From assembly GCA_000146045.2 (NCBI GenBank), contig BK006934.2:480001-544000 (forward strand): a stretch of DNA of 64,000 nucleotides. Reading direction: 5' to 3'. The translations under genes were made by a program, and so were the position numbers. The notes beneath the pieces were generated by a model that searched no databases, was not told where the DNA came from, and was given only the letters and a program-made list of their open reading frames with translations. This stretch comes from TPA_inf: Saccharomyces. Taxonomy: Eukaryota. Positions 1 through 64,000 of the stretch are shown one piece after another; within the stretch, counting starts at the first letter, position 1, and every line of letters begins with the position of its first letter.

Positions 1-672
1 ACTGTTGCAATCATAGACAAATATACATGGCGCACCTAACCAAGTTTGCAGGTCATACAAAGATACCGGAATATATTGTGTATAACCTCTGTTGAAAACC
101 CAAATTTCACCTGATTTTGTAGGCTTAGGCACACCATGTCCGTTGTAGTGGAAAAGTATCCTATCTTCCTTAGAAGTTCTTCTTAGCGAGTTGCAAAACC
201 GTTTGACATCCTCTACACAAGGATCCAAGCTTTGTTTATAGCGTGTTCTCAAAGACAGAGTTTCGTACTGTGCTTGTAAGTTTTTACCAATTTGTTCTAT
301 TGCTTTCTTCGAGTCCTGGAAATTCAATGGGTCTACCCATGCTTCAACTCTGGCACAGGGATGTGTCTTCATAACATCAGGGGGATCGACACCTAAATTC
401 AAGCATAATAAAAGGGCCGCACTTACTGTCTTCTGTCGATCTTTCATAATCTTCCAATCGGTAATCGGCTGGTAATAACGATTTACATCTCGTTGTTTAT
501 CCTCTTCAGGAATCGGATTTCCATTAGTTTTGTGTCGTTTATCATCAAAGTAGAATATGAAATCATTCGCGAGTGATTGTAAAAGTTGGTCACTTTGGTA
601 TTGCTCTTCAAACCCATGTCTCATCACCGTATTGAGTGGCTTTAATGGCTGAGGTCCATAAATCTCCGGCAT
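1..672 (-). CDS. KOG1: TORC1 subunit Kog1 (Raptor), N-terminal 224 codons only; the gene continues beyond the window start
   Basis: Reverse-complement translation from the ATG at 672 reads MPEIYGPQPLKPLNTVMRHGFEEQYQSDQLLQSLANDFIFYFDD..., which I recognise as the Kog1 N-terminus. The frame stays open to position 1. It is absent from the ORF track because it is truncated by the window edge. Confidence 0.85.
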   Translation of the reverse strand, partial: MPEIYGPQPLKPLNTVMRHGFEEQYQSDQLLQSLANDFIFYFDDKRHKTNGNPIPEEDKQRDVNRYYQPITDWKIMKDRQKTVSAALLLCLNLGVDPPDVMKTHPCARVEAWVDPLNFQDSKKAIEQIGKNLQAQYETLSLRTRYKQSLDPCVEDVKRFCNSLRRTSKEDRILFHYNGHGVPKPTKSGEIWVFNRGYTQYIPVSLYDLQTWLGAPCIFVYDCNS

Positions 673-989
673 TATGTATCTTTTACCCTTCTCTGCATGC
701 AATAGGATTCGCTAAATGTAATCAAAGGAATCTACAAACCAAATGCATTCGAAAATAACTTTACAAGTTTTAAAATCCTCTATATACTTATGTAAAGTAC
801 TACCTATTGATGATTTATTAAAGTATTTTTGATACTATTAATGCTGCCTTGATTATCATCTCATAGTGCGGGTCACCTTGAAAAATCCAAATATAAGAAG
901 CGATGCCATTATAACCTCTGGAGAATGATAACTTAAGAGCTTTTTAATAGCTCCAACCCAAGCTATTGCTACAGGTAGAACAAGATATA

Positions 990-1919
990 ATGGCCAGTTC
1001 GTCACATAACCCTGTCATTCTTTTGAAAAGAATCTTATCGCTCACAGAAAGCTCCCCTTTCATTTTGTGCTTAGATTCTATTGCCCAGACCTCATACAAG
1101 CTCATCCAAGAATTCGTCCACCAGAGCAAGAGTAAAGGAAATGAGTATCCAATTGTGTACATTTCGTTCGAAACAGTGAATAAACCATCGTACTGTACTC
1201 AATTTATTGACGCTACGCAGATGGATTTTGTACATTTAGTGAAACAAATTATATCATATCTACCGGCTGCTACTGCCACACAGGCAAAAAAGCACATGGT
1301 CATTATCGATTCATTGAACTATATTTCTACAGAATACATAACAAGGTTTTTGTCTGAGATCGCCTCTCCTCACTGCACGATGGTTGCGACTTATCATAAA
1401 GACATCAAAGATGAGAACCGTACGGTAATACCTGATTGGAATAACAATTATCCTGATAAGTTGACTTTACTGCAGTTTATGGCCACTACAATAGTAGATA
1501 TTGATGTGGTATTAACAGGCACTCTCGATACTGAGGAGGTGAGTGAATTGTTAAACGAATTTAGAATTCCTCGCGGGTTAAATAACGATATATTTCAATT
1601 ACGACTTGTTAATAAAAGAAAGTCCGGCAGGTCATTGGAATACGACTTCATAGTAAATTCAAACACCCACGAATATGAATTATTATCAACCACTAAGCAA
1701 GAAGAGGAGAGCAGTAGTAACGGACTGGAGACACCCGAAATGTTGCAAGGATTAACAACATTCAACCTAGGAACATCCAACAAACAGAAGCTGGCCAAAG
1801 ATCAAGTCGCATTGCCTTTTCTGGAGGCACAAAGCTTTGGACAAGGGGGTGCTATTGTTTATGAGTACGAAAAGGATGACGATTATGATGAAGAGGATCC
1901 ATATGAGGATCCCTTTTAA
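990..1919 (+). CDS. IKI1: Elongator subunit Iki1/Elp5, 309 aa
   Basis: The track ORF 966..1919 starts with TTG. The first ATG, at 990, gives MASSSHNPVILLKRILSL..., matching Iki1 in length and sequence. Synteny fits, with IKI1 between KOG1 and GPI16. Confidence 0.9.
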   Translation: MASSSHNPVILLKRILSLTESSPFILCLDSIAQTSYKLIQEFVHQSKSKGNEYPIVYISFETVNKPSYCTQFIDATQMDFVHLVKQIISYLPAATATQAKKHMVIIDSLNYISTEYITRFLSEIASPHCTMVATYHKDIKDENRTVIPDWNNNYPDKLTLLQFMATTIVDIDVVLTGTLDTEEVSELLNEFRIPRGLNNDIFQLRLVNKRKSGRSLEYDFIVNSNTHEYELLSTTKQEEESSSNGLETPEMLQGLTTFNLGTSNKQKLAKDQVALPFLEAQSFGQGGAIVYEYEKDDDYDEEDPYEDPF

Positions 1920-2004
1920 AAAGTAGAAACTGATGGTAAATAGTGAGTGCTTCCAGATTATGTAAACTACGTATACTTCATACACATATCTAGATGCTAG
2001 ATTG

Positions 2005-3837
2005 TTAGTCTGTTTTAGTCTTTTTTTTCCCTAGGAACTTTTCCTTTAGCTTTAGCAATTTGTATTTTAAGCCAGATTGCAACGTAATCTTATCGGCCTC
2101 TTCGACGGTGACCATTCTCTTCACCATCAAATTGTATAGCATACCGAATATGAGTCCCATGATTGTAGATGTTAGAATGATGACGTTATACGGCATACTA
2201 AAATCCGGTGTAGACAGGGATAACAATAGGGTAGAGGTTCTCATTTCATAAAGAGACGATGAGGACTCCAAAGATAGCACGGTGATTACAGCTGCATCGA
2301 TTTCAAAACCATGGTTTGCATCTGGTGGATACTCGGCAAATTGCAGAAGAGCTTTATCGAATTGATAAGTCATTACAATGTCCGTATTAGCTGGAATTAA
2401 CATCGTGAACTCCAAGTGGCCAGGTCTTTTTCTATCGGCCGCTTGTAAATAGTATTTATCTAAGATGATATCGTTTTCTTGCAATTGCGGAGAGGTAGTA
2501 GAAGTAATTTGAAGAGAGGATAGGTAAACTCTCATGAACCATGGCAATGATTCGAAATAAATCAACTTCACAGGGGTATCATTGTCGTTATGGAAAACAA
2601 TACGCATTCCACCACGATCTTGTCCATTACCAGTCAGAGATCTGCTTACGTGAATTGGGACAGGAACTATGGGAGTAACTTTAGTAGTGTCCGTCGATTC
2701 TAAAATAAAGTCGTAGCCCGAACCACCCTCATTTTGATCGTTTGATAAGTCAAAGCAATTATCATGTGTGCTGAAAATAGTATCGTCAACTGACAAAAAC
2801 GCAGTCCAGGTAGAACGGTCAACTTCTGCACAAATTCTTGTGGGCCTATTAGCAAACAGGTTGCCATTGTTTATTGGTCTGGCAAACAGCTGAGACAGCT
2901 TGAAGTGAGTCTGCGAAGGTTCCGGTAGAGGGAAGCATTGGTAAGAATCAAAGGGTTTATCCGTGTCACAACGCAATGTGTTCCCATCCAAAGGTTTGGG
3001 GATAGGTCTCTCACCTCTTGCCAAGGCGGAGGGAACGTGTGTTACCATTTCTATGCGTGCGTCCATCTCGTAGTGACAAAGAGCATCTTCATCTTCAGAA
3101 CAAATAGTGGCAATATCCAAGGAAATACTATTCCATAGAGAGTCGAACAATTTATGACCATCCAAGAGAGATGTCAAACCGGATTTGCCCCTAGTAGGCA
3201 ATAGTTTTATGAACGGCGTCAAGTTCTCGGTACAGATGGGTTCATTGGGCAACGATGCTCGCATCAGGTACAGTTTCTCGGTGCTATTGAAAAGAGGAGC
3301 TCCTATATCAGAAGCATATGACCGCCGGGGAAAGGTCGTCCTTGACTCGTCGATAAAATTTAAAGAAGAACAAAACAATCCGCTCAATGAATTGGACAGT
3401 TTTTTCCAATTATGGAACGCCTGTTCCTGATCCATGGCCTGCACTTGCGACCACAATTCCACACCTGAGGCACCTGCCTCTTTTCCAGCATGTGGCAACT
3501 GTCCCCACGACAGGGCATCCCAGAATCCTCTGGTAAATCTTAAATGAAACTGACGCGTGGCAGTAGATTCCAACAATGGTGGGATGGCCCGTGGGAAAGT
3601 CGTGTAGTGCTCATACGCATCATATGACATGGATGATACGGCCGGGTCAAACGGTTCCGATTGCAGTTGGAATGCAAATGAGAGTAGCAGATCATTGTTG
3701 GGCAGCGGCTTCAACACCAGTGCTTCGTCGTACGGATACCATAAACTGTCATTTATACCAATCTGCGACACCGTGTCTTCTGCGAACACACCCAGTAGTA
3801 GAGTGCCCAGCATGAAATAGGCCAGTGTGAGGATCAT
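2005..3837 (-). CDS. GPI16: GPI transamidase subunit Gpi16, 610 aa
   Basis: 610-aa ORF with an ATG start at 3837 and an N-terminal signal peptide MILTLAYFMLGTLLLGVFA. Synteny supports the call. Confidence 0.9.
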   Translation of the reverse strand: MILTLAYFMLGTLLLGVFAEDTVSQIGINDSLWYPYDEALVLKPLPNNDLLLSFAFQLQSEPFDPAVSSMSYDAYEHYTTFPRAIPPLLESTATRQFHLRFTRGFWDALSWGQLPHAGKEAGASGVELWSQVQAMDQEQAFHNWKKLSNSLSGLFCSSLNFIDESRTTFPRRSYASDIGAPLFNSTEKLYLMRASLPNEPICTENLTPFIKLLPTRGKSGLTSLLDGHKLFDSLWNSISLDIATICSEDEDALCHYEMDARIEMVTHVPSALARGERPIPKPLDGNTLRCDTDKPFDSYQCFPLPEPSQTHFKLSQLFARPINNGNLFANRPTRICAEVDRSTWTAFLSVDDTIFSTHDNCFDLSNDQNEGGSGYDFILESTDTTKVTPIVPVPIHVSRSLTGNGQDRGGMRIVFHNDNDTPVKLIYFESLPWFMRVYLSSLQITSTTSPQLQENDIILDKYYLQAADRKRPGHLEFTMLIPANTDIVMTYQFDKALLQFAEYPPDANHGFEIDAAVITVLSLESSSSLYEMRTSTLLLSLSTPDFSMPYNVIILTSTIMGLIFGMLYNLMVKRMVTVEEADKITLQSGLKYKLLKLKEKFLGKKKTKTD

Positions 3838-4027
3838 CGTCGTCTTGCCTATGCTTTGTTTGCTTTGAACACTTGTTTCCGCTCTCCTTTTACTTATTGG
3901 CTACTAAAACTACGTGTAAAAGATCGCCCAGCGCAAAAAGGTCCGGCGGTTTCAAATAATCTCGAACTATTCCTATAATATGCAAAATAGTAGGTAGGAA
4001 CAAGTCGACTCTAGGCAGATAAGGAAG

Positions 4028-4600
4028 ATGTCCGGTAAATGGAGACTAGTGCTGACCGGGATAGGCAATCCAGAGCCTCAGTACGCTGGTACCCGTCACA
4101 ATGTAGGGCTATATATGCTGGAGCTGCTACGAAAGCGGCTTGGTCTGCAGGGGAGAACTTATTCCCCTGTGCCTAATACGGGCGGCAAAGTGCATTATAT
4201 AGAAGACGAACATTGTACGATACTAAGATCGGATGGCCAGTACATGAATCTAAGTGGAGAACAGGTGTGCAAGGTCTGGGCCCGGTACGCCAAGTACCAA
4301 GCCCGACACGTAGTTATTCATGACGAGTTAAGTGTGGCGTGTGGAAAAGTGCAGCTCAGAGCCCCCAGCACCAGTATTAGAGGTCATAATGGGCTGCGAA
4401 GCCTGCTAAAATGCAGTGGAGGCCGTGTACCCTTTGCCAAATTGGCTATTGGAATCGGCAGAGAACCTGGGTCCCGTTCTAGAGACCCTGCGAGCGTGTC
4501 CCGGTGGGTTCTGGGAGCTCTAACTCCGCAGGAACTACAAACCTTGCTTACACAGAGTGAACCTGCTGCCTGGCGTGCTCTGACTCAGTACATTTCATAG
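4028..4600 (+). CDS. PTH1: Mitochondrial peptidyl-tRNA hydrolase, 190 aa
   Basis: 190-aa ORF with an ATG at 4028. It has peptidyl-tRNA hydrolase family motifs (GLGNPEPQY...HNG). Synteny supports the call. Confidence 0.9.
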   Translation: MSGKWRLVLTGIGNPEPQYAGTRHNVGLYMLELLRKRLGLQGRTYSPVPNTGGKVHYIEDEHCTILRSDGQYMNLSGEQVCKVWARYAKYQARHVVIHDELSVACGKVQLRAPSTSIRGHNGLRSLLKCSGGRVPFAKLAIGIGREPGSRSRDPASVSRWVLGALTPQELQTLLTQSEPAAWRALTQYIS

Positions 4601-4844
4601 CCCATCTTCAACAACAATACCGACTTACCATCCTATTTGCTTTGCCCTTTTTCTTTTCCACTGCACTTTGCATCGGAAGGCGTTATCGGTTTTGGGTTTA
4701 GTGCCTAAACGAGCAGCGAGAACACGACCACGGGCTATATAAATGGAAAGTTAGGACAGGGGCAAAGAATAAGAGCACAGAAGAAGAGAAAAGACGAAGA
4801 GCAGAAGCGGAAAACGTATACACGTCACATATCACACACACACA

Positions 4845-6179
4845 ATGGGAAAGCTATTACAATTGGCATTGCATCCGGTCGAGATGAAGGCAGCTTTGAA
4901 GCTGAAGTTTTGCAGAACACCGCTATTCTCCATCTATGATCAGTCCACGTCTCCATATCTCTTGCACTGTTTCGAACTGTTGAACTTGACCTCCAGATCG
5001 TTTGCTGCTGTGATCAGAGAGCTGCATCCAGAATTGAGAAACTGTGTTACTCTCTTTTATTTGATTTTAAGGGCTTTGGATACCATCGAAGACGATATGT
5101 CCATCGAACACGATTTGAAAATTGACTTGTTGCGTCACTTCCACGAGAAATTGTTGTTAACTAAATGGAGTTTCGACGGAAATGCCCCCGATGTGAAGGA
5201 CAGAGCCGTTTTGACAGATTTCGAATCGATTCTTATTGAATTCCACAAATTGAAACCAGAATATCAAGAAGTCATCAAGGAGATCACCGAGAAAATGGGT
5301 AATGGTATGGCCGACTACATCTTAGATGAAAATTACAACTTGAATGGGTTGCAAACCGTCCACGACTACGACGTGTACTGTCACTACGTAGCTGGTTTGG
5401 TCGGTGATGGTTTGACCCGTTTGATTGTCATTGCCAAGTTTGCCAACGAATCTTTGTATTCTAATGAGCAATTGTATGAAAGCATGGGTCTTTTCCTACA
5501 AAAAACCAACATCATCAGAGATTACAATGAAGATTTGGTCGATGGTAGATCCTTCTGGCCCAAGGAAATCTGGTCACAATACGCTCCTCAGTTGAAGGAC
5601 TTCATGAAACCTGAAAACGAACAACTGGGGTTGGACTGTATAAACCACCTCGTCTTAAACGCATTGAGTCATGTTATCGATGTGTTGACTTATTTGGCCG
5701 GTATCCACGAGCAATCCACTTTCCAATTTTGTGCCATTCCCCAAGTTATGGCCATTGCAACCTTGGCTTTGGTATTCAACAACCGTGAAGTGCTACATGG
5801 CAATGTAAAGATTCGTAAGGGTACTACCTGCTATTTAATTTTGAAATCAAGGACTTTGCGTGGCTGTGTCGAGATTTTTGACTATTACTTACGTGATATC
5901 AAATCTAAATTGGCTGTGCAAGATCCAAATTTCTTAAAATTGAACATTCAAATCTCCAAGATCGAACAGTTTATGGAAGAAATGTACCAGGATAAATTAC
6001 CTCCTAACGTGAAGCCAAATGAAACTCCAATTTTCTTGAAAGTTAAAGAAAGATCCAGATACGATGATGAATTGGTTCCAACCCAACAAGAAGAAGAGTA
6101 CAAGTTCAATATGGTTTTATCTATCATCTTGTCCGTTCTTCTTGGGTTTTATTATATATACACTTTACACAGAGCGTGA
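4845..6179 (+). CDS. ERG9: Squalene synthase (farnesyl-diphosphate farnesyltransferase), 444 aa
   Basis: [22 protein letters not shown]... together with the C-terminal TM anchor is recognisable as Erg9. The ATG start at 4845 was checked. Confidence 0.95.
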
Positions 6180-6229
6180 AGTCTGCGCCAAATAACATAA
6201 ACAAACAACTCCGAACAATAACTAAGTAC

Positions 6230-6631
6230 TTACATAATAGGTAGAGGCCTATCCTTAAAGATAACCTTATATTTCATTACATCAACTAATTCGACCTTAT
6301 TATCTTTCGAATTGAAATGCATTATACCCATCGGTACGTCTAGCTTTGTCACCTTCCCCAGTAAACGCTGTTTCTTGCCGACAAACAATGTGGCCCTCTC
6401 TCCGTCAATCTGTAACGACCCAAATCGTATTAAAGTTTCGCCGTCCTGTTCACTGAACCTTCCCTCATTTGGAGAATCTCTCCTCGCCAGCGACGCAAAG
6501 TCCTTAGGCAACTCTAGTTCACCTTGAATCTCCAGCATCATCATCCCAAGCGGTGTTATCACCGTGGTCTGCTTTTCTCTTGACTGTGTCAACTTCTGCC
6601 ATTGACTAGCATCTATATCTACACTAGGCAT
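6230..6631 (-). CDS. CTF8: Ctf8, subunit of the Ctf18 RFC-like complex, 133 aa
   Basis: The track ORF 6230..6745 is a 171-aa artefact of a non-ATG start. The internal ATG at 6631 gives MPSVDIDASQWQKLTQSREKQ..., 133 aa, matching Ctf8. Confidence 0.85.
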   Translation of the reverse strand: MPSVDIDASQWQKLTQSREKQTTVITPLGMMMLEIQGELELPKDFASLARRDSPNEGRFSEQDGETLIRFGSLQIDGERATLFVGKKQRLLGKVTKLDVPMGIMHFNSKDNKVELVDVMKYKVIFKDRPLPIM

Positions 6632-6825
6632 TCTTTTCAGCTGTTTATTGGGCTGAATGATAGTGATAATTCTTTTTTCTATCACTCCTTTGGCTATATT
6701 AGTGGTTAGCTTACTAAAAAAGATTAAAGGAAAAATGAAATTCAAGATGCTAACGTTGACATGTATATTTTAAGAAAACAAAAATCATACAAAGAGGAGA
6801 TCGGATATAAAAGAATAACATAAAT

Positions 6826-7662
6826 ATGTTTAGTGCATTAGGTAAATGGGTCCGAGGCTCTCGCAATGATAAGGACTTTGTGACGAAGTATACCGCAGAT
6901 TTATCACAAATAACTTCACAGATCCATCAATTAGATGTCGCGTTAAAGAAAAGCCAATCCATCTTGAGTCAATGGCAATCAAATCTGACCTTTTATGGTA
7001 TTGCGTTAACGGTATTGGCCCTGAGCTACACATATTGGGAGTACCATGGTTATCGACCATACCTTGTGGTGACTGCGCTACTATGCATAGGCTCGCTAAT
7101 CTTGTTCAAATGGGCATTAACCAAACTCTATGCATTTTATAACAACAATAGGTTACGCAAGTTGGCAAAACTCCGTGCAATTCATCAAAAGAAACTGGAA
7201 AAGTTAAAGGAAGAGACCCACTATAATGCTACAAGCTCAATCATCCAACGGTTTTCTTCCGGTGAAGATCAAAACGACGATGCCATGGTACTTCTAGATG
7301 ATGAATTAAATGCTAAATACCAAGAATTAAACAATCTAAAGACAGAGCTAGAAAAATTTAAGAAGGAAAGCCATGTAAAGGGCCTAAAGAAGGAAGACAG
7401 CGATGCATGGTTCGACAAAATCATCAGCGTACTGGCAGGCGGTAATGAATTGGACTCAACAAGTTCGCTCTCTCCCTTCAAAAAAATCATATGTCCACAG
7501 TGTCATTGGAAATCCAATTGCTACAGATTGGCCAGTAAGCCAATCATCTTTATCTGTCCTCACTGTAACCACAAAATAGACGAAGTAAAGGAAAGAGAAG
7601 ACGCCATTGAAGCAAAACAACCGGCACAGCCTTCGCAGTCGGAGAAGGAAAAAACAAAATGA
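6826..7662 (+). CDS. LNP1: Lunapark ER-junction protein, 278 aa
   Basis: 278-aa ORF with an N-terminal coiled coil, two TM helices and a C-terminal zinc finger (CPQCHW...CPHCNH), as in Lnp1. Confidence 0.9.
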   Translation: MFSALGKWVRGSRNDKDFVTKYTADLSQITSQIHQLDVALKKSQSILSQWQSNLTFYGIALTVLALSYTYWEYHGYRPYLVVTALLCIGSLILFKWALTKLYAFYNNNRLRKLAKLRAIHQKKLEKLKEETHYNATSSIIQRFSSGEDQNDDAMVLLDDELNAKYQELNNLKTELEKFKKESHVKGLKKEDSDAWFDKIISVLAGGNELDSTSSLSPFKKIICPQCHWKSNCYRLASKPIIFICPHCNHKIDEVKEREDAIEAKQPAQPSQSEKEKTK

Positions 7663-7711
7663 TTTTGCGTTAGAATAACTACGTACCCCTATATAATATA
7701 TTTTTATATCA

Positions 7712-8236
7712 TTATTTAGACAAGGACATGATAGCGTTGACTAAGTCACCATTGTGAGCTTTCAGGGCTTTGATGGCTTGGTTTTTGGAAACGTTAGTTT
7801 GTTGAACGACTAACTCGATATCATCCTTATTCAAGTCACCGGCATCAACTTCACCTTCTTCGTCATCTTCTTCTGCTGCGGCGTTGACACTGCCTTCTGC
7901 GGCGGCTTGCATGTCAGCTTGGATGTCTTCTGGGGACTTGGTAGCGACGTCTTCGTTAGATGGCATAATACCGCTAGCTTGAGCTTGTTGTTGAGCAGCG
8001 GCTAGCTTTTGGGTAAAGTTGTCAACCTTAGCTTCACCGAAGACAACGTAGTTACCACCGGCAGATCTGAAGACTTCTGGCTTTTCAATAGCATAGATTT
8101 GGTTGTCCTTCTTCCTGAAAGTGACTCTGATGATACCTGGGATTTGCTTCAAACCCAATTTGCCAATCAATTCTCTGGCTTTCTTTTCGTTCTTGTTTAA
8201 GACGGTAACGTTGGCGTTTTCTGGGATAGCAGACAT
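7712..8236 (-). CDS. EGD2: Nascent-polypeptide-associated complex alpha subunit, 174 aa
   Basis: The track ORF extends two codons upstream (MIM...). The ATG at 8236 gives MSAIPENANVTVLNKNEKKARELIGKLGL... with NAC and UBA domains, 174 aa. Confidence 0.9.
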   Translation of the reverse strand: MSAIPENANVTVLNKNEKKARELIGKLGLKQIPGIIRVTFRKKDNQIYAIEKPEVFRSAGGNYVVFGEAKVDNFTQKLAAAQQQAQASGIMPSNEDVATKSPEDIQADMQAAAEGSVNAAAEEDDEEGEVDAGDLNKDDIELVVQQTNVSKNQAIKALKAHNGDLVNAIMSLSK

Positions 8237-8656
8237 TATCAATTGAGTATGTGGGTGTGTGGTTGCTTGTAAGGGTTGCTCCCAGAAGGAGACTTTACCT
8301 TAGTTCTTGTTTAAAATAATCCTTTTCATTCAACTTTTTGTCATTTTTTTCTTCGGCGATGAAAAATTTTCAAAAAAAAAAACAGACCTAACAAAAGGGC
8401 AAAAGACCTATTATACTATATGACCGAAAAAACTTACGCCCTATTAAATAAAGAAGAAACCTAAAGAAGATAAACTAAAAACCCTTCTAATATTAGGTCA
8501 CAATAATTGAAATTTCACTGCAACTTTCCCTTTTTATCTTAAAGGATATCCACTTGACTATCCTCAGTAAGAGTTGATCGGAAATGTGTCATGACTACGC
8601 ATTATCACGTAGGCATATATATGTAAATTCGGACGGGAAAGCTGGCAGTCTACTAT

Positions 8657-10396
8657 ATGTCCCTTTTTACCAGGCCTTTTCTAAGGAGCCCCCGGCAGTT
8701 TTCTGTAGCAAGGTATGTGTATTGGGCTAGAAGCCCTGCCCTTCGAAGTAACTTGAGAATACCGTCAATAGCAGCGGCATCGCTAAGAGCATATTCTAAT
8801 GAGTCTAAAACTGGAAGGGATGCTCCTCCCGACAAAAAATCAAAAAAGCTATCAAACCTGAAATACATTACTGAAAGGGATTCCCTGCTGGTGCAGACCA
8901 ACAATATTTTTACTAAGCTCAAAATAAACATACGATGGTTCTTGAAAAAGTCCACCCGGCCGTTCAATTCAGACGATATAAGTGCGTTCATCTCATGGAT
9001 CCTCGTGAGCAACATTTTCATATTCATCTTCTGGACAACCACCTTTGTATCTTTGATCCTTTACTTAATCAATACCGTGTTTGCACAAGAATACCTCGCA
9101 AGCAAGATTGGTAAATTTATTACTAAGAATGAGTCGTTGTCAATCGTTTTCGAGAGTGCCATTGTACCAGACTGGTCGTCTGGGAAAATCAGCTTTCAAA
9201 AAGTCTTCGTCTCCAGGAGACCAAAGGTCTCGCGCGGCTTTACCAAGGGTTCACAGCAGGATGCCCTGCAAAGGGCGAAGTTGGCCCTTAGTGAGAGAAT
9301 ATTGGTTAACCAACAGGACTTTGATAATGGCAATTATACACAGTTTGATCTGACCATTGACCAAGTCGACATATCGTTGAATTTCAGAAAGTGGATAAAT
9401 GGGAAGGGTATCCTAGACGAAGTGACCATAAATGGGCTTAGAGGAGTCATAGACAGAACACACGTGGTGTGGAAAAAGGACGACGATCCTAAGAACTATC
9501 TGAACGTCTACCAGCCGGGCGACTTTGAAATATCAAAATTCACCATGAACGATGTCCTTTGTACACTGTACCAGCCAAATGGGTTCAGGCCATTCCAGGT
9601 GAGTATATTTAATTGCGATCTACCGCAATTGAGAAAACATTGGTTGTTCTACGATATCTTGAATGCGAACAATATCAATGGGACCTACGACAATTCAATG
9701 TTCACTATCCACAAGAAGTTCAGAACCGATGATCAGCATCAGGACCCCACGCTGCTATGGAAGCAAATGACAAGGTTTAGGGTAGACAATCTCGACATCG
9801 ATCACCTGAACGCCGGTATCGAAGGACCCTTTGGATGGATCAACGAAGGTCGCGTGAACATGATTGGCGACGTTCTTTTACCAGATGACGATGCCGCGTC
9901 TGACTCGCTGCAACTGACAGAAATCCTCACAGAGATCGGTGACCGCTTAATCAAAAAAGCGAAAAGGTACACTTCATCCCTTCCTCTGGTTGGGCCAGGA
10001 TTCTCCCCGGCCGTTGATGAAATTGACCCGAACGACTACTTTATTATGGACTTTTCTTTAAGACTATACAATGTCAAAGCCGAAGTCCCTCTGTTCACTT
10101 CTGGCTTAACGTATATCAATAGTGCATTGATAAGGCCTATTGTCGGGTACATCAATTCTCACAGGACATACATCCCAATCAAATGCCGCATTGTAAAGAA
10201 AAAGTCTGATTTTGAGGGCTCCTGGACCATATATGATTCATACCTTATGCGGGATCTAAGTGCGGAAGCGTACGATGCCTTCGCCGACTACGTCGCTGAC
10301 GATGAAAAGAGGACATTACGCTTGAGAAGGGTGGGCTTTTGGTCACTGCAACTTATACTCCAGGTGATTTTGATGAGTCTCGGTGCTATCGCGTGA
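8657..10396 (+). CDS. MDM31: Mitochondrial inner-membrane protein Mdm31, 579 aa
   Basis: 579-aa ORF with an ATG at 8657 and an N-terminal presequence (MSLFTRPFLRSPRQFSVARYV). Synteny supports the call. Confidence 0.9.
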   Translation: MSLFTRPFLRSPRQFSVARYVYWARSPALRSNLRIPSIAAASLRAYSNESKTGRDAPPDKKSKKLSNLKYITERDSLLVQTNNIFTKLKINIRWFLKKSTRPFNSDDISAFISWILVSNIFIFIFWTTTFVSLILYLINTVFAQEYLASKIGKFITKNESLSIVFESAIVPDWSSGKISFQKVFVSRRPKVSRGFTKGSQQDALQRAKLALSERILVNQQDFDNGNYTQFDLTIDQVDISLNFRKWINGKGILDEVTINGLRGVIDRTHVVWKKDDDPKNYLNVYQPGDFEISKFTMNDVLCTLYQPNGFRPFQVSIFNCDLPQLRKHWLFYDILNANNINGTYDNSMFTIHKKFRTDDQHQDPTLLWKQMTRFRVDNLDIDHLNAGIEGPFGWINEGRVNMIGDVLLPDDDAASDSLQLTEILTEIGDRLIKKAKRYTSSLPLVGPGFSPAVDEIDPNDYFIMDFSLRLYNVKAEVPLFTSGLTYINSALIRPIVGYINSHRTYIPIKCRIVKKKSDFEGSWTIYDSYLMRDLSAEAYDAFADYVADDEKRTLRLRRVGFWSLQLILQVILMSLGAIA

Positions 10397-10746
10397 GGAA
10401 TACCTACTCCTGTCACTTTCTGTACATATGCATTTACATAGCATCGTTCTTTCTATCAGTTTATCTAATTTGTGACGCATCTTTCTTCTTTCTACACTGC
10501 GGAAAATCCTATTTGAAAAAAAATAGACGAAAAATATCAGGACCCACCCCCTTATGAAGGAGAGAAGGGGAAGAGGAGCTGCAAAACAAAAAGGTGAGGC
10601 TTCTTCTGTCCAGATTTTTGTGAGTGAGAGAGTGTGTGGGAAGAGAAGGAATTAAACCAAACAAAAATTGGAACCAACAACTGTTGCGTTTGCGTGTGTG
10701 CATAATATCAAAAAAGCTACAAATATAATTGTAAAATATAATAAGC

Positions 10747-11712
10747 ATGACTCGTCCCCCATTGGTTCGTGGAATCTTTTCGTTAGGTCTTTCTGTAGCC
10801 GTTTTGAAAGGTGTTGAAAAAACAGTTCGTAAGCATTTGGAAAGACAGGGATGGATAGAGCCCCAGAAAGTGGACTATGAGTTAATTTTCACTATAGATA
10901 GGTTGAAAAACTTGGTAGATAATAAGCGTGAGGCTTTAACTGCGGAACAACCCGACGCTGGTGAACTGAGCTGGCGTAAAGTATTTAATTTCATTTCCAG
11001 ACAATCCAGCGAATTGGACACACGAATATACGTTCTTATACTACTCCTATCCTTTCTACTACCTATCGCGTGGACTGTACTGGACGGTGATCGCGAGACC
11101 ACGCTAGAAGATAAGGATAACGATTGTAATGTAGATCTTATTGAAAACGAAAGGAGGCTGAAGCATTACAACGATGGTGAAAGAGCAGTATTGCAATTTG
11201 GTAAAAATAGATCCGAACCTATTATATTAAGCTATAAGGACATGAACGTTTTGGAAGGGGAACATGAGTTTACCTCCAAAGAGGAACACAGTAACAGCCA
11301 TTTGACAAGCAAGAGCGAAAATGCACTAAACCAAGTAGGGAGTGAAGATTTGTTAGGTTGTCACCTGGAAAAGCAATTGGAAGAAGACAAAAATGAACCG
11401 AATGGAGAAGCAGACGGTGAGGATGATAATAACCGGGAAAAGGATTGCAGCTCCAGTTCAGAAGTTGAGTCGCAGAGTAAATGCCGAAAGGAAAGTACTG
11501 CAGAGCCTGACTCTCTCTCACGGGATACCAGAACAACCTCTTCCCTTAAATCAAGTACATCATTCCCCATATCATTCAAGGGCTCGATAGACCTTAAGTC
11601 GTTAAACCAGCCTTCATCATTGTTGCATATACAAGTATCTCCCACAAAATCTAGTAATCTAGATGCACAAGTGAACACTGAACAAGCATACTCTCAACCA
11701 TTTAGATACTAA
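10747..11712 (+). CDS. NVJ1: Nucleus-vacuole junction protein 1, 321 aa
   Basis: 321-aa ORF with an ATG at 10747 and an N-terminal membrane anchor. Synteny supports the call. Confidence 0.9.
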   Translation: MTRPPLVRGIFSLGLSVAVLKGVEKTVRKHLERQGWIEPQKVDYELIFTIDRLKNLVDNKREALTAEQPDAGELSWRKVFNFISRQSSELDTRIYVLILLLSFLLPIAWTVLDGDRETTLEDKDNDCNVDLIENERRLKHYNDGERAVLQFGKNRSEPIILSYKDMNVLEGEHEFTSKEEHSNSHLTSKSENALNQVGSEDLLGCHLEKQLEEDKNEPNGEADGEDDNNREKDCSSSSEVESQSKCRKESTAEPDSLSRDTRTTSSLKSSTSFPISFKGSIDLKSLNQPSSLLHIQVSPTKSSNLDAQVNTEQAYSQPFRY

Positions 11713-11930
11713 TGTACTATATTTCCGTCATCTCGGTTATCATCGTCACTTACAACGAGGTGCGAAAATTTTTTTCTTCTAAAGGTGAGAAGAAAACATG
11801 AAAAATTTTGAAAAATTTAACGATGAGATGGAGTTTTCAAGTAACTTTATGTAGTTGAAATACATATTAGTACTCCGTTGCAATATATAACGCCGGGCAT
11901 TCTCCACGTATATACATACCGTAGTGCACA

Positions 11931-13658
11931 ATGGGCTCCTCTTTGGATTTGGTGGCGAGCTTCTCGCATGATTCCACTCGTTTTGCATTCCAAGCAAGCG
12001 TCGCACAAAAGAACAATGTGGATATTTATCCATTAAATGAAACTAAGGATTATGTGGTCAATAGTTCATTAGTGAGTCATATTGACTATGAGACAAACGA
12101 TATGAAGGTTTCAGATGTAATCTTCTTTGGGTGGTGTAGTGATTTGATAGATACGCAGTCATCCAATATCAAAAGAAAATTAGATGAAGATGAAGGAACT
12201 GGTGAATCAAGTGAGCAAAGATGTGAAAACTTTTTCGTTAACGGATTTCCTGACGGAAGAATTGTTGTTTACTCTTCTAATGGTAAGGATATAGTTAATA
12301 TCATCAAGAATAAAAAAGAGATTTTGGGAGCAGACACAGACGAGTCTGATATATGGATTTTGGATAGTGATAAAGTCGTTAAGAAATTACAGTATAACAA
12401 TTCGAAACCTCTAAAGACTTTTACGCTAGTTGATGGTAAAGATGACGAAATAGTTCATTTCCAAATTTTGCACCAAAATGGCACTTTATTGGTATGCATT
12501 ATTACTAAACAGATGGTTTATATTGTTGATCCATCAAAGAGAAGACCCTCTACTAAGTATAGTTTTGAAATATCAGACGCTGTAGCATGTGAATTTTCTT
12601 CAGACGGTAAGTATCTGTTAATTGCCAACAACGAAGAATTAATAGCTTACGACTTGAAGGAAGATTCAAAGCTGATCCAATCATGGCCTGTCCAAGTGAA
12701 GACATTGAAAACTTTAGATGATTTGATAATGGCTTTGACTACTGATGGTAAAATTAATAATTATAAGATTGGCGAAGCCGACAAAGTTTGTTCTATAGTT
12801 GTAAATGAAGATTTGGAAATTATAGATTTCACGCCAATAAACAGCAAGCAACAGGTTCTAATTTCATGGCTAAATGTCAATGAACCCAACTTTGAATCTA
12901 TTTCTTTAAAAGAAATTGAAACTCAGGGGTATATTACAATAAACAAAAATGAAAAAAATAATGCTGATGAAGCGGACCAAAAGAAATTAGAAGAGAAAGA
13001 AGAAGAAGCTCAGCCTGAAGTTCAACATGAGAAGAAGGAGACTGAAACTAAGATAAACAAGAAAGTTAGTAAATCAGATCAAGTTGAAATTGCTAATATT
13101 CTCTCATCGCATTTAGAAGCTAATTCAACAGAAATATTGGATGATCTGATGTCTGGAAGTTGGACAGAACCAGAGATTAAAAAATTCATCTTAACCAAGA
13201 TCAATACAGTAGATCATCTAAGTAAGATATTTTTGACTATATCAAAGTCAATAACACAAAATCCATGGAATGAAGAAAATTTACTTCCGTTGTGGCTTAA
13301 GTGGTTGCTGACTTTGAAAAGTGGGGAGTTAAATTCTATAAAGGATAAACATACAAAGAAAAATTGCAAGCATTTAAAATCTGCATTAAGATCTTCAGAG
13401 GAGATCTTGCCTGTTCTACTCGGTATACAAGGTAGATTAGAAATGTTGAGGAGGCAAGCAAAATTGAGAGAGGATCTTGCACAACTATCTATGCAAGAGG
13501 GTGAAGATGATGAAATAGAAGTTATAGAGCATTCAAATGTAATTAGTAATCCTTTGCAGGATCAAGCATCGCCTGTTGAAAAGCTTGAACCAGATTCAAT
13601 TGTTTATGCAAATGGAGAAAGTGACGAATTTGTCGACGCATCGGAATACAAAGATTGA
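11931..13658 (+). CDS. UTP9: SSU processome/t-UTP subunit Utp9, 575 aa
   Basis: 575-aa ORF with an ATG at 11931, a WD-like N-terminal region and an acidic C-terminal tail. Confidence 0.9.
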   Translation: MGSSLDLVASFSHDSTRFAFQASVAQKNNVDIYPLNETKDYVVNSSLVSHIDYETNDMKVSDVIFFGWCSDLIDTQSSNIKRKLDEDEGTGESSEQRCENFFVNGFPDGRIVVYSSNGKDIVNIIKNKKEILGADTDESDIWILDSDKVVKKLQYNNSKPLKTFTLVDGKDDEIVHFQILHQNGTLLVCIITKQMVYIVDPSKRRPSTKYSFEISDAVACEFSSDGKYLLIANNEELIAYDLKEDSKLIQSWPVQVKTLKTLDDLIMALTTDGKINNYKIGEADKVCSIVVNEDLEIIDFTPINSKQQVLISWLNVNEPNFESISLKEIETQGYITINKNEKNNADEADQKKLEEKEEEAQPEVQHEKKETETKINKKVSKSDQVEIANILSSHLEANSTEILDDLMSGSWTEPEIKKFILTKINTVDHLSKIFLTISKSITQNPWNEENLLPLWLKWLLTLKSGELNSIKDKHTKKNCKHLKSALRSSEEILPVLLGIQGRLEMLRRQAKLREDLAQLSMQEGEDDEIEVIEHSNVISNPLQDQASPVEKLEPDSIVYANGESDEFVDASEYKD

Positions 13659-13895
13659 TCAAGCATTTTAAATATATTTAAGTATATACAAAGAAAAGTT
13701 TCACATGAGAAGCACTGATTGATGCAGCTATTAATTTTCAAAAGATTACGTTGTCTTCATCATTTGAGACGGGTCATCGCAAGAAAATTTTTCAATATTA
13801 AACTATAATAAAATGTAGTAAAAAATAGATGCAATACTACTATTCAATTTTTGTGGTTTTCCAGTTATCAAACTAAGTATAGACAAAATTTGAGC

Positions 13896-16187
13896 ATGTC
13901 AGAGGAATTTATCGCAGTTTCTACTTTGGCTAGAAACCTGGAAATTGCCAAGGGTAATGAGTTTCATACCATTTTGGCGACTTTAAGATCACCAGTTTAT
14001 ATCAATGAACAGCTGCTAAAATCCGAATTGAGCTTCCTTGTTACAAAAATCCTAAAACTTATCAGATCAGGCAATGACTTTGATCTTTGGAAAGGATGTC
14101 ACACCTCTGTTGTGACTTGCGCCTATAATCCACTGGTCTTATCGACTCATGGAGGTCAATTGCTTGCTGCCATTTATTCCAGATTGGAACAGAAGACGGG
14201 TTTCTATTCTTCGGTTATTTCTTCATCACATGGAAAGCAGCTATTCAATACCCTTATTTCTTCTGTAGCGATTATCATTGATTTAATGAAGAATAAACCT
14301 ACGTTATCGAGAGAAGCACTGGTTCCCAAATTAAAGGCTATCATTCCAACGTTAATTACATTGTCTCAATACGAGCCCGAACTTGTTCTACCAGTACTAC
14401 AGAGGATATTGAAGAGAAACACTACAACATTTAAGCCATTTACCAACAAATTCCGCACTGTGTTAATCAATTTAATCATATCAGACTATGCTTCTTTAGG
14501 CACTAAGACGCAGAGGCTTGTTTGCGAAAACTTTGCTTATTTGCATTTGCTGAAAATTCAGGTTAGTGATACTAGCGATGACGAAACTCAAGCACATCAC
14601 AAAATATATGCTGATTCTAATTGGAGAACAGGATTAATGTCCATCTTATCACAATTCAAGCCCATAATTCAATTATGTGGAGAAATCTTGGATTTTGAAC
14701 AAGATAATGAGCTGTATAAACTAATTAAAAGTTTACCGGTTATCGATGAATCCAATAACAAAGAAGAATTTTTACCCTCATTGAAATTAGACTTCAACGC
14801 ACCTTTAACTTTATGGGAAATTCCACAACGTTTGTCCTTATTGGCTGACATGCTTGTTGCTTTCATCTCTTTACCAACTCCCTTTCCCATTCGAGTTCCG
14901 CTGGGTGGTATTAATTCCCTTTGTGAAGTTTTGTTGGGAGTTAGTAACAAATATTTACCGTTAAAAAAAGAATTGCGTCATGATAATGAACTAAATGGGG
15001 TCATCAATACCATCTTACCTCAAATACAATTTCAAGGCATTAGGTTATGGGAAATTATGGTTTCAAAATATGGCAAATGCGGTTTATCATTTTTCGAAGG
15101 AATCCTTTCTTCCATTGAACTTTTCATTCCATTAAAAAAGAAAAGTAACAATGAAATTGATTTTAATGTTGTTGGGTCTTTAAAATTTGAGTTTGCTACT
15201 GTTTTCAGATTGGTAAATATGATTTTGTCTCATTTAGGCCACCAACTGAACATAATCAGCGTCATATCCCAATTAATCGAAGTGGCGTTGTTCTTATCTC
15301 ATGATAAAACATTGATTGATTCTTTATTCAAAAATCGTAAAAGCATCATGAAACAACAGACTAAAACAAAACAATCAAAGAGGAGTAAAAGTGCCGAAGG
15401 TGCATTTTCTGATATTTATACGCACCCAGAGCTATTTGTGTGTAAAAATTCCATGAATTGGTTCAATGAAATCAATGATTTTTTTATTACTGCACTAAAT
15501 AATTGGATTTTGCCTTCAACTCCACATATTCAAATTTTGAAATATAGTATCACGCAATCTTTAAGATTAAAGGAAAGATTTGGTTATATTCCAGAAAGCT
15601 TTGTTAATCTCCTGCGTTGCGAGGTTCTTCACCCAGGTAGTGAACGTGTTTCAATTTTACCGATTGCAATATCACTATTAAAGAATATCAATGATGATAT
15701 GTTTGAATTACTGTGTCATCCAAAAGTGCCAGTCGGTATGGTGTACCAGTTGCACAAACCTTTGGACTTAGGCGAAGACGGGGAAGTAAGGGATGATATC
15801 AACAAGAAGGAGGTTGAAACGAACGAATCATCCTCAAACGCCAATACTGGCCTGGAGACTTTAAAAGCGTTAGAAAATTTGGAAAATGTTACAATCCCTG
15901 AACCCAAACACGAAGTCCCAAAGGTCGTCGATGATACTGCCATATTCAAGAAAAGGTCAGTAGAAGAAGTCATTGAAAGAGAGTCTACATCTTCACATAA
16001 GAAAGTGAAATTCGTTGAAGAAACAACCGTGGATAATGGCGAAGAATTGATTGTAAAAAAAGCTGTAAGCCAAACTAAGGAAGAAGAGAAGCCAATGGAG
16101 GACAGTGAAGATGAAGAACAGGAGGAGTTTGAAATTCCCGCTATCGAATTAAGTGATGACGAAGAGGAGGAGGAAGAAGAAGAATAA
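13896..16187 (+). CDS. RIX1: Rix1 (pre-60S Rix1-Ipi1-Ipi3 complex), 763 aa
   Basis: The track ORF 13851 starts with TTG. The first ATG, at 13896, gives MSEEFIAVSTLARNLEIAKG..., 763 aa, with an acidic C-terminal tail ending in a run of nine Glu. Confidence 0.85.
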   Translation: MSEEFIAVSTLARNLEIAKGNEFHTILATLRSPVYINEQLLKSELSFLVTKILKLIRSGNDFDLWKGCHTSVVTCAYNPLVLSTHGGQLLAAIYSRLEQKTGFYSSVISSSHGKQLFNTLISSVAIIIDLMKNKPTLSREALVPKLKAIIPTLITLSQYEPELVLPVLQRILKRNTTTFKPFTNKFRTVLINLIISDYASLGTKTQRLVCENFAYLHLLKIQVSDTSDDETQAHHKIYADSNWRTGLMSILSQFKPIIQLCGEILDFEQDNELYKLIKSLPVIDESNNKEEFLPSLKLDFNAPLTLWEIPQRLSLLADMLVAFISLPTPFPIRVPLGGINSLCEVLLGVSNKYLPLKKELRHDNELNGVINTILPQIQFQGIRLWEIMVSKYGKCGLSFFEGILSSIELFIPLKKKSNNEIDFNVVGSLKFEFATVFRLVNMILSHLGHQLNIISVISQLIEVALFLSHDKTLIDSLFKNRKSIMKQQTKTKQSKRSKSAEGAFSDIYTHPELFVCKNSMNWFNEINDFFITALNNWILPSTPHIQILKYSITQSLRLKERFGYIPESFVNLLRCEVLHPGSERVSILPIAISLLKNINDDMFELLCHPKVPVGMVYQLHKPLDLGEDGEVRDDINKKEVETNESSSNANTGLETLKALENLENVTIPEPKHEVPKVVDDTAIFKKRSVEEVIERESTSSHKKVKFVEETTVDNGEELIVKKAVSQTKEEEKPMEDSEDEEQEEFEIPAIELSDDEEEEEEEE

Positions 16188-16314
16188 TAATATCAACCAG
16201 ATTTTGTTTGGTTATATTTCGACTAGAATATATGTATGCATATGCTAAAATTGTACATAGGCATTTACGAATGAAAATAGTGTAGAGGTATGAACAAGAC
16301 TAAATTCTAAAAGT

Positions 16315-17280
16315 TTAGAGGAGTGTGATCAATTTGTCGATAGCTGTTTTTTTGGCTTGTGGAGAAGGAGATTTTTCGCCACATAAATATTGGCTAAATA
16401 AGAATTTTCCGACGAGTTGATTATTAACTACTCCCATGACCTCAAATTCGTTGTTTTTACTGTCATGATATGAAAATTGTAAAGCGCCGTTGGCTAATAA
16501 TTCGATGATCAAATCGTCATTTTTCCTGACGGATCCCTTACGTGAAAAGGCATCATTTAACTCACTTAGGCCCTTCGCCAGTGTGTCTTTATTATTGGCC
16601 ACATCGGGATGTTTAGAAATAGTTTTGACCAGGCCCTCCTTAAGATGCTTAAAATCTGTATTCCTTACGGGAGTTATCTTGGCTAGCATTCTCATTCCAG
16701 AATCCAGTAAGTCATCAATCATCATAACGGATTTTGAGTCATCACGTTTCAATAATCTAGCTAGATTCTCCTTAGGAGTCTTAGAATCATCCACATCAAG
16801 GAAATATTTATGTAAATAAGTTTCATTTAGAGTGTCTGAAACAAGGTTTTCGTCATTTTCAGCTAGATAAAGACCCAAGGCATAGACCTTGAACCTCAAA
16901 AACGTGACGTGCCTTTGACCATATCCCAGTAATTTAAAAGTTGTAGAGACAGGGAAATTTAAAGCAGTAATCGTTAGTGGGAAATCTGATACGCTAGAGT
17001 CTACCTGTATCGATTCAGTATGAGAAGGAAAAGCATCAGTTTTATCGTCATTTTGTACCGGACGATCACGGTAGTATAACGAAGTAGCGAGCAATGTTGA
17101 CGCCGCAAACCAGGGCCAATAGTGGAACGTCGAATTAGAACGCCCAGGGTATTTAGTGGCTCGTATACTAGTAAAATTTCTTTTGAAACATTGCCAATGG
17201 TTGGTTGATGGAGATTTCTGACATTTAGCTAGTGTTCGCTGGAGTGATTTTAGCATATTGGCGCACCTTCCTCTGTCCAT
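16315..17280 (-). CDS. AIM18: Mitochondrial chalcone-isomerase-like protein Aim18, 321 aa
   Basis: 321-aa ORF with an ATG at 17280 and a mitochondrial presequence. It is a paralog of the adjacent AIM46. Confidence 0.9.
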   Translation of the reverse strand: MDRGRCANMLKSLQRTLAKCQKSPSTNHWQCFKRNFTSIRATKYPGRSNSTFHYWPWFAASTLLATSLYYRDRPVQNDDKTDAFPSHTESIQVDSSVSDFPLTITALNFPVSTTFKLLGYGQRHVTFLRFKVYALGLYLAENDENLVSDTLNETYLHKYFLDVDDSKTPKENLARLLKRDDSKSVMMIDDLLDSGMRMLAKITPVRNTDFKHLKEGLVKTISKHPDVANNKDTLAKGLSELNDAFSRKGSVRKNDDLIIELLANGALQFSYHDSKNNEFEVMGVVNNQLVGKFLFSQYLCGEKSPSPQAKKTAIDKLITLL

Positions 17281-17489
17281 GAAGGGATTCTATCGCGGTT
17301 GTAACGCCGTAAGAGTTTTGAATTGATTTTTTCTTGTCAAAACCGAATAGCATTGTAAACATTTTGAGGGGTCCCTCCTAGAAAAATTGAGTCGAAAGGA
17401 AACTCAAAAAAACATCATTAGAGTATATGTGCAGCTTTTGGAACAGCGTATGTATTATGTAATTGTATGTAGAAGTCGGCGAAAGTGTC

Positions 17490-18422
17490 CTAAGATAGAG
17501 AGACGAGTGCATCGATTACTTCCTTCCTAGCCTCCGGAGAAGGAGGATCCACAGCAGCTAGGTAGTGGGCAAATAAGAGCTTTCCAATAAGGGGTTCCTT
17601 CACTGTGCCCAATATCACAAATTCATCCTTCTTTCTTGCGTAGTAAGACAAATTCATAGAGCAGTCCTTATTCAGCTCAATGAAAAAATCATCATCTCGA
17701 GCCACAAGTCCTTTTACGCTCCTGAAACAGTCATGCAATTCTTGGAATCCAGCTTCCAGCCGGTCTTTGTCTTGAGACTGAGAATCTGGGTTCTTTAGGA
17801 CGCTCTTTTTGGTGCCGTCCATCAATAACTTGAAGGAACCTGCTTTTATCGGAGTATTCTTGGACATTAGTCTGATTCCGCTGTCTAAGAGGTTATTAAT
17901 CAGGATAGGGGCCTTAGCAGGATCGTTCAAAGCCGCACGCAAATTATCCTGATGTGAGTTTTCCGGTGATGGGGGTGCCGCAGTGTCGATGAACGCCTGA
18001 GACAGGAACTTTGAGTCCAGTACTTCAGAGACCAGATGTTTGTCTTCAGCGGCCACATATATGCCCAGACCATATGCTTTGAAAGTGATCGATGAGACAC
18101 AACGTACACCCTTACCAATCAGCTCATATTGCGTGGAGAAGGGCCACTGTGGGGGGCCCATCTTCTTAGGGAACGCAGAGATGGATGCGTCCACTGCAAC
18201 GCTGGTGGCATCCGCCTTTTTGATCTGGGAATCGTCATACCATTTCTTCGCGAATATGGATGCCAGTGCTAACCCTGTTAACACAGGCACTACTTTGCTG
18301 CCCTTCTTGTTCACACGAGCATTGCCCGCTGTAGTAGAGTAGTGAGAATACCATTGTGGGGCCCTCCTCATACCTACCTCTAGGCAATTTGTTTTCACCA
18401 AAACTTTACTGATTAAACGCAT
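17490..18422 (-). CDS. AIM46: Mitochondrial chalcone-isomerase-like protein Aim46, 310 aa
   Basis: 310-aa ORF with an ATG at 18422. It is alignable with AIM18 along its whole length, for example LIGKLLFAHYL versus LVGKFLFSQYL. Confidence 0.9.
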   Translation of the reverse strand: MRLISKVLVKTNCLEVGMRRAPQWYSHYSTTAGNARVNKKGSKVVPVLTGLALASIFAKKWYDDSQIKKADATSVAVDASISAFPKKMGPPQWPFSTQYELIGKGVRCVSSITFKAYGLGIYVAAEDKHLVSEVLDSKFLSQAFIDTAAPPSPENSHQDNLRAALNDPAKAPILINNLLDSGIRLMSKNTPIKAGSFKLLMDGTKKSVLKNPDSQSQDKDRLEAGFQELHDCFRSVKGLVARDDDFFIELNKDCSMNLSYYARKKDEFVILGTVKEPLIGKLLFAHYLAAVDPPSPEARKEVIDALVSLS

Positions 18423-18570
18423 GTTTCCATATACCTGGCCTTCTGCTAAGTAGACATGTATTCAACAAGGGGATGTAACCACACGCTGCTTTAATACCAA
18501 CAAATCGGCCGCTGATTAGTAATAGGTGCATCATTGCGAATACCGAGAAAGGGTCCATTATACGAACTAA

Positions 18571-18719
18571 TCATTCTATACGGCGTCCTTCCTGTTCAAG
18601 CACCTCTCTGATTAGTTCCTTTGATTGAGGCGCTGATGTTGCATCAGGCTGCTGGAGCAGATTTAGTTTCTTTAACGTCTCCTCTTTAATATTTTCGATC
18701 AGTTTTTCTGTTGTTTCCA
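18571..18719 (-). CDS. NBL1: NBL1 exon 2; the spliced product is 73 aa
   Basis: The 67-nt intron 18720..18786 has a GTATGT 5' splice site, a TACTAAC branch point (18736..18730) and a CAG 3' splice site. Exon 2 reads LETTEKLIENIKEETLKKLNLLQQPDATSAPQSKELIREVLEQEGRRIE before the stop. Exons 1 and 2 total 222 nt, giving 73 aa. Confidence 0.8.
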
Positions 18720-18786
18720 CTGAGGTTGTGTTAGTAATTAGTGCGGGTGAAGGTTGGGGGTAGAGTGTTGCGGTGAGGTGACATAC

Positions 18787-18859
18787 GTTCCAGCTGCATT
18801 CGATGTAGTATTGCGCTGCGCAACTTCTGCCGTTCTTCGGGAGTGAGAGCCGGTATCAT
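18787..18859 (-). CDS. NBL1: NBL1 (borealin-like CPC subunit) exon 1, 73 nt
   Basis: The ATG at 18859 reads MIPALTPEERQKLRSAILHRMQLE on the minus strand. It is followed immediately by GTATGT (18786..18781 on the minus strand). Confidence 0.8.
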
Positions 18860-18975
18860 CGTAACCGAGTGCGGCAGCTGCCCTTTTGCTGATGTTGTTG
18901 CCACTTCTTGTTTACAATTGTATTCTCTTGAAGTTATATGGCATTATAGCTGCCGGGTTATTTCCGCCAGGCGGG

Positions 18976-18986
18976 TTTTCGCCACC
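18976..18986 (-). promoter_or_regulatory. PACE-like Rpn4 site (reverse complement GGTGGCGAAAA versus GGTGGCAAA), ~95 bp upstream of the RPN10 ATG
   Basis: One mismatch to the PACE consensus. RPN10 is a proteasome gene. Confidence 0.3.
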
Positions 18987-19078
18987 GGAATTTACAACTA
19001 AATACACACTTATATCAGACTTTTAAAGCGTAAAGAAAGAAGGGAAAAGTCAATAAATAACTCAGCAGTAACCGCACA

Positions 19079-19885
19079 ATGGTATTGGAAGCTACAGTGT
19101 TAGTGATTGATAATTCAGAGTACTCTCGCAATGGCGACTTTCCTAGGACAAGGTTTGAAGCCCAGATCGACTCGGTAGAGTTCATATTTCAAGCCAAGAG
19201 AAACAGCAATCCTGAGAATACAGTGGGTCTTATCTCTGGTGCTGGCGCCAACCCCAGGGTGTTATCTACGTTTACCGCCGAGTTTGGGAAGATTCTTGCT
19301 GGACTACACGACACGCAGATCGAGGGTAAGCTGCATATGGCCACTGCGTTGCAGATCGCTCAGCTGACTTTGAAGCATCGCCAGAATAAGGTCCAACATC
19401 AAAGGATTGTGGCATTTGTGTGTAGCCCAATAAGTGATTCTCGAGACGAATTGATCAGATTGGCAAAAACACTGAAAAAGAATAATGTTGCCGTGGACAT
19501 CATCAATTTTGGAGAGATTGAACAGAACACGGAGCTTTTGGATGAGTTCATAGCTGCAGTGAACAACCCTCAAGAAGAAACTAGTCATTTGCTTACTGTG
19601 ACGCCTGGCCCCAGACTGCTGTACGAGAACATCGCATCTTCACCCATAATTCTCGAAGAAGGATCCTCCGGTATGGGCGCCTTTGGTGGGTCTGGCGGTG
19701 ATTCCGATGCCAATGGCACATTTATGGACTTCGGGGTAGACCCATCAATGGACCCAGAACTGGCAATGGCCTTGCGTCTGTCTATGGAAGAAGAGCAGCA
19801 AAGACAGGAAAGGTTAAGACAGCAGCAACAACAACAAGATCAGCCTGAGCAGTCTGAACAGCCTGAACAACACCAAGACAAATAG
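19079..19885 (+). CDS. RPN10: Proteasome ubiquitin receptor Rpn10, 268 aa
   Basis: 268-aa ORF with an ATG at 19079, an N-terminal VWA domain, a UIM-like region (ELAMALRLSMEEEQ) and a Q-rich tail. Confidence 0.9.
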   Translation: MVLEATVLVIDNSEYSRNGDFPRTRFEAQIDSVEFIFQAKRNSNPENTVGLISGAGANPRVLSTFTAEFGKILAGLHDTQIEGKLHMATALQIAQLTLKHRQNKVQHQRIVAFVCSPISDSRDELIRLAKTLKKNNVAVDIINFGEIEQNTELLDEFIAAVNNPQEETSHLLTVTPGPRLLYENIASSPIILEEGSSGMGAFGGSGGDSDANGTFMDFGVDPSMDPELAMALRLSMEEEQQRQERLRQQQQQQDQPEQSEQPEQHQDK

Positions 19886-19949
19886 TAGTGTACAAAAATA
19901 TCTATATGGGTCATATATAAACCAAATAAAGCATATATAACATCTCCCT

Positions 19950-21176
<1,227 letters not shown>

Positions 21177-22387
21177 TTATTTGTTTCAAGTGGCTTTAGT
21201 TAATTATGTACACTTCGTTTCTTTTTTCTACTCTTAAAAGTGAAAAAAATGAAAAATCAGCGGCATGTATAGCATACAGATAATAGGAAAAAGGTTGTGA
21301 GTTATTCTTCGAGACTATTTCGACTCGTATTCTAAATTAGAATTCAAGTAGGTGGATAATGTGACAAAATGAATGAAGGTTAGAGCTTTACACAGAGTAT
21401 TATCCTCGGCGTTTTCTATCAAAGCTTCTGGTTATTCCATACTTTTTTCAAGGACAGCAGAAACATATGCCATTTTACACCTCCTGGGAAAATAATTTGT
21501 AATTTTCTAGTGACTCAATGCTTGTTGAAAGTGATCTTGTATAATGAGTGTACACATGAGATGTGCAAATTTCTTCATTACTTAGCGAGAAGTGTACACT
21601 CTTGAATATAATAACACTAACAGTGGAATCATCGGTAATAATAATACTATTGATCGTAGTGAAAGCAAAACACGACTGTACTTGAGTTATAAATTTTGTT
21701 GCTGTAGAAATTTCAGTGATCATTCATTAGCAACTTATTAAGATGACGATTATATTTTACGGTTCTTTTCACAAACCATTATACTTGCTAAAGGTTGTAA
21801 AAGTCATACACTTTTTAACATCAAGATTTCAGTACAACAATTTCTTACATGTAAAATCGTTTGCAAATTAAGTTCGCCAAATTGTATCTTAATTAAAATC
21901 TATGTGTTCAGAAGTTGAATATTGGTAAAAAGAAACAAAATGTATAAACGAACGAAAAAGGAAGTGATCAAAATAGAGTAAGGAACCAAGGCATTAGGTT
22001 CACCCGAACGTTATCATATATACGCTCATATTATTCCAAGAAAGACACATTTGTCTAGATAGGTTTCGGTAAAGGCGTCCGTAGTTAGAGAGTAGATGGC
22101 ACTAACTTGAAAGCAGGAAAACAAACAATTGTGTTCCAGAGCAAACTCGAACTTTCTATCTGAACCATTGCATGACGTAAAATTATTATTACAACCATAA
22201 TGAAACATTTCTACAGTATATCTTTAATATTATTTTTTACTTTAGTGTCCTTATCGATCAGTCGCTCTTTCGCCAACTAGCCGCCAATTGCAAAAGCCGA
22301 TAAGCTTATTTCCCCTCAAGCCGTCAACAAGAACTACAGCAATAACAAAGAGAGTGAATGCAATAAAGGTGTGCGCAACAGTGTAAA

Positions 22388-24196
22388 ATGATACTAAAGC
22401 TTGTACACTGTTTAGTTGCTCTTACAGGATTAATCTTTGCAAAGCCGTATCAACAACAACAGGCAGTTTTAGCGCCGTCGCAGGATGTACCATTAAGAGA
22501 TATCCATATAGGGGATATAAATTTTATCCATACAACCGATACTCATGGCTGGTTGGGGTCCCATCTATCACAAAACGACTATGATGCTGACTGGGGAGAT
22601 TTCGTTGCATTTGTAGATATACTTAGAGAAAAAATTTTACGACAGTCCAGAGACGTAATAGTCATCGACACTGGCGACAAACGAGACGGTAATGGTTTGA
22701 GTGATGCTACTTGGCCCCCCGGCCTACGAAGCTCGGAGATATTCAACATGATGGATTACGATCTTTTAACGTTAGGTAATCATGAGCTATATACAGCTGA
22801 AAGTGCCATACTAGAGTATAGAGGAACTTCTCAGTCCTCAAAATTCAAAGACAAATATGTTTGCAGCAACGTAGAATTTATTGAAGATGACGGAACAAGG
22901 GTTCCTTTCGGGAATAAATACATTACATTCGAGACTCCCATAATGAAACAAAGAGTCCTGGCATTATCATTTTTGTTTAGTTTTCAAAGAGCAAATAACA
23001 GAGCCATCGTAACACCACCATTGGAAGAAATAACTCAAAAAAGCTGGTTCCAAAATATGGTTGAGACAAACAGAGAGGAGGAAATCGACCTAATTATTGT
23101 CTTTGGTCATTTGCCTGCCACTGACCCTACAGAGCGTGAAATGCACAAAATTCATGCTCTAATAAGGAAATACTACCCAAATACTGTTATACAATATTTT
23201 GGAGGGCACACTCATATCAGGGATTTTGTACAGCTGGACTCAAAATCTACTTGTTTACAAAGTGGTAGATTTGCGGAAACTGTGGGATTCTTGTCAATTA
23301 ATATGACTGACCCTGTGGACGCCGAAAGTCCTATTTTCTCAAGAAGGTATATTGACTTTAACAAGGAAGCTTTCAAATACCATTTGAGCAAACTAGGGCA
23401 TGACTCGAATGTTCCAGTCTCAACGAAAAAGGGTAAAACTATTTCTCGTTTGGTGAATGATCTGCGCCATGAACTAAATTTGAACGAGAAACTGGGGTAC
23501 ATTCCTCAAACTTACTACGTTTCAACAAGGCCATTAAACTCCGAAGAGAATCTTTATCATTTGATCACGCATAAGATTTTACCCAATTTAATTCCTCCCA
23601 AAAACTATGAACCTTCGATGAGTCGTTTCATTTTGATTAACACTGGCTCTGTCAGGTACGATCTTTACAAAGGCCCATTTACAAAGGATACTGAGTATAT
23701 AGTGATGCCATTCAATAATGATTGGCGCTTCATCACAGTTCCATTGGTCGTTGCCTCCAGGGTGGAAACCTATTTGAACAAGGGCCCTGTCATTGCCTCA
23801 TTAGGAATACCATCATCGTCTCATCACAAACAGCATTTTGGCGGTTTTCAGAAGTGTCCCTTCATCAATAATCCAAATTTAAGCGAAGGCTACACCACAG
23901 AAGACGATTTCGGGTGTCATGGTGATGACACACCTCACAATTCACAAAGAGAATACGATATCCCCAATGTAGTGCAATGTAAAGAGGTGAAGAAAGTGCA
24001 AGAAGAGGAAGCTGATCCGTCGAAGATGGTTCATGTTATCTTCTATTCCTTTATGGAACTCGATATATTAAACGCCGTAAATTCTATCATAAATGATTTA
24101 GGATTACGTATGGAGAACTTGACCACCAATGACTGCTCCCATTATGGTGGTGATTCAACCAAAAAGTTATTACGGGATTACTTTTCTCAATTTTAG
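22388..24196 (+). CDS. YHR202W: Uncharacterised calcineurin-like metallophosphoesterase / 5'-nucleotidase-like protein, 602 aa
   Basis: 602-aa ORF with an ATG at 22388, an N-terminal signal peptide and metallophosphoesterase motifs (DTHGW, GNHE). Synteny supports the call. Confidence 0.85.
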   Translation: MILKLVHCLVALTGLIFAKPYQQQQAVLAPSQDVPLRDIHIGDINFIHTTDTHGWLGSHLSQNDYDADWGDFVAFVDILREKILRQSRDVIVIDTGDKRDGNGLSDATWPPGLRSSEIFNMMDYDLLTLGNHELYTAESAILEYRGTSQSSKFKDKYVCSNVEFIEDDGTRVPFGNKYITFETPIMKQRVLALSFLFSFQRANNRAIVTPPLEEITQKSWFQNMVETNREEEIDLIIVFGHLPATDPTEREMHKIHALIRKYYPNTVIQYFGGHTHIRDFVQLDSKSTCLQSGRFAETVGFLSINMTDPVDAESPIFSRRYIDFNKEAFKYHLSKLGHDSNVPVSTKKGKTISRLVNDLRHELNLNEKLGYIPQTYYVSTRPLNSEENLYHLITHKILPNLIPPKNYEPSMSRFILINTGSVRYDLYKGPFTKDTEYIVMPFNNDWRFITVPLVVASRVETYLNKGPVIASLGIPSSSHHKQHFGGFQKCPFINNPNLSEGYTTEDDFGCHGDDTPHNSQREYDIPNVVQCKEVKKVQEEEADPSKMVHVIFYSFMELDILNAVNSIINDLGLRMENLTTNDCSHYGGDSTKKLLRDYFSQF

Positions 24197-24475
24197 AGTA
24201 TTCTGCCATTTTTTTTATTTATTTATGCACATCGTTTAAAAAAGTTCATTTGCAGCGGAAATTGCACCTTTGCTCTCTCGTCCCTGTCTCTAATGAGGCA
24301 CACTGGTTACACATTTCATGAAAAAAAAAGAAAAATTGTATGTATAATGCTTGTCACTTTTTTTATAATTGATATATGTATATGTATATGTATACATACA
24401 TATATATAGTTGATTTAGAATTTATTTATATTAAACAAAAGACGAAGAGAGGGCAGATAACAATATTTAAAATGT

Positions 24476-25247
24476 TTACAAACCTTGTTGAGCTCTTCTT
24501 CTGTCACGTTCTTCAGCAATAGACAACTTGATACCCTTACCCTTTGGCAAAGAAATGTAAGGCTTACCTTGTTCACCAATGACGAAGACATTGTTCAATC
24601 TAGTGACGAAAGTGTTGTCCAAGGAGTCCTTGATGTGAACCAAATCGAAACCACCATCGTGTCTTTCCTTGTGAACGATAGTACCGATACGACCCAAGTT
24701 ACGACCACCAGTAACGTAAACCAACTTACCGGCATCGAACTTGATGAAATCAGTAATCTTACCAGAGGCCAAATCAATCTTAACAGTGTCATTGACCTTG
24801 ATGTTTGGGTCTGGGTATCTGATAGTTCTACCATCGTGGGTAACAACGTATGGAACACCCTTCTTACCTAATTGGACCTTCTTGACCTTACCCAATTTGT
24901 AAGAGGCTTCTTCATCGGTGATACGGTGGACAGCGAATCTACCCTTGACATCGTAGACCAATCTGAAGTTTTCATTGGTGGCATCTAGAGTGATGACGTC
25001 CATGAAACCAGCTGGGTAGGTGGTGTCAGTTCTAACCTTACCGTCAACTTTGACGTGACGTTGCATCAAGATAGCCTTGACTTCACGGCCGTTCAAAGCA
25101 TACTTTAATCTGTTTCTTAGAAAGACAATCAATGGCAAGGATTCACGCAATTTGTGTGGACCAGCAGATGGTCTTGGGGCGTAACAACCGGACAACTTGT
25201 CCAATAACCAATGGTGTGGAGCTGCTAATCTCTTTAGATGCTTCTTT
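24476..25247 (-). CDS. RPS4B: Ribosomal protein S4 (eS4) exon 2
   Basis: Reads ...[33 protein letters not shown]... to the stop. It is preceded by a 3' splice site TATAG|A at 25250..25248. Exons 1 and 2 total 786 nt, giving 261 aa. Confidence 0.9.
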
Positions 25248-25517
25248 CTATATGAAAAATCGTATTAACATTATTAAACGTACTCTTGTTAGTAAAAATA
25301 TCCCGCAATGCTTATCTGTTACTTAACAAGGATAAAGTTTCTCATCAGAATTCTATCTTCCAGATAGATAAACACAACTCTTATATTCTTTCTTTAGTCC
25401 GCATCGTCACTTTGGTGCAAATCACTTGTACCAATCATGAGAGGGTACCCATCTTCAAAGAAAACTATTATCTTGTTTTGCCAACTCTTCATTTTTTTAG
25501 GTGGAAATCAACATACG

Positions 25518-25531
25518 GTCCTCTAGCCATC
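25518..25531 (-). CDS. RPS4B: RPS4B exon 1, 14 nt (ATGGCTAGAGGACC)
   Basis: The minus strand reads ATG GCT AGA GGA CC|GTATGT. The 270-nt intron 25248..25517 has a TACTAAC branch point (25294..25288). The splice joins ...GGA CC|A AAG AAG CAT... to give MARGPKKH. Confidence 0.8.
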
Positions 25532-26000
25532 TTTCCTCAATAGTGGTGTATCTATTGTTATACTTAGTCGACGTTATATGAAAAAGAAACTATTCTAAAT
25601 CTTACAATATCACTACTATTAACTCTACCGATAATAAAACAAAGCGACTTGAAGCAGCTCCAAATCCTAGAGAAGGAAGATACGATGCCATTGCGCTAAC
25701 GAAACCACATGGATCCTCCACACAACCACTTAGTTTGGCAAATCCCAAGACCAAGAGGAACTTTCCTCACCATTCGGGGCAGGTGACGAAGCAAGAGCGA
25801 AGCTGGATTCTACGCTGGATTAGTGAAGCGCCAGCGAGGAATGCTAGAAAGACCAGCCCAGGAACAATAGAAAATTACGCGGTAGGATAATCTCCTTGAC
25901 GGAAAAACGCTGTGTGACACTGACTAGCCTGAAAAAATAGAAAAAAAGGAGATGCGCCCTGCAAAAAGCGCAATAACGCGCACACAAAATGTCTGGGTGA

Positions 26001-26013
26001 AATGTATGGATGC
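26001..26013 (-). promoter_or_regulatory. Rap1-like site (reverse complement CATCCATACATTT versus consensus CACCCATACATTT) with an adjacent CACCCAGAC half-site, ~470 bp upstream of the RPS4B ATG
   Basis: One mismatch to the consensus. The position is typical for ribosomal-protein gene promoters. Confidence 0.4.
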
Positions 26014-26318
26014 ATAATTGTCTCGAAAATAATTGTTTAAAGAGAATAACCATAAAACAGGCTGAAAAGCAAGCACTGCTCAATGTTAGTTTCACTGGCG
26101 ACTCTATCTCACCATGGTTACACTATTAGTACATTTGGTATAGACTGATAGGTTTCCGTTGTGCTTTAACGACGGGTAACGATTTATTTCTGGCGTGTTT
26201 CAGCGACTATTAATAATAAGCAATAAAGAAGGACGCGTTTTTGAATATGTATTAATGGGTCAAGAGTAACCATGATAATTTCATATTTCCATGGATTGGT
26301 TACATTCAGGGAAATAGA

Positions 26319-28709
26319 ATGGTTTGCTGCTTATGGGTGCTTCTAGCATTGTTGCTTCATCTCGATCATGTAGCATGCGAAGACGATGCGTACTCATTCA
26401 CTTCTAAAGAACTTAAGGCTTACAAGCAGGAAGTGAAGGAGCTGTTTTATTTCGGCTTCGACAATTATTTAGAGCATGGGTATCCATATGATGAGGTAAA
26501 ACCCATTTCATGCGTTCCTAAGAAGAGAAACTTTGAAGATCCTACTGATCAAGGCACCAACGATATATTGGGCAATTTTACAATCACTTTAATAGATTCT
26601 TTAACCACTATTGCTATACTGGAAGACCGGCCGCAGTTTTTGAAAGCTGTTCGACTTGTTGAAAGGACATTTCCTGATGGCAATTTCGATATTGATTCCA
26701 CAATACAAGTTTTTGAAATTACTATACGTGTTATCGGATCACTACTATCATCACATCTTTATGCTACGGATCCCACAAAGGCAGTGTATTTAGGGGACGA
26801 TTATGATGGCTCACTGTTACGTCTCGCCCAGAATATGGCAGATAGGCTCTTACCTGCATATTTAACGTCTACCGGATTACCTATGCCACGGAGAAACATC
26901 AAACGAAAATGGGATGTCTCTGAATTTCCAGAATTTTTGGAGACAGAGAATAATGTGGCCGCTATGGCGTCTCCCATGTTCGAATTCACTATTTTATCTT
27001 ACTTGACAGGCGATCCCAAGTATGAGAAAGTTACCAGATACGCATTTGATAAAACATGGTCTCTTAGAACTGGTTTGGATTTGCTACCCATGTCCTTTCA
27101 CCCCGAAAAACTAACACCATATACGCCCATGACTGGAATCGGCGCCTCCATCGACTCCCTTTTCGAATACGCTTTGAAAGGTGCTATTTTATTTGATGAT
27201 TCAGAATTAATGGAAGTTTGGAACGTAGCATACGAGGCATTAAAGACTAACTGTAAAAACGATTGGTTTTTTGCTAATGTAATGGCTGACACAGGGCATT
27301 TGTTTGTTCCCTGGATTGATTCTTTGAGTGCTTTTTTCTCCGGTTTACAGGTGCTTGCTGGTGATTTGGATGATGCCATAGCGAACCATTTAATGTTTTT
27401 AAAAATGTGGAACACCTTTGGCGGTATTCCTGAAAGGTGGAACTTTAGTCCTCCGGAGTTTCCCCCACTATCTCCATTAGAGCGATCGGGAGCTGTTGCT
27501 TTGGATAATATCCTCCCCTTAGAATGGTACCCATTAAGACCGGAATTTTTTGAGTCAACCTATTTCTTATATAGAGCTACAAAAGACCCGTTTTACTTAA
27601 ATATTGGGGTACATCTGCTAAAAGACCTCAAGCAACGATTTAAGTCTAACTGCGGATTTGCAGGTTTCCAAAATGTAATCACGGGCGAACTGCAAGATAG
27701 AATGGAAACATTTGTGTTGAGTGAAACTTTGAAATACCTGTATTTATTATTTGATGAAGAGAACGAATTACATAACAGCGCTAGTGACGTAATTTTCAGT
27801 ACAGAAGCCCATCCAATGTGGTTGCCCCAAGAAGTGAGGTCCAACTATAAACGTAACGCTAAATTTAACAACTCTGTCTACTCGTCGCACTTGGAAATTT
27901 GCCAGAAAAAGGACAGGGAACAAGCTGGAGAGAACACATTGAGCCAAAGAATTGTGGGGTTCGCCAAATCGATCTTTCATAAAGGTCCACCAGACGAAGA
28001 GGCTACTGATCCAATTATAGACTATACCATTGATACTGAACTTCCCGGTACATGCTCTATAAAGCCTCATCATGTAATTGGTGACGAATTTTGGTATTCT
28101 CCAATGTTGAGCAATTTTGACAGATTATTCGAGATTGACTCCCGGTTCGCTGCCACGCTAATTAAACCTTCACACATGCATAACTATAATGCAATTGAAC
28201 TAGAACCTGGATTTTATAACAGGTGGTCCAATCCGCAATTTAGCACGTGCCTGATCCCACCCACCACCGAAATTTTCGAACTACTATTCGACCTTCCTGG
28301 ATATCATCAGTTGAATCCATTAATGTTAGAAAACAAAACTATTACATTTGAAACCTTTGGAGGTAGGTCAAGGTTGAAGATCGAAAAATTGCAAATCTAC
28401 CAAATTGATTACTATGGAGACTTAATCACTGCATCGACATTCCAAGACGTCTCCCGCAAGGATATTTTCTCGAATGCATGCGATGCAGTGGCAAGCTTGT
28501 ATTCTCCCACTTATCTTTACAGAGTAGTAGCCATCAACGGACGCATATTGCCTCGCCATGGAAGTGTACAAATCAAGAAACATAGTCCTGTGCTCACTTC
28601 CAATGGCACAAGAGAGGAAGACGAATTCAAAATGGATGGCATCGGGATTAATGACCATTCCCAACTCATGTTAGAATGCACGCCCATCATCAACTTATTT
28701 ATTGTATGA
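26319..28709 (+). CDS. MNL1: ER mannosidase-like ERAD lectin (GH47), 796 aa
   Basis: 796-aa ORF with an ATG at 26319, a signal peptide and a glycosyl hydrolase family 47 domain. Confidence 0.9.
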   Translation: MVCCLWVLLALLLHLDHVACEDDAYSFTSKELKAYKQEVKELFYFGFDNYLEHGYPYDEVKPISCVPKKRNFEDPTDQGTNDILGNFTITLIDSLTTIAILEDRPQFLKAVRLVERTFPDGNFDIDSTIQVFEITIRVIGSLLSSHLYATDPTKAVYLGDDYDGSLLRLAQNMADRLLPAYLTSTGLPMPRRNIKRKWDVSEFPEFLETENNVAAMASPMFEFTILSYLTGDPKYEKVTRYAFDKTWSLRTGLDLLPMSFHPEKLTPYTPMTGIGASIDSLFEYALKGAILFDDSELMEVWNVAYEALKTNCKNDWFFANVMADTGHLFVPWIDSLSAFFSGLQVLAGDLDDAIANHLMFLKMWNTFGGIPERWNFSPPEFPPLSPLERSGAVALDNILPLEWYPLRPEFFESTYFLYRATKDPFYLNIGVHLLKDLKQRFKSNCGFAGFQNVITGELQDRMETFVLSETLKYLYLLFDEENELHNSASDVIFSTEAHPMWLPQEVRSNYKRNAKFNNSVYSSHLEICQKKDREQAGENTLSQRIVGFAKSIFHKGPPDEEATDPIIDYTIDTELPGTCSIKPHHVIGDEFWYSPMLSNFDRLFEIDSRFAATLIKPSHMHNYNAIELEPGFYNRWSNPQFSTCLIPPTTEIFELLFDLPGYHQLNPLMLENKTITFETFGGRSRLKIEKLQIYQIDYYGDLITASTFQDVSRKDIFSNACDAVASLYSPTYLYRVVAINGRILPRHGSVQIKKHSPVLTSNGTREEDEFKMDGIGINDHSQLMLECTPIINLFIV

Positions 28710-28800
28710 AATCACTCTTTTAGATAGACCTCTACAGCTTTTACATAATGGCACCAGTAATAAATGATGAACGATTTCGTTACCCTCGGTAAAACCGGCC

Positions 28801-28827
28801 AAAAAAAAAAAAAAAAAAAAAAAAAAA
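28801..28827. repeat. Poly(dA) tract of ~27 nt between the MNL1 3' end and the SCH9 promoter
   Basis: Seen directly. Confidence 0.95.
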
Positions 28828-29362
28828 TGTTCTCAAAGTGTAAACTTAATCAAAAGCTTATTTGTTTGTTATCTGTTTCTCATCGGTTTCGTTTGTTGCT
28901 TAAAGGGTGGATCGGTCATTTACGATAACGGTTCTTTCTGCATATTCCGATCCTTAAAGGCTTACTTATTCACATTACGGGTCCAATATAACATAGATTG
29001 TTGTGCTCAGCTCATCCATTTCGCTGGTCGCTTATATTCTCTTTTTTGTTTTATTCTTTTCTTTCCTTCAAGGTTCTTTGCAACAGCACTGAAAATAGTT
29101 ACAAACAACTTTGCGCCAGTTCCCGCCTGCTTATTCTTTTTCCAGCTCTCTTCTACTTTATATACCCTTTTCGTGGTCCTTTTTCCTAATTTGCCCCTCT
29201 TCGCTTTTTATCGAAAATTTTACCCACTCTCACATAATCACCTAAGGGCATCTATTTAATAAGGTACAGTCAAAAATTTACTCTTTTGGCAACTGTTTAT
29301 AAGAAGAATAAGTCTGAGAATTATACTCGTATAAGCAAGAAATAAAGATACGAATATACAAT

Positions 29363-31837
29363 ATGATGAATTTTTTTACATCAAAATCGTCGAATCAGGA
29401 TACTGGATTTAGCTCTCAACACCAACATCCAAATGGACAGAACAATGGAAACAATAATAGCAGCACCGCTGGCAACGACAACGGATACCCATGTAAACTG
29501 GTGTCCAGTGGGCCCTGCGCTTCATCAAATAATGGTGCCCTTTTTACGAATTTTACTTTACAAACTGCAACGCCGACCACCGCTATTAGTCAGGACTTAT
29601 ATGCAATGGGCACAACAGGAATAACATCAGAAAATGCCCTTTTTCAAATGAAGTCAATGAATAATGGAATATCATCAGTTAATAATAACAACAGCAACAC
29701 CCCTACGATTATTACCACGTCACAGGAAGAAACTAATGCTGGAAATGTACATGGCGATACCGGTGGCAATTCTTTGCAAAATTCTGAAGATGACAACTTT
29801 TCTTCCAGTTCTACCACCAAATGCTTACTCTCTTCCACTTCTTCGCTATCAATAAATCAACGAGAAGCAGCAGCAGCTGCTTATGGTCCAGATACCGATA
29901 TTCCTAGGGGTAAACTAGAAGTTACAATAATAGAAGCACGTGACCTAGTCACTAGATCAAAGGATTCACAGCCTTATGTTGTTTGTACTTTTGAGAGTTC
30001 AGAGTTCATTTCTAATGGTCCTGAGTCACTAGGCGCCATTAATAATAACAACAATAACAACAACAATAATCAGCATAATCAAAACCAGCATATTAACAAC
30101 AACAACGAAAATACCAACCCTGACGCTGCTAGCCAGCATCATAATAATAACAGTGGTTGGAACGGTTCTCAGTTACCATCGATAAAAGAGCACTTGAAGA
30201 AAAAACCCCTTTATACACACAGATCATCTTCCCAATTAGATCAGCTAAACTCTTGCTCTTCAGTAACCGATCCGAGCAAACGTTCTTCTAATTCTTCGTC
30301 GGGTTCTTCAAATGGTCCAAAGAATGATAGTTCACATCCAATATGGCATCACAAGACAACGTTTGATGTTTTGGGATCTCACTCGGAATTAGATATTTCT
30401 GTTTATGATGCTGCCCACGACCATATGTTCTTAGGCCAAGTTAGACTGTATCCAATGATTCATAATTTAGCACATGCTTCCCAACACCAATGGCACAGTT
30501 TGAAACCTCGCGTTATTGATGAAGTTGTGTCCGGTGATATTTTAATCAAATGGACTTACAAACAGACAAAGAAAAGACATTATGGCCCACAAGATTTTGA
30601 AGTTCTTCGATTATTGGGTAAGGGTACTTTTGGCCAAGTCTACCAAGTTAAGAAGAAAGACACTCAAAGAATTTATGCAATGAAAGTTCTCTCCAAGAAA
30701 GTTATTGTCAAGAAAAATGAGATCGCCCACACAATTGGCGAAAGAAATATCCTAGTCACGACAGCGTCCAAATCGTCCCCATTCATTGTCGGATTGAAGT
30801 TTTCCTTTCAAACACCAACAGATCTGTATTTGGTCACTGATTATATGAGTGGTGGAGAATTATTCTGGCATTTACAAAAGGAGGGCCGTTTTTCGGAAGA
30901 CAGAGCGAAATTCTATATCGCTGAGTTAGTCCTAGCGTTAGAACATTTACACGATAACGATATCGTTTACAGGGACCTAAAGCCTGAAAACATTCTACTC
31001 GATGCCAACGGTAACATCGCTCTTTGCGATTTTGGTCTTTCTAAAGCTGACTTGAAGGATAGAACAAACACATTTTGCGGCACCACGGAATACCTGGCAC
31101 CAGAATTGTTACTGGACGAAACCGGCTACACCAAAATGGTCGATTTCTGGTCTCTAGGTGTTTTGATATTTGAAATGTGTTGTGGTTGGTCCCCTTTCTT
31201 TGCGGAAAATAATCAAAAAATGTACCAAAAAATTGCCTTTGGTAAAGTCAAATTCCCCAGAGACGTACTGTCACAAGAGGGGAGGTCTTTTGTAAAGGGT
31301 TTACTAAACAGAAACCCCAAACATAGACTCGGTGCCATTGATGATGGAAGAGAACTACGAGCTCATCCATTTTTCGCAGATATCGACTGGGAGGCCTTGA
31401 AGCAGAAAAAAATTCCACCACCTTTCAAACCTCACCTAGTCTCGGAGACGGATACCTCGAATTTTGACCCAGAGTTCACAACAGCTTCAACTTCATACAT
31501 GAACAAGCACCAGCCGATGATGACTGCTACCCCGCTATCTCCAGCCATGCAAGCAAAGTTTGCTGGTTTCACCTTTGTTGATGAGTCCGCCATCGATGAA
31601 CACGTTAATAACAACAGAAAATTCCTACAAAACTCGTACTTTATGGAACCTGGTTCCTTTATCCCGGGAAATCCAAACTTACCTCCAGACGAAGATGTCA
31701 TCGATGATGACGGGGACGAGGACATCAATGATGGATTCAACCAAGAGAAAAATATGAACAACAGCCATTCGCAGATGGACTTCGACGGCGACCAACACAT
31801 GGATGACGAATTTGTCAGTGGAAGATTCGAAATATGA
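29363..31837 (+). CDS. SCH9: AGC-family Ser/Thr kinase Sch9, 824 aa
   Basis: 824-aa ORF with an N-terminal Asn/Ser-rich low-complexity region, a C2 domain, a kinase domain (GKGTFGQV...DLKPENILLD...DFGLS) and a hydrophobic-motif tail (FAGFTFV). Confidence 0.95.
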   Translation: MMNFFTSKSSNQDTGFSSQHQHPNGQNNGNNNSSTAGNDNGYPCKLVSSGPCASSNNGALFTNFTLQTATPTTAISQDLYAMGTTGITSENALFQMKSMNNGISSVNNNNSNTPTIITTSQEETNAGNVHGDTGGNSLQNSEDDNFSSSSTTKCLLSSTSSLSINQREAAAAAYGPDTDIPRGKLEVTIIEARDLVTRSKDSQPYVVCTFESSEFISNGPESLGAINNNNNNNNNNQHNQNQHINNNNENTNPDAASQHHNNNSGWNGSQLPSIKEHLKKKPLYTHRSSSQLDQLNSCSSVTDPSKRSSNSSSGSSNGPKNDSSHPIWHHKTTFDVLGSHSELDISVYDAAHDHMFLGQVRLYPMIHNLAHASQHQWHSLKPRVIDEVVSGDILIKWTYKQTKKRHYGPQDFEVLRLLGKGTFGQVYQVKKKDTQRIYAMKVLSKKVIVKKNEIAHTIGERNILVTTASKSSPFIVGLKFSFQTPTDLYLVTDYMSGGELFWHLQKEGRFSEDRAKFYIAELVLALEHLHDNDIVYRDLKPENILLDANGNIALCDFGLSKADLKDRTNTFCGTTEYLAPELLLDETGYTKMVDFWSLGVLIFEMCCGWSPFFAENNQKMYQKIAFGKVKFPRDVLSQEGRSFVKGLLNRNPKHRLGAIDDGRELRAHPFFADIDWEALKQKKIPPPFKPHLVSETDTSNFDPEFTTASTSYMNKHQPMMTATPLSPAMQAKFAGFTFVDESAIDEHVNNNRKFLQNSYFMEPGSFIPGNPNLPPDEDVIDDDGDEDINDGFNQEKNMNNSHSQMDFDGDQHMDDEFVSGRFEI

Positions 31838-32731
31838 TTTCTCAATCGCTCCTCTTGCCCTTCCTCTTCTTTTCCTTTTCTTTTTATTTTTTTCTAATTT
31901 TTCTATCTTTTATTTCTACTTCTATTATTAATTTGTATCTTCTAATCGTTTTTCCCACTTTATCGAAACATTTCTTCTATTTATATATGTAAAGTATGTA
32001 TGTATTTTCGTTTTATTTAAACTCCAAAAAATGAATAATTGTTCCTGCAAATTTCTAGTTTATCACGTCTCATAATCACTGCTTATACCTCACCATTCCA
32101 TTGTACTTTGACATATTTACCCCTCATCTATATATAATCAGGGCTTAAGTAAACGCTTCGCTGTGATTTCCCAAAGTCGGTTCGGAAATTATAGGTCGGT
32201 TATATCATCCGAAAAAAAAAAAAAAAAAGTTTTTCTTAAATGCATAGGTTTAAAGTCGATTAAAAGTAGGGCTAACACAAGTATAAGCAGGGTTTTGCTA
32301 TAATAGGGATGCCATAAGTGAGGGCAGGGCTCATCGATGCGCGTACATGGATTTTCCGAAATTCTGAATTTTTTCTTTCTTTAACTATGAGCAAAATGTG
32401 GTCAGCTTTACTGAGCTTAACTGTCATCCCATCGAATGTGACAAGATTGAAAGTGCTTCCAGGATCTGAAACATTTGTCAAAGTTTTACTAACATTACAC
32501 AGATATCCCTGGTCACCTTACTATCTTCCAACATCTTACCTAGGCTTGCTGCTTTTGTTTGGGTCATATATTTAACTCGCTCATTAGAGGACATTCTGTT
32601 TTTTCCAAGACCAACAAAAAAGCAACGAAATTGCTGTATTATTAAAGGACTGTTATAGAAGTTTTTTTATCCTCTCTTTGTTTCCATTATTCTTATTCCT
32701 ATTTTTTCGTTGCTTACTTTTGATATCCACT

Positions 32732-34600
32732 ATGAGCTTTTCCACCATAAATAGCAACGTCAATAAAACCACCGGCGATAGCAATAATAACACCACCGAG
32801 AACAGTTCGACTGCAGACCTTTTAGGAATGGACTTGTTGCAGAGCGGGCCTCGACTGATGAACACGATGCAGCCAAACAACTCTTCTGACATGCTGCACA
32901 TTAACAACAAGACTAATAACGTTCAACAACCAGCTGGAAACACAAATATCAGCAGTGCTAATGCGGGAGCAAAGGCTCCAGCAAATGAGTTCGTAAGAAA
33001 ACTGTTCAGGATACTGGAAAACAATGAATATCCTGACATTGTAACTTGGACTGAGAACGGCAAAAGTTTCGTCGTTTTGGACACAGGAAAGTTCACTACG
33101 CATATATTGCCTAATCACTTCAAACATTCAAATTTTGCATCTTTTGTAAGGCAACTAAACAAGTATGACTTTCACAAGGTTAAGAGAAGTCCCGAGGAAA
33201 GACAGAGATGTAAATATGGCGAACAAAGTTGGGAGTTTCAGCATCCAGAATTTAGAGTCCATTACGGAAAAGGTCTCGATAACATCAAAAGGAAAATTCC
33301 GGCGCAAAGGAAAGTGCTTTTGGATGAATCTCAAAAGGCTCTTTTGCATTTCAATAGTGAAGGCACTAACCCCAACAATCCTTCTGGGTCTCTTTTGAAT
33401 GAATCCACCACAGAGCTGTTGTTAAGCAATACCGTAAGTAAAGATGCATTTGGAAATCTAAGAAGGCGAGTAGACAAACTACAAAAGGAGTTGGATATGT
33501 CCAAAATGGAGAGTTATGCTACTAAAGTAGAACTACAAAAGTTGAACTCGAAATACAATACGGTTATCGAAAGTTTGATAACATTCAAGACCATAAATGA
33601 AAATTTACTCAACAACTTCAACACTCTGTGTTCCACTTTGGCAAATAATGGTATTGAAGTGCCAATATTTGGCGACAATGGAAACCGTAACCCAACTGGT
33701 AATACCAACCCAGCAACAACAACAGCTATCCAAAGCAACAACAACACCAACAATGCTTCTCCGGCAACATCTACAGTTTCCTTACAACTACCTAATTTAC
33801 CCGATCAGAATAGCCTAACACCAAATGCTCAAAATAACACAGTCACGCTACGAAAAGGTTTCCATGTACTGTTGGTGGAAGATGACGCAGTGTCTATACA
33901 GTTGTGTTCAAAATTTTTACGGAAATATGGCTGTACTGTCCAAGTTGTCAGCGACGGTCTTTCAGCTATCTCAACACTAGAGAAGTATAGGTATGATTTG
34001 GTTTTAATGGACATTGTTATGCCAAACCTAGATGGTGCCACAGCGACATCCATTGTCAGAAGTTTTGATAATGAGACTCCCATCATTGCCATGACAGGTA
34101 ACATTATGAATCAAGACTTGATCACATACTTACAACATGGAATGAATGATATCTTGGCCAAACCATTCACGAGGGATGATTTACACTCAATTTTAATACG
34201 TTATCTAAAGGACCGTATTCCTTTATGCGAACAGCAATTACCACCTCGCAACTCTTCGCCACAAACTCATTCCAACACCAATACTGCTAATTCGAATCCT
34301 AATACGATTAATGAACAGTCGTTAGCCATGTTACCACAAGATAATCCGTCAACTACTACCCCTGTTACCCCAGGTGCCTCTATATCTTCTGCACAGCATG
34401 TTCAACAAGGTCAACAAGAACAGCAGCATCAAATTTTCCATGCTCAGCAGCAGCAGCAGCATCACAACGCCATTGCTAATGCTAGGTCAGACGTAGCCAT
34501 ACCGAATTTGGAACATGAAATCAACACTGTACCACATTCCTCAATGGGTTCCACTCCGCAATTACCACAATCTACACTTCAAGAAAACCAGCTATCATAA
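32732..34600 (+). CDS. SKN7: Response regulator / HSF-like transcription factor Skn7, 622 aa
   Basis: The track ORF starts with TTG at 32678. The ATG at 32732 gives MSFSTINSNVNKTTGD..., with an HSF-type DNA-binding domain, a coiled coil, a receiver domain (LLVEDD...D...MDIVMP) and a Q-rich tail. It is 622 aa. Confidence 0.9.
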   Translation: MSFSTINSNVNKTTGDSNNNTTENSSTADLLGMDLLQSGPRLMNTMQPNNSSDMLHINNKTNNVQQPAGNTNISSANAGAKAPANEFVRKLFRILENNEYPDIVTWTENGKSFVVLDTGKFTTHILPNHFKHSNFASFVRQLNKYDFHKVKRSPEERQRCKYGEQSWEFQHPEFRVHYGKGLDNIKRKIPAQRKVLLDESQKALLHFNSEGTNPNNPSGSLLNESTTELLLSNTVSKDAFGNLRRRVDKLQKELDMSKMESYATKVELQKLNSKYNTVIESLITFKTINENLLNNFNTLCSTLANNGIEVPIFGDNGNRNPTGNTNPATTTAIQSNNNTNNASPATSTVSLQLPNLPDQNSLTPNAQNNTVTLRKGFHVLLVEDDAVSIQLCSKFLRKYGCTVQVVSDGLSAISTLEKYRYDLVLMDIVMPNLDGATATSIVRSFDNETPIIAMTGNIMNQDLITYLQHGMNDILAKPFTRDDLHSILIRYLKDRIPLCEQQLPPRNSSPQTHSNTNTANSNPNTINEQSLAMLPQDNPSTTTPVTPGASISSAQHVQQGQQEQQHQIFHAQQQQQHHNAIANARSDVAIPNLEHEINTVPHSSMGSTPQLPQSTLQENQLS

Positions 34601-34826
34601 AATTTTACAAATAGCCTTGCGTCTAAGTTAGCAGAGGACATTCTGTATTCCTGAGGAGTTTCTTTATATTTATTATGTGATCTTGGAGGATTATCATTTT
34701 CTTTTCGTTCAATATTTTATCCCCTTCAGTTATTTCCAGTTATCTACATCAAAATGTTTGAATTTTATTTCTTTCTGCCGCTCTCAAATTCACTCTCATT
34801 TCTTTTTTCTTTGTTTTTCTTATATT

Positions 34827-34830
<4 letters not shown>

Positions 34831-34858
<28 letters not shown>
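34831..34858. repeat. (AT)14 microsatellite in the convergent SKN7/SET5 3' intergenic region
   Basis: Seen directly. Confidence 0.95.
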
Positions 34859-34860
<2 letters not shown>

Positions 34861-34904
34861 CCAAAAACAATAACAGACACAGTAATTTAGTATGCGTTTA
34901 TCTC

Positions 34905-36485
34905 TTATCTTTCATCCACTGCGACCGAAACGTTTGAATCGAATCTGACTGAGGTTTTTCTTACATTCCCTTGTGTATCAACAGTTTCTGGTATGTCTAA
35001 TTCAAATTCTTTTCCATTCTTCAGTATTTCTTTTAAATCTGGCTGGGCCTCTCTCATGGAAGATTTACGATTACCAGTTGATTTCTTAGAGCCATCTTCA
35101 CTACTATCATTGGAATCTATTTTTTCTACTCCTAAATTAGCATCCGCATTCTTTTTCTCTAGATTTGGAACTCTTTCAAATGTAGATAGTTCATTTTGAC
35201 AGCGGTCACACTGGCATAAGAAGCCCCAGTTAACTCTTAATTCCCTACGCCTCAACCTCACCCCATGTAAGGGATTGACGTACGTAATACGTATTTGTTC
35301 CCCCTTCTTTATTGGTTTCCTTGCATGCAACCTCAGTTCCTCATGTTCTTCTACTTGCTCAATATAGGCGTTTGGTTCACAATCATGGTTTATGAAGGAG
35401 ATCCAATGATATACCTGGCCGTTATATTGATTGATATTGAACGTCCCGATCATGGTCAAAAATTTCTCGAAATCTATTTCTTCAGAAGCTTTTGGAAATG
35501 CACCGCAAAATAATTCGTAGCACTTCTCCCAAACAGTCTCGTCATCAATATTCTTCTCAACGCCCTTTTTGGTACCATTATCAGATTCCTCTTCAGTATG
35601 TACAGTTGTACCATTCAGTAAACTAAACGTACTGCCGATACCGCTGGCGTCTCTTAATTTAATTCTTTCCCTTTGTGAGATGCTTGCCAATTTTTGCCAT
35701 TGCTCTTTGACCTCTCCTGTAGTATCCAAAAGCATGGATCCATATATAAGACCAACTGAAAAGGCAGCGGTAAAACAATATTTCTCACAGTAGTTAACAA
35801 ATCTTTTCCAATTACCAGCATGAAGAATGTCTATTCTATTCGATCTCCATGAGTGGTATAAAAGCTCATGTAACGACGCATGTGCTTTTTTACATTTTTC
35901 ACTGCACCAAATAGCTTTGCAAACTTCACAATCCAAATAATGGACCATAATTTTGTGCTGGGTCAAATCATATAGCGCCTTACCACATCGAGCACATGCC
36001 TTTCCATTAGATATTAAAAAAAGCTTGTCCAGTGGTGGAATATATACGATAGGTTTATTTTCTTTCAGGATGATTTGGCCCTTGGAAAAATCTCTTTTAG
36101 CGAAAAGGCCCCTTCCATGTTCGTCATCAATAAATTTCACTTCGACCTTAGCATCAGAATCTAGGGCTTTTGGAAAATGTATTTTATCTTTATATAGAGA
36201 AACGGTCTCTAGATCTGTGTCATAAAGATGGTGCTCATTTAGAATTTTTCGAAAACGAGAAGCACTCAATTTCCACGATTGATTTCTTTCCGTAATCCTG
36301 TCATAAAGATGCTGAATCGTAGCGTCTTCAGTTCCGGGCTCTTCCTTCCATAACAAAACTACGTCATCACAGATCTCTTCCTCTGTGGGAGTTATCTTTC
36401 GAAAATCAGAGCCATTTTCTGTACCATTATGCACTGCAGATTGATCGCTATCGTTTAAGGTTCCTATTTTGATAGTCAATGTCAT
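34905..36485 (-). CDS. SET5: SET-domain (with MYND-like Cys cluster) protein lysine methyltransferase, 526 aa
   Basis: 526-aa ORF with an ATG at 36485, a split SET domain and the C-terminal post-SET Cys motif CQCDRC. Confidence 0.9.
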
Positions 36486-37360
36486 TTTTGTGCCACTTTT
36501 CGTTATTTTGTATCAGTGCACGCTTGGTTATTTACCTATTTAGCTTCTATTGTTATATGGAGAAGTTCCCCATGATTATGATATCAAGAAAGAAAAAGAA
36601 AAAGAAAAATAATACGAAAAAAAAAATTACGAAGCTAAAATAAAAAAAATTACGGCAAGGAAAGGGTTTACTGATAAAATTTGTTATCATTCTTGCTAGT
36701 CAGTAAGAGCATATCTGCTCAAGTAGACAAGGGAAACTATCGCAGGTGGTCCGGAAAGTACTTGACAATCAAATGCTCGTCTGAAAGCCAATGAGGAAAA
36801 CTTGTAGACTGTACTAATTTTTCAAGAGAAAGAAAGATACCGTATGTTTGACTATTCTAACGAGATTTATGCTACAAACTCCTCGAGAAGCAAACTGAGG
36901 TAGAATTACCCACCCACAGCGCGATAAGTCACATTGGCGCCCTGGACTTGACGAATACTCCTATCAATAGTAAGGCTCGCAAACCGCCCGTCCATATCAA
37001 GCCATTAAATTCTGTTATTATCCTTAAAAGTGAAATGCGCACCACAAGCTTGATGGCATTTCCTTCTGCACTTCTCAAATTGATAGCATTGCCTTGCGAG
37101 CAGTAGATAATTTAGATAAAGTGTATCTTGCCAGGGCCTTCCCAGGCATTAACTAGATAATGTGTTCTTTTTTAGCTGAACTGTAAAGCGTAAATGTTAA
37201 CGCTGGATAAGTACCGCGTGTACGGTTGATTGAATGATCTTACTGATAGAGGCCAGGCGGTTGATACTTTGTGCAGATTTCATACCGGCTGTCGCTATTA
37301 TTACTGATGAATTGGCTCTCTTTTTGTTTAATGGCCCATCCGATCCATATTGCCTTCTTA

Positions 37361-37367
37361 TGACTCA
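37361..37367 (+). promoter_or_regulatory. Gcn4/AP-1-type TGACTCA element in the BAT1 promoter
   Basis: Exact heptamer ~170 bp upstream of the BAT1 ATG. Confidence 0.4.
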
Positions 37368-37383
37368 AAATTCTATTGTGTTT

Positions 37384-37395
37384 GCCGGTACCGGC
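37384..37395 (+). promoter_or_regulatory. Leu3-type UAS (GCCGGTACCGGC; CCGG-N2-CCGG everted repeat), ~140 bp upstream of the BAT1 ATG
   Basis: Exact palindromic match. BAT1 is a known Leu3 target. Confidence 0.6.
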
Positions 37396-37531
37396 CTTTA
37401 AGCTTTGAAAAAAAAAAAGCATCTGAAAAAAATGGCACTATAAAGAGAGCTAGTGGTAACAACTACATGTTTTCGTTAGAATAAATCACCCTATAAACGC
37501 AAAATCAGCTAGAACCTTAGCATACTAAAAC

Positions 37532-38713
37532 ATGTTGCAGAGACATTCCTTGAAGTTGGGGAAATTCTCCATCAGAACACTCGCTACTGGTGCCCCATTA
37601 GATGCATCCAAACTAAAAATTACTAGAAACCCAAATCCATCCAAGCCAAGACCAAATGAAGAATTAGTGTTCGGCCAGACATTCACCGATCATATGTTGA
37701 CCATTCCTTGGTCAGCCAAAGAAGGGTGGGGCACTCCACACATCAAGCCTTACGGTAATCTTTCTCTTGACCCATCTGCTTGTGTATTCCATTATGCATT
37801 TGAATTATTTGAAGGTTTGAAAGCCTACAGAACTCCTCAAAATACTATCACCATGTTCCGTCCGGATAAGAACATGGCCCGTATGAACAAGTCTGCCGCT
37901 AGAATTTGTTTGCCAACTTTCGAATCTGAAGAATTGATCAAACTTACCGGGAAATTGATCGAACAAGATAAACACTTGGTTCCTCAAGGTAATGGTTACT
38001 CATTATACATCAGACCAACAATGATTGGTACATCCAAGGGTTTAGGTGTTGGCACTCCCTCCGAGGCTCTTCTTTATGTTATTACTTCTCCAGTCGGTCC
38101 TTATTATAAGACTGGTTTCAAAGCCGTACGTCTTGAAGCAACAGACTATGCTACAAGAGCTTGGCCAGGTGGTGTTGGCGACAAAAAATTGGGTGCTAAC
38201 TATGCCCCATGCATCTTACCTCAACTACAAGCTGCCAAAAGAGGGTACCAACAAAATCTATGGTTGTTCGGCCCAGAAAAGAACATCACTGAGGTTGGTA
38301 CTATGAACGTGTTCTTCGTTTTCCTCAACAAAGTCACTGGCAAGAAGGAATTGGTTACCGCTCCATTAGATGGTACCATTTTAGAAGGTGTTACCAGAGA
38401 CTCTGTTTTAACATTGGCTCGTGACAAACTAGATCCTCAAGAATGGGACATCAACGAGCGTTATTACACTATTACTGAAGTCGCCACTAGAGCAAAACAA
38501 GGTGAACTATTAGAAGCCTTCGGTTCTGGTACTGCTGCTGTCGTTTCACCTATCAAGGAAATTGGCTGGAACAACGAAGATATTCATGTTCCACTATTGC
38601 CTGGTGAACAATGTGGTGCATTGACCAAGCAAGTTGCTCAATGGATTGCTGATATCCAATACGGTAGAGTCAATTATGGTAACTGGTCAAAAACTGTTGC
38701 CGACTTGAACTAA
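37532..38713 (+). CDS. BAT1: Mitochondrial branched-chain amino-acid aminotransferase, 393 aa
   Basis: 393-aa ORF with an ATG at 37532. It is a class-IV PLP aminotransferase with a mitochondrial presequence. Confidence 0.95.
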   Translation: MLQRHSLKLGKFSIRTLATGAPLDASKLKITRNPNPSKPRPNEELVFGQTFTDHMLTIPWSAKEGWGTPHIKPYGNLSLDPSACVFHYAFELFEGLKAYRTPQNTITMFRPDKNMARMNKSAARICLPTFESEELIKLTGKLIEQDKHLVPQGNGYSLYIRPTMIGTSKGLGVGTPSEALLYVITSPVGPYYKTGFKAVRLEATDYATRAWPGGVGDKKLGANYAPCILPQLQAAKRGYQQNLWLFGPEKNITEVGTMNVFFVFLNKVTGKKELVTAPLDGTILEGVTRDSVLTLARDKLDPQEWDINERYYTITEVATRAKQGELLEAFGSGTAAVVSPIKEIGWNNEDIHVPLLPGEQCGALTKQVAQWIADIQYGRVNYGNWSKTVADLN

Positions 38714-39436
38714 TGATAATGAAGGTAAACATCCCCTCCCCCCCCAAAAAAAAAAAACGAGAATTCCTCTCAGAGGATCTGTTTTTCTCTCACTTTATTC
38801 ACATAGATACATACTTTTTTACAATTCCTGTTGAGTTTATTTATTATAAGAAATATTGGATTACTATTATTATTATAGCTTATGCAAGCCATTGTGCGGC
38901 TTCTTACGCTTTTTGAAATTGTTGACCTAACAACTTGGCACATTATTGAATTTCATAGAGACTGCTTGTAATTTAGTTGCCAAGGTATCTCGCTGGACTT
39001 TACATGTAAAATGAATGCGGCAAGATACCCAAGAGAGTTGATTATGCCAAAAAAAAAAAATCTATAAGGATATCCCTGGTATTTTCTGAAGAATAAATTC
39101 TAGCGTAGTTCAGAAGAGGTGCAAGTACAGTATGAATAATGGTATGCCTTCCATCATCGTGGCATACAGGTTCAGGCATGAAGAGATGATTATGTTCCCT
39201 CACCGGTCCATAATCCTGATTTAAACAGTTCATTAGTATATGTTCAGCCAACACAACAACGAGAAGCTTTGTAGTGAAAGTTTTCCACGATCTATATTTA
39301 GCATTCTAATTAGCGGCCCCAAGGGAACGTATATAAACATAAACAAACGGCACGAACTAAAGGGGCAAATTCAAGTTAACCCTTTTACACTCAGTACATC
39401 TTCAAAGCCAGTCTTCTGTCAATGGAAGAATCCAGA

Positions 39437-40312
39437 ATGCCTAAAACTAGTTATTTAAACAAAAATTTTGAATCTGCTCACTATAATAACGTACGTCCCT
39501 CTTACCCTTTATCTTTAGTCAATGAGATAATGAAATTTCACAAAGGCACACGCAAAAGTTTGGTTGATATTGGATGTGGCACAGGAAAAGCAACTTTTGT
39601 CGTTGAACCCTATTTTAAGGAAGTGATTGGGATTGATCCTTCTTCTGCTATGCTTTCGATTGCTGAGAAAGAAACAAATGAACGTAGATTAGATAAAAAG
39701 ATTAGATTTATTAATGCGCCTGGTGAAGATTTATCCAGCATTCGACCAGAAAGTGTAGATATGGTTATTTCAGCAGAAGCCATCCATTGGTGCAATTTAG
39801 AAAGGCTGTTTCAGCAGGTTTCCTCTATATTACGAAGTGATGGAACTTTTGCATTCTGGTTTTATATTCAGCCGGAATTTGTGGACTTTCCCGAAGCCTT
39901 GAATGTATATTACAAATATGGATGGAGCAAGGATTATATGGGTAAATATCTGAACGACAACCAACGGGAAATTTTGTTGAATTACGGTGGTGAAAAGCTA
40001 CGTTCTTTATTGTCAGATCGATTTGGAGATATTGAAGTCACAATTTACAGTCCTTCGGACCCAAATGCATCAACAGTAACGGCTGAAAACAGTCAGTTTC
40101 TCTGGAGAGCAGCTATTACTCTCAATCAATTTAAAGAGTTTGTGAAAAGCTGGAGCATATACACTTCTTGGGCTAGAGATAATCCCTCGAAACCGGATAT
40201 TGCCGATATATTCATTAACGAGCTCAAAGAAATCTGTCATTGTGAAGATTTGAATGTACCTTTAAAAATAGAGTGGTCAACGTTTTATTACTTATGTAGG
40301 AAAAGAGAATGA
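39437..40312 (+). CDS. CRG1: SAM-dependent methyltransferase (cantharidin resistance), 291 aa
   Basis: The track ORF starts five codons upstream. The ATG at 39437 gives MPKTSYLNKNFESAHYNNVRP... The methyltransferase motif I is VDIGCGTG. Confidence 0.85.
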   Translation: MPKTSYLNKNFESAHYNNVRPSYPLSLVNEIMKFHKGTRKSLVDIGCGTGKATFVVEPYFKEVIGIDPSSAMLSIAEKETNERRLDKKIRFINAPGEDLSSIRPESVDMVISAEAIHWCNLERLFQQVSSILRSDGTFAFWFYIQPEFVDFPEALNVYYKYGWSKDYMGKYLNDNQREILLNYGGEKLRSLLSDRFGDIEVTIYSPSDPNASTVTAENSQFLWRAAITLNQFKEFVKSWSIYTSWARDNPSKPDIADIFINELKEICHCEDLNVPLKIEWSTFYYLCRKRE

Positions 40313-40711
40313 GGTTTACTAAATTAAAAGAAATATATAAAAAGCTGATTTTTTTCTTTTTTTAAATATTTCCCAAATGCTAATAAATATTAAAATATGG
40401 CAAAAAGAAAATAAGGTGTTGTTGCGCAGTTGGGAGTAATTTAAAACCGTCAACATATGCTCTAAAAATTTTATTGGCTCTAAATTCCGACCTCTGAATG
40501 TAATTATGTTTTAAAGCGATACGTAAACTTGTTACTGTTAACATTAAAAGATAATGCAATCATGGTAACATAATAAAGTCTCAAAAAATTCTTAATATTA
40601 ACTATAACATATGCACTTCAGAAAGCTGTTTCCGGATCATATCTCATTATAAAAAGCTCAATTTATAGAAAAATAATGCGACAGTGCAAAGTAAACAACT
40701 AAATTTGGTGC

Positions 40712-41764
<1,053 letters not shown>

Positions 41765-44689
41765 TTACTTATTGCAGTAACATAATGTACAATTGAGTTC
41801 CAGTACTTCGTAGTACATTCTGATTTTATATCTCAGAGCATCCAAGGTGTTTACGCATGAATAACCAAACCATGGAGGAGTTACTTTTACCTTTTTTTAA
41901 GATATTCAGCTAGTAACTAATTGTCGGAAAAACTTAACAGGTACAAGGCCATATTATCACGTAACAAACCTAATTTTTGTACGATATTAGTGCCCGAGAA
42001 TTTCTCCGTAGCGTAATTTTCTGCGAGAATTTCTGCGCAGTGCAAAGATATGCGACCTGACACTCTTTACGAAACTTTACCCCTCCCCCACCTCCACCTG
42101 CATTTATCCCGTCAAAAAGTGTCAATCACCTGGATGCATAAGGAGGAAAAATTATTCCAAGGATGTTGGACAACGCGAATTTTGGAAGTGACTTCTCATA
42201 AGCTTCTGATCTCTACTATATTCTTGTAATTTGGTGGGGTAGTGCAGGCTTACTGTGCGATGAGCAAATCCAGCGTATTGCTCACAGCGATAGGCCTTTG
42301 AAATGATATTGTTTGAATGCAAAACGCAGAAATGATATTCAACTTCATAATCTCATTAAACAAGATAGCATGCCAATAGAATTCCATTTTTTCCGATTCT
42401 TAGGCCATTTACAACCAAGTATCAACTTTCGTATAATTTTATTTCCATAATTATACGCAAATGCTGCAGTAGTTGCACATAGAATGATGATACGACCTAA
42501 TAAAGGAAAAGGGGAATCTGTTCTGAGCTGAAAACTGATTCAAAACTCAATTTGGACACTCGGTTCGGGTGCTGGCCAGCAATAGTTTAGTGTTATCATG
42601 TCATAATCTTCCTCATAGGTTTCAATGTAATATCGATAATTACAAAGTAGTTCCTTTTCATTTAAATTTATATGCAAGAAGATAAGAGTTGATGTAGCAG
42701 TGCACCAGTTTTGCTTTACAATTCTTACAGTTTTATGAAAAATAATCTCCAATATGCCATGCTGAACTGGCATTCTTTTTGAGTGCAAAAGGAGGTTTTG
42801 GAAAAACAAAGTCTTCTTCTGCGTGTTACTCTGAAAATGTTGAAAAATAAGCTGAATGGGGCATTACATGTTTTCATCCAAACATGCCTTGTCAATAACG
42901 AGATTCGCGACGTATTCTTTTAGTATTCTGTTCCTTTTTTTTTTTGCTCCGCGCGCACTTGAACATCTTGCATATTTTTCTTTTCTGTTTTCATCCAGAG
43001 GTTGTGTTCTAGGACTTTCTGACGGAGGAATATCATCAAATCATCACAATAAGATCAATTGCATGGGTTCCAGCACTTAGCCAAATGTACAAATCTTGAT
43101 ATTTACCGGAGACCAACCCTTAGTTTGAAGTGTGCGCTACCAGGGAATCTTCTTCGGTCATTATTTTCTATCTTCACGATAATCGATCCTCCTCCTATAC
43201 GTTAATATCGACTGATATCTAAATACATCGTTGAAGAACGGCGGAAAAATACTTATTTTCAGGTTGTCTTCGTTTTCACTCACGATAGCAATATGGATCC
43301 TTTCACAGCTCCTATCACCGCTGTAGTTTTTTATGACGCTTAATTTCCTGTTAATAAGTAAATAAGGTAAGTTGAAGGTCCTTCATACTGTGATCTGCAA
43401 TAAACCACATGGCTACCGCACTTCTTGTCACTATCCTATGTGGAGAAAACCCAGAAAAAACTTTAAAGCGTGATTGAAATCAATAATTTGGCAAAGAACT
43501 AGAACCATACGCAAGAAAACCTTCCAACTTTGGCATTGTACGCAGAAATGAGACACGTTCAAAGCACAGGTCTTGAAATTTAAAAAAGTTTCTCAAAAGT
43601 TCTCCCAAACCTTCAATTTCTATTGGTATAACAGTATTCTAGGAAGAAAACAGGCGAAGAAAGTTTCTTTACTTTCTTCCTTTAATAGACTTTCATGAAT
43701 ATCAAATGCTGTTGTTTTCAACTAAATCAGACAAGCAAAGGCGATTGCTAAAAGTGAACATATGGAAAATATATGGAAAAAATCTAGAGGCAACAAACGT
43801 TCGGGTTTCCTTTTAACTCCGAGAAAGAAAAATCATTAGAACTTCGTGTTAATCCTAATAGAGTTCAAATATGCTACTAGTCGTCAGAAACCTCAGTTAC
43901 ATGATTACACATTCTAAGACTTCACAAGTGAAAAATTTCCCGACGTTCATAGCATGTTACGTGATCGCGCAGGATGGGACAATTAAACGATCTTTGCAGT
44001 GGAGAAGGAATAACTTCCGGTTGCAGCTACTTGTCAAACAGAACACTGGTATGGATAAGATAATAGTCAGATCTTTTATTACTTATGAAACAATGTCAGT
44101 AACACAGCGTGTTTAACAGATAATGTTCTTTTAACAAAATTAAATGAGGTCTTTTATTGTGTGTGTCAAGTTGACAAGCCGCCTTTATTGATAGATCCCC
44201 ACTAAAAATACCAGGAAATGATGAGCTCGAGTCTTTGTGCCTTTCTCATCATGGACCATTCGCACATGCAGTGCTGCACAACAAAAGATAAATCACCAGT
44301 ATTAGGTGACTTTCAAAACACTAGAATTTAGGCACTTTCAACCCAGCCCAGCGCGTAGTAAGAATAAAGTAGGGGAAAACCTTACGAAAAGCCTCTTTCT
44401 TTTTTGTAAAAAATTCTGTTTTTAATAGCCAGTTCTTTAGTGATTACAGGTAAGAGGGTTTCATATTTTAGAAGTGCAGCCATGATGAAGCACTTTTGCT
44501 CATTTATTGCGAGAAGTTTAATAAGTAGTATGGTTCCATTTTCAAGAATCGAGGCACTGTTCCTTCCCAACCTTGGAATCATACTCCGAAAGGATTTCAA
44601 GCCGATTTAAATTCACCTGGTAACTTTCCTACGGTTTGGCCCAAGGTGATTATAATTAACTTGCGGCTTGTTTTCAGCCTGCGATCGAA

Positions 44690-44915
44690 CCTTTTTTACG
44701 CAAAAAAACCTTATTAATTAAGGTTTTGAAAATTTTCTTCTTTCCGGGAGATTTTCATGTAGCCTCGAGCTTCTGGATTCTCACGGGATTATCTCGCGTT
44801 ACATTTTTTACTTTCTTCTTTCTTTTTGACTTAGGATATACAGATGATACGTCATTGTGTCATAAAACCCGCTGTTGTGCAACAAAAGGGAAAAAGAAAA
44901 ATACTCCTTTTTAGG
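44690..44915 (+). repeat. Copy 1 of a diverged ~220-260-bp dispersed repeat family (core ...AAAATTTTCTTCTTTCCSGKAGATT...GATGAAGCAAAAGRGGAARAG...), 480-700 bp upstream of the FLO5 ATG
   Basis: Alignable by eye with copies at about 51600..51850 and 57960..58215 in the same orientation, at roughly 65-75% identity. Confidence 0.5.
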
Positions 44916-45391
44916 TCTTATAAATATTTTTAGCAGCCATCAAGTCCGGCTTTCAAACTTAATTTCACCCTTTTTCACGGCACCCTCGAGAATTACACTT
45001 TGGTTGCATGCAGGAGTACGCGAAATGCAGCATAAGCTACACATCTATGCGTAGATCGCTTAACCTCTAAAGGCCGTAAACTTTTATTTTGTTTTGCGCT
45101 CATTAAAACCTAGTGGGAGCTGGTAGGAAATAAGCTAGTAGCTTCTATGGATAGAATGGAAATAAACGTAGGTGTAAACACTATTGGTAGAGAAGTTCCT
45201 CTGGTCAAATTTTCATGGGAGATACGTTAAATCTTTCACAGTCTTATCGTTTTGAATCACTGGACGGTTCTGGTATTCTGCTTCATATTTCGACAAGATA
45301 ATAAATATAAAAAGAGCACCCTCATGATTTCTTGCTCTGCAGTAAATTCCGCAAATGATTTTCTTTAAATTGATTAGCACCACTAAAAAAA

Positions 45392-48300
45392 ATGACAATT
45401 GCACACCACTGCATATTTTTGGTAATCTTGGCCTTTCTGGCACTAATTAATGTGGCCTCAGGAGCCACAGAGGCGTGCTTACCAGCAGGCCAGAGGAAAA
45501 GTGGGATGAATATAAATTTTTACCAGTATTCATTGAAAGATTCCTCCACATATTCGAATGCAGCATATATGGCTTATGGATATGCCTCAAAAACCAAACT
45601 AGGTTCTGTCGGAGGACAAACTGATATTTCGATTGATTATAATATTCCCTGTGTTAGTTCATCAGGCACATTTCCTTGTCCTCAAGAAGATTCCTATGGA
45701 AACTGGGGATGCAAAGGAATGGGTGCTTGTTCTAATAGTCAAGGAATTGCATACTGGAGTACTGATTTATTTGGTTTCTATACTACCCCAACAAACGTAA
45801 CCCTAGAAATGACAGGTTATTTTTTACCACCACAGACGGGTTCTTACACGTTTTCTTTTGCAACAGTAGATGATTCTGCAATTTTATCAGTCGGTGGTAG
45901 CATTGCGTTCGAATGTTGTGCACAAGAACAACCTCCCATCACGTCGACTAACTTCACAATCAATGGTATCAAGCCATGGGATGGAAGTCTCCCTGACAAT
46001 ATCACAGGGACTGTCTACATGTATGCAGGCTACTATTATCCGCTGAAGGTTGTTTACTCCAATGCCGTTTCCTGGGGCACGCTTCCAATTAGCGTGGAAT
46101 TGCCTGATGGTACTACTGTTAGTGATAACTTTGAAGGGTACGTTTACTCTTTTGACGATGACCTAAGTCAGTCAAATTGTACTATCCCTGATCCTTCAAT
46201 ACATACTACTAGCACTATCACAACTACCACCGAGCCATGGACCGGTACTTTCACTTCTACATCCACTGAGATGACCACCATCACCGATACTAACGGTCAA
46301 TTAACTGATGAAACTGTCATTGTCATCAGAACTCCAACAACAGCTAGCACCATCACAACTACCACCGAGCCATGGACCGGTACTTTCACCTCTACATCCA
46401 CTGAGATGACTACTGTCACCGGTACCAACGGTCAACCAACTGACGAAACTGTTATTGTCATTAGAACTCCAACTAGTGAGGGTTTGATTACTACAACTAC
46501 CGAACCATGGACCGGTACTTTCACCTCTACATCCACTGAGATGACTACTGTGACCGGTACCAACGGTCAACCAACTGACGAAACTGTTATTGTCATTAGA
46601 ACTCCAACTAGTGAGGGTTTGATTACTACAACTACCGAACCATGGACCGGTACTTTCACCTCTACATCCACTGAGGTTACCACCATCACTGGTACCAACG
46701 GTCAACCAACTGACGAAACCGTGATTGTCATTAGAACTCCAACTAGTGAGGGTTTGATTACTACAACTACCGAACCATGGACCGGTACTTTCACCTCTAC
46801 ATCTACTGAGATGACTACTGTCACCGGTACCAACGGTCAACCAACTGACGAAACTGTTATTGTTATCAGAACTCCAACCAGTGAAGGTCTAATCAGCACC
46901 ACCACTGAACCATGGACTGGTACTTTCACCTCTACATCTACTGAGGTTACCACCATCACTGGTACCAACGGTCAACCAACTGACGAAACCGTGATTGTCA
47001 TTAGAACTCCAACTAGTGAGGGTTTGATTACTACAACTACCGAACCATGGACCGGAACTTTCACCTCTACATCCACTGAGATGACTACTGTGACCGGTAC
47101 CAACGGTCAACCAACTGACGAAACTGTTATTGTCATTAGAACTCCAACTAGTGAGGGTTTGATTACTAGAACTACCGAACCATGGACTGGTACTTTCACT
47201 TCTACATCTACTGAGGTTACCACCATCACCGGTACCAACGGTCAACCAACTGACGAAACTGTTATTGTCATCAGAACTCCAACTACTGCCATCTCATCCA
47301 GTTTGTCATCTTCTTCAGGACAAATCACCAGCTCTATCACGTCTTCGCGTCCAATTATTACCCCATTCTATCCTAGCAATGGAACTTCTGTGATTTCCTC
47401 CTCAGTAATTTCTTCTTCAGTCACTTCTTCTCTAGTCACCTCTTCTTCATTCATTTCTTCCTCTGTCATTTCTTCTTCTACAACAACCTCCACTTCTATA
47501 TTCTCTGAATCATCTACATCATCCGTCATTCCAACCAGTAGTTCCACCTCTGGTTCTTCTGAGAGCAAAACGAGTTCGGCTAGTTCTTCCTCTTCTTCCT
47601 CTTCTATCTCTTCTGAATCACCAAAGTCTCCTACAAATTCTTCTTCATCATTACCACCTGTTACCAGTGCGACAACAGGCCAGGAAACTGCTTCTTCATT
47701 ACCACCTGCTACCACTACAAAAACGAGCGAACAAACCACTTTGGTTACCGTGACATCCTGCGAATCTCATGTGTGTACTGAATCCATCTCCTCTGCTATT
47801 GTTTCCACGGCCACCGTTACTGTTAGCGGCGTCACAACAGAGTATACCACGTGGTGCCCTATTTCTACCACAGAGACAACAAAGCAAACCAAGGGGACAA
47901 CAGAGCAAACCAAGGGGACAACAGAGCAAACCACAGAAACAACAAAACAAACCACAGTAGTTACAATTTCTTCTTGTGAATCTGACATATGCTCTAAGAC
48001 TGCTTCTCCAGCCATTGTGTCTACAAGCACTGCTACTATTAACGGCGTTACCACAGAATACACAACATGGTGTCCTATTTCCACCACAGAATCGAAGCAA
48101 CAAACTACGCTAGTTACTGTTACTTCCTGCGAATCTGGTGTGTGTTCCGAAACTACTTCACCTGCCATTGTTTCGACGGCCACGGCTACTGTGAATGATG
48201 TTGTTACGGTCTATCCTACATGGAGACCACAGACTACGAATGAACAGTCTGTCAGCTCTAAAATGAACAGTGCTACCAGTGAGACAACTACCAATACTGG

Positions 48301-48619
48301 GGCTGCTGAGACAAAAACAGCAGTCACCTCTTCACTTTCAAGATTCAATCACGCTGAAACACAGACAGCTTCCGCGACCGATGTGATTGGTCACAGCAGT
48401 AGTGTTGTTTCTGTATCCGAAACTGGCAACACCATGAGTCTAACAAGTTCCGGGTTGAGCACTATGTCGCAACAGCCTCGTAGCACACCAGCAAGTAGCA
48501 TGGTAGGATCTAGTACAGCTTCTTTAGAAATTTCAACGTATGCTGGCAGTGCCAACAGCTTACTGGCCGGTAGTGGTTTAAGTGTCTTCATTGCGTCCTT
48601 ATTGCTGGCAATTATTTAA
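45392..48619 (+). CDS. FLO5: Flocculin (lectin-like cell-wall adhesin), 1075 aa
   Basis: It has a signal peptide, an N-terminal PA14/Flo lectin domain, and 8 tandem 45-aa Thr-rich repeats. A Ser-rich region follows, then three Cys-containing ~50-aa repeats, then a C-terminal GPI signal. Position next to YHR210C and the length argue for FLO5 rather than FLO1 or FLO9. Confidence 0.9.
46207..47286 (+). repeat. 8 x 135-bp near-identical tandem repeats inside FLO5 (45-aa unit [44 protein letters not shown])
   Basis: The CCATGG landmark recurs with an exact 135-bp period, for example 46235 and 46370. Copies differ by only a few substitutions. Confidence 0.9.
47716..48240 (+). repeat. Three ~150-bp Cys-containing repeats ([10 protein letters not shown]..CxE..[29 protein letters not shown]) in the FLO5 C-terminal region. 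Embedded in it is a short 21-bp repeat ([10 protein letters not shown]) at about 47869..47950.
   Basis: Seen directly in the FLO5 translation and in the DNA. Confidence 0.8.
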
Positions 48620-51599
48620 TAAAATTCGCGTTCTTTTTACGTATCTGTGTATCTTTTCTTTGCTAAATATACGCTGACATGAATTATTTTTTAACTGTTT
48701 CTTCTCCATACTTTCAAATATTCAAATTGAACTAAATGATAATTCTTGCGCTTCCTATTTTGAAAAAGTAGATATGTGTATCATAAAGAAAACGTTACTA
48801 TTATTGTCTTAGGCAACAAAAATCCATGAAAAGAATTTTACCGTTATCGATACCATTGTATTTATTTTATTTATTTATTTAATTTTTTTTTTTTTTGGTT
48901 TATATCCTGCAAACAACACTTCGAATTCAATTCGATATTTCATAAGTTACAACTAACACTTATAGAAACCGATGTATGAGTACTTATTATTAACGAGGAA
49001 AAATGGCCTATTTTGTTTAGCAATTAATGAACCATCGCCAATTTTTGCTTTAACAATTATTGCCATTTTCAGTAGTACTAACGTAAGATCTAGTGTGGTT
49101 CGCTTAGGATGTTTTTGAGTAGAAATCTGCTTACATGCCACACGCAGTACTTGAAACTTGAAATAATGGGGATAATTAGTTATTTAAAGTATGTGCTTGT
49201 TCTTTTATATTTATTTCGAATTCTTTTGCACTAGTATTTAAAATATCAGCAGAGGCGTAAAAGTGCACCAAAATTATTGTAAAACTACTTGCCCTAAAAT
49301 TGATACTTCATACTTGACATATTCAAAAGGGGTCCAAGTATAGATGCATCAAAAAAAAAAAAAATTATCCGATGATGAGCAAATGGTAGCTTTTCGTTCC
49401 CCAGGAAGTGTAGTAGTTCCATGAAGTCTAATGAGACTTTGGAAAAAGGTTTGTCACGAGCACCGAACTACTGTATTTTGGAATTTTGATAAACTTCAAA
49501 ACGGGAACGAAGTGTTAAACTTAGATGCGGTTGTTTTAAGCTTTAAAAGAGGAAAATAATGACTGGTGATAAGAAGTCAACAACGATTCAAAGCAGGTGA
49601 ATTTCCATTACGTTTCGCTTTTCAATTGAAAAAAATTTGGTGGTTATTCGTTTCTTGCTTGACCTCTTCATTTTTTATACTTCTGTGATGAGAAGCAAGT
49701 TCGAGGATTTTACGATAAAGCCTACTGGTTATATTTGTATAAATTAGAACGTTGTCCTTATTTCTCTTTTCGAACAGTATCAAAATAAAGTTTTTGATTA
49801 GGGCTAGATTCTCTTCAAGGAAGAGATACCTCACGTCTGTAATATCTAAGAGCTAATGTTTCGATCGAACTTTCCTTTGCTTTTTTTCTGGATCTCATAA
49901 TGTCCCACTGTATGTATGTGCCCTCGCACAGCTTTGCTCATCATAGACATTAATCATTGGTTGTATGATAAAAATATCGCAAGAATTATTCTAACGTTCA
50001 GATTAGATTCCAGCCATATTTCTGACATTTGTTTTATTAATAAAAATTTGGCGAATGTTTTGATAACTTGATAACTGCTGGTATTTCATTGTTGAAAAGG
50101 CATGATATTAGATGCACAAAGTATATTATAACTTATGATCAGAGATATAGGAACAAAAAAAAGGGAAAATTCATATCTATATGTGAAAATACCATTATTT
50201 CCTCTCCTGTTTAATATTCTGTCCTTAATTTTCATATTACATTATCAACTTTTGCATTTCAGTGTCCATTAAATCTTGGGACCATTTTCTCAATCTTCAT
50301 GTCGTCTTTTCACACCGTATATAATATACTGGTACTATAAGTACTAGTCGATAGATCGCAGTTGAGTCTTATTCCAACAGTTAATGATTCACTGAGCTTT
50401 CTGTTGCTGTAGACTTTCTGAGGCATCGTCGCTCTCTTCTATGTGATGCTACAACGGAACTAGGCTTCTTATATATCGTGGTCCTACAAGATCTTGGTAT
50501 CTCGTTTGCTTACTTTGAAGCTTCACTGATATATAGTATTTAAGCCACTTTTATGTTCATGGATAATCGTAATTGTACTACGCTGGTACCAGTTATGAAC
50601 CCTATCAAATCATCATTGAACACTGCTATTTTTAACTAATCAAGATATGTATGCGGCGTACTTTATAATTTCACGACACTATTGAAAGCAAACTAAAAAT
50701 CAAGTAAATACCTATCCAAGTTGCGGGCTCTGGATTTATGTGGCCTTAAATTTTCGACCTATGGTTCACTATTCAATACGAGAAAACCAAAATTAGGTAC
50801 AAGTACTGATTGCGTTCGTGATTTGAAAAGCAGCGTTAAAAGATTACAAGATTTTGCGTTTCCAGGCCGACACTTAACTTTAAGGTCTCGACTTGGTAAC
50901 ATGAGTTGCCAAAAGTTTTTTTCTCCTATCTGAATATGGGGAACCGGAATCTGTCTTTGACCTGACTTTCAAATTGTTGCATATGTAAAAAAAAAACAGA
51001 AGAAATATTATCTTCTCCTTCTAGCGATGCAAAAGGATTCATTACAAATCGTCGCAAAGGCTGACAAGTTGCAGTATATTCACATTGCTTATTTGAAGTA
51101 CGTTTGTATACACATCGATAGTATTCATTAACACCACAACTGCTGTGTATACTATGTCAAACAGCACAATAAAGCCCGTCATTTTCGTACCCGCTCATTT
51201 CCAATAGGTATCTAAACTTACAAATGTGGTACACTACTTCGAATTCATTAATCGATATTGAATGCTAAAAAGTCTGCGATTTCTTCCTCAACGTTCAAAA
51301 ATCTCATCCAAGGCATAATCCCACATATTGAAGATCGCTACCAATTGTTACAGGCGAACTGAAGTTTTGGAAATGAGCTTGTACTTAGTAAATTTCTCTT
51401 TGCTTGCATCTTTTTCTTCCATGCCAAAAAATAAAAGATACTCATTTTAAAAACGCAGCCATATTGACTAAGTAAGTAATCATAATACTATGAGTAATTT
51501 TTGAGTACTGTGCTCATTTACTAGCTGCTTTTCTGAGAAAGATCCTCGATAATCAATTCCAGGTTAGTGGGGCGCTTCTACGGCCTCTTCTAACCAATT

Positions 51600-51850
51600 G
51601 TTCCCCGTGAGTTGCTTTCTCTGAAAACCTTATTATACATTAGAGTTATAAGAAAATTTTCTTTTTCCCGTAGATTAACTTGCAGTGCCGAACTTCTAGA
51701 TGTCACACCAGACCGTTTGACACCGCCATTTTCCTTCCTTTTCGGAAAAATGTGCCGATAAATGGTAAGACGCGACGCCACTGCTACGAATATTACGCTT
51801 ATGATGAAGCAAAAGGAAAAAGCAAGTTCCCCTTAAATTCGTATAACTGT
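51600..51850 (+). repeat. Copy 2 of the same repeat family. It sits in the middle of the stretch with no long ORFs and carries a decayed YHR212C-like minus-strand ORF
   Basis: TTTTCTTTTTCCCGTAGATTAACTTGCAG...TGATGAAGCAAAAGGAAAAAG. The minus-strand ORF 51590..51781 shares LQVNLRE+NFL with YHR212C. Confidence 0.5.
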
Positions 51851-54800
51851 TTCATCAATCTTTAGTTCTGGCATTTGAAAGTTAATTAAACTTTTCTTCG
51901 TGGTTTCTACAGGAGTTCTGCATGTGCGTAATTCAAAGCCTGTGAAGGAAAAAGTATTGTCCTAAACAACGGTCGTAGAATACGTCAACTGTAGTTTAAA
52001 ATATTTTCTGGCTCTACTCGGTGCGATAGGTCTGGCTCTTTTCTATTTACTTTTGTTTGGAGTTGTTGAGGCCGATACCCGTCTAGATGTAAATATGAAA
52101 TAACAGTTCGAGGTTTTATTACGAGAATGAAAAGGGTAATGGATTGGAGCATGTGTAAATGTCAATAGCAGAAAAAATTTACCGCAAATTGTTTCGTAGT
52201 CTTATCTTCATCGGACACTCAAGGGTTGCATAATTTTTACCCAAAGGAACAGTATACTTTTTTGATAAAAAAATCTTGTTACCTATACAGTATTGCAAGC
52301 ATTTTCAGAAACTCGTCTTTTGAGTTCTAAATGCATCATACAACAACAACAACAATTTCTTATTACTGTGTCCTTTTGGGATTTTTCAGCCTTCCTAGCT
52401 TACCCAAAATAGCCTCTCAAGGTGAAAAAACCATGCCTGCAAGCGGATCTAAGGATGAGTAGCTAGATTACAATAAATCCTGAATTTTCTCTGAGTGTCA
52501 ACTTTGTCATCGCTTGTTAAAGGGCTACTACGCTGAAAAAGAACCTGAACTCTGTTAATAGGTTGAAGATTTTATGACTTGGTATACTATTCCATACGGC
52601 TGCTCTCCTGATTGCGGTGGGTCATTGCTATAACAGTAAAATCAAGGAAGATAACAGGAAGAGTAACTTTAGTACAATAAATCTGTTGTCTCCCGAGGAT
52701 TATAATTGTTCGGCTTTCACACTAAGTTGAAAAGGGGGACTCAGGAAATGACAGGGTACGTTTTAGTTTCTCCAAATAAATCTTCCACACCCAGCTTCAA
52801 TGTGGTAAACGGAGGAAAGTTGATTAATTGATGTTGGCACTTATATTTAACTGATGTAGAGAAGAACAACATACTACTAACGTCACAGTCAATTGTGCCA
52901 GTTTTCCAATCAAGTATTTCGAGATAATGTAAAAGTAATTGATATATGTTCGTACTGGTTTCCCAATTTCCGGGAAAAACTATGTACATGGGTGCAATTC
53001 CTTGTGGTTATTTCCTTTTAGGTTATATTGCCAACCACATCATAGTACTATTTGCGGTCACTTCAGAAGATATGTTTGCTCCTTTGATCATGATATAGAC
53101 CAGGCCAACTGTACCGCTTCAGGCTTCAAAGCATTAGGAATAAGCACCACTATTACACAACCATAGAGCTACTCTTACTGTCACGTAGGTAAAACACTTG
53201 CTACTACACACACTCGTAGTGACTCATCTGACTATATTGCCGGTTGTTAAGAGGCACCAGTTAAGCACGCCATCAAGGGTACCGAATAATCTCTTCTGTA
53301 TCAAGTATTCTACCTTTATGTCTGACCCACGTATTATGTGGAGCAATTACGTATTTTTCTCATATCAGCTTTGTTTTTACTCAACTTTGATATCTTAGAG
53401 AAACAGATCTTGATGTTACAGCAAGGTCAGGAAAATATTTTGACAAAAACATACTAGTTTCATCCTTAGTAGTTGATTCTATGAATGCTGTACTTGAAAA
53501 TATTGTTCATAAAATCCATAAGTTTTACCAACGGTATAATATCCTGCTATTAAATCTGCAATTGCTTTTGCGAAAAGAAGGAAAACATGCAAAACAAAAG
53601 CAAAAAAAAATTGGCACCCCAATTTCTTATAATATAATAATATAACGGAAGTACACCATGCTTTCAATAATAAGATGTTTCCTGAAAAGGGCAACTATCT
53701 GACTAGTTCAGAGCCATGCAAAAGTTAAGGATGAAAATGCCAAATAAGAAGATATTACGGAGTACATTCATTTCAAAAAGAAGAATGTATACTGCTTAGA
53801 TAAGAAGATCAAGTTTTTATATTTCCGACCAAATAAGCCATCGAAAACTTTTGATGCACCAAACACCGTTCTTGAGAGCCAAGCACAGATGCAATTGTTC
53901 TGCCCTTCTTCCAAATTATGAATTGTGCATCATATCGTAAGGCCAGCCACATAAAAAAAAGGAGCAAAAAACTCAGTATACAGGCGAATATCCATCATAC
54001 AGTCTAGCTGCCCTCACTACTTCCAAAAAAATGGGCTAGTGTTGTACGGTTTATGCCATATATCTAGAGTTAGCATAACTATGCACTACCGCTTTTCGAA
54101 CAAAAAGTTTGCGAAACCTAGTTCATTGAATATGACTTACCCAAAATGGATACCAAGATCCTAATAATAAAGTCAATAACTTGAATTTTAGGTGCCATTA
54201 TTTCCAACAATCATTATAGGCTAACTCTACCAGCAGACTAGAATACCGTTCTTCTAGTTGAGCACATGGTCAAAATAGTCAATAAAAAACGCCCAGAAAT
54301 GGCTGTAAATTAGTGTTTGTAGTACACAAAATAATTTCCTAATTCCTTCCAAATGGGGTTTTCAAAAAGCTGACTCACGTAATTGATCAATACTTCACTA
54401 AAGAAGAATCATATGAATAAAACTAAAATCAACACTAACTGAGAGACTTAGCGGCCAAAGCTTAATCATCATTACATAGAGTATATGAAGGGAGTAAGTG
54501 AATATGCAAGGGTGGGAAACGGCAAAGCATTTTTATGCAAAAAGCGTATTTACAAATCCCGTAAACTCATGATGTGAATTTTGTAACCAGCTTTAGCTGA
54601 GATTATTTCTTTTGCAAAAGAAATATTCAATAAATTAACAATTTTCAAATAAATTACCAATCAATGGTCGATAACTTGCAAGAGAGATATCATCATTTGG
54701 CTTTTGTGATAAATTTACAAAACGTAATGTTGTATCGAGATATATTGAGTTACAAGTTTTCGTCTCTTTTTCCGAAGCGCCAGACTCCCGTATAAAAAAT

Positions 54801-57758
54801 AAGGTTTATAGCGGGCATTATGCGTAGATCAGGACTTAAATTTTTCATTGCAGAAGTCCAATTTCAGACTCAGTATGGTTTGTTGTAGTGCTGGTGTAAA
54901 AGATGGTGTTATTACTTAAGACTGATTTGGTTGCTCAGGTATTTCATTCAATAAAATTGTGAAAGAGAACCTGGAATATAGAATGGAAATATATATCCTG
55001 CTACTAACCCCAATGGAAGGTGACGATCACTTCTTGTGCGTTCCAATCCCAGTTTTTGAATGTGCGAGTGGAAAAATTCTAGAGGAACAAATTGATATTT
55101 TCAAATCAGAATTCATCAAATATATGTACTCTGTAAAAACCAAGGATGTGATGAAGTTGAGATATTGTCTTTATGGGAAATTGACTTCTTTGTTTAATAT
55201 GAATAATGCAATTTTACTCCTCAGCTCAAGTAGTGTAAAGATTCAGTAGCCGTCATCAAATAGACTAAAAATTAAAAAATAAGATTCAATGTGGTATGAT
55301 AATGATAGATGAGAAGAAATTGCAAGAAAACGAATAAATACCTTGTCTCTTTGCACTGAATATCTTAAAGGACATACAGTCGCAATAACGTCTACTCATT
55401 GGTGTGTGTCAAAAACAGTACGTTTATTATCTGGACAGCCAAAAAATAAGATCTATTCAAACATGGAATATAGCGTATTTTTATTTAATCACGGTACAAT
55501 GGAGATATTTGCATGCCTATAGAAACAAGTAATAGTTATCATATTATTTTCTAGATTTTGTCACTGAACTTTTCCACTAATGAATCCTATCAAAATTATA
55601 TATCCAATATGGCTGCATTCCCAACTAAATATTAAAATGCCGCTAAGTATAAAATGTCTCCGCATCGGTAAAAAGCATTACAAATGCGTATTATACTAGC
55701 GAGAAAAAAGTATAAGTATCAATGCCAATCACCCTCTGACCATAAACTTTCTAAACATGAATAATAAAGGTGTTGAGAGTTATTATCCTAATTGATCAAT
55801 TAATTTGAAGCAAAGTTATTATGTTAAAGAAAAAGGGATGTCACAATCCTAACTATAATTTTTGCACTATACTCTGTAGGCGTACAAAATGGTTTGTACC
55901 GACTATATTCTCTTTATTTTTGACAATCCTTTACGATATATGATTAAGAATACCATGTTATTTTTATGAAAATCTGTGATTTTTTTGTTTTCATACACTT
56001 TTTATTTTTGTCACGTAGTGCACTTTGATTAATACAAAAAAAAATGCTGCAAAAGCATCGACTACATAAATTCATTAGGACGCATTCCTCATTACCACCT
56101 GGGTCTAATTTTTATTTTGAAATTGATATTATTCTTTATATGATGAGGTAAAAAGCATTATATTCGTTGTAAACTCATATACTTATCCTCATTTTAGGCA
56201 CCATCAGGGACTAAGGGCTAAAGTATCAGAGCCGCATTTCAACAGTGTACAGAGATTTTAGAAACATTATCACGCACTGCCTTTTGCTTTGTTTACCCGT
56301 AATGAGTATACAGTGGATTTTCTGGTGCTAAAGCATATTGCCCTTTCGGCAATACTTGATGCCCTAAACATTTTCATCCTGGAACATACGAGTAAGAGCA
56401 CATTTATGTGCCTATATTCCTCGTTTTTTACTGGTGCTGAATTTCTTATTTTCCACAGATAACAATCATGTTAATAAATTATGCACTGTGCTAATTTTTC
56501 AATTAAGGTTCTATTACCCCTCTATCACCGACAGAAACACGTAATGATGTGTTATTTCCATTATAATTCCGTAAGAATGGTGTTTATAGGTAGTCTAAAG
56601 AACGTGCATCAGAGAAGAATGACTGTCGCAAAAAATGACTATTCTTTACCTTTTCAAACTTAACTGAGATAGTTATCTCTATTATTACCAGTGGCACACA
56701 CGCGAACTACATCACTCACCACTATCGTCTTAGGAACTCAAGATTTTATAGTAATGCAGCCGAAGACATTCAAGTCCTGAGAGAAAATGTAGACATTTTA
56801 AGAAAAGTACCGGAAATAAAGCACATGTAAAGCATTGAGCTCTGTACTCTATAAAAATTAGCTGCATTCAAACAACAATGTTTGAAATTTTTGCAAAAGT
56901 TATTGAAAAAGATTGCTGTTTTCAGCCTTGTTCAGATCATGTCTCAAAAATGAGAAACTGGAACTCTCATAATCAGTACCTCGTATTTTTTTTTCCTTAT
57001 AGTTTCGTTATTAAAAATTTTTTTGCTGCTAATTTAAGTACGCTTTTGGTCATAAATGCTACCCACCAGTTGAATTATTGACATGATTAAAATACATTTC
57101 AGAACTTTACGGATTAAAAACTTTAAAGAACCTTTCAATCCATGTTGCTGGAGGGCCATGAATCCACGAATTACAGCAAAAGAAGACAGTAACTACTTAG
57201 GGTTCAATAATTACTTGCATAAACACACACTAACAACCAAATCGTACTAAAATTTGCAATTAACAAAACTCCATCATATCACGCTGAATTATGTAGGGCT
57301 TCTTAATGCAATAGGTTGCCTGAATTTTGCTTACTCGTGCTGCCGGGAACACTTAGCAGTTGGGAGGCCGTTTCTCCCATATATTTCATAATTTTCTGTC
57401 CTTCTTAGAGTAGGATGCTGAAAATCAAAAGAAGACCGTCAATAGGACCAGATTTTGTGGGTCAATTTTGGGCCAGACACATGATACCCTAGGAAGTTTA
57501 ACGGTATACAACTCAAGGACGAGGAGTATTCGGAAACTACCGGTTTTTAACAAGCTGCAAATTTCCAGTAGCTGTTTTGGTTGCGACTACGGATAAAAAT
57601 TCATACTTTAGGAAGTGAAGCAAGATAAAAAATCATGCTGCATCCTAATTCGTGAAGTTTGTTAGGAATATTATTGTAAACAAGGAACCGTTTCAGTAAA
57701 CTTGCTCTCTACTCTTCTAAGCTGTAATTTAAAAAAAGCGATAAAACAATGATTTTGA

Positions 57759-58094
57759 TTATCTGCAACTTCTGGAAACTCGAGATACTACGCTAGACGA
57801 GATACCTATTAATTGTTTTCCTAAAAAATCAGGAACAGTTCCTGGCAGCTTTCGGCTCCTTCTTGTTCTGGAAAGGATCTTCAAATCCGCTTCCACGTAG
57901 CAGTCCTCGCTACGACTTCTTCTGAAGTATTTTGATTTTTGGCTGCATTTACCTTTTATTGCCGAAAATCTTATTTTCCAAGAAAAAAGCTTATTTTGCA
58001 TTAAGTTTAAAAAATTTCTTCTTTCCCGTAGATTGACTTGCAGCGTCAAAATTCCGGAGGCCTCACGAGATTTTTTGACATCGGTTTTTGACAT
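57759..58094 (-). CDS. YHR212C: Small ORF of 111 aa (MSKTDVKKSREASGILTLQVNLRERRNFLNLMQNKLF...), the S288C dubious ORF YHR212C. It lies entirely within repeat copy 3
   Basis: The ATG is at 58094, and the track ORF is N-terminally extended. It is probably conserved only because the underlying DNA repeat is conserved. Confidence 0.3.
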   Translation of the reverse strand: MSKTDVKKSREASGILTLQVNLRERRNFLNLMQNKLFSWKIRFSAIKGKCSQKSKYFRRSRSEDCYVEADLKILSRTRRSRKLPGTVPDFLGKQLIGISSSVVSRVSRSCR

Positions 58095-58215
58095 CTCTTT
58101 TTCCTTCCTTTTTCTTTCTTTTCCTGCGCACGCCGATAAAGAAGTAGTACAACAGACAACGTCAAAATGATCCTCTTGTGATGAAGCAAAAGAGGAAGAG
58201 TATACTCCTTTTCCG
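57960..58215 (+). repeat. Copy 3 of the same repeat family, 530-780 bp upstream of the FLO-like pseudogene. It overlaps the dubious ORF YHR212C
   Basis: TTTCTTCTTTCCCGTAGATTGACTTGCAG...GTGATGAAGCAAAAGAGGAAGAG. Confidence 0.5.
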
Positions 58216-58741
58216 CTTGTACAAATATTTTTTTTGATAATAAAATTTGGCACTTCAGAGCTTATCGTATCTTCTCCCGGAGTTCCTCAAGACTTATACT
58301 TCAGCCCGTTTAGGAATGCATAAAAGCAAATAGGATTCGTTACAACTGCTGCAGGACTCTTTAGGACTGCATCAAGGTAAGCCTCGCTGCACCTAAACGC
58401 AAAATGTGGTTGTAACCTTTTTAATTTTTTTCTTGAACTTGTTGAGTCGTAATAAATCGTTTCTGGGAAGTGGAAGGTAATAATGTAATGGAATCGGCGT
58501 TACTCGCATGTGCAGATATCAGCGACAAAAAGTGTTGTAGGGACGTTTCGATACCAAAATTTCCTAAATACAGCGCAGGAACATCACTACGCTAAACAAA
58601 TCGTAGCGCATACATCTGATCGAAAAAAGACAGTTCCCAAAACAATGACATATGAAGAGACCAGCATCAAAATTTTCATCATTAACAGCATGGCTAAAAG
58701 TTATTGTTTAATATACCCATACCTGATTGACGAACCAAGAA

Positions 58742-58945
58742 ATGCCTTATCACTATTTATTTTTGGCACTCTTCACCTACCTGGCCACGTCCAATGTTGT
58801 TTCAGGAAGTACACAAGCATGCCTGCCAGTGGGCCCGAGGAAAAATGGGATGAATGTCAACTTTTATAAATACTCATTACTGGATTCAACAACGTATTCC
58901 TACCCGCAATATATGACTTCTGGATATGCCTCGAATTGGAATTAG
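58742..58945 (+). pseudogene. 67-aa N-terminal fragment ORF of the FLO pseudogene (S288C YHR212W-A-like)
   Basis: Described in the previous entry. Confidence 0.6.
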
Positions 58946-59150
58946 GTTCCGTTGGCGGACAGACGGATTTCTCAATTGACTACGATCTTTCTTGTGTTAT
59001 CTCTTCAGGAACTTTTAAATGTGCTCAATCAGATGCTTATGGAAACTGGGGATGCAGAGGTCATAGTGAATGTTCAAAATAGCCAAGAAAGACCTATTGG
59101 AGTACTGATTTACTTGGTTTCTTACTATCCCAAAAAACGCTACTCTAGAA

Positions 59151-59747
59151 ATGACAGGTTACTTTTTACCACCACAAACAAGTTCTTACACGTTCAGGTT
59201 TGCTAAGGTCGATGACTCTGCAATTCTATCAGTCGGTGGTAACGTTGCGTTCGAATGTTGTGCACAAGAACAACCTCCAATTACATCGACGGATTTTACA
59301 ATCAATGGTATTAAGCCATGGCAAGGAAGTTTGCCTGATAACATCGGAGGGACTGTCTACATGTATGCAGGCTACTATTATCCGCTGAAGGTTGTTTACT
59401 CCAATGCCGTTTCCTGGGGCACGCTTCCAATTAGCGTGGAATTGCCTGATGGTACTACTGTTAGTGATGACTTTGAAGGGTACGTTTACTCTTTTGACGA
59501 TGATTTAAGTCAGTCAAATTGTACTATCCCTGATCCTTCAAAACATACTACTAGCATCGTCACAACTACTACCGAACTGTGGACTGGTACTTTTACTTCT
59601 ACATCTACTGAAATGACCACCGTCACCGGTACTAATGGTCAACCAACTGACGAAACCGTTATTGTTGCCAAAGCTCCAACCACTGCCACCTCATCCAGTT
59701 TGTCATCATCTTCTTCAGAACAAATCACCAGCTCTATCACGTCTTAG
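59151..59747 (+). pseudogene. YHR213W: 198-aa internal fragment ORF of the FLO pseudogene (S288C YHR213W-like)
   Basis: [30 protein letters not shown]... is near-identical to the FLO5 PA14 C-terminal half plus one A repeat. Confidence 0.6.
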
Positions 59748-60548
59748 CATCCAATTATTACTCCATTCTATCGCAGCAATGGAACTTCTGTAGTTTCTTC
59801 CTCAGTCATGTCTTCCTCGGTCATTTCTTCTTCTGCAACGACCTCCACTTCTACATTCTCTGAATCATCTAAATCATCCGTCATTCAAACCAGTAGTTCC
59901 ACCTCTGGTTCTTCTGAGAGCGAAACAATCTTAGTGATTGCTGGCATGTCATTAGCGACAAGACGCTTATTACCGTAGTAGCCCCCCAAGGCAAACATCT
60001 CTTTATCAGTAATATCCAAAGCTGTTCAACTTCTCGAATTGGCCCAGGAAAAGAGCATTGGGGCGGCAACTAACTCTGGCATACTTACAGTTTCTGCTCT
60101 TGACAGCGCTAAAAAAGGGCTTGTTTTGTAATGCCCGGTTCGCAATTCTACAAGTACCACGCACTAGCTGCTAAAAGTGTCTAACCTTGCGAACAACTCT
60201 GGACTTTCTTATGAGAATCCCATCGTCAAGAAACAAAATTATACAGACAGGCGTAAATGTAGCTCGTAAGCGCCTGATCAAGTAAGCCAAATGCGCTAAC
60301 TTGAGGAAATATAGCCATCTAAATCTCTGCAACATGCCAATTCGCACGTGACTTGAAACTATGGAAAGTGTCTAGAAGATTACCAAGAACCACGTTATTT
60401 GAGAGAGGATGGCAAGGTGACGACAATCACACCAAGACCACATTTTGGGTGCGCCTGGAAGCAAGACCTGAGAAACTGGGCCAAAATATTCAAACCAAGC
60501 ATAAGATAGTTGGAGGTAGGAATACACTATCTAATCTGTGCTGATGAA

Positions 60549-60782
60549 ATGCTGGCGAAAACGGGCGATGTAGTGGTACAGAAGGTGCCGGTTATCCGTT
60601 TGTCCGTTTTTCTTCATTTTTTTTTTGTTTTTCCCTTTTGTCTTTTGCACCGCTTATATATGGGTATGAAACAAGTTCAAGAATTTATAATGGAACCCAA
60701 AGGTTCAGTCTTTGTAGTTCGAGCGACATTGCGCGTTTCCTTAGAAAACGCTGGAAAGATATTCTTTAACGAGACGGAGTAA
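60549..60782 (+). CDS. 77-aa hypothetical ORF (S288C YHR213W-A-like); no recognisable domain
   Basis: The ATG is at 60549 within the track ORF 60510..60782. It is of dubious coding status. Confidence 0.2.
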   Translation: MLAKTGDVVVQKVPVIRLSVFLHFFFVFPFCLLHRLYMGMKQVQEFIMEPKGSVFVVRATLRVSLENAGKIFFNETE

Positions 60783-60799
60783 TTCTCGTCAGGAATAGG

Positions 60800-61099
60800 A
60801 TGTTGATTGATTTTTGCTGTAGTTATATAGCAGGGACCCACGGAAGAGAGCGAGCGCCTTCTTTCACAGGGACTTTTGTCAGCCACGTCTCCGCGGAAAA
60901 CAATTGCCGTCCGCGTCGCAGTGAGATTACGCAGCCGTGCGCTTCAGGGACAGAAAAGAAGCATTTCGCGGCTACGGAGAAACAGTGCACTAACTCTCTC
61001 GAGGGTAGCCGCAAAGATTTCTTGTCTCTTCCATTAGGACATAGCTATCTTTTTCTTTTCTGTTTTTGGCGTATGATCTGTTCTGAGCCAAAGTTATAG
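60800..61099 (+). CDS. 99-aa hypothetical ORF (S288C YHR213W-B-like) in a local GC-rich island with overlapping ORFs on both strands
   Basis: The ATG is at 60800. Antisense ORFs of 63 and 69 aa overlap it. Confidence 0.25.
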   Translation: MLIDFCCSYIAGTHGRERAPSFTGTFVSHVSAENNCRPRRSEITQPCASGTEKKHFAATEKQCTNSLEGSRKDFLSLPLGHSYLFLFCFWRMICSEPKL

Positions 61100-61245
61100 A
61101 ACATTGCTTGAATAAGCACCTCACAGAGTAGGGATTGTATAGAAAGTAGCTGAGCGTCTGCCCACGTAACAAACAATCTTGCCCCTTCCCCGCTCTTGTT
61201 TTCGCGTGCCTCTTCTACAATAATCTGGCCAGGCTAAATCGCGTT

Positions 61246-61286
61246 CTGCTGCTGCTGCTGCTATTGTTATTGTTGTTGTTGTTGTT
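61246..61286. repeat. (GCT)5 (ATT GTT)2 (GTT)5 trinucleotide repeat ~370 bp upstream of YHR214W
   Basis: Seen directly. Confidence 0.9.
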
Positions 61287-61650
61287 TTGGCCAATTGCTT
61301 ATGTGTTGGTCTGCAAATTAGCACCTCGTTCCCTGTTGGCAAACGCGCGCGTACAAGCCTTACAGGGCTTGAGAATGTTCTTCGTAGAAATGCATGCACA
61401 AAAATTTTGATCTAGCACACCATCGGTCTCTGTAGCTTCGGGCTCTATAGCTATGGGTTAGGAGTCCGTGAGTAGTAACAAGAAGAAGTATATAAAAAGC
61501 AGGTAAATCGTACTTCAATATGCTTCATTGTCACTGGATCGTCATATTCACTCTTGTTCTCATAATAGCAGTCCAAGTTTTCATCTTTGCAAGCTTTACT
61601 ATTTCTTTCTTTTTATTGGTAAACTCTCGCCCATTACAAAAAAAAAAGAG

Positions 61651-62262
61651 ATGTTCAATCGTTTTAACAAATTCCAAGCTGCTGTCGCTTTGGCCCTACT
61701 CTCTCGCGGCGCTCTCGGTGACTCTTACACCAATAGCACCTCCTCCGCAGACTTGAGTTCTATCACTTCCGTCTCGTCAGCTAGTGCAAGTGCCACCGCT
61801 TCCGACTCACTTTCTTCCAGTGACGGTACCGTTTATTTGCCATCCACAACAATTAGCGGTGATCTCACAGTTACTGGTAAAGTAATTGCAACCGAGGCCG
61901 TGGAAGTCGCTGCCGGTGGTAAGTTGACTTTACTTGACGGTGAAAAATACGTCTTCTCATCTGATCTAAAAGTTCACGGTGATTTGGTTGTCGAAAAGTC
62001 TGAAGCAAGCTACGAAGGTACCGCCTTCGACGTTTCTGGTGAGACTTTTGAAGTTTCCGGTAACTTCAGTGCTGAAGAAACTGGCGCTGTCTCCGCATCT
62101 ATCTATTCATTCACACCTAGCTCGTTCAAGAGCAGCGGTGACATTTCTTTGAGTTTGTCAAAGGCCAAGAAGGGTGAAGTCACCTTTTCTCCATACTCTA
62201 ACGCTGGTACCTTTTCTTTGTCAAATGCTATTCTCAACGGTGGTTCTGTTTCCGGTTTGTAA
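61651..62262 (+). CDS. YHR214W: 203-aa secreted protein, the N-terminal part of a Ser/Thr-rich GPI cell-wall protein. It is truncated by an in-frame TAA
   Basis: The ATG is at 61651, inside the TTG-extended track ORF. It has a signal peptide MFNRFNKFQAAVALALLSRGALG and a TATATAAA box at 61489..61496. It ends at TAA 62260..62262. Confidence 0.7.
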   Translation: MFNRFNKFQAAVALALLSRGALGDSYTNSTSSADLSSITSVSSASASATASDSLSSSDGTVYLPSTTISGDLTVTGKVIATEAVEVAAGGKLTLLDGEKYVFSSDLKVHGDLVVEKSEASYEGTAFDVSGETFEVSGNFSAEETGAVSASIYSFTPSSFKSSGDISLSLSKAKKGEVTFSPYSNAGTFSLSNAILNGGSVSGL

Positions 62263-63546
62263 CGTAGAGACGACGATGAAGGCTCTGTAAATAACGGTGA
62301 AATCAACCTAGACAATGGAAGTACCTATGTTATCGTTGAACCAGTTTCTGGAAACGGTACAATCAACATCGTCTCTGGTAACCTATACTTGCACTACCCT
62401 GACACCTTTACTGGCCAAACTGTTGTATTCAAGGGTGAAGGTGTTCTTGCCGTTGACCCAACCGAAACCAACGCCACTCCTATTCCTGTTGTTGGCTACA
62501 CCGGTAAGAACCAAATTGCCATTACCGCTGACATCACTGCTCTTTCTTACGACGGTACTACTGGTGTCTTAACTGCAACCCAAGGTAACAGACAATTCTC
62601 TTTTGAAATTGGTACTGGATTCTCTAGTTCTGGCTTCAGTGTCTCCGAAGGAATCTTCGCAGGCGCCTACTCATATTACCTAAACTATGACGGTGTCATC
62701 GCTACAAGCGCCGCATCCACATCCGCATCCACTACCTCTGGTGTTGTCTCTACTGCCACTGGTTCAGTCACTTTATCCTCTAACGCTTCTACCACCGTCT
62801 CTTCTACGATCTCTTCTAGCGCCCCAGACTCAATAATTCCTTCATCTAGCGCCTCCATCTCTGGTGTCTCAAACTCCACTACAGCATCTGGTTCAATCGC
62901 TTCTACTGCTTCCACCGCTTCCACTACTTCTACTGCATCCGCTGCATCCGCCACCAGCTTCACCTCAGGTTCCGCTTCTGTCTACACTACTACATTAACT
63001 TACTTGAATGCCACAAGTACAGTCGTGGTTTCCTGTTCAGAAACAACCGACGCTAGCGGTAACATTTACACCATTACCACAACTGTCCCATGCTCATCTA
63101 CCACTGCCACCATCACATCTTGTGACGAAAACGGATGCCATGTTCCAGCACCAACTGCTACCGACGCAACTGCAACCGTTTCCTCCAAATCATACACCAC
63201 TGTTACTGTTACTCACTGTGACAACAATGGCTGTAACACCAAGACTGTCACTTCTGAATGTTCTAAAGAAACTGCAGCAACCACCATTTCTCCAAAATCA
63301 TACACTACTGTTACCGTTACTCACTGTGACGACAACGGCTGTAACACCAAGACTGTCACTTCCGAGGCTTCCAAACAAACATCATTGGCCACTAGCACAG
63401 TCACCAAGTCTGCTGCTCCAACTTCTCATACTGCTGCTTCCAGCACCTTCACTGGTATTGTCGTTCAATCCGAAGGTATGGCTGCTGGTTTGAGAACCAA
63501 TGCTTTAAGTACTTTGGCAGGTATTTTCATCCTTGCTTTTTTTTAA
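62263..63546 (+). pseudogene. In-frame continuation of YHR214W, with no ATG, encoding 427 further codons. These comprise a Ser/Thr-rich region, 2 x 37-aa Cys repeats ([24 protein letters not shown]) and a C-terminal GPI-attachment signal ([23 protein letters not shown])
   Basis: The frame is open from 62263 to TAA 63544..63546 and is the same frame as YHR214W, since 62389 minus 61651 equals 738, which is 3 x 246. The track reports it as 62389..63546 with a TTG start. Confidence 0.65.
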
Positions 63547-63627
63547 AATGAGTGCGTAACCGTACTTTCCTAAAAATAACTAAGTAGAAAGTATTTTAAT
63601 ATATAAACGTGAGATATATGTGGGTAA

Positions 63628-63941
63628 TTAGATAATTGTTGGGATTCCATTGTTGATAAAGGCTATAATATTAGGTATACAGAATATACTAGAAGTTCTC
63701 CTCGAGGATATAGGAATCCTCAAAATGGAATCTATATTTCTACATACTAATATTACGATTATTCCTCATTCCGTTTTATATGTTTCATTATCCTATTACA
63801 TTATCAATCCTTGCACTTCAGCTTCCTCTAACCTCGATGACAGCTTCTCATAACTTATGTCATCATCTTAACACCGTATATGATAATATATTGATAATAT
63901 AACTATTAGTTGATAGACGATAGTGGATTTTTATTCCAACA
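63628..63941 (-). mobile_element. Ty1/Ty2-type delta LTR in minus orientation, the 3' LTR of a full element
   Basis: The reverse complement matches the delta consensus from TGTTGGAATA (ending at 63941) through ...GGAATCCCAACAATTATCT. Confidence 0.85.
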
Positions 63942-64000
63942 TACCACCCATAATGTAATAGATCTAATGAATCCATTTGTTTGTTAATAGTTTGAATGTT
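63942..64000 (-). mobile_element. Ty1 internal 3' end, with the polypurine tract TGGGTGGTA directly abutting the LTR. The element continues beyond the window end
   Basis: The reverse complement of 63942..64000 reads AACATTCAAACTATTAACAAACAAATGGATTCATTAGATCTATTACATTATGGGTGGTA, which is the Ty1 TYB 3' end plus the polypurine tract. Confidence 0.8.

Follow-up and report, generated by a model that had tools for sequence, protein, structure and literature searches.

The locus raises the question of why a short, diverged sequence recurs three times, in a single orientation, around FLO5 and a neighbouring FLO pseudogene. It was analysed within a 64-kb stretch of DNA, hereafter the window, whose coordinates correspond to those of chromosome VIII minus 480000; the relevant features are collected in Table 1. 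The repeats are, very probably, paralogous copies of the FLO1-type upstream control module, one for each unit of an old three-gene FLO array. Homology, position, island-like conservation and presence throughout the family (FLO1, FLO5, FLO9, FLO10, a YFL051C-like gene, the pseudogene and a gene relic) are all observed. The element type is already known, having been functionally characterised at FLO1, and the paralogous copies and the relic described here are modest additions to it.

Table 1. Position of the repeat copies, their short motifs and the neighbouring FLO sequences (window coordinates).
Feature	Position	Strand	Remarks
Copy 1, putative FLO5 upstream control module	44687-44963	+	blastn, nhmmer; core 44687-44799
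Copy 1, exact Flo8-type box AAAACCTTATT	44705-44715	+	pattern search
Copy 1, inverted partner box AAAACCTTAAT	44717-44727	-	pattern search
Copy 1, HSF-type half-site-like block TTCTGGA	44771-44777	+	
FLO5 ORF	45392-48619	+	1075 aa; intact gene of tandem unit 1
Copy 2, putative middle-unit module	51611-51886	+	blastn, nhmmer; core 51611-51725
Copy 2, exact Flo8-type box AAAACCTTATT	51624-51634	+	pattern search
Decayed FLO relic	52331-53157	+	Flo N-terminal PA14/GLEYA-type domain; tblastn, profile HMM, Smith-Waterman
YHR212C, dubious ORF	57759-58094	-	111 aa; first ~40 codons overlap the copy 3 core
Copy 3, putative module 5' of the FLO pseudogene	57965-58265	+	blastn, nhmmer; core 57965-58083
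Copy 3, Flo8-type box AAAATCTTATT	57965-57975		pattern search
Copy 3, Flo8-type box AAAAGCTTATT	57985-57995		pattern search
FLO pseudogene	58742-59926	+	tandem unit 3
YHR212W-A-type fragment	58742-58945	+	
YHR213W	59151-59747	+	

Three copies sharing one orientation had been proposed in the initial annotation, made from the sequence alone, and self-comparison of the 42000-61000 region by blastn aligned the three intervals significantly and always on the same strand: copies 1 and 3 are 74% identical (44703-44790 versus 57983-58072, E 3e-7), copies 1 and 2 75% (44705-44778 versus 51624-51701, E 1e-5) and copies 2 and 3 76% (51624-51725 versus 57985-58083, E 4e-12). The identical three places were recovered by a repeat search (families D8 and D9), and in a MAFFT alignment the homology covers about 275-300 bp of each copy. 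When a profile of the three copies was run over the whole window, it matched only at 44691-44963, 51613-51886 and 57972-58265, with no fourth copy; the coordinates first given therefore hold, with a tolerance of about 50 bp at the 3' ends. Identity among copies, 74-76% in the local blastn segments, falls to 61-70% across the 115-bp core and to 57-65% when the whole module is counted: the earlier estimate of about 65-75% suits the core and is slightly generous for the module. Of the two sequence blocks quoted as shared, the second is found exactly, at 58178-58200, the first, at 58010-58043, with one substitution. Multiple alignment of the 1.1 kb upstream regions revealed raised identity in the module only (0.54-0.66 versus a background of 0.25-0.45).

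All three modules precede a FLO-type start codon. Relative to the ATG, the cores lie at -689 to -602 in FLO5 (ATG at 45392), -707 to -606 in the middle unit (ATG at 52331) and -759 to -659 in the pseudogene (ATG at 58742); the full core intervals of Table 1 correspond to -705 to -593 for copy 1 and -720 to -606 for copy 2. The modules are spaced by 6922 and 6359 bp. The claim that copies 1 and 3 sit at the same distance upstream of their genes is therefore true within about 70 bp. Three adjacent FLO units on the same strand, each with its own module at -600 to -760 from the start of the Flo N-domain, are thus found within the region, which is an old head-to-tail array: an intact FLO5, located at chrVIII 525392-528619 according to the supplement of PMC2822764, an almost fully decayed relic unit and the YHR212W-A/YHR213W pseudogene, whose Flo N-domain is split across three frames, with homology to FLO5 up to about 59926.

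Tandem arrays of two members each, FLO5 with YHR213W (array 67) and FLO1 with YAR062W (array 49), are listed by Despons et al. 2010 (PMC2822764). The two outer units, their orientation and the inclusion of the pseudogene are as in array 67. In contrast with the published arrays, a third, central member, consisting of relic and module, is present here, and the promoters are part of the duplicated unit. Since the apparently empty interval of 9 kb from FLO5 to YHR212C holds a further, decayed FLO unit, the array had three members instead of two. This third member apart, the finding is an ordinary one, a known promoter element having been duplicated along with its genes.

The middle copy had been called an orphan, which it is not, and had been suspected of marking a lost FLO-like unit, which it does: a decayed Flo N-domain, collinear with FLO5, starts 707 bp past the start of the copy 2 box with an ATG followed by a signal-peptide-like start. 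The first frame, which contains 10 stops, begins at 52331, ends at about 52846 and can be aligned with FLO5 residues 2-166; after a frameshift, 53032-53157 align with residues 237-277. None of 500 shuffled sequences reached the observed Smith-Waterman score (Z 10.2 and 10.6), and the relic is shared by other strains and also occurs in contigs of chrI type. Near-identical counterparts of copies 2 and 3 exist on chrI. Behind the relic, tblastn with an E threshold of 10 detected nothing left of the repeat region or the C-terminal region of FLO5. No earlier description of the relic was found in the literature searched, a body of work outside of which falls the paper by Lafontaine et al. 2004, reportedly devoted to 'gene relics'.

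Segments homologous to the core are present upstream of FLO1 and FLO9, as well as of FLO10 and of a YFL051C-like FLO gene, all of them loci outside the profile model, in agreement with the conserved FLO promoter or 5' regulatory module postulated earlier. At FLO1 the homologous segment spans -754 to -640 in two alleles, L014 and L015, which come from strains other than S288C, so that positions may be a few bases off the published ones; it lies at 9247-9364 and 9241-9358, respectively (E 5e-9 with the first profile), and a profile from the window copies alone matched at 9253-9359 (L014, E 2e-7) and 9247-9357 (L015, E 5e-9). By blastn, L014 9249-9307 is 85% identical to 44688-44743 of copy 1 (E 3e-10). 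FLO10 cores were detected in two species, at L016 9045-9162 in S. eubayanus and at L022 9063-9181 in strain VIN7 (E 3e-16); the FLO9 core lies at L021 8978-9056 (E 5e-4) and that of the YFL051C-like gene at L013 9294-9416, loci L018-L020 being further FLO5 alleles. No convincing module was found at the S. eubayanus FLO1 orthologue (L011) or at the S. uvarum FLO locus L017 (E 0.07 or worse). Similarity between FLO1 and FLO5 upstream regions, as seen by blastn, is limited to the core and to a few bases directly 5' of the ATG. The core, about 115 bp long, is the sole conserved island in the otherwise unalignable promoters of FLO1, FLO5, FLO9, FLO10, the pseudogene and the relic, and provides a footprint of a few short blocks.

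This is a subtelomeric region with many duplications, and a second, distal copy of the module, located about 4.8 kb 5' of FLO1, is followed by no detectable gene (the best match to a FLO relic in L014 has an E of 0.33); both facts would suit pieces of an element that is dispersed or mobile, such as a solo LTR, a tRNA-related sequence or a subtelomeric repeat, lying near FLO genes by chance. We regard this explanation as extremely improbable, given that exactly three copies are found in 64 kb, that the repeat search found no terminal or inverted repeats, that tRNA and Rfam scans yielded no tRNA and no Rfam family in the window, and that throughout about 400 kb of comparison loci all matches but one are located 0.6-1.0 kb 5' of a Flo N-domain start, in the same orientation. 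The element is hence not an LTR, a tRNA or another ubiquitous repeat, a possibility raised in the initial annotation.

At the 5' edge of the module lie sequences matching a published regulatory site. The Flo8 site of S288C FLO1, AAAACCTTATTCTACGGAAAACCTTATT, is placed at -751 to -724 by Kobayashi et al. 1999, as quoted by Fichtner et al. 2007 (PMC2780560), where its layout is given as AAAACCTTATT-N6-AAAACCTTATT. The boxes starting at 44705, 51624, 57965 and 57985 match this site, and the 11-mer AAAACCTTATT, its place at about -750 from the ATG, its orientation and its position at the 5' edge of the module are all alike. With up to one mismatch allowed, 12 boxes occur in the window versus 3.9 expected, a number reached in none of 100 shuffles. 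Box starts are found at -687 in FLO5, -707 in the relic and -777/-757 in the pseudogene, and, among the comparison loci, at -754/-734 in FLO1 (L014), -956/-940 in S. eubayanus FLO10 (L016) and -937 in VIN7 FLO10 (L022).

Unlike the FLO1 element, copies 1 and 2 contain one exact box each, and only copy 3 retains an intact pair, the second box being inverted or degenerate in the others. In copy 1 the box and its inverted partner jointly form the palindrome AACCTTATTAATTAAGGTT, and the upstream second box has degenerated to GAACCTTTTTT. Copy 3 boxes, with one mismatch in each, are 20 bp apart, start to start, close to the 19-20 bp of the Sigma1278b-type FLO1 alleles L014 and L015, the S288C FLO1 spacing being 17 bp. 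Restoration of FLO8 in S288C reportedly fails to induce FLO5 (PMC2780560); this, together with the single intact box, suggests that copy 1 may be a weakened version of the Flo8 element. YHR213W and YHR213W-A are up-regulated on MSS11 overexpression according to PMC3276193; array signals for YHR213W may be inflated by probes shared with the paralogues YAR062W, FLO1, FLO5 and FLO9.

The FLO1 control element is a standard model for long-range Cyc8-Tup1 repression and Swi-Snf remodelling. At FLO1, a single DNase I hypersensitive site of about 100 bp and a focus of Tup1/Cyc8 in ChIP experiments were mapped at about -700 from the translation start by Fleming et al. 2014 (PMC4316177); the factor bringing Cyc8-Tup1 there is described as still unidentified in that article and in PMC2780560. 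The window cores resemble this site in size (about 100-115 bp) and in distance from the ATG. Measurements of occupancy and accessibility concern FLO1 alone, whereas the window copies are known from feature-level ChIP-exo calls, the supplements of PMC10446238 listing YHR211W for a Tup1 peak and YHR212W-A for a Cyc8 peak by feature name, without coordinates. The RNA-seq tables of that tup1/cyc8 mutant study show increases for YHR213W (log2 4.3 and 3.8) and YAR062W (5.5 and 4.7), figures possibly inflated by reads that map to several paralogues, those shared by YHR213W being YAR062W, FLO1, FLO5 and FLO9.

Judging by its FLO1 homologue, the module would carry Flo8-responsive boxes at its 5' end, and the core of about 100 bp would be a constitutively nucleosome-free, DNase I-hypersensitive platform, to which sequence-specific factors would recruit Cyc8-Tup1. 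Cyc8-Tup1 would then arrange the nucleosomes of the promoter in an ordered, deacetylated array and, once repression is lifted, the same site would recruit Swi-Snf and an activator. As judged from sequence, copies 1 and 3 probably do the job of the FLO1 module for FLO5 and for the pseudogene transcript, respectively, and copy 2 would be a leftover module, having, unlike the FLO1 site, no live gene to repress. A similar logic, in which a Flo8/Mss11 activator competes with a Tup1-linked repressor at a distant site upstream of an adhesin gene, is found in the FLO11 control region. FLO11 differs in that Sfl1 and Flo8 share a site there and the ncRNAs ICR1 and PWR1 are involved, whereas repression of FLO1 is reported to be independent of Sfl1 (PMC2780560).

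An ICR1/PWR1-like toggle could, in principle, operate here too, if the repeats were ncRNA genes or promoters, conserved for the RNA or for the point at which it starts. Divergent transcripts commonly arise from nucleosome-free regions, YHR212C could be the trace of such a transcript, divergent or antisense, and the Cyc8 peak list includes several chrVIII XUTs. RNAalifold, however, predicted no pairs in seven core sequences, on either strand, and structured RNA was therefore rejected; nor is there any Rfam match, and a published protein-binding site falls on the conserved blocks (PMC2780560). Conservation as an ncRNA element is, altogether, very improbable. Transcription of ncRNA from the modules is compatible with their role as FLO control modules. 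Still less credible, and close to negligible, is the notion that the repeats are ARS elements or serve chromosome maintenance in another way: the core has a high A/T content and, at FLO1, is nuclease-accessible, but the exact 11-bp ACS (WTTTAYRTTTW) is absent from all seven copies, whence an ARS was rejected, and a fixed orientation and distance with respect to FLO start codons are unexpected of origins.

Besides the Flo8 boxes, the core modules share further conserved blocks, GAAAATTTTCTTCTTTCC followed by TTCnnGA(A), and a TTTTCTTCTTTCC tract. TTCTGGA in copy 1 aligns with TTCTAGA at 51694-51700 in copy 2 and with TTCCGGA at 58052-58058 in copy 3, and full TTCnnGAA sites align at the same block 5' of FLO10, FLO9 and the YFL051C-like gene. 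Mcm1 (CCW6GG), Mig1 and Nrg1 motifs, also searched for, are not conserved across copies.

The coding DNA of the relic is 52% identical to FLO5, near the alignment baseline of 46-51%, with stops at random density, and the copy 2 core is still as close to the other two (61-70%) as these are to each other; the middle module could therefore act on its own. We consider it a tentative and rather unlikely suggestion that selection has kept this module long after the death of its gene, for Cyc8-Tup1/Flo8 docking of its own or for an ncRNA role, and that GAAAATTTTCTTCTTTCC...TTCnnGA(A) marks the site of the factor recruiting Cyc8-Tup1. If so, the middle module could organise repressive chromatin over the 10 kb separating FLO5 from the pseudogene, or drive a non-coding transcript. 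Among 10 strains, about 3 variable sites per 500 bp are found everywhere and 1 in the middle module, a variation too low to gauge constraint.

Small ORFs overlap all three copies, namely YHR212C and, on the plus strand, ORFs of 61-62 aa at 44726-44914 and 51680-51865, and the translations of YHR212C and of 51590-51781 on the minus strand are alike over the core. That the repeats are conserved as small-protein genes is nonetheless very unlikely: identity is flat across codon positions (0.57/0.57/0.60 and 0.57/0.54/0.46), every homologous frame of the other two copies contains 5-8 stops, and indels of 1, 2, 7, 10, 11, 29 and 32 bases separate the copies. YHR212C was rejected as a conserved protein, the coding test giving no sign of conservation at the protein level. 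Flat codon positions, stops in the other copies and frame-breaking indels bear out the earlier view that YHR212C is conserved as DNA and not as protein, and the likeness of the translations is confined to an indel-free stretch of conserved DNA.

The sequences upstream of FLO5 and of its neighbours contain a genuine three-copy repeat, as the initial annotation had proposed, blastn, a repeat search, MAFFT and a profile all being in agreement. Self-comparison of the 42-61 kb interval by blastn links 44703-44790, 51624-51725 and 57983-58083 pairwise, all on the same strand, with 74-76% identity (E 1e-5 to 4e-12), and the same triplet was recovered by a separate repeat search of the window. Homology extends for about 275-300 bp per copy by MAFFT; a profile of all three found no further match anywhere in the 64-kb window. 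The copies are 61-70% identical within the core of 115 bp and 57-65% identical across the entire module, against 37-42% for shuffled controls and 46-51% for adjoining promoter DNA. When 1.1-kb upstream regions of seven sequences are aligned, raised identity is confined to a single island, the module. The two blocks originally quoted were located at 58010-58043, with one substitution, and at 58178-58200, exactly.

Downstream of the middle copy, suspected to mark a lost FLO-like unit, tblastn with FLO5 as query gave two weak collinear matches. A profile HMM for the Flo N-terminal domain, made from homologous sequences, matches at 52694-52825 (profile positions 122-165, LFGFhT...EMTGYvL) and at 53032-53157 (positions 237-278, F..YVcSFDhDidQaNCT), in different plus-strand frames and with the expected spacing. 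Reading back in the first frame leads to an ATG at 52331, 707 bp downstream, followed by a signal-peptide-like stretch; the translation from this ATG can be aligned over its whole length with FLO5 residues 2-166 (Z = 10.2, 0/500 shuffles), and the second piece with residues 237-277 (Z = 10.6). The suspicion was well founded: the middle copy is no orphan, being followed by a decayed FLO unit. This relic is old, because its stop density is near random (10 in 166 codons, about 11 being expected by our own estimate) and its DNA is just 52% identical to FLO5. Other strains have it too, as does the twin of this region on chromosome I.

From the relic and from the matching core-to-ATG distances, it follows that the region is a head-to-tail array of three units, each made of a promoter and a FLO gene. 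FLO5 and YHR213W, the outer two members only, have been tabulated as a tandem array (PMC2822764 supplement); the relic is absent from that listing and is an addition of the present analysis.

FLO5 contains about eight 135-bp coding repeats, head-to-tail, at 46217-47326; a single unit is left in the pseudogene (59568-59713, 88% identical), where FLO5 homology stops near 59926. The stretch between the relic and copy 3 is devoid of genes and contains a 28-bp imperfect palindrome, GATTATTTCTTTTGCAAAAGAAATATTC, at 54601-54628. Window coordinates equal those of chromosome VIII (right arm, S. cerevisiae) minus 480,000; gene names other than FLO5 and YHR213W follow the yeast annotation.

Coordinates of module copies, cores and associated genes (L013-L022, FLO loci retrieved from other strains and species)
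Feature	Sequence	Position	Strand	Remarks
Module copy 1 (FLO5)	window	44687-44963	+	core -689..-602 from ATG
Module copy 2 (relic)	window	51611-51886	+	core -707..-606 from ATG
Module copy 3 (pseudogene)	window	57965-58265	+	core -759..-659 from ATG (58742)
FLO5 ORF	window	45392-48619		chrVIII 525392-528619
YHR213W ORF	window	59151-59747		chrVIII 539151-539747
YHR212C	window	57759-58094	-	overlaps core of copy 3
FLO1 core	L014	9247-9364		about -754..-640 from ATG
FLO1 core	L015	9241-9358		about -754..-640 from ATG
FLO10 core, S. eubayanus	L016	9045-9162
FLO10 core, VIN7	L022	9063-9181		E 3e-16
FLO9 core	L021	8978-9056		E 5e-4; AAAACTTTATT and TTCTAGAA recognisable
YFL051C-like FLO gene core	L013	9294-9416

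Among FLO loci retrieved via their proteins, the core was found upstream of FLO1, FLO9, FLO10 and a YFL051C-like gene, which supports the initial reading of the repeat as a conserved FLO promoter or 5' regulatory module. With a profile from the window copies alone, FLO1 is matched at E 5e-9 (L015) and 2e-7 (L014); the module is also kept in FLO5 alleles of other strains (L018-L020). No convincing module (best E 0.07-0.14) was seen at the S. eubayanus FLO1 orthologue (L011, L012) or the S. uvarum FLO gene (L017), and at the S. eubayanus FLO1 locus the gene is followed by neither a tandem pseudogene nor a relic; the array may be younger than the S. eubayanus lineage, or may have been lost there. 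Upstream of FLO1 and FLO5, the only similarity that blastn detects is in the module core and in a few bases immediately preceding the ATG; outside these, window 44963-45391 and L014 9365-10000 are unalignable. The ORFs, by contrast, begin with about 86% identity or more at the 5' end, and this suggests that homogenisation by gene conversion halts at the start codon.

The Flo8 site of S288C FLO1 is AAAACCTTATTCTACGGAAAACCTTATT, at -751..-724 (Kobayashi et al. 1999, quoted by Fichtner et al. 2007, PMC2780560). The Flo8-type 11-mer, enriched in the window (12 matches versus 3.9 expected), occurs exactly at 44705 and 51624 and with one mismatch at 57965 and 57985; an inverted second box completes, in copy 1, the palindrome AACCTTATTAATTAAGGTT. 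Besides these boxes, the module copies share three blocks: an A/T tract leading into TTTTCTTCTTTCC, (C/T)TGCAG, present in most copies, and TTCnnGA(A), which the FLO9, FLO10 and YFL051C-like copies have as a complete HSF-type TTCnnGAA. By motif shape, and as a lead only, these blocks may be tied to Skn7/Sfl1-type and Phd1/Sok2-type factors.

FLO1 features a single DNase I hypersensitive site of about 100 bp, about -700 from the translation start; the ChIP focus of Tup1 and Cyc8 lies at the same place, which Swi-Snf reaches on Cyc8 removal (Fleming et al. 2014, PMC4316177). The repeat core corresponds in position and size to this Cyc8-Tup1 site. Fleming et al. looked for its recruiter without finding one, single deletions of the candidates Mcm1, Phd1, Skn7 and Yap6 being without effect (PMC4316177), and according to Fichtner et al. 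(PMC2780560) the Tup1 partner at FLO1 is not Sfl1. In short, functional work at FLO1 had already established this type of element; new are the core as a family-wide footprint, its paralogous chromosome VIII copies and the unlisted relic. Evidence that the window copies work as the FLO1 site does is indirect and, in each case, open to paralogue cross-mapping: YHR213W and its twin YAR062W are up by log2 3.8-5.5 in tup1/cyc8 mutant RNA-seq, YHR211W (Tup1) and YHR212W-A (Cyc8) appear in ChIP-exo peak lists (both PMC10446238 supplements), and MSS11 overexpression raises YHR213W and YHR213W-A (PMC3276193).

As for other identities of the repeat, scans for tRNAs, Rfam families, the ARS consensus and, on either strand, conserved RNA structure were all negative. 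YHR212C, as previously supposed, is conserved as DNA and not as protein: identity is flat over codon positions, the homologous spans in copies 1 and 2 carry 5-8 stops in every frame, and most indels among copies are not multiples of three. The minus-strand ORF at 51590-51781 resembles it solely within the conserved DNA core.

The module of the dead unit is preserved as well as the other two, and its coding region is at baseline identity. Continued selection on the middle module may account for this pattern; another possibility is that, even before it decayed, the relic gene was a divergent paralogue. Strain polymorphism around the middle module is sparse.

In chromosome I-type loci the FLO1 ATG is preceded, at a distance of about 4.8 kb, by a second, distal module (L014 5096-5442, L015 5205-5428). 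Of the window copies, copy 3 is the most similar to it (72% over 257 bp, E 7e-25). Remains of Flo coding sequence were not detected behind this distal module (best E 0.33), and no counterpart lies upstream of FLO5 in the window. In some natural strains there is a FLO5/YHR213W-type fusion gene (L020 10001-11017 and downstream, protein P0001), with the genes normally found beyond YHR213W immediately downstream. In these strains, recombination between units 1 and 3 removed about 13 kb and with it both the relic and the middle module; deletions of this class have also been obtained experimentally (PMC5073950). In one strain (L013 10001-21308), a FLO gene has chromosome VI left-arm genes for neighbours (RGD2/EMP47/SWP82/ALR2-type); behind it come small ORFs and Hyphal_reg_CWP, PHO and IMD genes, the same block as behind YHR213W/YAR062W; the subtelomeric block is therefore present on a third chromosome end too.

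Follow-up and report, generated by a model that had tools for sequence, protein, structure and literature searches.

Extensive intergenic recombination among FLO1-like N-terminal domains (P < 1e-16) has been described in a data set that took in pseudogenes and some partial sequences; the history of the family is strongly reticulate, and parental FLO sequences can generally not be distinguished from recombinant ones (Christiaens et al., 2012, EMBO Rep, PMC3512402). A FLO gene can also recombine with its downstream pseudogene (Verstrepen et al., 2005, Nat Genet, as summarised in PMC8621652), and GenBank holds entries named "FLO1/YAR062W fusion protein" (AAY57869 and AAY57870). Synonymous divergence between the pseudogenes YAR062W and YHR213W is nil (Ks = 0.000), against a Ks of 0.31 between FLO1 and FLO5 (Katju et al., 2009, PMC2728529). 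YHR213W is transcribed, and is up-regulated by overexpression of MSS11 (PMC3276193).

Here, we describe a short tract within this pseudogene as it occurs in a 64,000-nt stretch of the reference yeast genome (hereafter, the window). The pseudogene is a mosaic, for which ectopic gene conversion involving the FLO5 locus is the best explanation. Our preferred reading, to which we give a probability of roughly 75%, is that the tract was overwritten by a functional FLO5-type allele, and that the block containing it then spread between chromosomes I and VIII. We found no description of the YHR213W tract in the searchable literature. Since published work has already established that FLO N-terminal domains recombine with one another, and FLO genes with pseudogenes, the tract leaves the view of FLO evolution unchanged; it is a well-resolved new instance.

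Results

A flocculin pseudogene with a FLO5-like middle

The pseudogene corresponds to YHR212W-A/YHR213W, a known flocculin pseudogene downstream of FLO5 on the chromosome VIII right arm, and sits within a block duplicated between chromosomes I and VIII. It consists of a PA14 N-terminal domain, one A repeat and a Ser-rich stretch, and is truncated at its 3' end. Its start lies 13,350 nt from that of FLO5, in keeping with the distance of 13 kb given in a first-pass annotation of the window. The features of the locus are as follows.

45392..48619, + strand: FLO5 (YHR211W-type, 1075 aa; ORF list and translation), the functional paralogue 13.35 kb upstream, whose N-terminal domain aligns to the pseudogene
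46007..46199, + strand: FLO5 segment near-identical to the pseudogene core (offset 13,342 nt; 3 mismatches in 193 nt)
58742..59926, + strand: flocculin pseudogene, whole (YHR212W-A/YHR213W region; blastn against FLO5, three-frame translation, and tblastn with the intact relative P0036)
58742..59234, + strand: native 5' part of the pseudogene, which carries disabling lesions (allele identities, reading frames)
59151..59747, + strand: YHR213W ORF, 198 codons, ending at a premature TAG at 59745..59747 (ORF list and translation)
59235..59665, + strand: conversion tract at its maximal extent; minimal extent 59241..59612 (allele identities, informative sites)
59349..59541, + strand: core of the tract, also near-identical to the window FLO5 (3/193 mismatches)
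59562..59685, + strand: single A repeat (135-nt type), matched by each FLO5 A repeat at 84.6-86.1%
59666..59926, + strand: native 3' part of the pseudogene, a Ser-rich region that matches unconverted alleles and not FLO5-type sequences

Three-frame translation, together with tblastn using P0036, identified five disabling lesions: a 1-nt deletion near 58933 that leads to a TAG at 58943..58945, an in-frame TAG at 59080..59082, a 1-nt deletion near 59122/59123, the premature TAG that ends YHR213W, and truncation at 59926, with loss of everything 3' of that position, including the C-terminal anchor region. The reading frame passes through three frames along the way. By the same analysis, none of the five lesions falls within 59235..59665. 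In blastn comparisons, FLO5 similarity picks up again over 59568..59926, aligned with gaps to 47171..47571 at 79.7%, and goes no further than 59926, such that positions 47572..48619 of FLO5 have no counterpart and the C-terminal third of the flocculin is missing. The first-pass annotation had described both the collapse to a single A repeat and the loss of the C-terminus, and was right on each count. The 198-aa YHR213W product has precomputed matches to Pfam families PF07691, PF10528 and PF00624 (PA14, GLEYA and Flocculin); the tract covers ~72% of the YHR213W ORF, and encodes the C-terminal part of PA14 and most of the A repeat.

We aligned the pseudogene from position 58742 globally to FLO5 from position 45392, and scored identity per 60 nt. 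Successive intervals gave 55% (signal peptide), 75, 63, 72, 72, 72, 85, 80, 93, 82, 92, 100, 95, 92, 85 and 72%. In terms of position, identity is 55-75% over the first ~350 nt and 63-75% up to ~59090, then 80-93% up to ~59330, 100% over 59393..59452, 92-95% up to ~59570, and ~85% in the A repeat. The core at 59349..59541 is 98.4% identical to FLO5 (3/193 mismatches), as compared with 73% for 58748..59234. Hence, the earlier picture of a diverged 5' end, with a signal-peptide region only ~50% identical to FLO5, joined to a near-identical middle is upheld, as is the presence of long runs of identical DNA: a 116-mer has exactly two copies within the window, at 46011 and 59353, where none would be expected, and the longest perfect run between the two genes is 121 nt (59348..59468). 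The near-identical part is shorter than had been proposed. The interval 59290..59530, previously called essentially identical to FLO5, is 93.4% identical (16/241 mismatches), and near-identity is limited to ~59349..59541, because 13 of the 16 mismatches precede 59348.

Over 2000 random reorderings of the mismatch positions, the longest run had a mean length of 26 nt and was 60 nt at most, and the two-breakpoint maximum chi-square statistic was reached in none of 200 permutations. Divergence along the alignment is clearly not uniform: there is a discrete segment of sharply raised FLO5 identity, with flanks of lower identity, beyond what chance would give. Chance as an explanation is ruled out by the run-length shuffles and the maximum chi-square permutations. 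Assembly artefact is likewise ruled out, since the same sequence occurs in eight independent assemblies.

Alleles without the tract

Pseudogene loci in other strains were reached through protein matches. The following alleles bear on the tract.

L009, strain CDG_1a, chromosome I-sized contig: unconverted pseudogene allele
L012, strain AMM_1a, chromosome I, 9710-10647: unconverted pseudogene allele
L016-L018, CEI_1a (L016, chromosome VIII) and others, on chromosome VIII- and chromosome I-sized contigs: unconverted pseudogene alleles
L019-L021, YJM1527 type: pseudogene alleles

Over 58748..59234, identity to the window pseudogene is 96.3-96.7% for the CDG and AMM alleles; the CEI_1a allele is 96% identical to it over 58748..59180, and all three match the window copy again from ~59613. 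Across the tract (59235..59665), by contrast, the CDG allele is only 86% and the AMM allele 80% identical to the window pseudogene, and all five unconverted alleles (L009, L012 and L016-L018) have a common, non-FLO5 sequence there. Thus, the pseudogene locus has two allele classes that differ by one block. At the edges of the tract, the YJM1527-type alleles depart from the S288C type in a manner resembling the FLO5 and FLO1 loci.

The best match to the tract is found at the FLO5 locus of two other strains. Genes L014 (CPG_1a, 10001-11557) and L015 (ADI) lie downstream of the same SET-domain, aminotransferase, methyltransferase and aldose-epimerase genes as the window FLO5, and are identical to the window pseudogene at 430 of 431 positions over 59235..59665. 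Their 5' part is a divergent FLO5-type sequence, 67.5% identical to the 5' part of the pseudogene (58742..59234), which is itself 73% identical to the window FLO5. For a triplet analysis, we took as parents the consensus of three unconverted alleles (CDG_1a, AMM_1a and CEI_1a) and the L014 gene. Informative sites in the window pseudogene run as 157 of pseudogene type (with three strays), then 43 consecutive sites of FLO5 type (59241..59612), then 19 of pseudogene type, the recipient-type sites nearest to the tract being 59231 and 59666. The pattern therefore describes one tract of 372-434 bp. The same discordance appears as phylogenetic incongruence, the tract grouping with the FLO5 paralogue while the flanks group with alleles of the same locus. 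The tract boundaries, which the first-pass annotation had proposed to look for, fall at 59241..59612 (minimal) and 59235..59665 (maximal).

The CEI-type alleles (L016-L018) carry a second, independent patch of 82 nt (59181..59262), which matches FLO1 at 96% and the CDG allele at 78%. On this evidence, conversions into the pseudogene recur.

Direction of transfer

We infer from parsimony and from the pattern of lesions, rather than from an outgroup, that sequence probably passed from a functional FLO5-type allele into the pseudogene. Both pseudogene flanks and the 10-kb spacer that separates it from FLO5 are retained, with no crossover. The pseudogene is favoured as the recipient because a single event then explains both boundaries and both allele classes, because the tract is free of lesions while its flanks carry all five, and because the unconverted alleles look decayed inside the tract. 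Indeed, where functional genes have YYYP or FYYP and SWGTLP, the unconverted alleles have FYCPMK and SWHTLP, replacing Tyr with Cys and Gly with His in conserved motifs, and the AMM allele (L012) lacks 24 nt (at the equivalent of ~59570..59593) and has gained 1 nt near 59485, in a region that is intact in the window copy.

Transfer in the opposite direction, with the tract native to the pseudogene and copied from there into FLO5-locus alleles, the other pseudogene alleles having changed later, would take two or more events whose boundaries coincide (59231-59241 and 59612-59666), affecting FLO5 and the CDG/AMM/CEI alleles. Identity alone is symmetric, and FLO5 could be the altered party, given that the window FLO5 matches FLO1 upstream and departs sharply from it exactly here; moreover, the CPG and ADI alleles are both physically joined to the pseudogene. 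Nonetheless, pseudogene-type decay is missing from the tract and present, as five lesions, in its flanks, and the alternative alleles have the look of decayed sequence, not of a recent import from a functional gene. We therefore consider the opposite direction unlikely, and retain transfer into the pseudogene as our reading.

The probable donor type

The first-pass annotation had proposed exchange with the window FLO5 itself. The existence of unconverted alleles bears out gene conversion involving a FLO5-type sequence, but the closest match is the CPG_1a/ADI allele, and the window (S288C-type) FLO5 has only the core at 59349..59541 in common with the tract. When the window FLO5 is used as the parent, the clean donor-type block shrinks to 21 sites (59357..59465), which indicates that the S288C-type FLO5 is itself a mosaic. 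We also considered several small patches from the S288C FLO5, the pattern with the window FLO5 as donor being ragged at 59240..59356 and 59557..59594; this was rejected, since the raggedness disappears with the CPG/ADI allele as the parent. In CPG_1a (L014), the tract leads directly into four FLO5-type A repeats. L014 and L015 are both deletion fusions with the pseudogene, such that their tract could in principle derive partly from the pseudogene.

As a stand-in for the S288C FLO1, we used the allele of strain BCN (L013), which has an S288C-type N-terminus, along with a second FLO1-locus allele (L011). The tract is 80-82% identical to these two alleles (80% to the BCN FLO1); it is of FLO5 type, and not of FLO1 type. 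A donor at some other FLO paralogue or allele (FLO1, FLO9 or a subtelomeric copy), perhaps acting on chromosome I in a block that was later copied to chromosome VIII, could be entertained on the grounds that an identical converted pseudogene is present on chromosome I-sized contigs and that FLO alleles are mosaics with segments common to several loci. However, the FLO1-locus alleles fall well short of the tract in identity, and among the FLO1- and FLO5-locus sequences compared, only those of the FLO5 locus (window, L014 and L015) carry the tract or its core; such a donor is improbable, and a FLO5-locus allele is the source we favour.

A separate observation concerns the relationship between FLO5 and FLO1. 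Over approximately the first 430 nt past the signal peptide, the window FLO5 follows the FLO1 allele L013 almost site for site; over the next ~350 nt (the region of 45870..46200 in FLO5) it diverges from L013, with 32 nucleotide differences in the 192-nt core. The region in which FLO5 and FLO1 diverge reportedly determines sugar recognition, according to work by Kobayashi and colleagues from 1998.

Identity at synonymous sites

Within the 64 codons of the core, FLO5 and the FLO1 allele have 26 synonymous and 4 nonsynonymous codon differences, and FLO5 has 21-24 synonymous codon differences from two other functional-type alleles. Protein constraint in the core thus clearly tolerates ~17% divergence in DNA. 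FLO5 and the pseudogene differ there by three nucleotides in total, their identity reaching synonymous, neutral sites; given that FLO5 and FLO1 differ synonymously at 26 of 64 codons, selection at the protein level is excluded as the cause. A history with no exchange, in which purifying selection conserved the PA14 middle while the signal peptide and early domain evolved fast, is barely credible, even though the core encodes a conserved C-terminal part of PA14/GLEYA and protein identity there is high across the family: functional paralogues differ synonymously at 21-26 of the 64 codons, pseudogenes escape such selection, and divergence among alleles of this one pseudogene is 14-20% in the tract as against only 3-4% in the 5' flank. 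A selection-only explanation is accordingly ruled out, both by the synonymous differences among functional paralogues and by allele divergence inside the tract.

Copies on chromosomes I and VIII

The 198-aa protein occurs unchanged in many S. cerevisiae assemblies, on both chromosome I-sized and chromosome VIII-sized contigs, and its relatives bear source names such as "YHR213W-like protein" and "FLO1/YAR062W fusion protein". A chromosome I-sized contig from another strain (L002) is 100% identical to 58600..60100 of the window. More broadly, this contig is 99.88% identical to the window over 49151..63610 (14.4 kb, 14 mismatches), with identity ending at ~63610, where the window sequence resembles the terminus of a minus-strand Ty1 delta LTR. 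An identical converted copy is therefore found on chromosome I, next to FLO1, and because of this the proximity of FLO5 in the window cannot be the whole story. The converted class and the CEI-type class each occur on both chromosome I- and chromosome VIII-sized contigs, which suggests that the distal blocks are homogenised between the two arms within lineages, and that this is ongoing.

Fusions with FLO5 and intact relatives

Some strains have lost the DNA between FLO5 and the pseudogene. L015 (1-14880) aligns to positions 35394..46323 of the window and then to 58802..63610, a 12.5-kb deletion that fuses FLO5 to the pseudogene. The natural FLO5::pseudogene fusions (L015 and L014; 338-aa and 518-aa products) end at the premature stop of the pseudogene, without the anchor region, and the 338-aa form represents a cluster with 38 members. 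Fusions with FLO1-type and other N-termini also occur, and P0002, P0005, P0030, P0034, P0038 and P0047 all end at the same premature stop. The converted patch gives FLO5-locus alleles ~430 bp of perfect homology to a direct repeat located 13 kb downstream. Such homology would be an obvious substrate for deletions between FLO5 and the pseudogene, and is of the kind that may have yielded the 12.5-kb deletion fusions of other strains, with their anchorless 338-aa products.

It had been suggested that the pseudogene could act as a donor or reservoir for adhesin diversification. The conversion event gives no support to such a role: sequence appears to have flowed into the pseudogene, and the recombinants found are truncating deletion fusions. 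We did not find pseudogene-origin segments in functional, full-length FLO alleles; the recombinants sampled are all anchorless, full-length FLO proteins lying outside the sample. An intact gene at the FLO5 locus of CPA_1a (L010:10001-11143; product P0036) has a 5' part that is 81% identical to that of the pseudogene, as compared with 73% for the S288C FLO5, from which we conclude that the pseudogene lineage survives as a working N-terminal domain. We regard as very improbable the broader idea that the chromosome I and VIII pseudogenes are maintained recombination partners, with refreshed tracts setting the rate of FLO1 and FLO5 deletion or fusion (a reversible on/off or truncation switch for flocculation) and occasional donation of N-termini to functional alleles.

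Two further observations concern the organisation of these loci. Downstream of the FLO5-locus gene in CPA_1a (L010), rhodanese- and SBF-family genes occupy the place of the pseudogene block. In other strains, P0038, P0039 and P0042 carry a flocculin N-terminus whose signal peptide differs and which contains a long insertion (MSIPHSVFSAVLVFVALATTTLAS...), joined to a FLO1-like PA14; in P0038, which represents a cluster of 73 members, this insertion-bearing N-terminus ends with the 3' end of the pseudogene.

Discussion

We propose that the pseudogene would be an old, disabled member of a separate flocculin lineage, and that in an ancestor of the S288C-type allele ~370-430 bp of it (between 59241..59612 and 59235..59665) may have been overwritten by non-reciprocal homologous recombination. 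The template would have been a functional FLO5-locus allele, of a type still found in CPG_1a and ADI. A likely route is a break in the pseudogene, repaired with the upstream paralogue (13 kb away, on the same chromatid or its sister) as template. The converted distal block could then have spread, and been homogenised, across the right arms of chromosomes VIII and I, such that a FLO5-type patch would now also lie beside FLO1. The tract is a clean example, dated by alleles, of sequence exchange in subtelomeric adhesin families: unconverted alleles, the converted allele and the donor type all persist in the species, and a tract of ~400 bp has ends resolved to tens of bases.

Mosaic VSG genes in trypanosomes are a case of pseudogene-templated antigenic variation, in which pseudogenes donate sequence to the expressed gene. 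FLO and VSG genes are alike in being surface-protein families whose silent or dead copies swap segments with expressed ones. They differ in that the flow at the FLO locus probably ran into the pseudogene, and in that nothing here suggests a programmed or selected mechanism.

Within yeast, the duplication between the right arms of chromosomes I and VIII (YAR050W-YAR068W and YHR211W-YHR214W-A; PMC2728529) contains the same pair of pseudogenes, and our comparison confirms it at 99.88% over 14.4 kb; exchange between the pseudogene and FLO5 is not addressed in that study (Katju et al., 2009, PMC2728529). The case of Verstrepen et al. (2005) involves the same partners, FLO1 or FLO5 and the YAR062W or YHR213W pseudogene 10-13 kb downstream; as summarised in PMC8621652, it consists of crossovers and deletions that fuse the two, whereas the window holds a non-crossover patch, with both genes and the 10-kb spacer kept. 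The work of Christiaens et al. (2012) concerns the same gene family, the same domain and the same process as the tract in the window. That analysis is statistical and family-wide, and finds a reticulate history; the locus described here provides one tract in one pseudogene, with ends placed to within ~10-50 nt, alleles that represent the state before the exchange, and a direction that we infer.

What the first reader, a model, noticed from the sequence alone, without database searches (positions are those of the whole stretch)
61651..63546. YHR214W is a GPI cell-wall protein gene split by a single in-frame TAA; the downstream 385-codon ORF is its intact C-terminal half
The 203-aa ORF has a signal peptide and ends at TAA 62260..62262. 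Reading on in the same frame gives 427 further sense codons with no ATG. These comprise a Ser/Thr-rich region, two tandem 37-aa Cys repeats, and a C-terminal hydrophobic tail preceded by small residues, which is a classic GPI-attachment signal. The stop position was checked by hand. An N-terminal secretion signal plus a C-terminal GPI signal in one frame is hard to explain unless this was a single gene of ~630 aa. It must be either recently inactivated or read through. In some other frame a 161-aa ORF (63008..63493) overlaps it and looks spurious.
Basis: seen in the sequence. Interest (0 to 1): 0.55.

Follow-up and report, generated by a model that had tools for sequence, protein, structure and literature searches.

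The report
Nonsense-split yeast cell-wall protein gene
The 203-codon ORF YHR214W and the 427 codons after it are one 631-codon cell-wall protein gene of the Hpf1/Css1/Awa1 family, cut by a single C-to-T change (CAA to TAA); many other yeast strains and sister species have the gene intact, so this is an ordinary strain-level gene inactivation that mainly corrects the annotation.

Summary
ATG 61651, TAA 62260-62262 and 427 further in-frame sense codons to TAA 63544-63546 are all present. An open run of that length has a chance probability of about 1e-8.

The interpretation also holds. One Pfam domain (Hyphal_reg_CWP) is cut by the stop. Intact proteins of 631-638 aa exist in many S. cerevisiae strains, S. 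paradoxus and S. uvarum. They carry Gln (CAA) at codon 204; an S. kudriavzevii-type copy carries Glu. The nearest intact alleles differ from the window by the stop, 16-18 synonymous changes and one amino acid.

The restored protein has these parts:
- a signal peptide;
- a beta-rich A-domain whose best structural matches are the Candida glabrata Awp1/Awp3b adhesin domains;
- a Ser/Thr-rich stalk;
- two 36-aa Cys repeats;
- a strong GPI-type tail.

The stop allele is a common polymorphism found at both the chromosome I and chromosome VIII copies. It is most likely a young inactivation. Programmed read-through is unlikely: the stop is not conserved and the context is poor. Low-level leakage is not excluded.

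The overlapping 161-aa ORF (YHR214W-A) is a wrong-frame artefact. This is an ordinary kind of event, of modest interest.

The parts
61489..61497 (+). TATA-like element (TATATAAAA) about 155 nt upstream of the ATG
   Evidence: Read directly from the sequence. Its function is inferred, not tested.
61651..62262 (+). Annotated ORF YHR214W: 203 codons plus the premature TAA. It is the 5' third of the ancestral gene.
   Evidence: The product is identical to YAR066W NP_009430.1. Pfam PF11765 profile positions 11-145 of 328 match it.
61651..61719 (+). Signal peptide, 23 residues (MFNRFNKFQAAVALALLSRGALG, then DS)
   Evidence: Basic n-region, hydrophobic core with mean Kyte-Doolittle (KD) hydropathy 2.1, and A-x-G before the cleavage site. 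PMC4508530 reports a 23-aa signal for YAR066W, whose full 203-aa product is identical to this ORF's, and shows that its first 105 aa drive secretion of fusion proteins.
61804..62700 (+). A-domain (residues ~52-350), Hyphal_reg_CWP / Awp1-like beta-rich fold, interrupted at codon 204
   Evidence: Pfam matches on both sides of the stop: profile 11-145 and 162-307. The AlphaFold model of the intact allele P0001 has all-beta elements from residue 52 to 346 (pLDDT from about 50 to 91) and a low-confidence loop at 199-210. The Foldseek top hits are the Awp3b and Awp1 A-domains, E 3e-9 to 3e-6.
62260..62262 (+). Premature stop TAA (codon 204). The ancestral codon is CAA (Gln), so the change is a single C-to-T transition at 62260.
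   Evidence: CAA in intact S. cerevisiae alleles L001, L002 and L016-L020 and in S. paradoxus L003. Gln or Glu at this position in every homologue that reads through it. TAA in 9 and TGA in 1 of 10 other stop-bearing loci.
62263..63546 (+). In-frame continuation: 427 sense codons plus the ancestral stop. It is the untranslated (or rarely translated) 3' two-thirds of the gene.
   Evidence: dN/dS against S. paradoxus is 0.13, and 0.046 against the intact allele L001. The fraction of optimal codons is 0.76 in this frame and 0.31 and 0.50 in the other two frames.
62701..62985 (+). Ser/Thr/Ala-rich stalk (residues 351-445), including a 9-nt tandem repeat that varies in length between alleles
   Evidence: Composition. 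Tandem Repeats Finder array at 62899-62949. In-frame 9-nt indel relative to L001.
63166..63380 (+). Two tandem 108-nt (36-aa) Cys-containing repeats (...[24 protein letters not shown]...)
   Evidence: the repeat finder family D1, 83% identity. Similarity to Pfam Flocculin_t3 is only weak (E 0.03, below the curated cutoff).
63454..63543 (+). C-terminal GPI-attachment-type signal (residues 602-631). Candidate omega sites are G602, S607 and A611. The hydrophobic tail is ALSTLAGIFILAFF.
   Evidence: Pattern match; the last 10-14 residues have mean KD hydropathy 2.2-2.8. The tail is conserved in orthologues. Attachment was not tested experimentally.
63008..63493 (+). Annotated ORF YHR214W-A (161 aa), in the +2 frame of the real gene. 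It is a spurious overlapping ORF.
   Evidence: Exact match to the YHR214W-A entry. dN/dS in this frame is 1.4-2.1, against 0.15-0.20 for the main frame over the same bases. Stops interrupt it in S. uvarum and the S. kudriavzevii-type copy. Its fraction of optimal codons is 0.28, against 0.78 for the main frame.
63610..63941 (-). Ty1 3' LTR, with the polypurine tract GGGTGGTA to its right. It is inserted 64 nt after the gene's stop codon.
   Evidence: Homology to seven other loci ends exactly 64 nt after the stop. LTR ends TGTTGG...TCTCA and the polypurine tract were found. The Ty1 identity rests on my knowledge of the LTR sequence.

Best explanation
The window carries a null or truncating allele of one ancestral gene of about 631 codons.

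The intact gene encodes a secreted, probably GPI-anchored cell-wall mannoprotein of the Hpf1/Css1/Awa1 group. This group belongs to the Hyr/Iff/Awp1 superfamily. From N- to C-terminus the protein has:
- a 23-aa signal peptide;
- an Awp1-like beta-rich A-domain (residues ~52-350);
- a Ser/Thr-rich, presumably O-mannosylated stalk;
- a Cys-containing repeat region;
- a GPI-attachment signal.

A single C-to-T transition at 62260 changed Gln204 (CAA) to TAA in the middle of the A-domain.

Shown:
- one gene, one frame, one point mutation;
- the intact allele exists in many strains and in sister species;
- the stop allele is common and sits at both the chromosome I (YAR066W) and chromosome VIII (YHR214W) copies;
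- the 3' part has no further disabling lesion.

Inferred:
- Ribosomes stop at codon 204. The product is then a signal-peptide-bearing fragment of about 180 aa holding half an A-domain, with no stalk and no true GPI signal. It cannot be wall-anchored in the native way.
- The mRNA, with about 1.3 kb of untranslated ORF after the stop, should be a target of nonsense-mediated decay (NMD).
- At most a small fraction of ribosomes read through to make full-length protein.
- The inactivation is young, because the downstream frame, its codon bias and its protein sequence are still essentially ancestral.
For: 1. Pfam PF11765 matches profile positions 11-145 before the stop and 162-307 after it. One domain is cut in two.
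2. Eighty-six homologues were found. P0001 is 99% identical over 100% of the query and represents a cluster of 104 sequences. S. paradoxus SPAR_A00820, S. uvarum and an S. kudriavzevii-type copy are contiguous across the site.
3. At the DNA level, codon 204 is CAA in L001, L002, L003 and L016-L020.
4. Nearest intact alleles:
   - Kyokai-7 type (L016-L018): 20 nt differences, made up of the stop, 18 synonymous and 1 non-synonymous;
   - HLJ1 (L019, L020): 18 nt differences, made up of the stop, 16 synonymous and 1 non-synonymous.
5. dN/dS against S. paradoxus is 0.038 upstream and 0.129 downstream of the stop.
6. Ten further stop-bearing loci lie on contigs of chromosome I and chromosome VIII size. 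The exact 203-aa product is seen on 407 contigs.
7. Downstream of the stop, variants restricted to stop alleles are 6 non-synonymous to 3 synonymous. Variants private to intact alleles are 2 to 8, and variants fixed in the stop class are 0 to 6. Fisher p = 0.07 and 0.01.
8. The structure model plus Foldseek point to the Awp3b/Awp1 A-domains over about 330 aligned columns.
9. GPI pattern and hydropathy. The true tail has mean KD hydropathy 2.2-2.8. The tail of the 203-aa product has only 0.7-1.0.
10. The YAR066W leader is experimentally secretion-competent (PMC4508530).
11. YHR214W, YHR214W-A and HPF1 all appear among the top 50 genes down-regulated in mucin medium (PMC8527512).
Against: - No expression, ribosome-profiling or protein data for this allele could be examined, so 'terminates at codon 204' is an inference.
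- The downstream frame is intact in all nine interpretable stop-bearing loci (a tenth, L005, is an assembly-gap chimera). This is also what selection on a read-through product would give.
- The base after the stop is C, the leakiest +4 base in yeast according to the Bonetti data tabulated in PMC4615788.
- The relaxed-constraint signal is weak. Counts are small and one locus (L007) supplies 4 of the 6 non-synonymous changes.
- The stop loci were fetched by exact match to the 203-aa product, so no upstream comparison is possible.
- One low-score peptide of 'Yar066W' was reported from purified cell walls (PMC6162559). I do not know that strain's allele.
Confidence: 0.87

Rival explanations
1. Functional stop-codon read-through. 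The TAA is a leaky or regulated stop, for example enhanced in [PSI+] cells. The locus would then make mostly a short secreted protein and, conditionally, the full-length GPI-anchored wall protein.
For: - +4 C after the stop. C is the leakiest +4 base in yeast in the table in PMC4615788.
- The downstream frame is open in all interpretable stop-bearing loci.
- One locus (L011) has TGA instead of TAA, so a stop is kept.
- The stop allele is common and sits at both paralogous loci.
Against: - The stop is not conserved. Every orthologue and paralogue has Gln or Glu at this position.
- UAA is the tightest stop (PMC4615788).
- The 3' hexamer CGUAGA lacks the CA(A/G) core of the yeast read-through consensus. 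The two bases before the stop are U and G, not A and A. The consensus is recalled from Namy et al. 2001; the upstream-A rule is.
- Two of the three possible transitions in TAA give another stop, so the TGA variant is expected under neutrality.
- Variants restricted to stop alleles lean non-synonymous downstream.
- The intactness of the 3' half is explained by youth. The allele differs from intact ones by a single amino acid.
Confidence: 0.07
2. Two or three independent genes, as in the reference annotation. YHR214W would be a genuine 203-aa GPI protein. YHR214W-A would be a separate 161-aa protein gene, with its paralogue YAR068W reported to be under positive selection.
For: - Both ORFs are named in public databases.
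- The 203-aa product passes a permissive GPI pattern.
- YHR214W-A responds on arrays to zinc deficiency (PMC2535606).
- PMC1097725 cites a very high Ka/Ks for YAR068W.
Against: - The stop cuts a single domain.
- The tail of the 203-aa product is barely hydrophobic, with mean KD hydropathy 0.7-1.0.
- The YHR214W-A frame has dN/dS of 1.4-2.1. The overlapping main frame has 0.15-0.20. The YHR214W-A frame has 0.28 optimal codons and is broken by stops in S. uvarum and the S. kudriavzevii-type copy. The high Ka/Ks is what a wrong frame over a constrained gene produces.
- Array and RNA-seq signals for YHR214W-A are explained by one long mRNA.
Confidence: 0.03
3. Sequencing or assembly error in the window: the TAA is not real.
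For: None found. A single-base difference is the kind of change an error could make.
Against: The same stop is present in 10 other independently assembled loci from different strains, including long-read assemblies. The exact 203-aa product occurs on 407 contigs. Gene models in other strains insert fake introns to skip it.
Confidence: 0.01

Closest known systems
Hpf1 (YOL155C), Css1 (YIL169C) and Awa1 of Saccharomyces cerevisiae
   Same: The same Pfam domain (PF11765) and 57-84% identity over the A-domain, with the same conserved ...NGGSVSGLQRR... segment. Several hits are named Css1p, Hpf1p or AWA1 by their sources. PMC8746771 places Awa1, Hpf1 and Css1 in one subcluster.
   Different: This is a distinct locus, at chromosome I/VIII next to the FLO1/FLO5 and PHO11/PHO12 blocks. 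The protein is shorter (631 aa), its A-domain sits directly after the signal peptide, and in this window it is truncated at codon 204. PMC8746771 counts only Hpf1 and Css1 as S288C members. This gene would be a third, disabled, member present in two copies.
Candida glabrata Awp1 / Awp3b A-domains (PDB 7O9Q, 7O9O, 7O9P)
   Same: These are the best structural matches of the model of the intact allele (Foldseek E 3e-9 to 3e-6, probability 1.00, about 330 aligned columns covering the whole target). Both are GPI wall proteins with an N-terminal beta-helix plus alpha-crystallin-like domain (PMC8746771).
   Different: Sequence identity is only 18-22%, and phmmer against PDB sequences finds nothing. 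TM-scores are modest (0.44-0.46 on the target) and rmsd is high, so only the fold class is supported. Adhesion has not been shown for the Saccharomyces proteins.
Candida albicans Hyr1/Iff family (the founders of PF11765)
   Same: The Pfam family is shared. So is the overall plan: signal peptide, A-domain, Ser/Thr-rich stalk and GPI signal (PMC8746771).
   Different: They are distant in sequence. A single-sequence search of 1.84 billion representatives finds only 22 relatives at E<=0.001. The conserved dibasic RR after position 204 is seen only in the closer relatives.
Other reference-strain ORF pairs created by one premature stop, e.g. BSC1/PRM7 (one gene, IMI1, in other strains) and the FLO8 nonsense allele of S288C (recalled from memory, not checked here)
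   Same: A single nonsense mutation in the reference lineage truncates or splits a cell-surface or flocculation-related gene that is intact in other strains. The annotation then lists the pieces as separate ORFs.
   Different: Here the stop allele is not confined to the laboratory lineage. It is widespread among sequenced strains and is present at two paralogous subtelomeric loci.

Membership tests
Hyr/Iff/Hpf1-type GPI cell-wall proteins (Pfam PF11765, InterPro IPR021031) | N-terminal Hyphal_reg_CWP domain | tested here: met
   The two halves match profile positions 11-145 (28.6 bits, cutoff 28) and 162-307 (49.3 bits). Intact alleles carry precomputed PF11765.
Hyr/Iff/Hpf1-type GPI cell-wall proteins (Pfam PF11765, InterPro IPR021031) | Cleavable N-terminal signal peptide | tested here: met
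   Sequence features. Published secretion-trap result for the YAR066W leader, whose protein is identical to this ORF's product (PMC4508530).
Hyr/Iff/Hpf1-type GPI cell-wall proteins (Pfam PF11765, InterPro IPR021031) | C-terminal GPI-attachment signal in the same reading frame | tested here: inconclusive
   The pattern and hydropathy are met in the read-through frame and in intact alleles. In this window the signal lies beyond the stop. No dedicated predictor or experiment was available.
Hyr/Iff/Hpf1-type GPI cell-wall proteins (Pfam PF11765, InterPro IPR021031) | Beta-helix plus alpha-crystallin-like A-domain fold, as in Awp1/Awp3b | tested here: met
   The AlphaFold model of P0001 is all-beta from residue 52 to 346. 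The top four Foldseek hits are Awp3b and Awp1. Confidence is moderate: the MSA was shallow and TM-scores are about 0.45.
Hyr/Iff/Hpf1-type GPI cell-wall proteins (Pfam PF11765, InterPro IPR021031) | Uninterrupted ORF | tested here: not met
   TAA at codon 204 in the window. The feature is met in other strains and species. The window copy is therefore a disabled allele of a family member.
Programmed stop-codon read-through genes | Stop codon conserved in orthologues | tested here: not met
   Gln or Glu at the position in every homologue that reads through it.
Programmed stop-codon read-through genes | Read-through-promoting context (leaky stop, CA(A/G)N(U/C/G)A downstream, A at -1 and -2) | tested here: not met
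   The context is GGU UUG UAA CGU AGA. Only the +4 C fits. The rules come from PMC4615788 and from memory of Namy et al. 2001.
Programmed stop-codon read-through genes | Measured read-through or footprints downstream | not testable with these tools
   No ribosome-profiling or reporter data were accessible.
Polymorphic pseudogene / disabled ORF | Intact homologue at the orthologous position, and a single identifiable disabling lesion | tested here: met
   Syntenic intact copies lie on chromosome I and VIII sized contigs and on S. paradoxus chromosome I, with the same neighbours. The lesion is one C-to-T change.
Polymorphic pseudogene / disabled ORF | Relaxed constraint after the lesion | tested here: inconclusive
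   6 non-synonymous to 3 synonymous among stop-restricted variants, against 2 to 8 and 0 to 6 in the controls. Counts are small and not independent.
Flocculin type 3 repeat (PF13928) | Repeat matches the Pfam model above its cutoff | tested here: not met
   E 0.03 and 15.2 bits against a cutoff of 21.9. The 36-aa Cys repeats only resemble it.

The most novel reading that the evidence does not exclude
The stop could be kept as a switch. Most ribosomes would make a short secreted N-terminal fragment ending three residues before a conserved dibasic LQRR motif. That motif is a possible Kex2 site in a flexible loop, so the fragment may mimic a natural processing product. Leaky or [PSI+]-enhanced read-through of UAA-C (UGA-C in one strain) would conditionally add the stalk and GPI anchor. 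This would give prion- or stress-dependent display of an adhesin-like wall protein from two subtelomeric loci.
Probability: 0.06. Interest if true: 0.65.

Novelty: new member of a known kind. Interest (0 to 1): 0.28.

Why it matters
The value lies mainly in correcting the annotation.

- Four reference ORFs (YHR214W, YHR214W-A, YAR066W, YAR068W) are best read as two copies of one disabled Hpf1/Css1-like gene.
- The 'putative GPI protein' label on the 203-aa ORFs probably rests on a weak pseudo-signal. The real GPI signal lies 427 codons downstream.
- The very high Ka/Ks reported for YAR068W is what a wrong reading frame laid over a constrained gene produces. It is not evidence of positive selection.
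- Expression, deletion and overexpression results attributed to YHR214W-A or YAR068W should be re-read as results for the 3' part of this gene.
- Many wild, sake and wine strains carry the intact 631-aa protein. S288C-based studies therefore miss a third member of a wall-mannoprotein family linked to haze protection and foam formation. The segregating stop is a ready-made natural knockout for testing what that protein does.

Tried and rejected
- **Literature.** I searched for an explicit prior description. No searchable paper states that YHR214W/YAR066W continue into YHR214W-A/YAR068W. Wood et al. 2001 (PMC2447204) is indexed as containing all four names, but only the abstract and references could be read. 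Its content on these ORFs is unknown, and it may already flag them. Namy et al. 2003 (PMC154216), the screen for ORF pairs separated by one stop, is not held.
- **PDB by sequence.** phmmer against PDB sequences gave nothing useful. The relation to Awp1/Awp3b appears only by fold.
- **Upstream versus downstream comparison.** I first meant to compare non-synonymous and synonymous variation upstream and downstream of the stop within stop alleles. I rejected this because those loci were retrieved by exact identity to the 203-aa product, so upstream amino-acid variation is zero by construction.
- **L005.** Its downstream part was discarded. It contains an assembly gap and then joins a flocculin-like C-terminus.
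- **TGA variant in L011.** It was considered as evidence for selection to keep a stop. I rejected it as uninformative, because two of the three possible transitions in TAA give another stop.
- **Tandem Repeats Finder.** It did not report the two-copy 108-nt repeat. The repeat finder did.
Full report
**Observation**

The sequence is as described. ATG is at 61651. 203 sense codons follow, then TAA at 62260-62262. Another 427 in-frame sense codons run to TAA at 63544-63546.

An open run of that length is not chance. From the local base composition its probability is about 1.5e-8. None of 20,000 shuffles stayed open. The two other forward frames of the same stretch contain 9 and 28 stops.

Three small corrections apply:
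- The Cys repeat has a period of 108 nt, which is 36 aa and not 37. The copies are 63166-63272 and 63274-63380, 83% identical.
- There is one ATG downstream, at codon 610 inside the C-terminal signal.
- The '385-codon ORF' begins at a TTG only under bacterial start rules.

The 203-aa product is identical to YAR066W of S288C. The 161-aa overlapping ORF is identical to the entry named YHR214W-A of S288C. The window is therefore the chromosome VIII copy of the chromosome I/VIII subtelomeric duplication. PMC2728529 lists the pairs YAR066W/YHR214W and YAR068W/YHR214W-A with Ks of 0.0066 and 0.

**One gene, not two**

Pfam's Hyphal_reg_CWP domain (PF11765, 328 profile positions) matches positions 11-145 in the 203-aa ORF and positions 162-307 in the continuation. 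The stop therefore falls inside a single domain.

I searched the conceptual read-through protein against the large protein collection and found 86 homologues. Many are contiguous proteins of 631-638 aa:
- P0001 is 99% identical over the full length and represents a cluster of 104 sequences from S. cerevisiae strains.
- S. paradoxus SPAR_A00820 (P0020) is 90% identical.
- S. uvarum (P0044) is 72% identical.
- An S. kudriavzevii-type copy from hybrid VIN7 (P0031) is 79% identical.

In the alignment the stop position is Gln in P0001, P0002, S. paradoxus and S. uvarum, and Glu in P0031. The segment ...NGGSVSGLQRR... is conserved across the whole Hpf1/Css1/Awa1 group. Homologues of only 23-38% identity are also contiguous through this region.

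At the DNA level, codon 204 is CAA in the intact alleles L001, L002 and L016-L020 and in S. paradoxus L003. The lesion is thus one C-to-T transition at 62260.

**How old is the lesion, and how widespread**

The closest intact alleles are nearly the same allele:
- The Kyokai-7-type chromosome VIII copy (L016-L018) differs from the window gene at 20 of 1,896 nt. These are the stop, 18 synonymous changes and one amino-acid change.
- The two identical copies in strain HLJ1, on chromosome I and chromosome VIII sized contigs (L020, L019), differ at 18 nt. These are the stop, 16 synonymous changes and one amino-acid change.

Against S. paradoxus, dN/dS is 0.038 upstream of the stop and 0.129 downstream. 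It is 0.062 for the rest of the A-domain. The fraction of optimal codons is 0.69 upstream and 0.76 downstream in the gene's frame (the optimal-codon list is recalled from memory). The 3' part therefore still looks like a constrained, well-expressed coding sequence.

The stop allele is not a laboratory oddity. The exact 203-aa product is recorded on 407 contigs. Ten other loci fetched by it come from different strains and from contigs of both chromosome I and chromosome VIII size. Nine have TAA and one (L011) has TGA. In the nine interpretable ones the downstream frame is open to the normal stop, with only in-frame length changes in the Ser/Thr repeats.

Several automated gene models in such strains remove the stop with an invented intron and are named Css1p or YIL169Cp.

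Downstream of the stop the variant counts are:

| Variant class | Non-synonymous | Synonymous |
|---|---|---|
| Restricted to a subset of stop alleles | 6 | 3 |
| Private to intact haplotypes | 2 | 8 |
| Fixed in the stop class | 0 | 6 |

Fisher p is 0.07 against the intact-private class and 0.01 against the two control classes pooled. This points to relaxed constraint after the stop arose. It is weak evidence, because one locus supplies four of the six non-synonymous changes. The stop loci were also selected by identity of the upstream product, so no upstream control is possible.

**What the intact gene encodes**

*Signal peptide.* The N-terminus is a typical signal peptide. PMC4508530 describes a 23-aa signal for YAR066W, whose full 203-aa product is identical to this ORF's, and recovered its first 105 aa in a secretion trap. 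Later toolkits use it as a secretion leader.

*A-domain.* An AlphaFold model of the intact allele P0001 was built from a shallow 20-sequence alignment, and its overall confidence is low because of the disordered stalk. The region from residue 52 to 346 is all-beta, with pLDDT from about 50 to 91. A low-confidence loop lies at 199-210, exactly where the stop and the following RR lie. Foldseek against the PDB returns the C. glabrata Awp3b and Awp1 A-domains as the only significant hits (E 3e-9 to 3e-6, about 330 aligned columns, TM about 0.45 on the target). PMC8746771 independently places Hpf1, Css1 and Awa1 in the Awp1/Hyr1 class and describes the fold as a right-handed beta-helix fused to an alpha-crystallin domain. 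The 203-aa product would hold only about half of this domain.

*Stalk, repeats and anchor.* After the domain come:
- a Ser/Thr/Ala-rich stalk (residues 351-445);
- a Thr- and Cys-rich region with the two 36-aa repeats;
- a C-terminus that fits a fungal GPI pattern. The pattern is recalled from de Groot et al. 2003. Candidate omega sites are G602, S607 and A611, and the last 10-14 residues have mean Kyte-Doolittle (KD) hydropathy of 2.2-2.8.

The truncated product also passes the permissive pattern, but its tail is barely hydrophobic (0.7-1.0). That may be why the 203-aa ORFs carry the label 'putative GPI protein'. This last point is my inference.

**Mechanism in this window**

The shown facts are the lesion, its position inside the domain and the intact state elsewhere.

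Three things are inferred:
- Translation ends at codon 204. The product is a secreted fragment of about 180 aa with no stalk or anchor.
- The mRNA is subject to nonsense-mediated decay. This follows from the general rule for premature stops followed by long untranslated stretches in yeast.
- Read-through is minor.

The case against programmed read-through is as follows. UAA is the tightest stop. The bases before it are U and G rather than A and A. The downstream hexamer CGUAGA lacks the CA(A/G) core of the yeast read-through consensus. Only the +4 C is favourable (rules from PMC4615788, and from memory of Namy et al. 2001). The stop is not conserved in any orthologue. The TGA variant in L011 is not evidence for selection, because two of the three possible transitions in TAA give another stop. 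Low-level or [PSI+]-enhanced leakage remains possible and untested.

**The overlapping ORF**

YHR214W-A (63008-63493) lies in the +2 frame of the gene. Over the same bases the main frame has dN/dS of 0.15-0.20 against S. paradoxus, the S. kudriavzevii-type copy and S. uvarum. The YHR214W-A frame has 1.4-2.1, and it is interrupted by stops in the latter two. Its fraction of optimal codons is 0.28, against 0.78 for the main frame.

This explains the statement in PMC1097725 that YAR068W has one of the highest Ka/Ks ratios in the sensu stricto group. It also explains why YHR214W, YHR214W-A and HPF1 are all strongly down-regulated in the same condition.

**Context**

The gene sits in a subtelomeric adhesin cluster:
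- a full flocculin ORF at 45392-48619;
- an N-terminally truncated PA14/GLEYA flocculin fragment at 59151-59747;
- a Ty1 element whose 3' LTR starts exactly 64 nt after the gene's stop. This insertion is absent from seven other loci.

In strains with the intact gene, the downstream neighbours include intact aminotransferase and PhyH-family genes. CEN.PK113-7D carries the BIO6 and BIO1 biotin genes at the corresponding chromosome I position (PMC3364882).

**Comparison with what is known, and verdict**

This is a disabled allele of a member of the Hpf1/Css1/Awa1 branch of the Hyr/Iff/Awp1 class of GPI wall proteins. The kind of event is well known: a premature stop in the reference lineage splits a cell-surface gene into separately annotated ORFs.

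I found no paper in the searchable library that states this for these ORFs. Two relevant older papers could not be read. Public proteomes already contain the intact protein.

I rate it as a new member of a known kind, of modest interest. Its practical value lies in correcting four reference ORF annotations.

Noticed in passing
window 63008-63493 (+): The annotated ORF YHR214W-A is in the +2 frame of the real gene. Its dN/dS is 1.4-2.1, against 0.15-0.20 for the main frame, and it is broken by stops in S. uvarum and the S. kudriavzevii-type copy. The published 'very high Ka/Ks' of its paralogue YAR068W is therefore a frame artefact.
   Followed up: yes
window 63610-63941 (-) and beyond to 64000: A Ty1 3' LTR with its adjacent polypurine tract is inserted exactly 64 nt after the gene's stop codon. 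The insertion is absent from seven other loci, including chromosome VIII of other strains. It replaces the gene's native distal 3' flank.
   Followed up: partly
L011:4610-4612 (GCA_000977355.3, chromosome VIII sized contig): One stop-bearing strain has TGA instead of TAA at codon 204, a second mutation within the stop codon. This is expected fairly often under neutrality, but TGA-C is the leakiest stop context.
   Followed up: partly
window 62257-62271 (residues L203-Q204-R205-R206-D207 of the restored protein): A dibasic RR directly follows the stop position. It is invariant in 20 Saccharomyces family members, and RR or KK is present in the nearer distant homologues. It lies in a low-confidence loop of the model. 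It may be a Kex2 processing site, in which case the 203-aa product would resemble a natural N-terminal fragment.
   Followed up: partly
P0008, P0009, P0010, P0016, P0022, P0027, P0030, P0045, P0068: Public gene models from other strains (named Css1p, YIL169Cp or 'hypothetical protein') lack 6-30 residues around position 204. Annotation pipelines apparently invented introns to skip the stop.
   Followed up: partly
window 59151-59747 (+): This 198-aa ORF matches PA14 only from profile position 50 onwards, plus GLEYA and one flocculin repeat. It is an N-terminally truncated flocculin fragment 1.9 kb upstream. The same ORF is 337-390 aa in some other strains (L007, L009). It is a second disabled adhesin gene in the cluster.
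   Followed up: partly
L008 and L009 (GCA_029990865.1, contig CANCLM010000001.1); L019 and L020 (GCA_903819155.2): Copy number and location vary. One strain has stop-bearing copies near both ends of a chromosome I sized contig. Another has identical intact copies on chromosome I and chromosome VIII sized contigs. This suggests concerted evolution or gene conversion between the subtelomeric copies.
   Followed up: no
P0093 (203 aa, strain CFC): A 203-aa truncated variant differs from the window product at 7 residues. Its first 203 residues are closest to those of intact 631-aa alleles P0109 and P0111 (4 differences). The stop thus sits on more than one sequence background, through recombination, gene conversion or recurrence.
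   Followed up: partly
L016-L018:6793-9713; L003:8870-11832: Downstream of the intact gene, Kyokai-7-type strains and S. paradoxus carry intact aminotransferase (Aminotran_3) and PhyH-family genes. CEN.PK113-7D carries the BIO6 and BIO1 biotin genes at the corresponding chromosome I position. Several stop-bearing loci show only a 60-aa PhyH remnant there.
   Followed up: no
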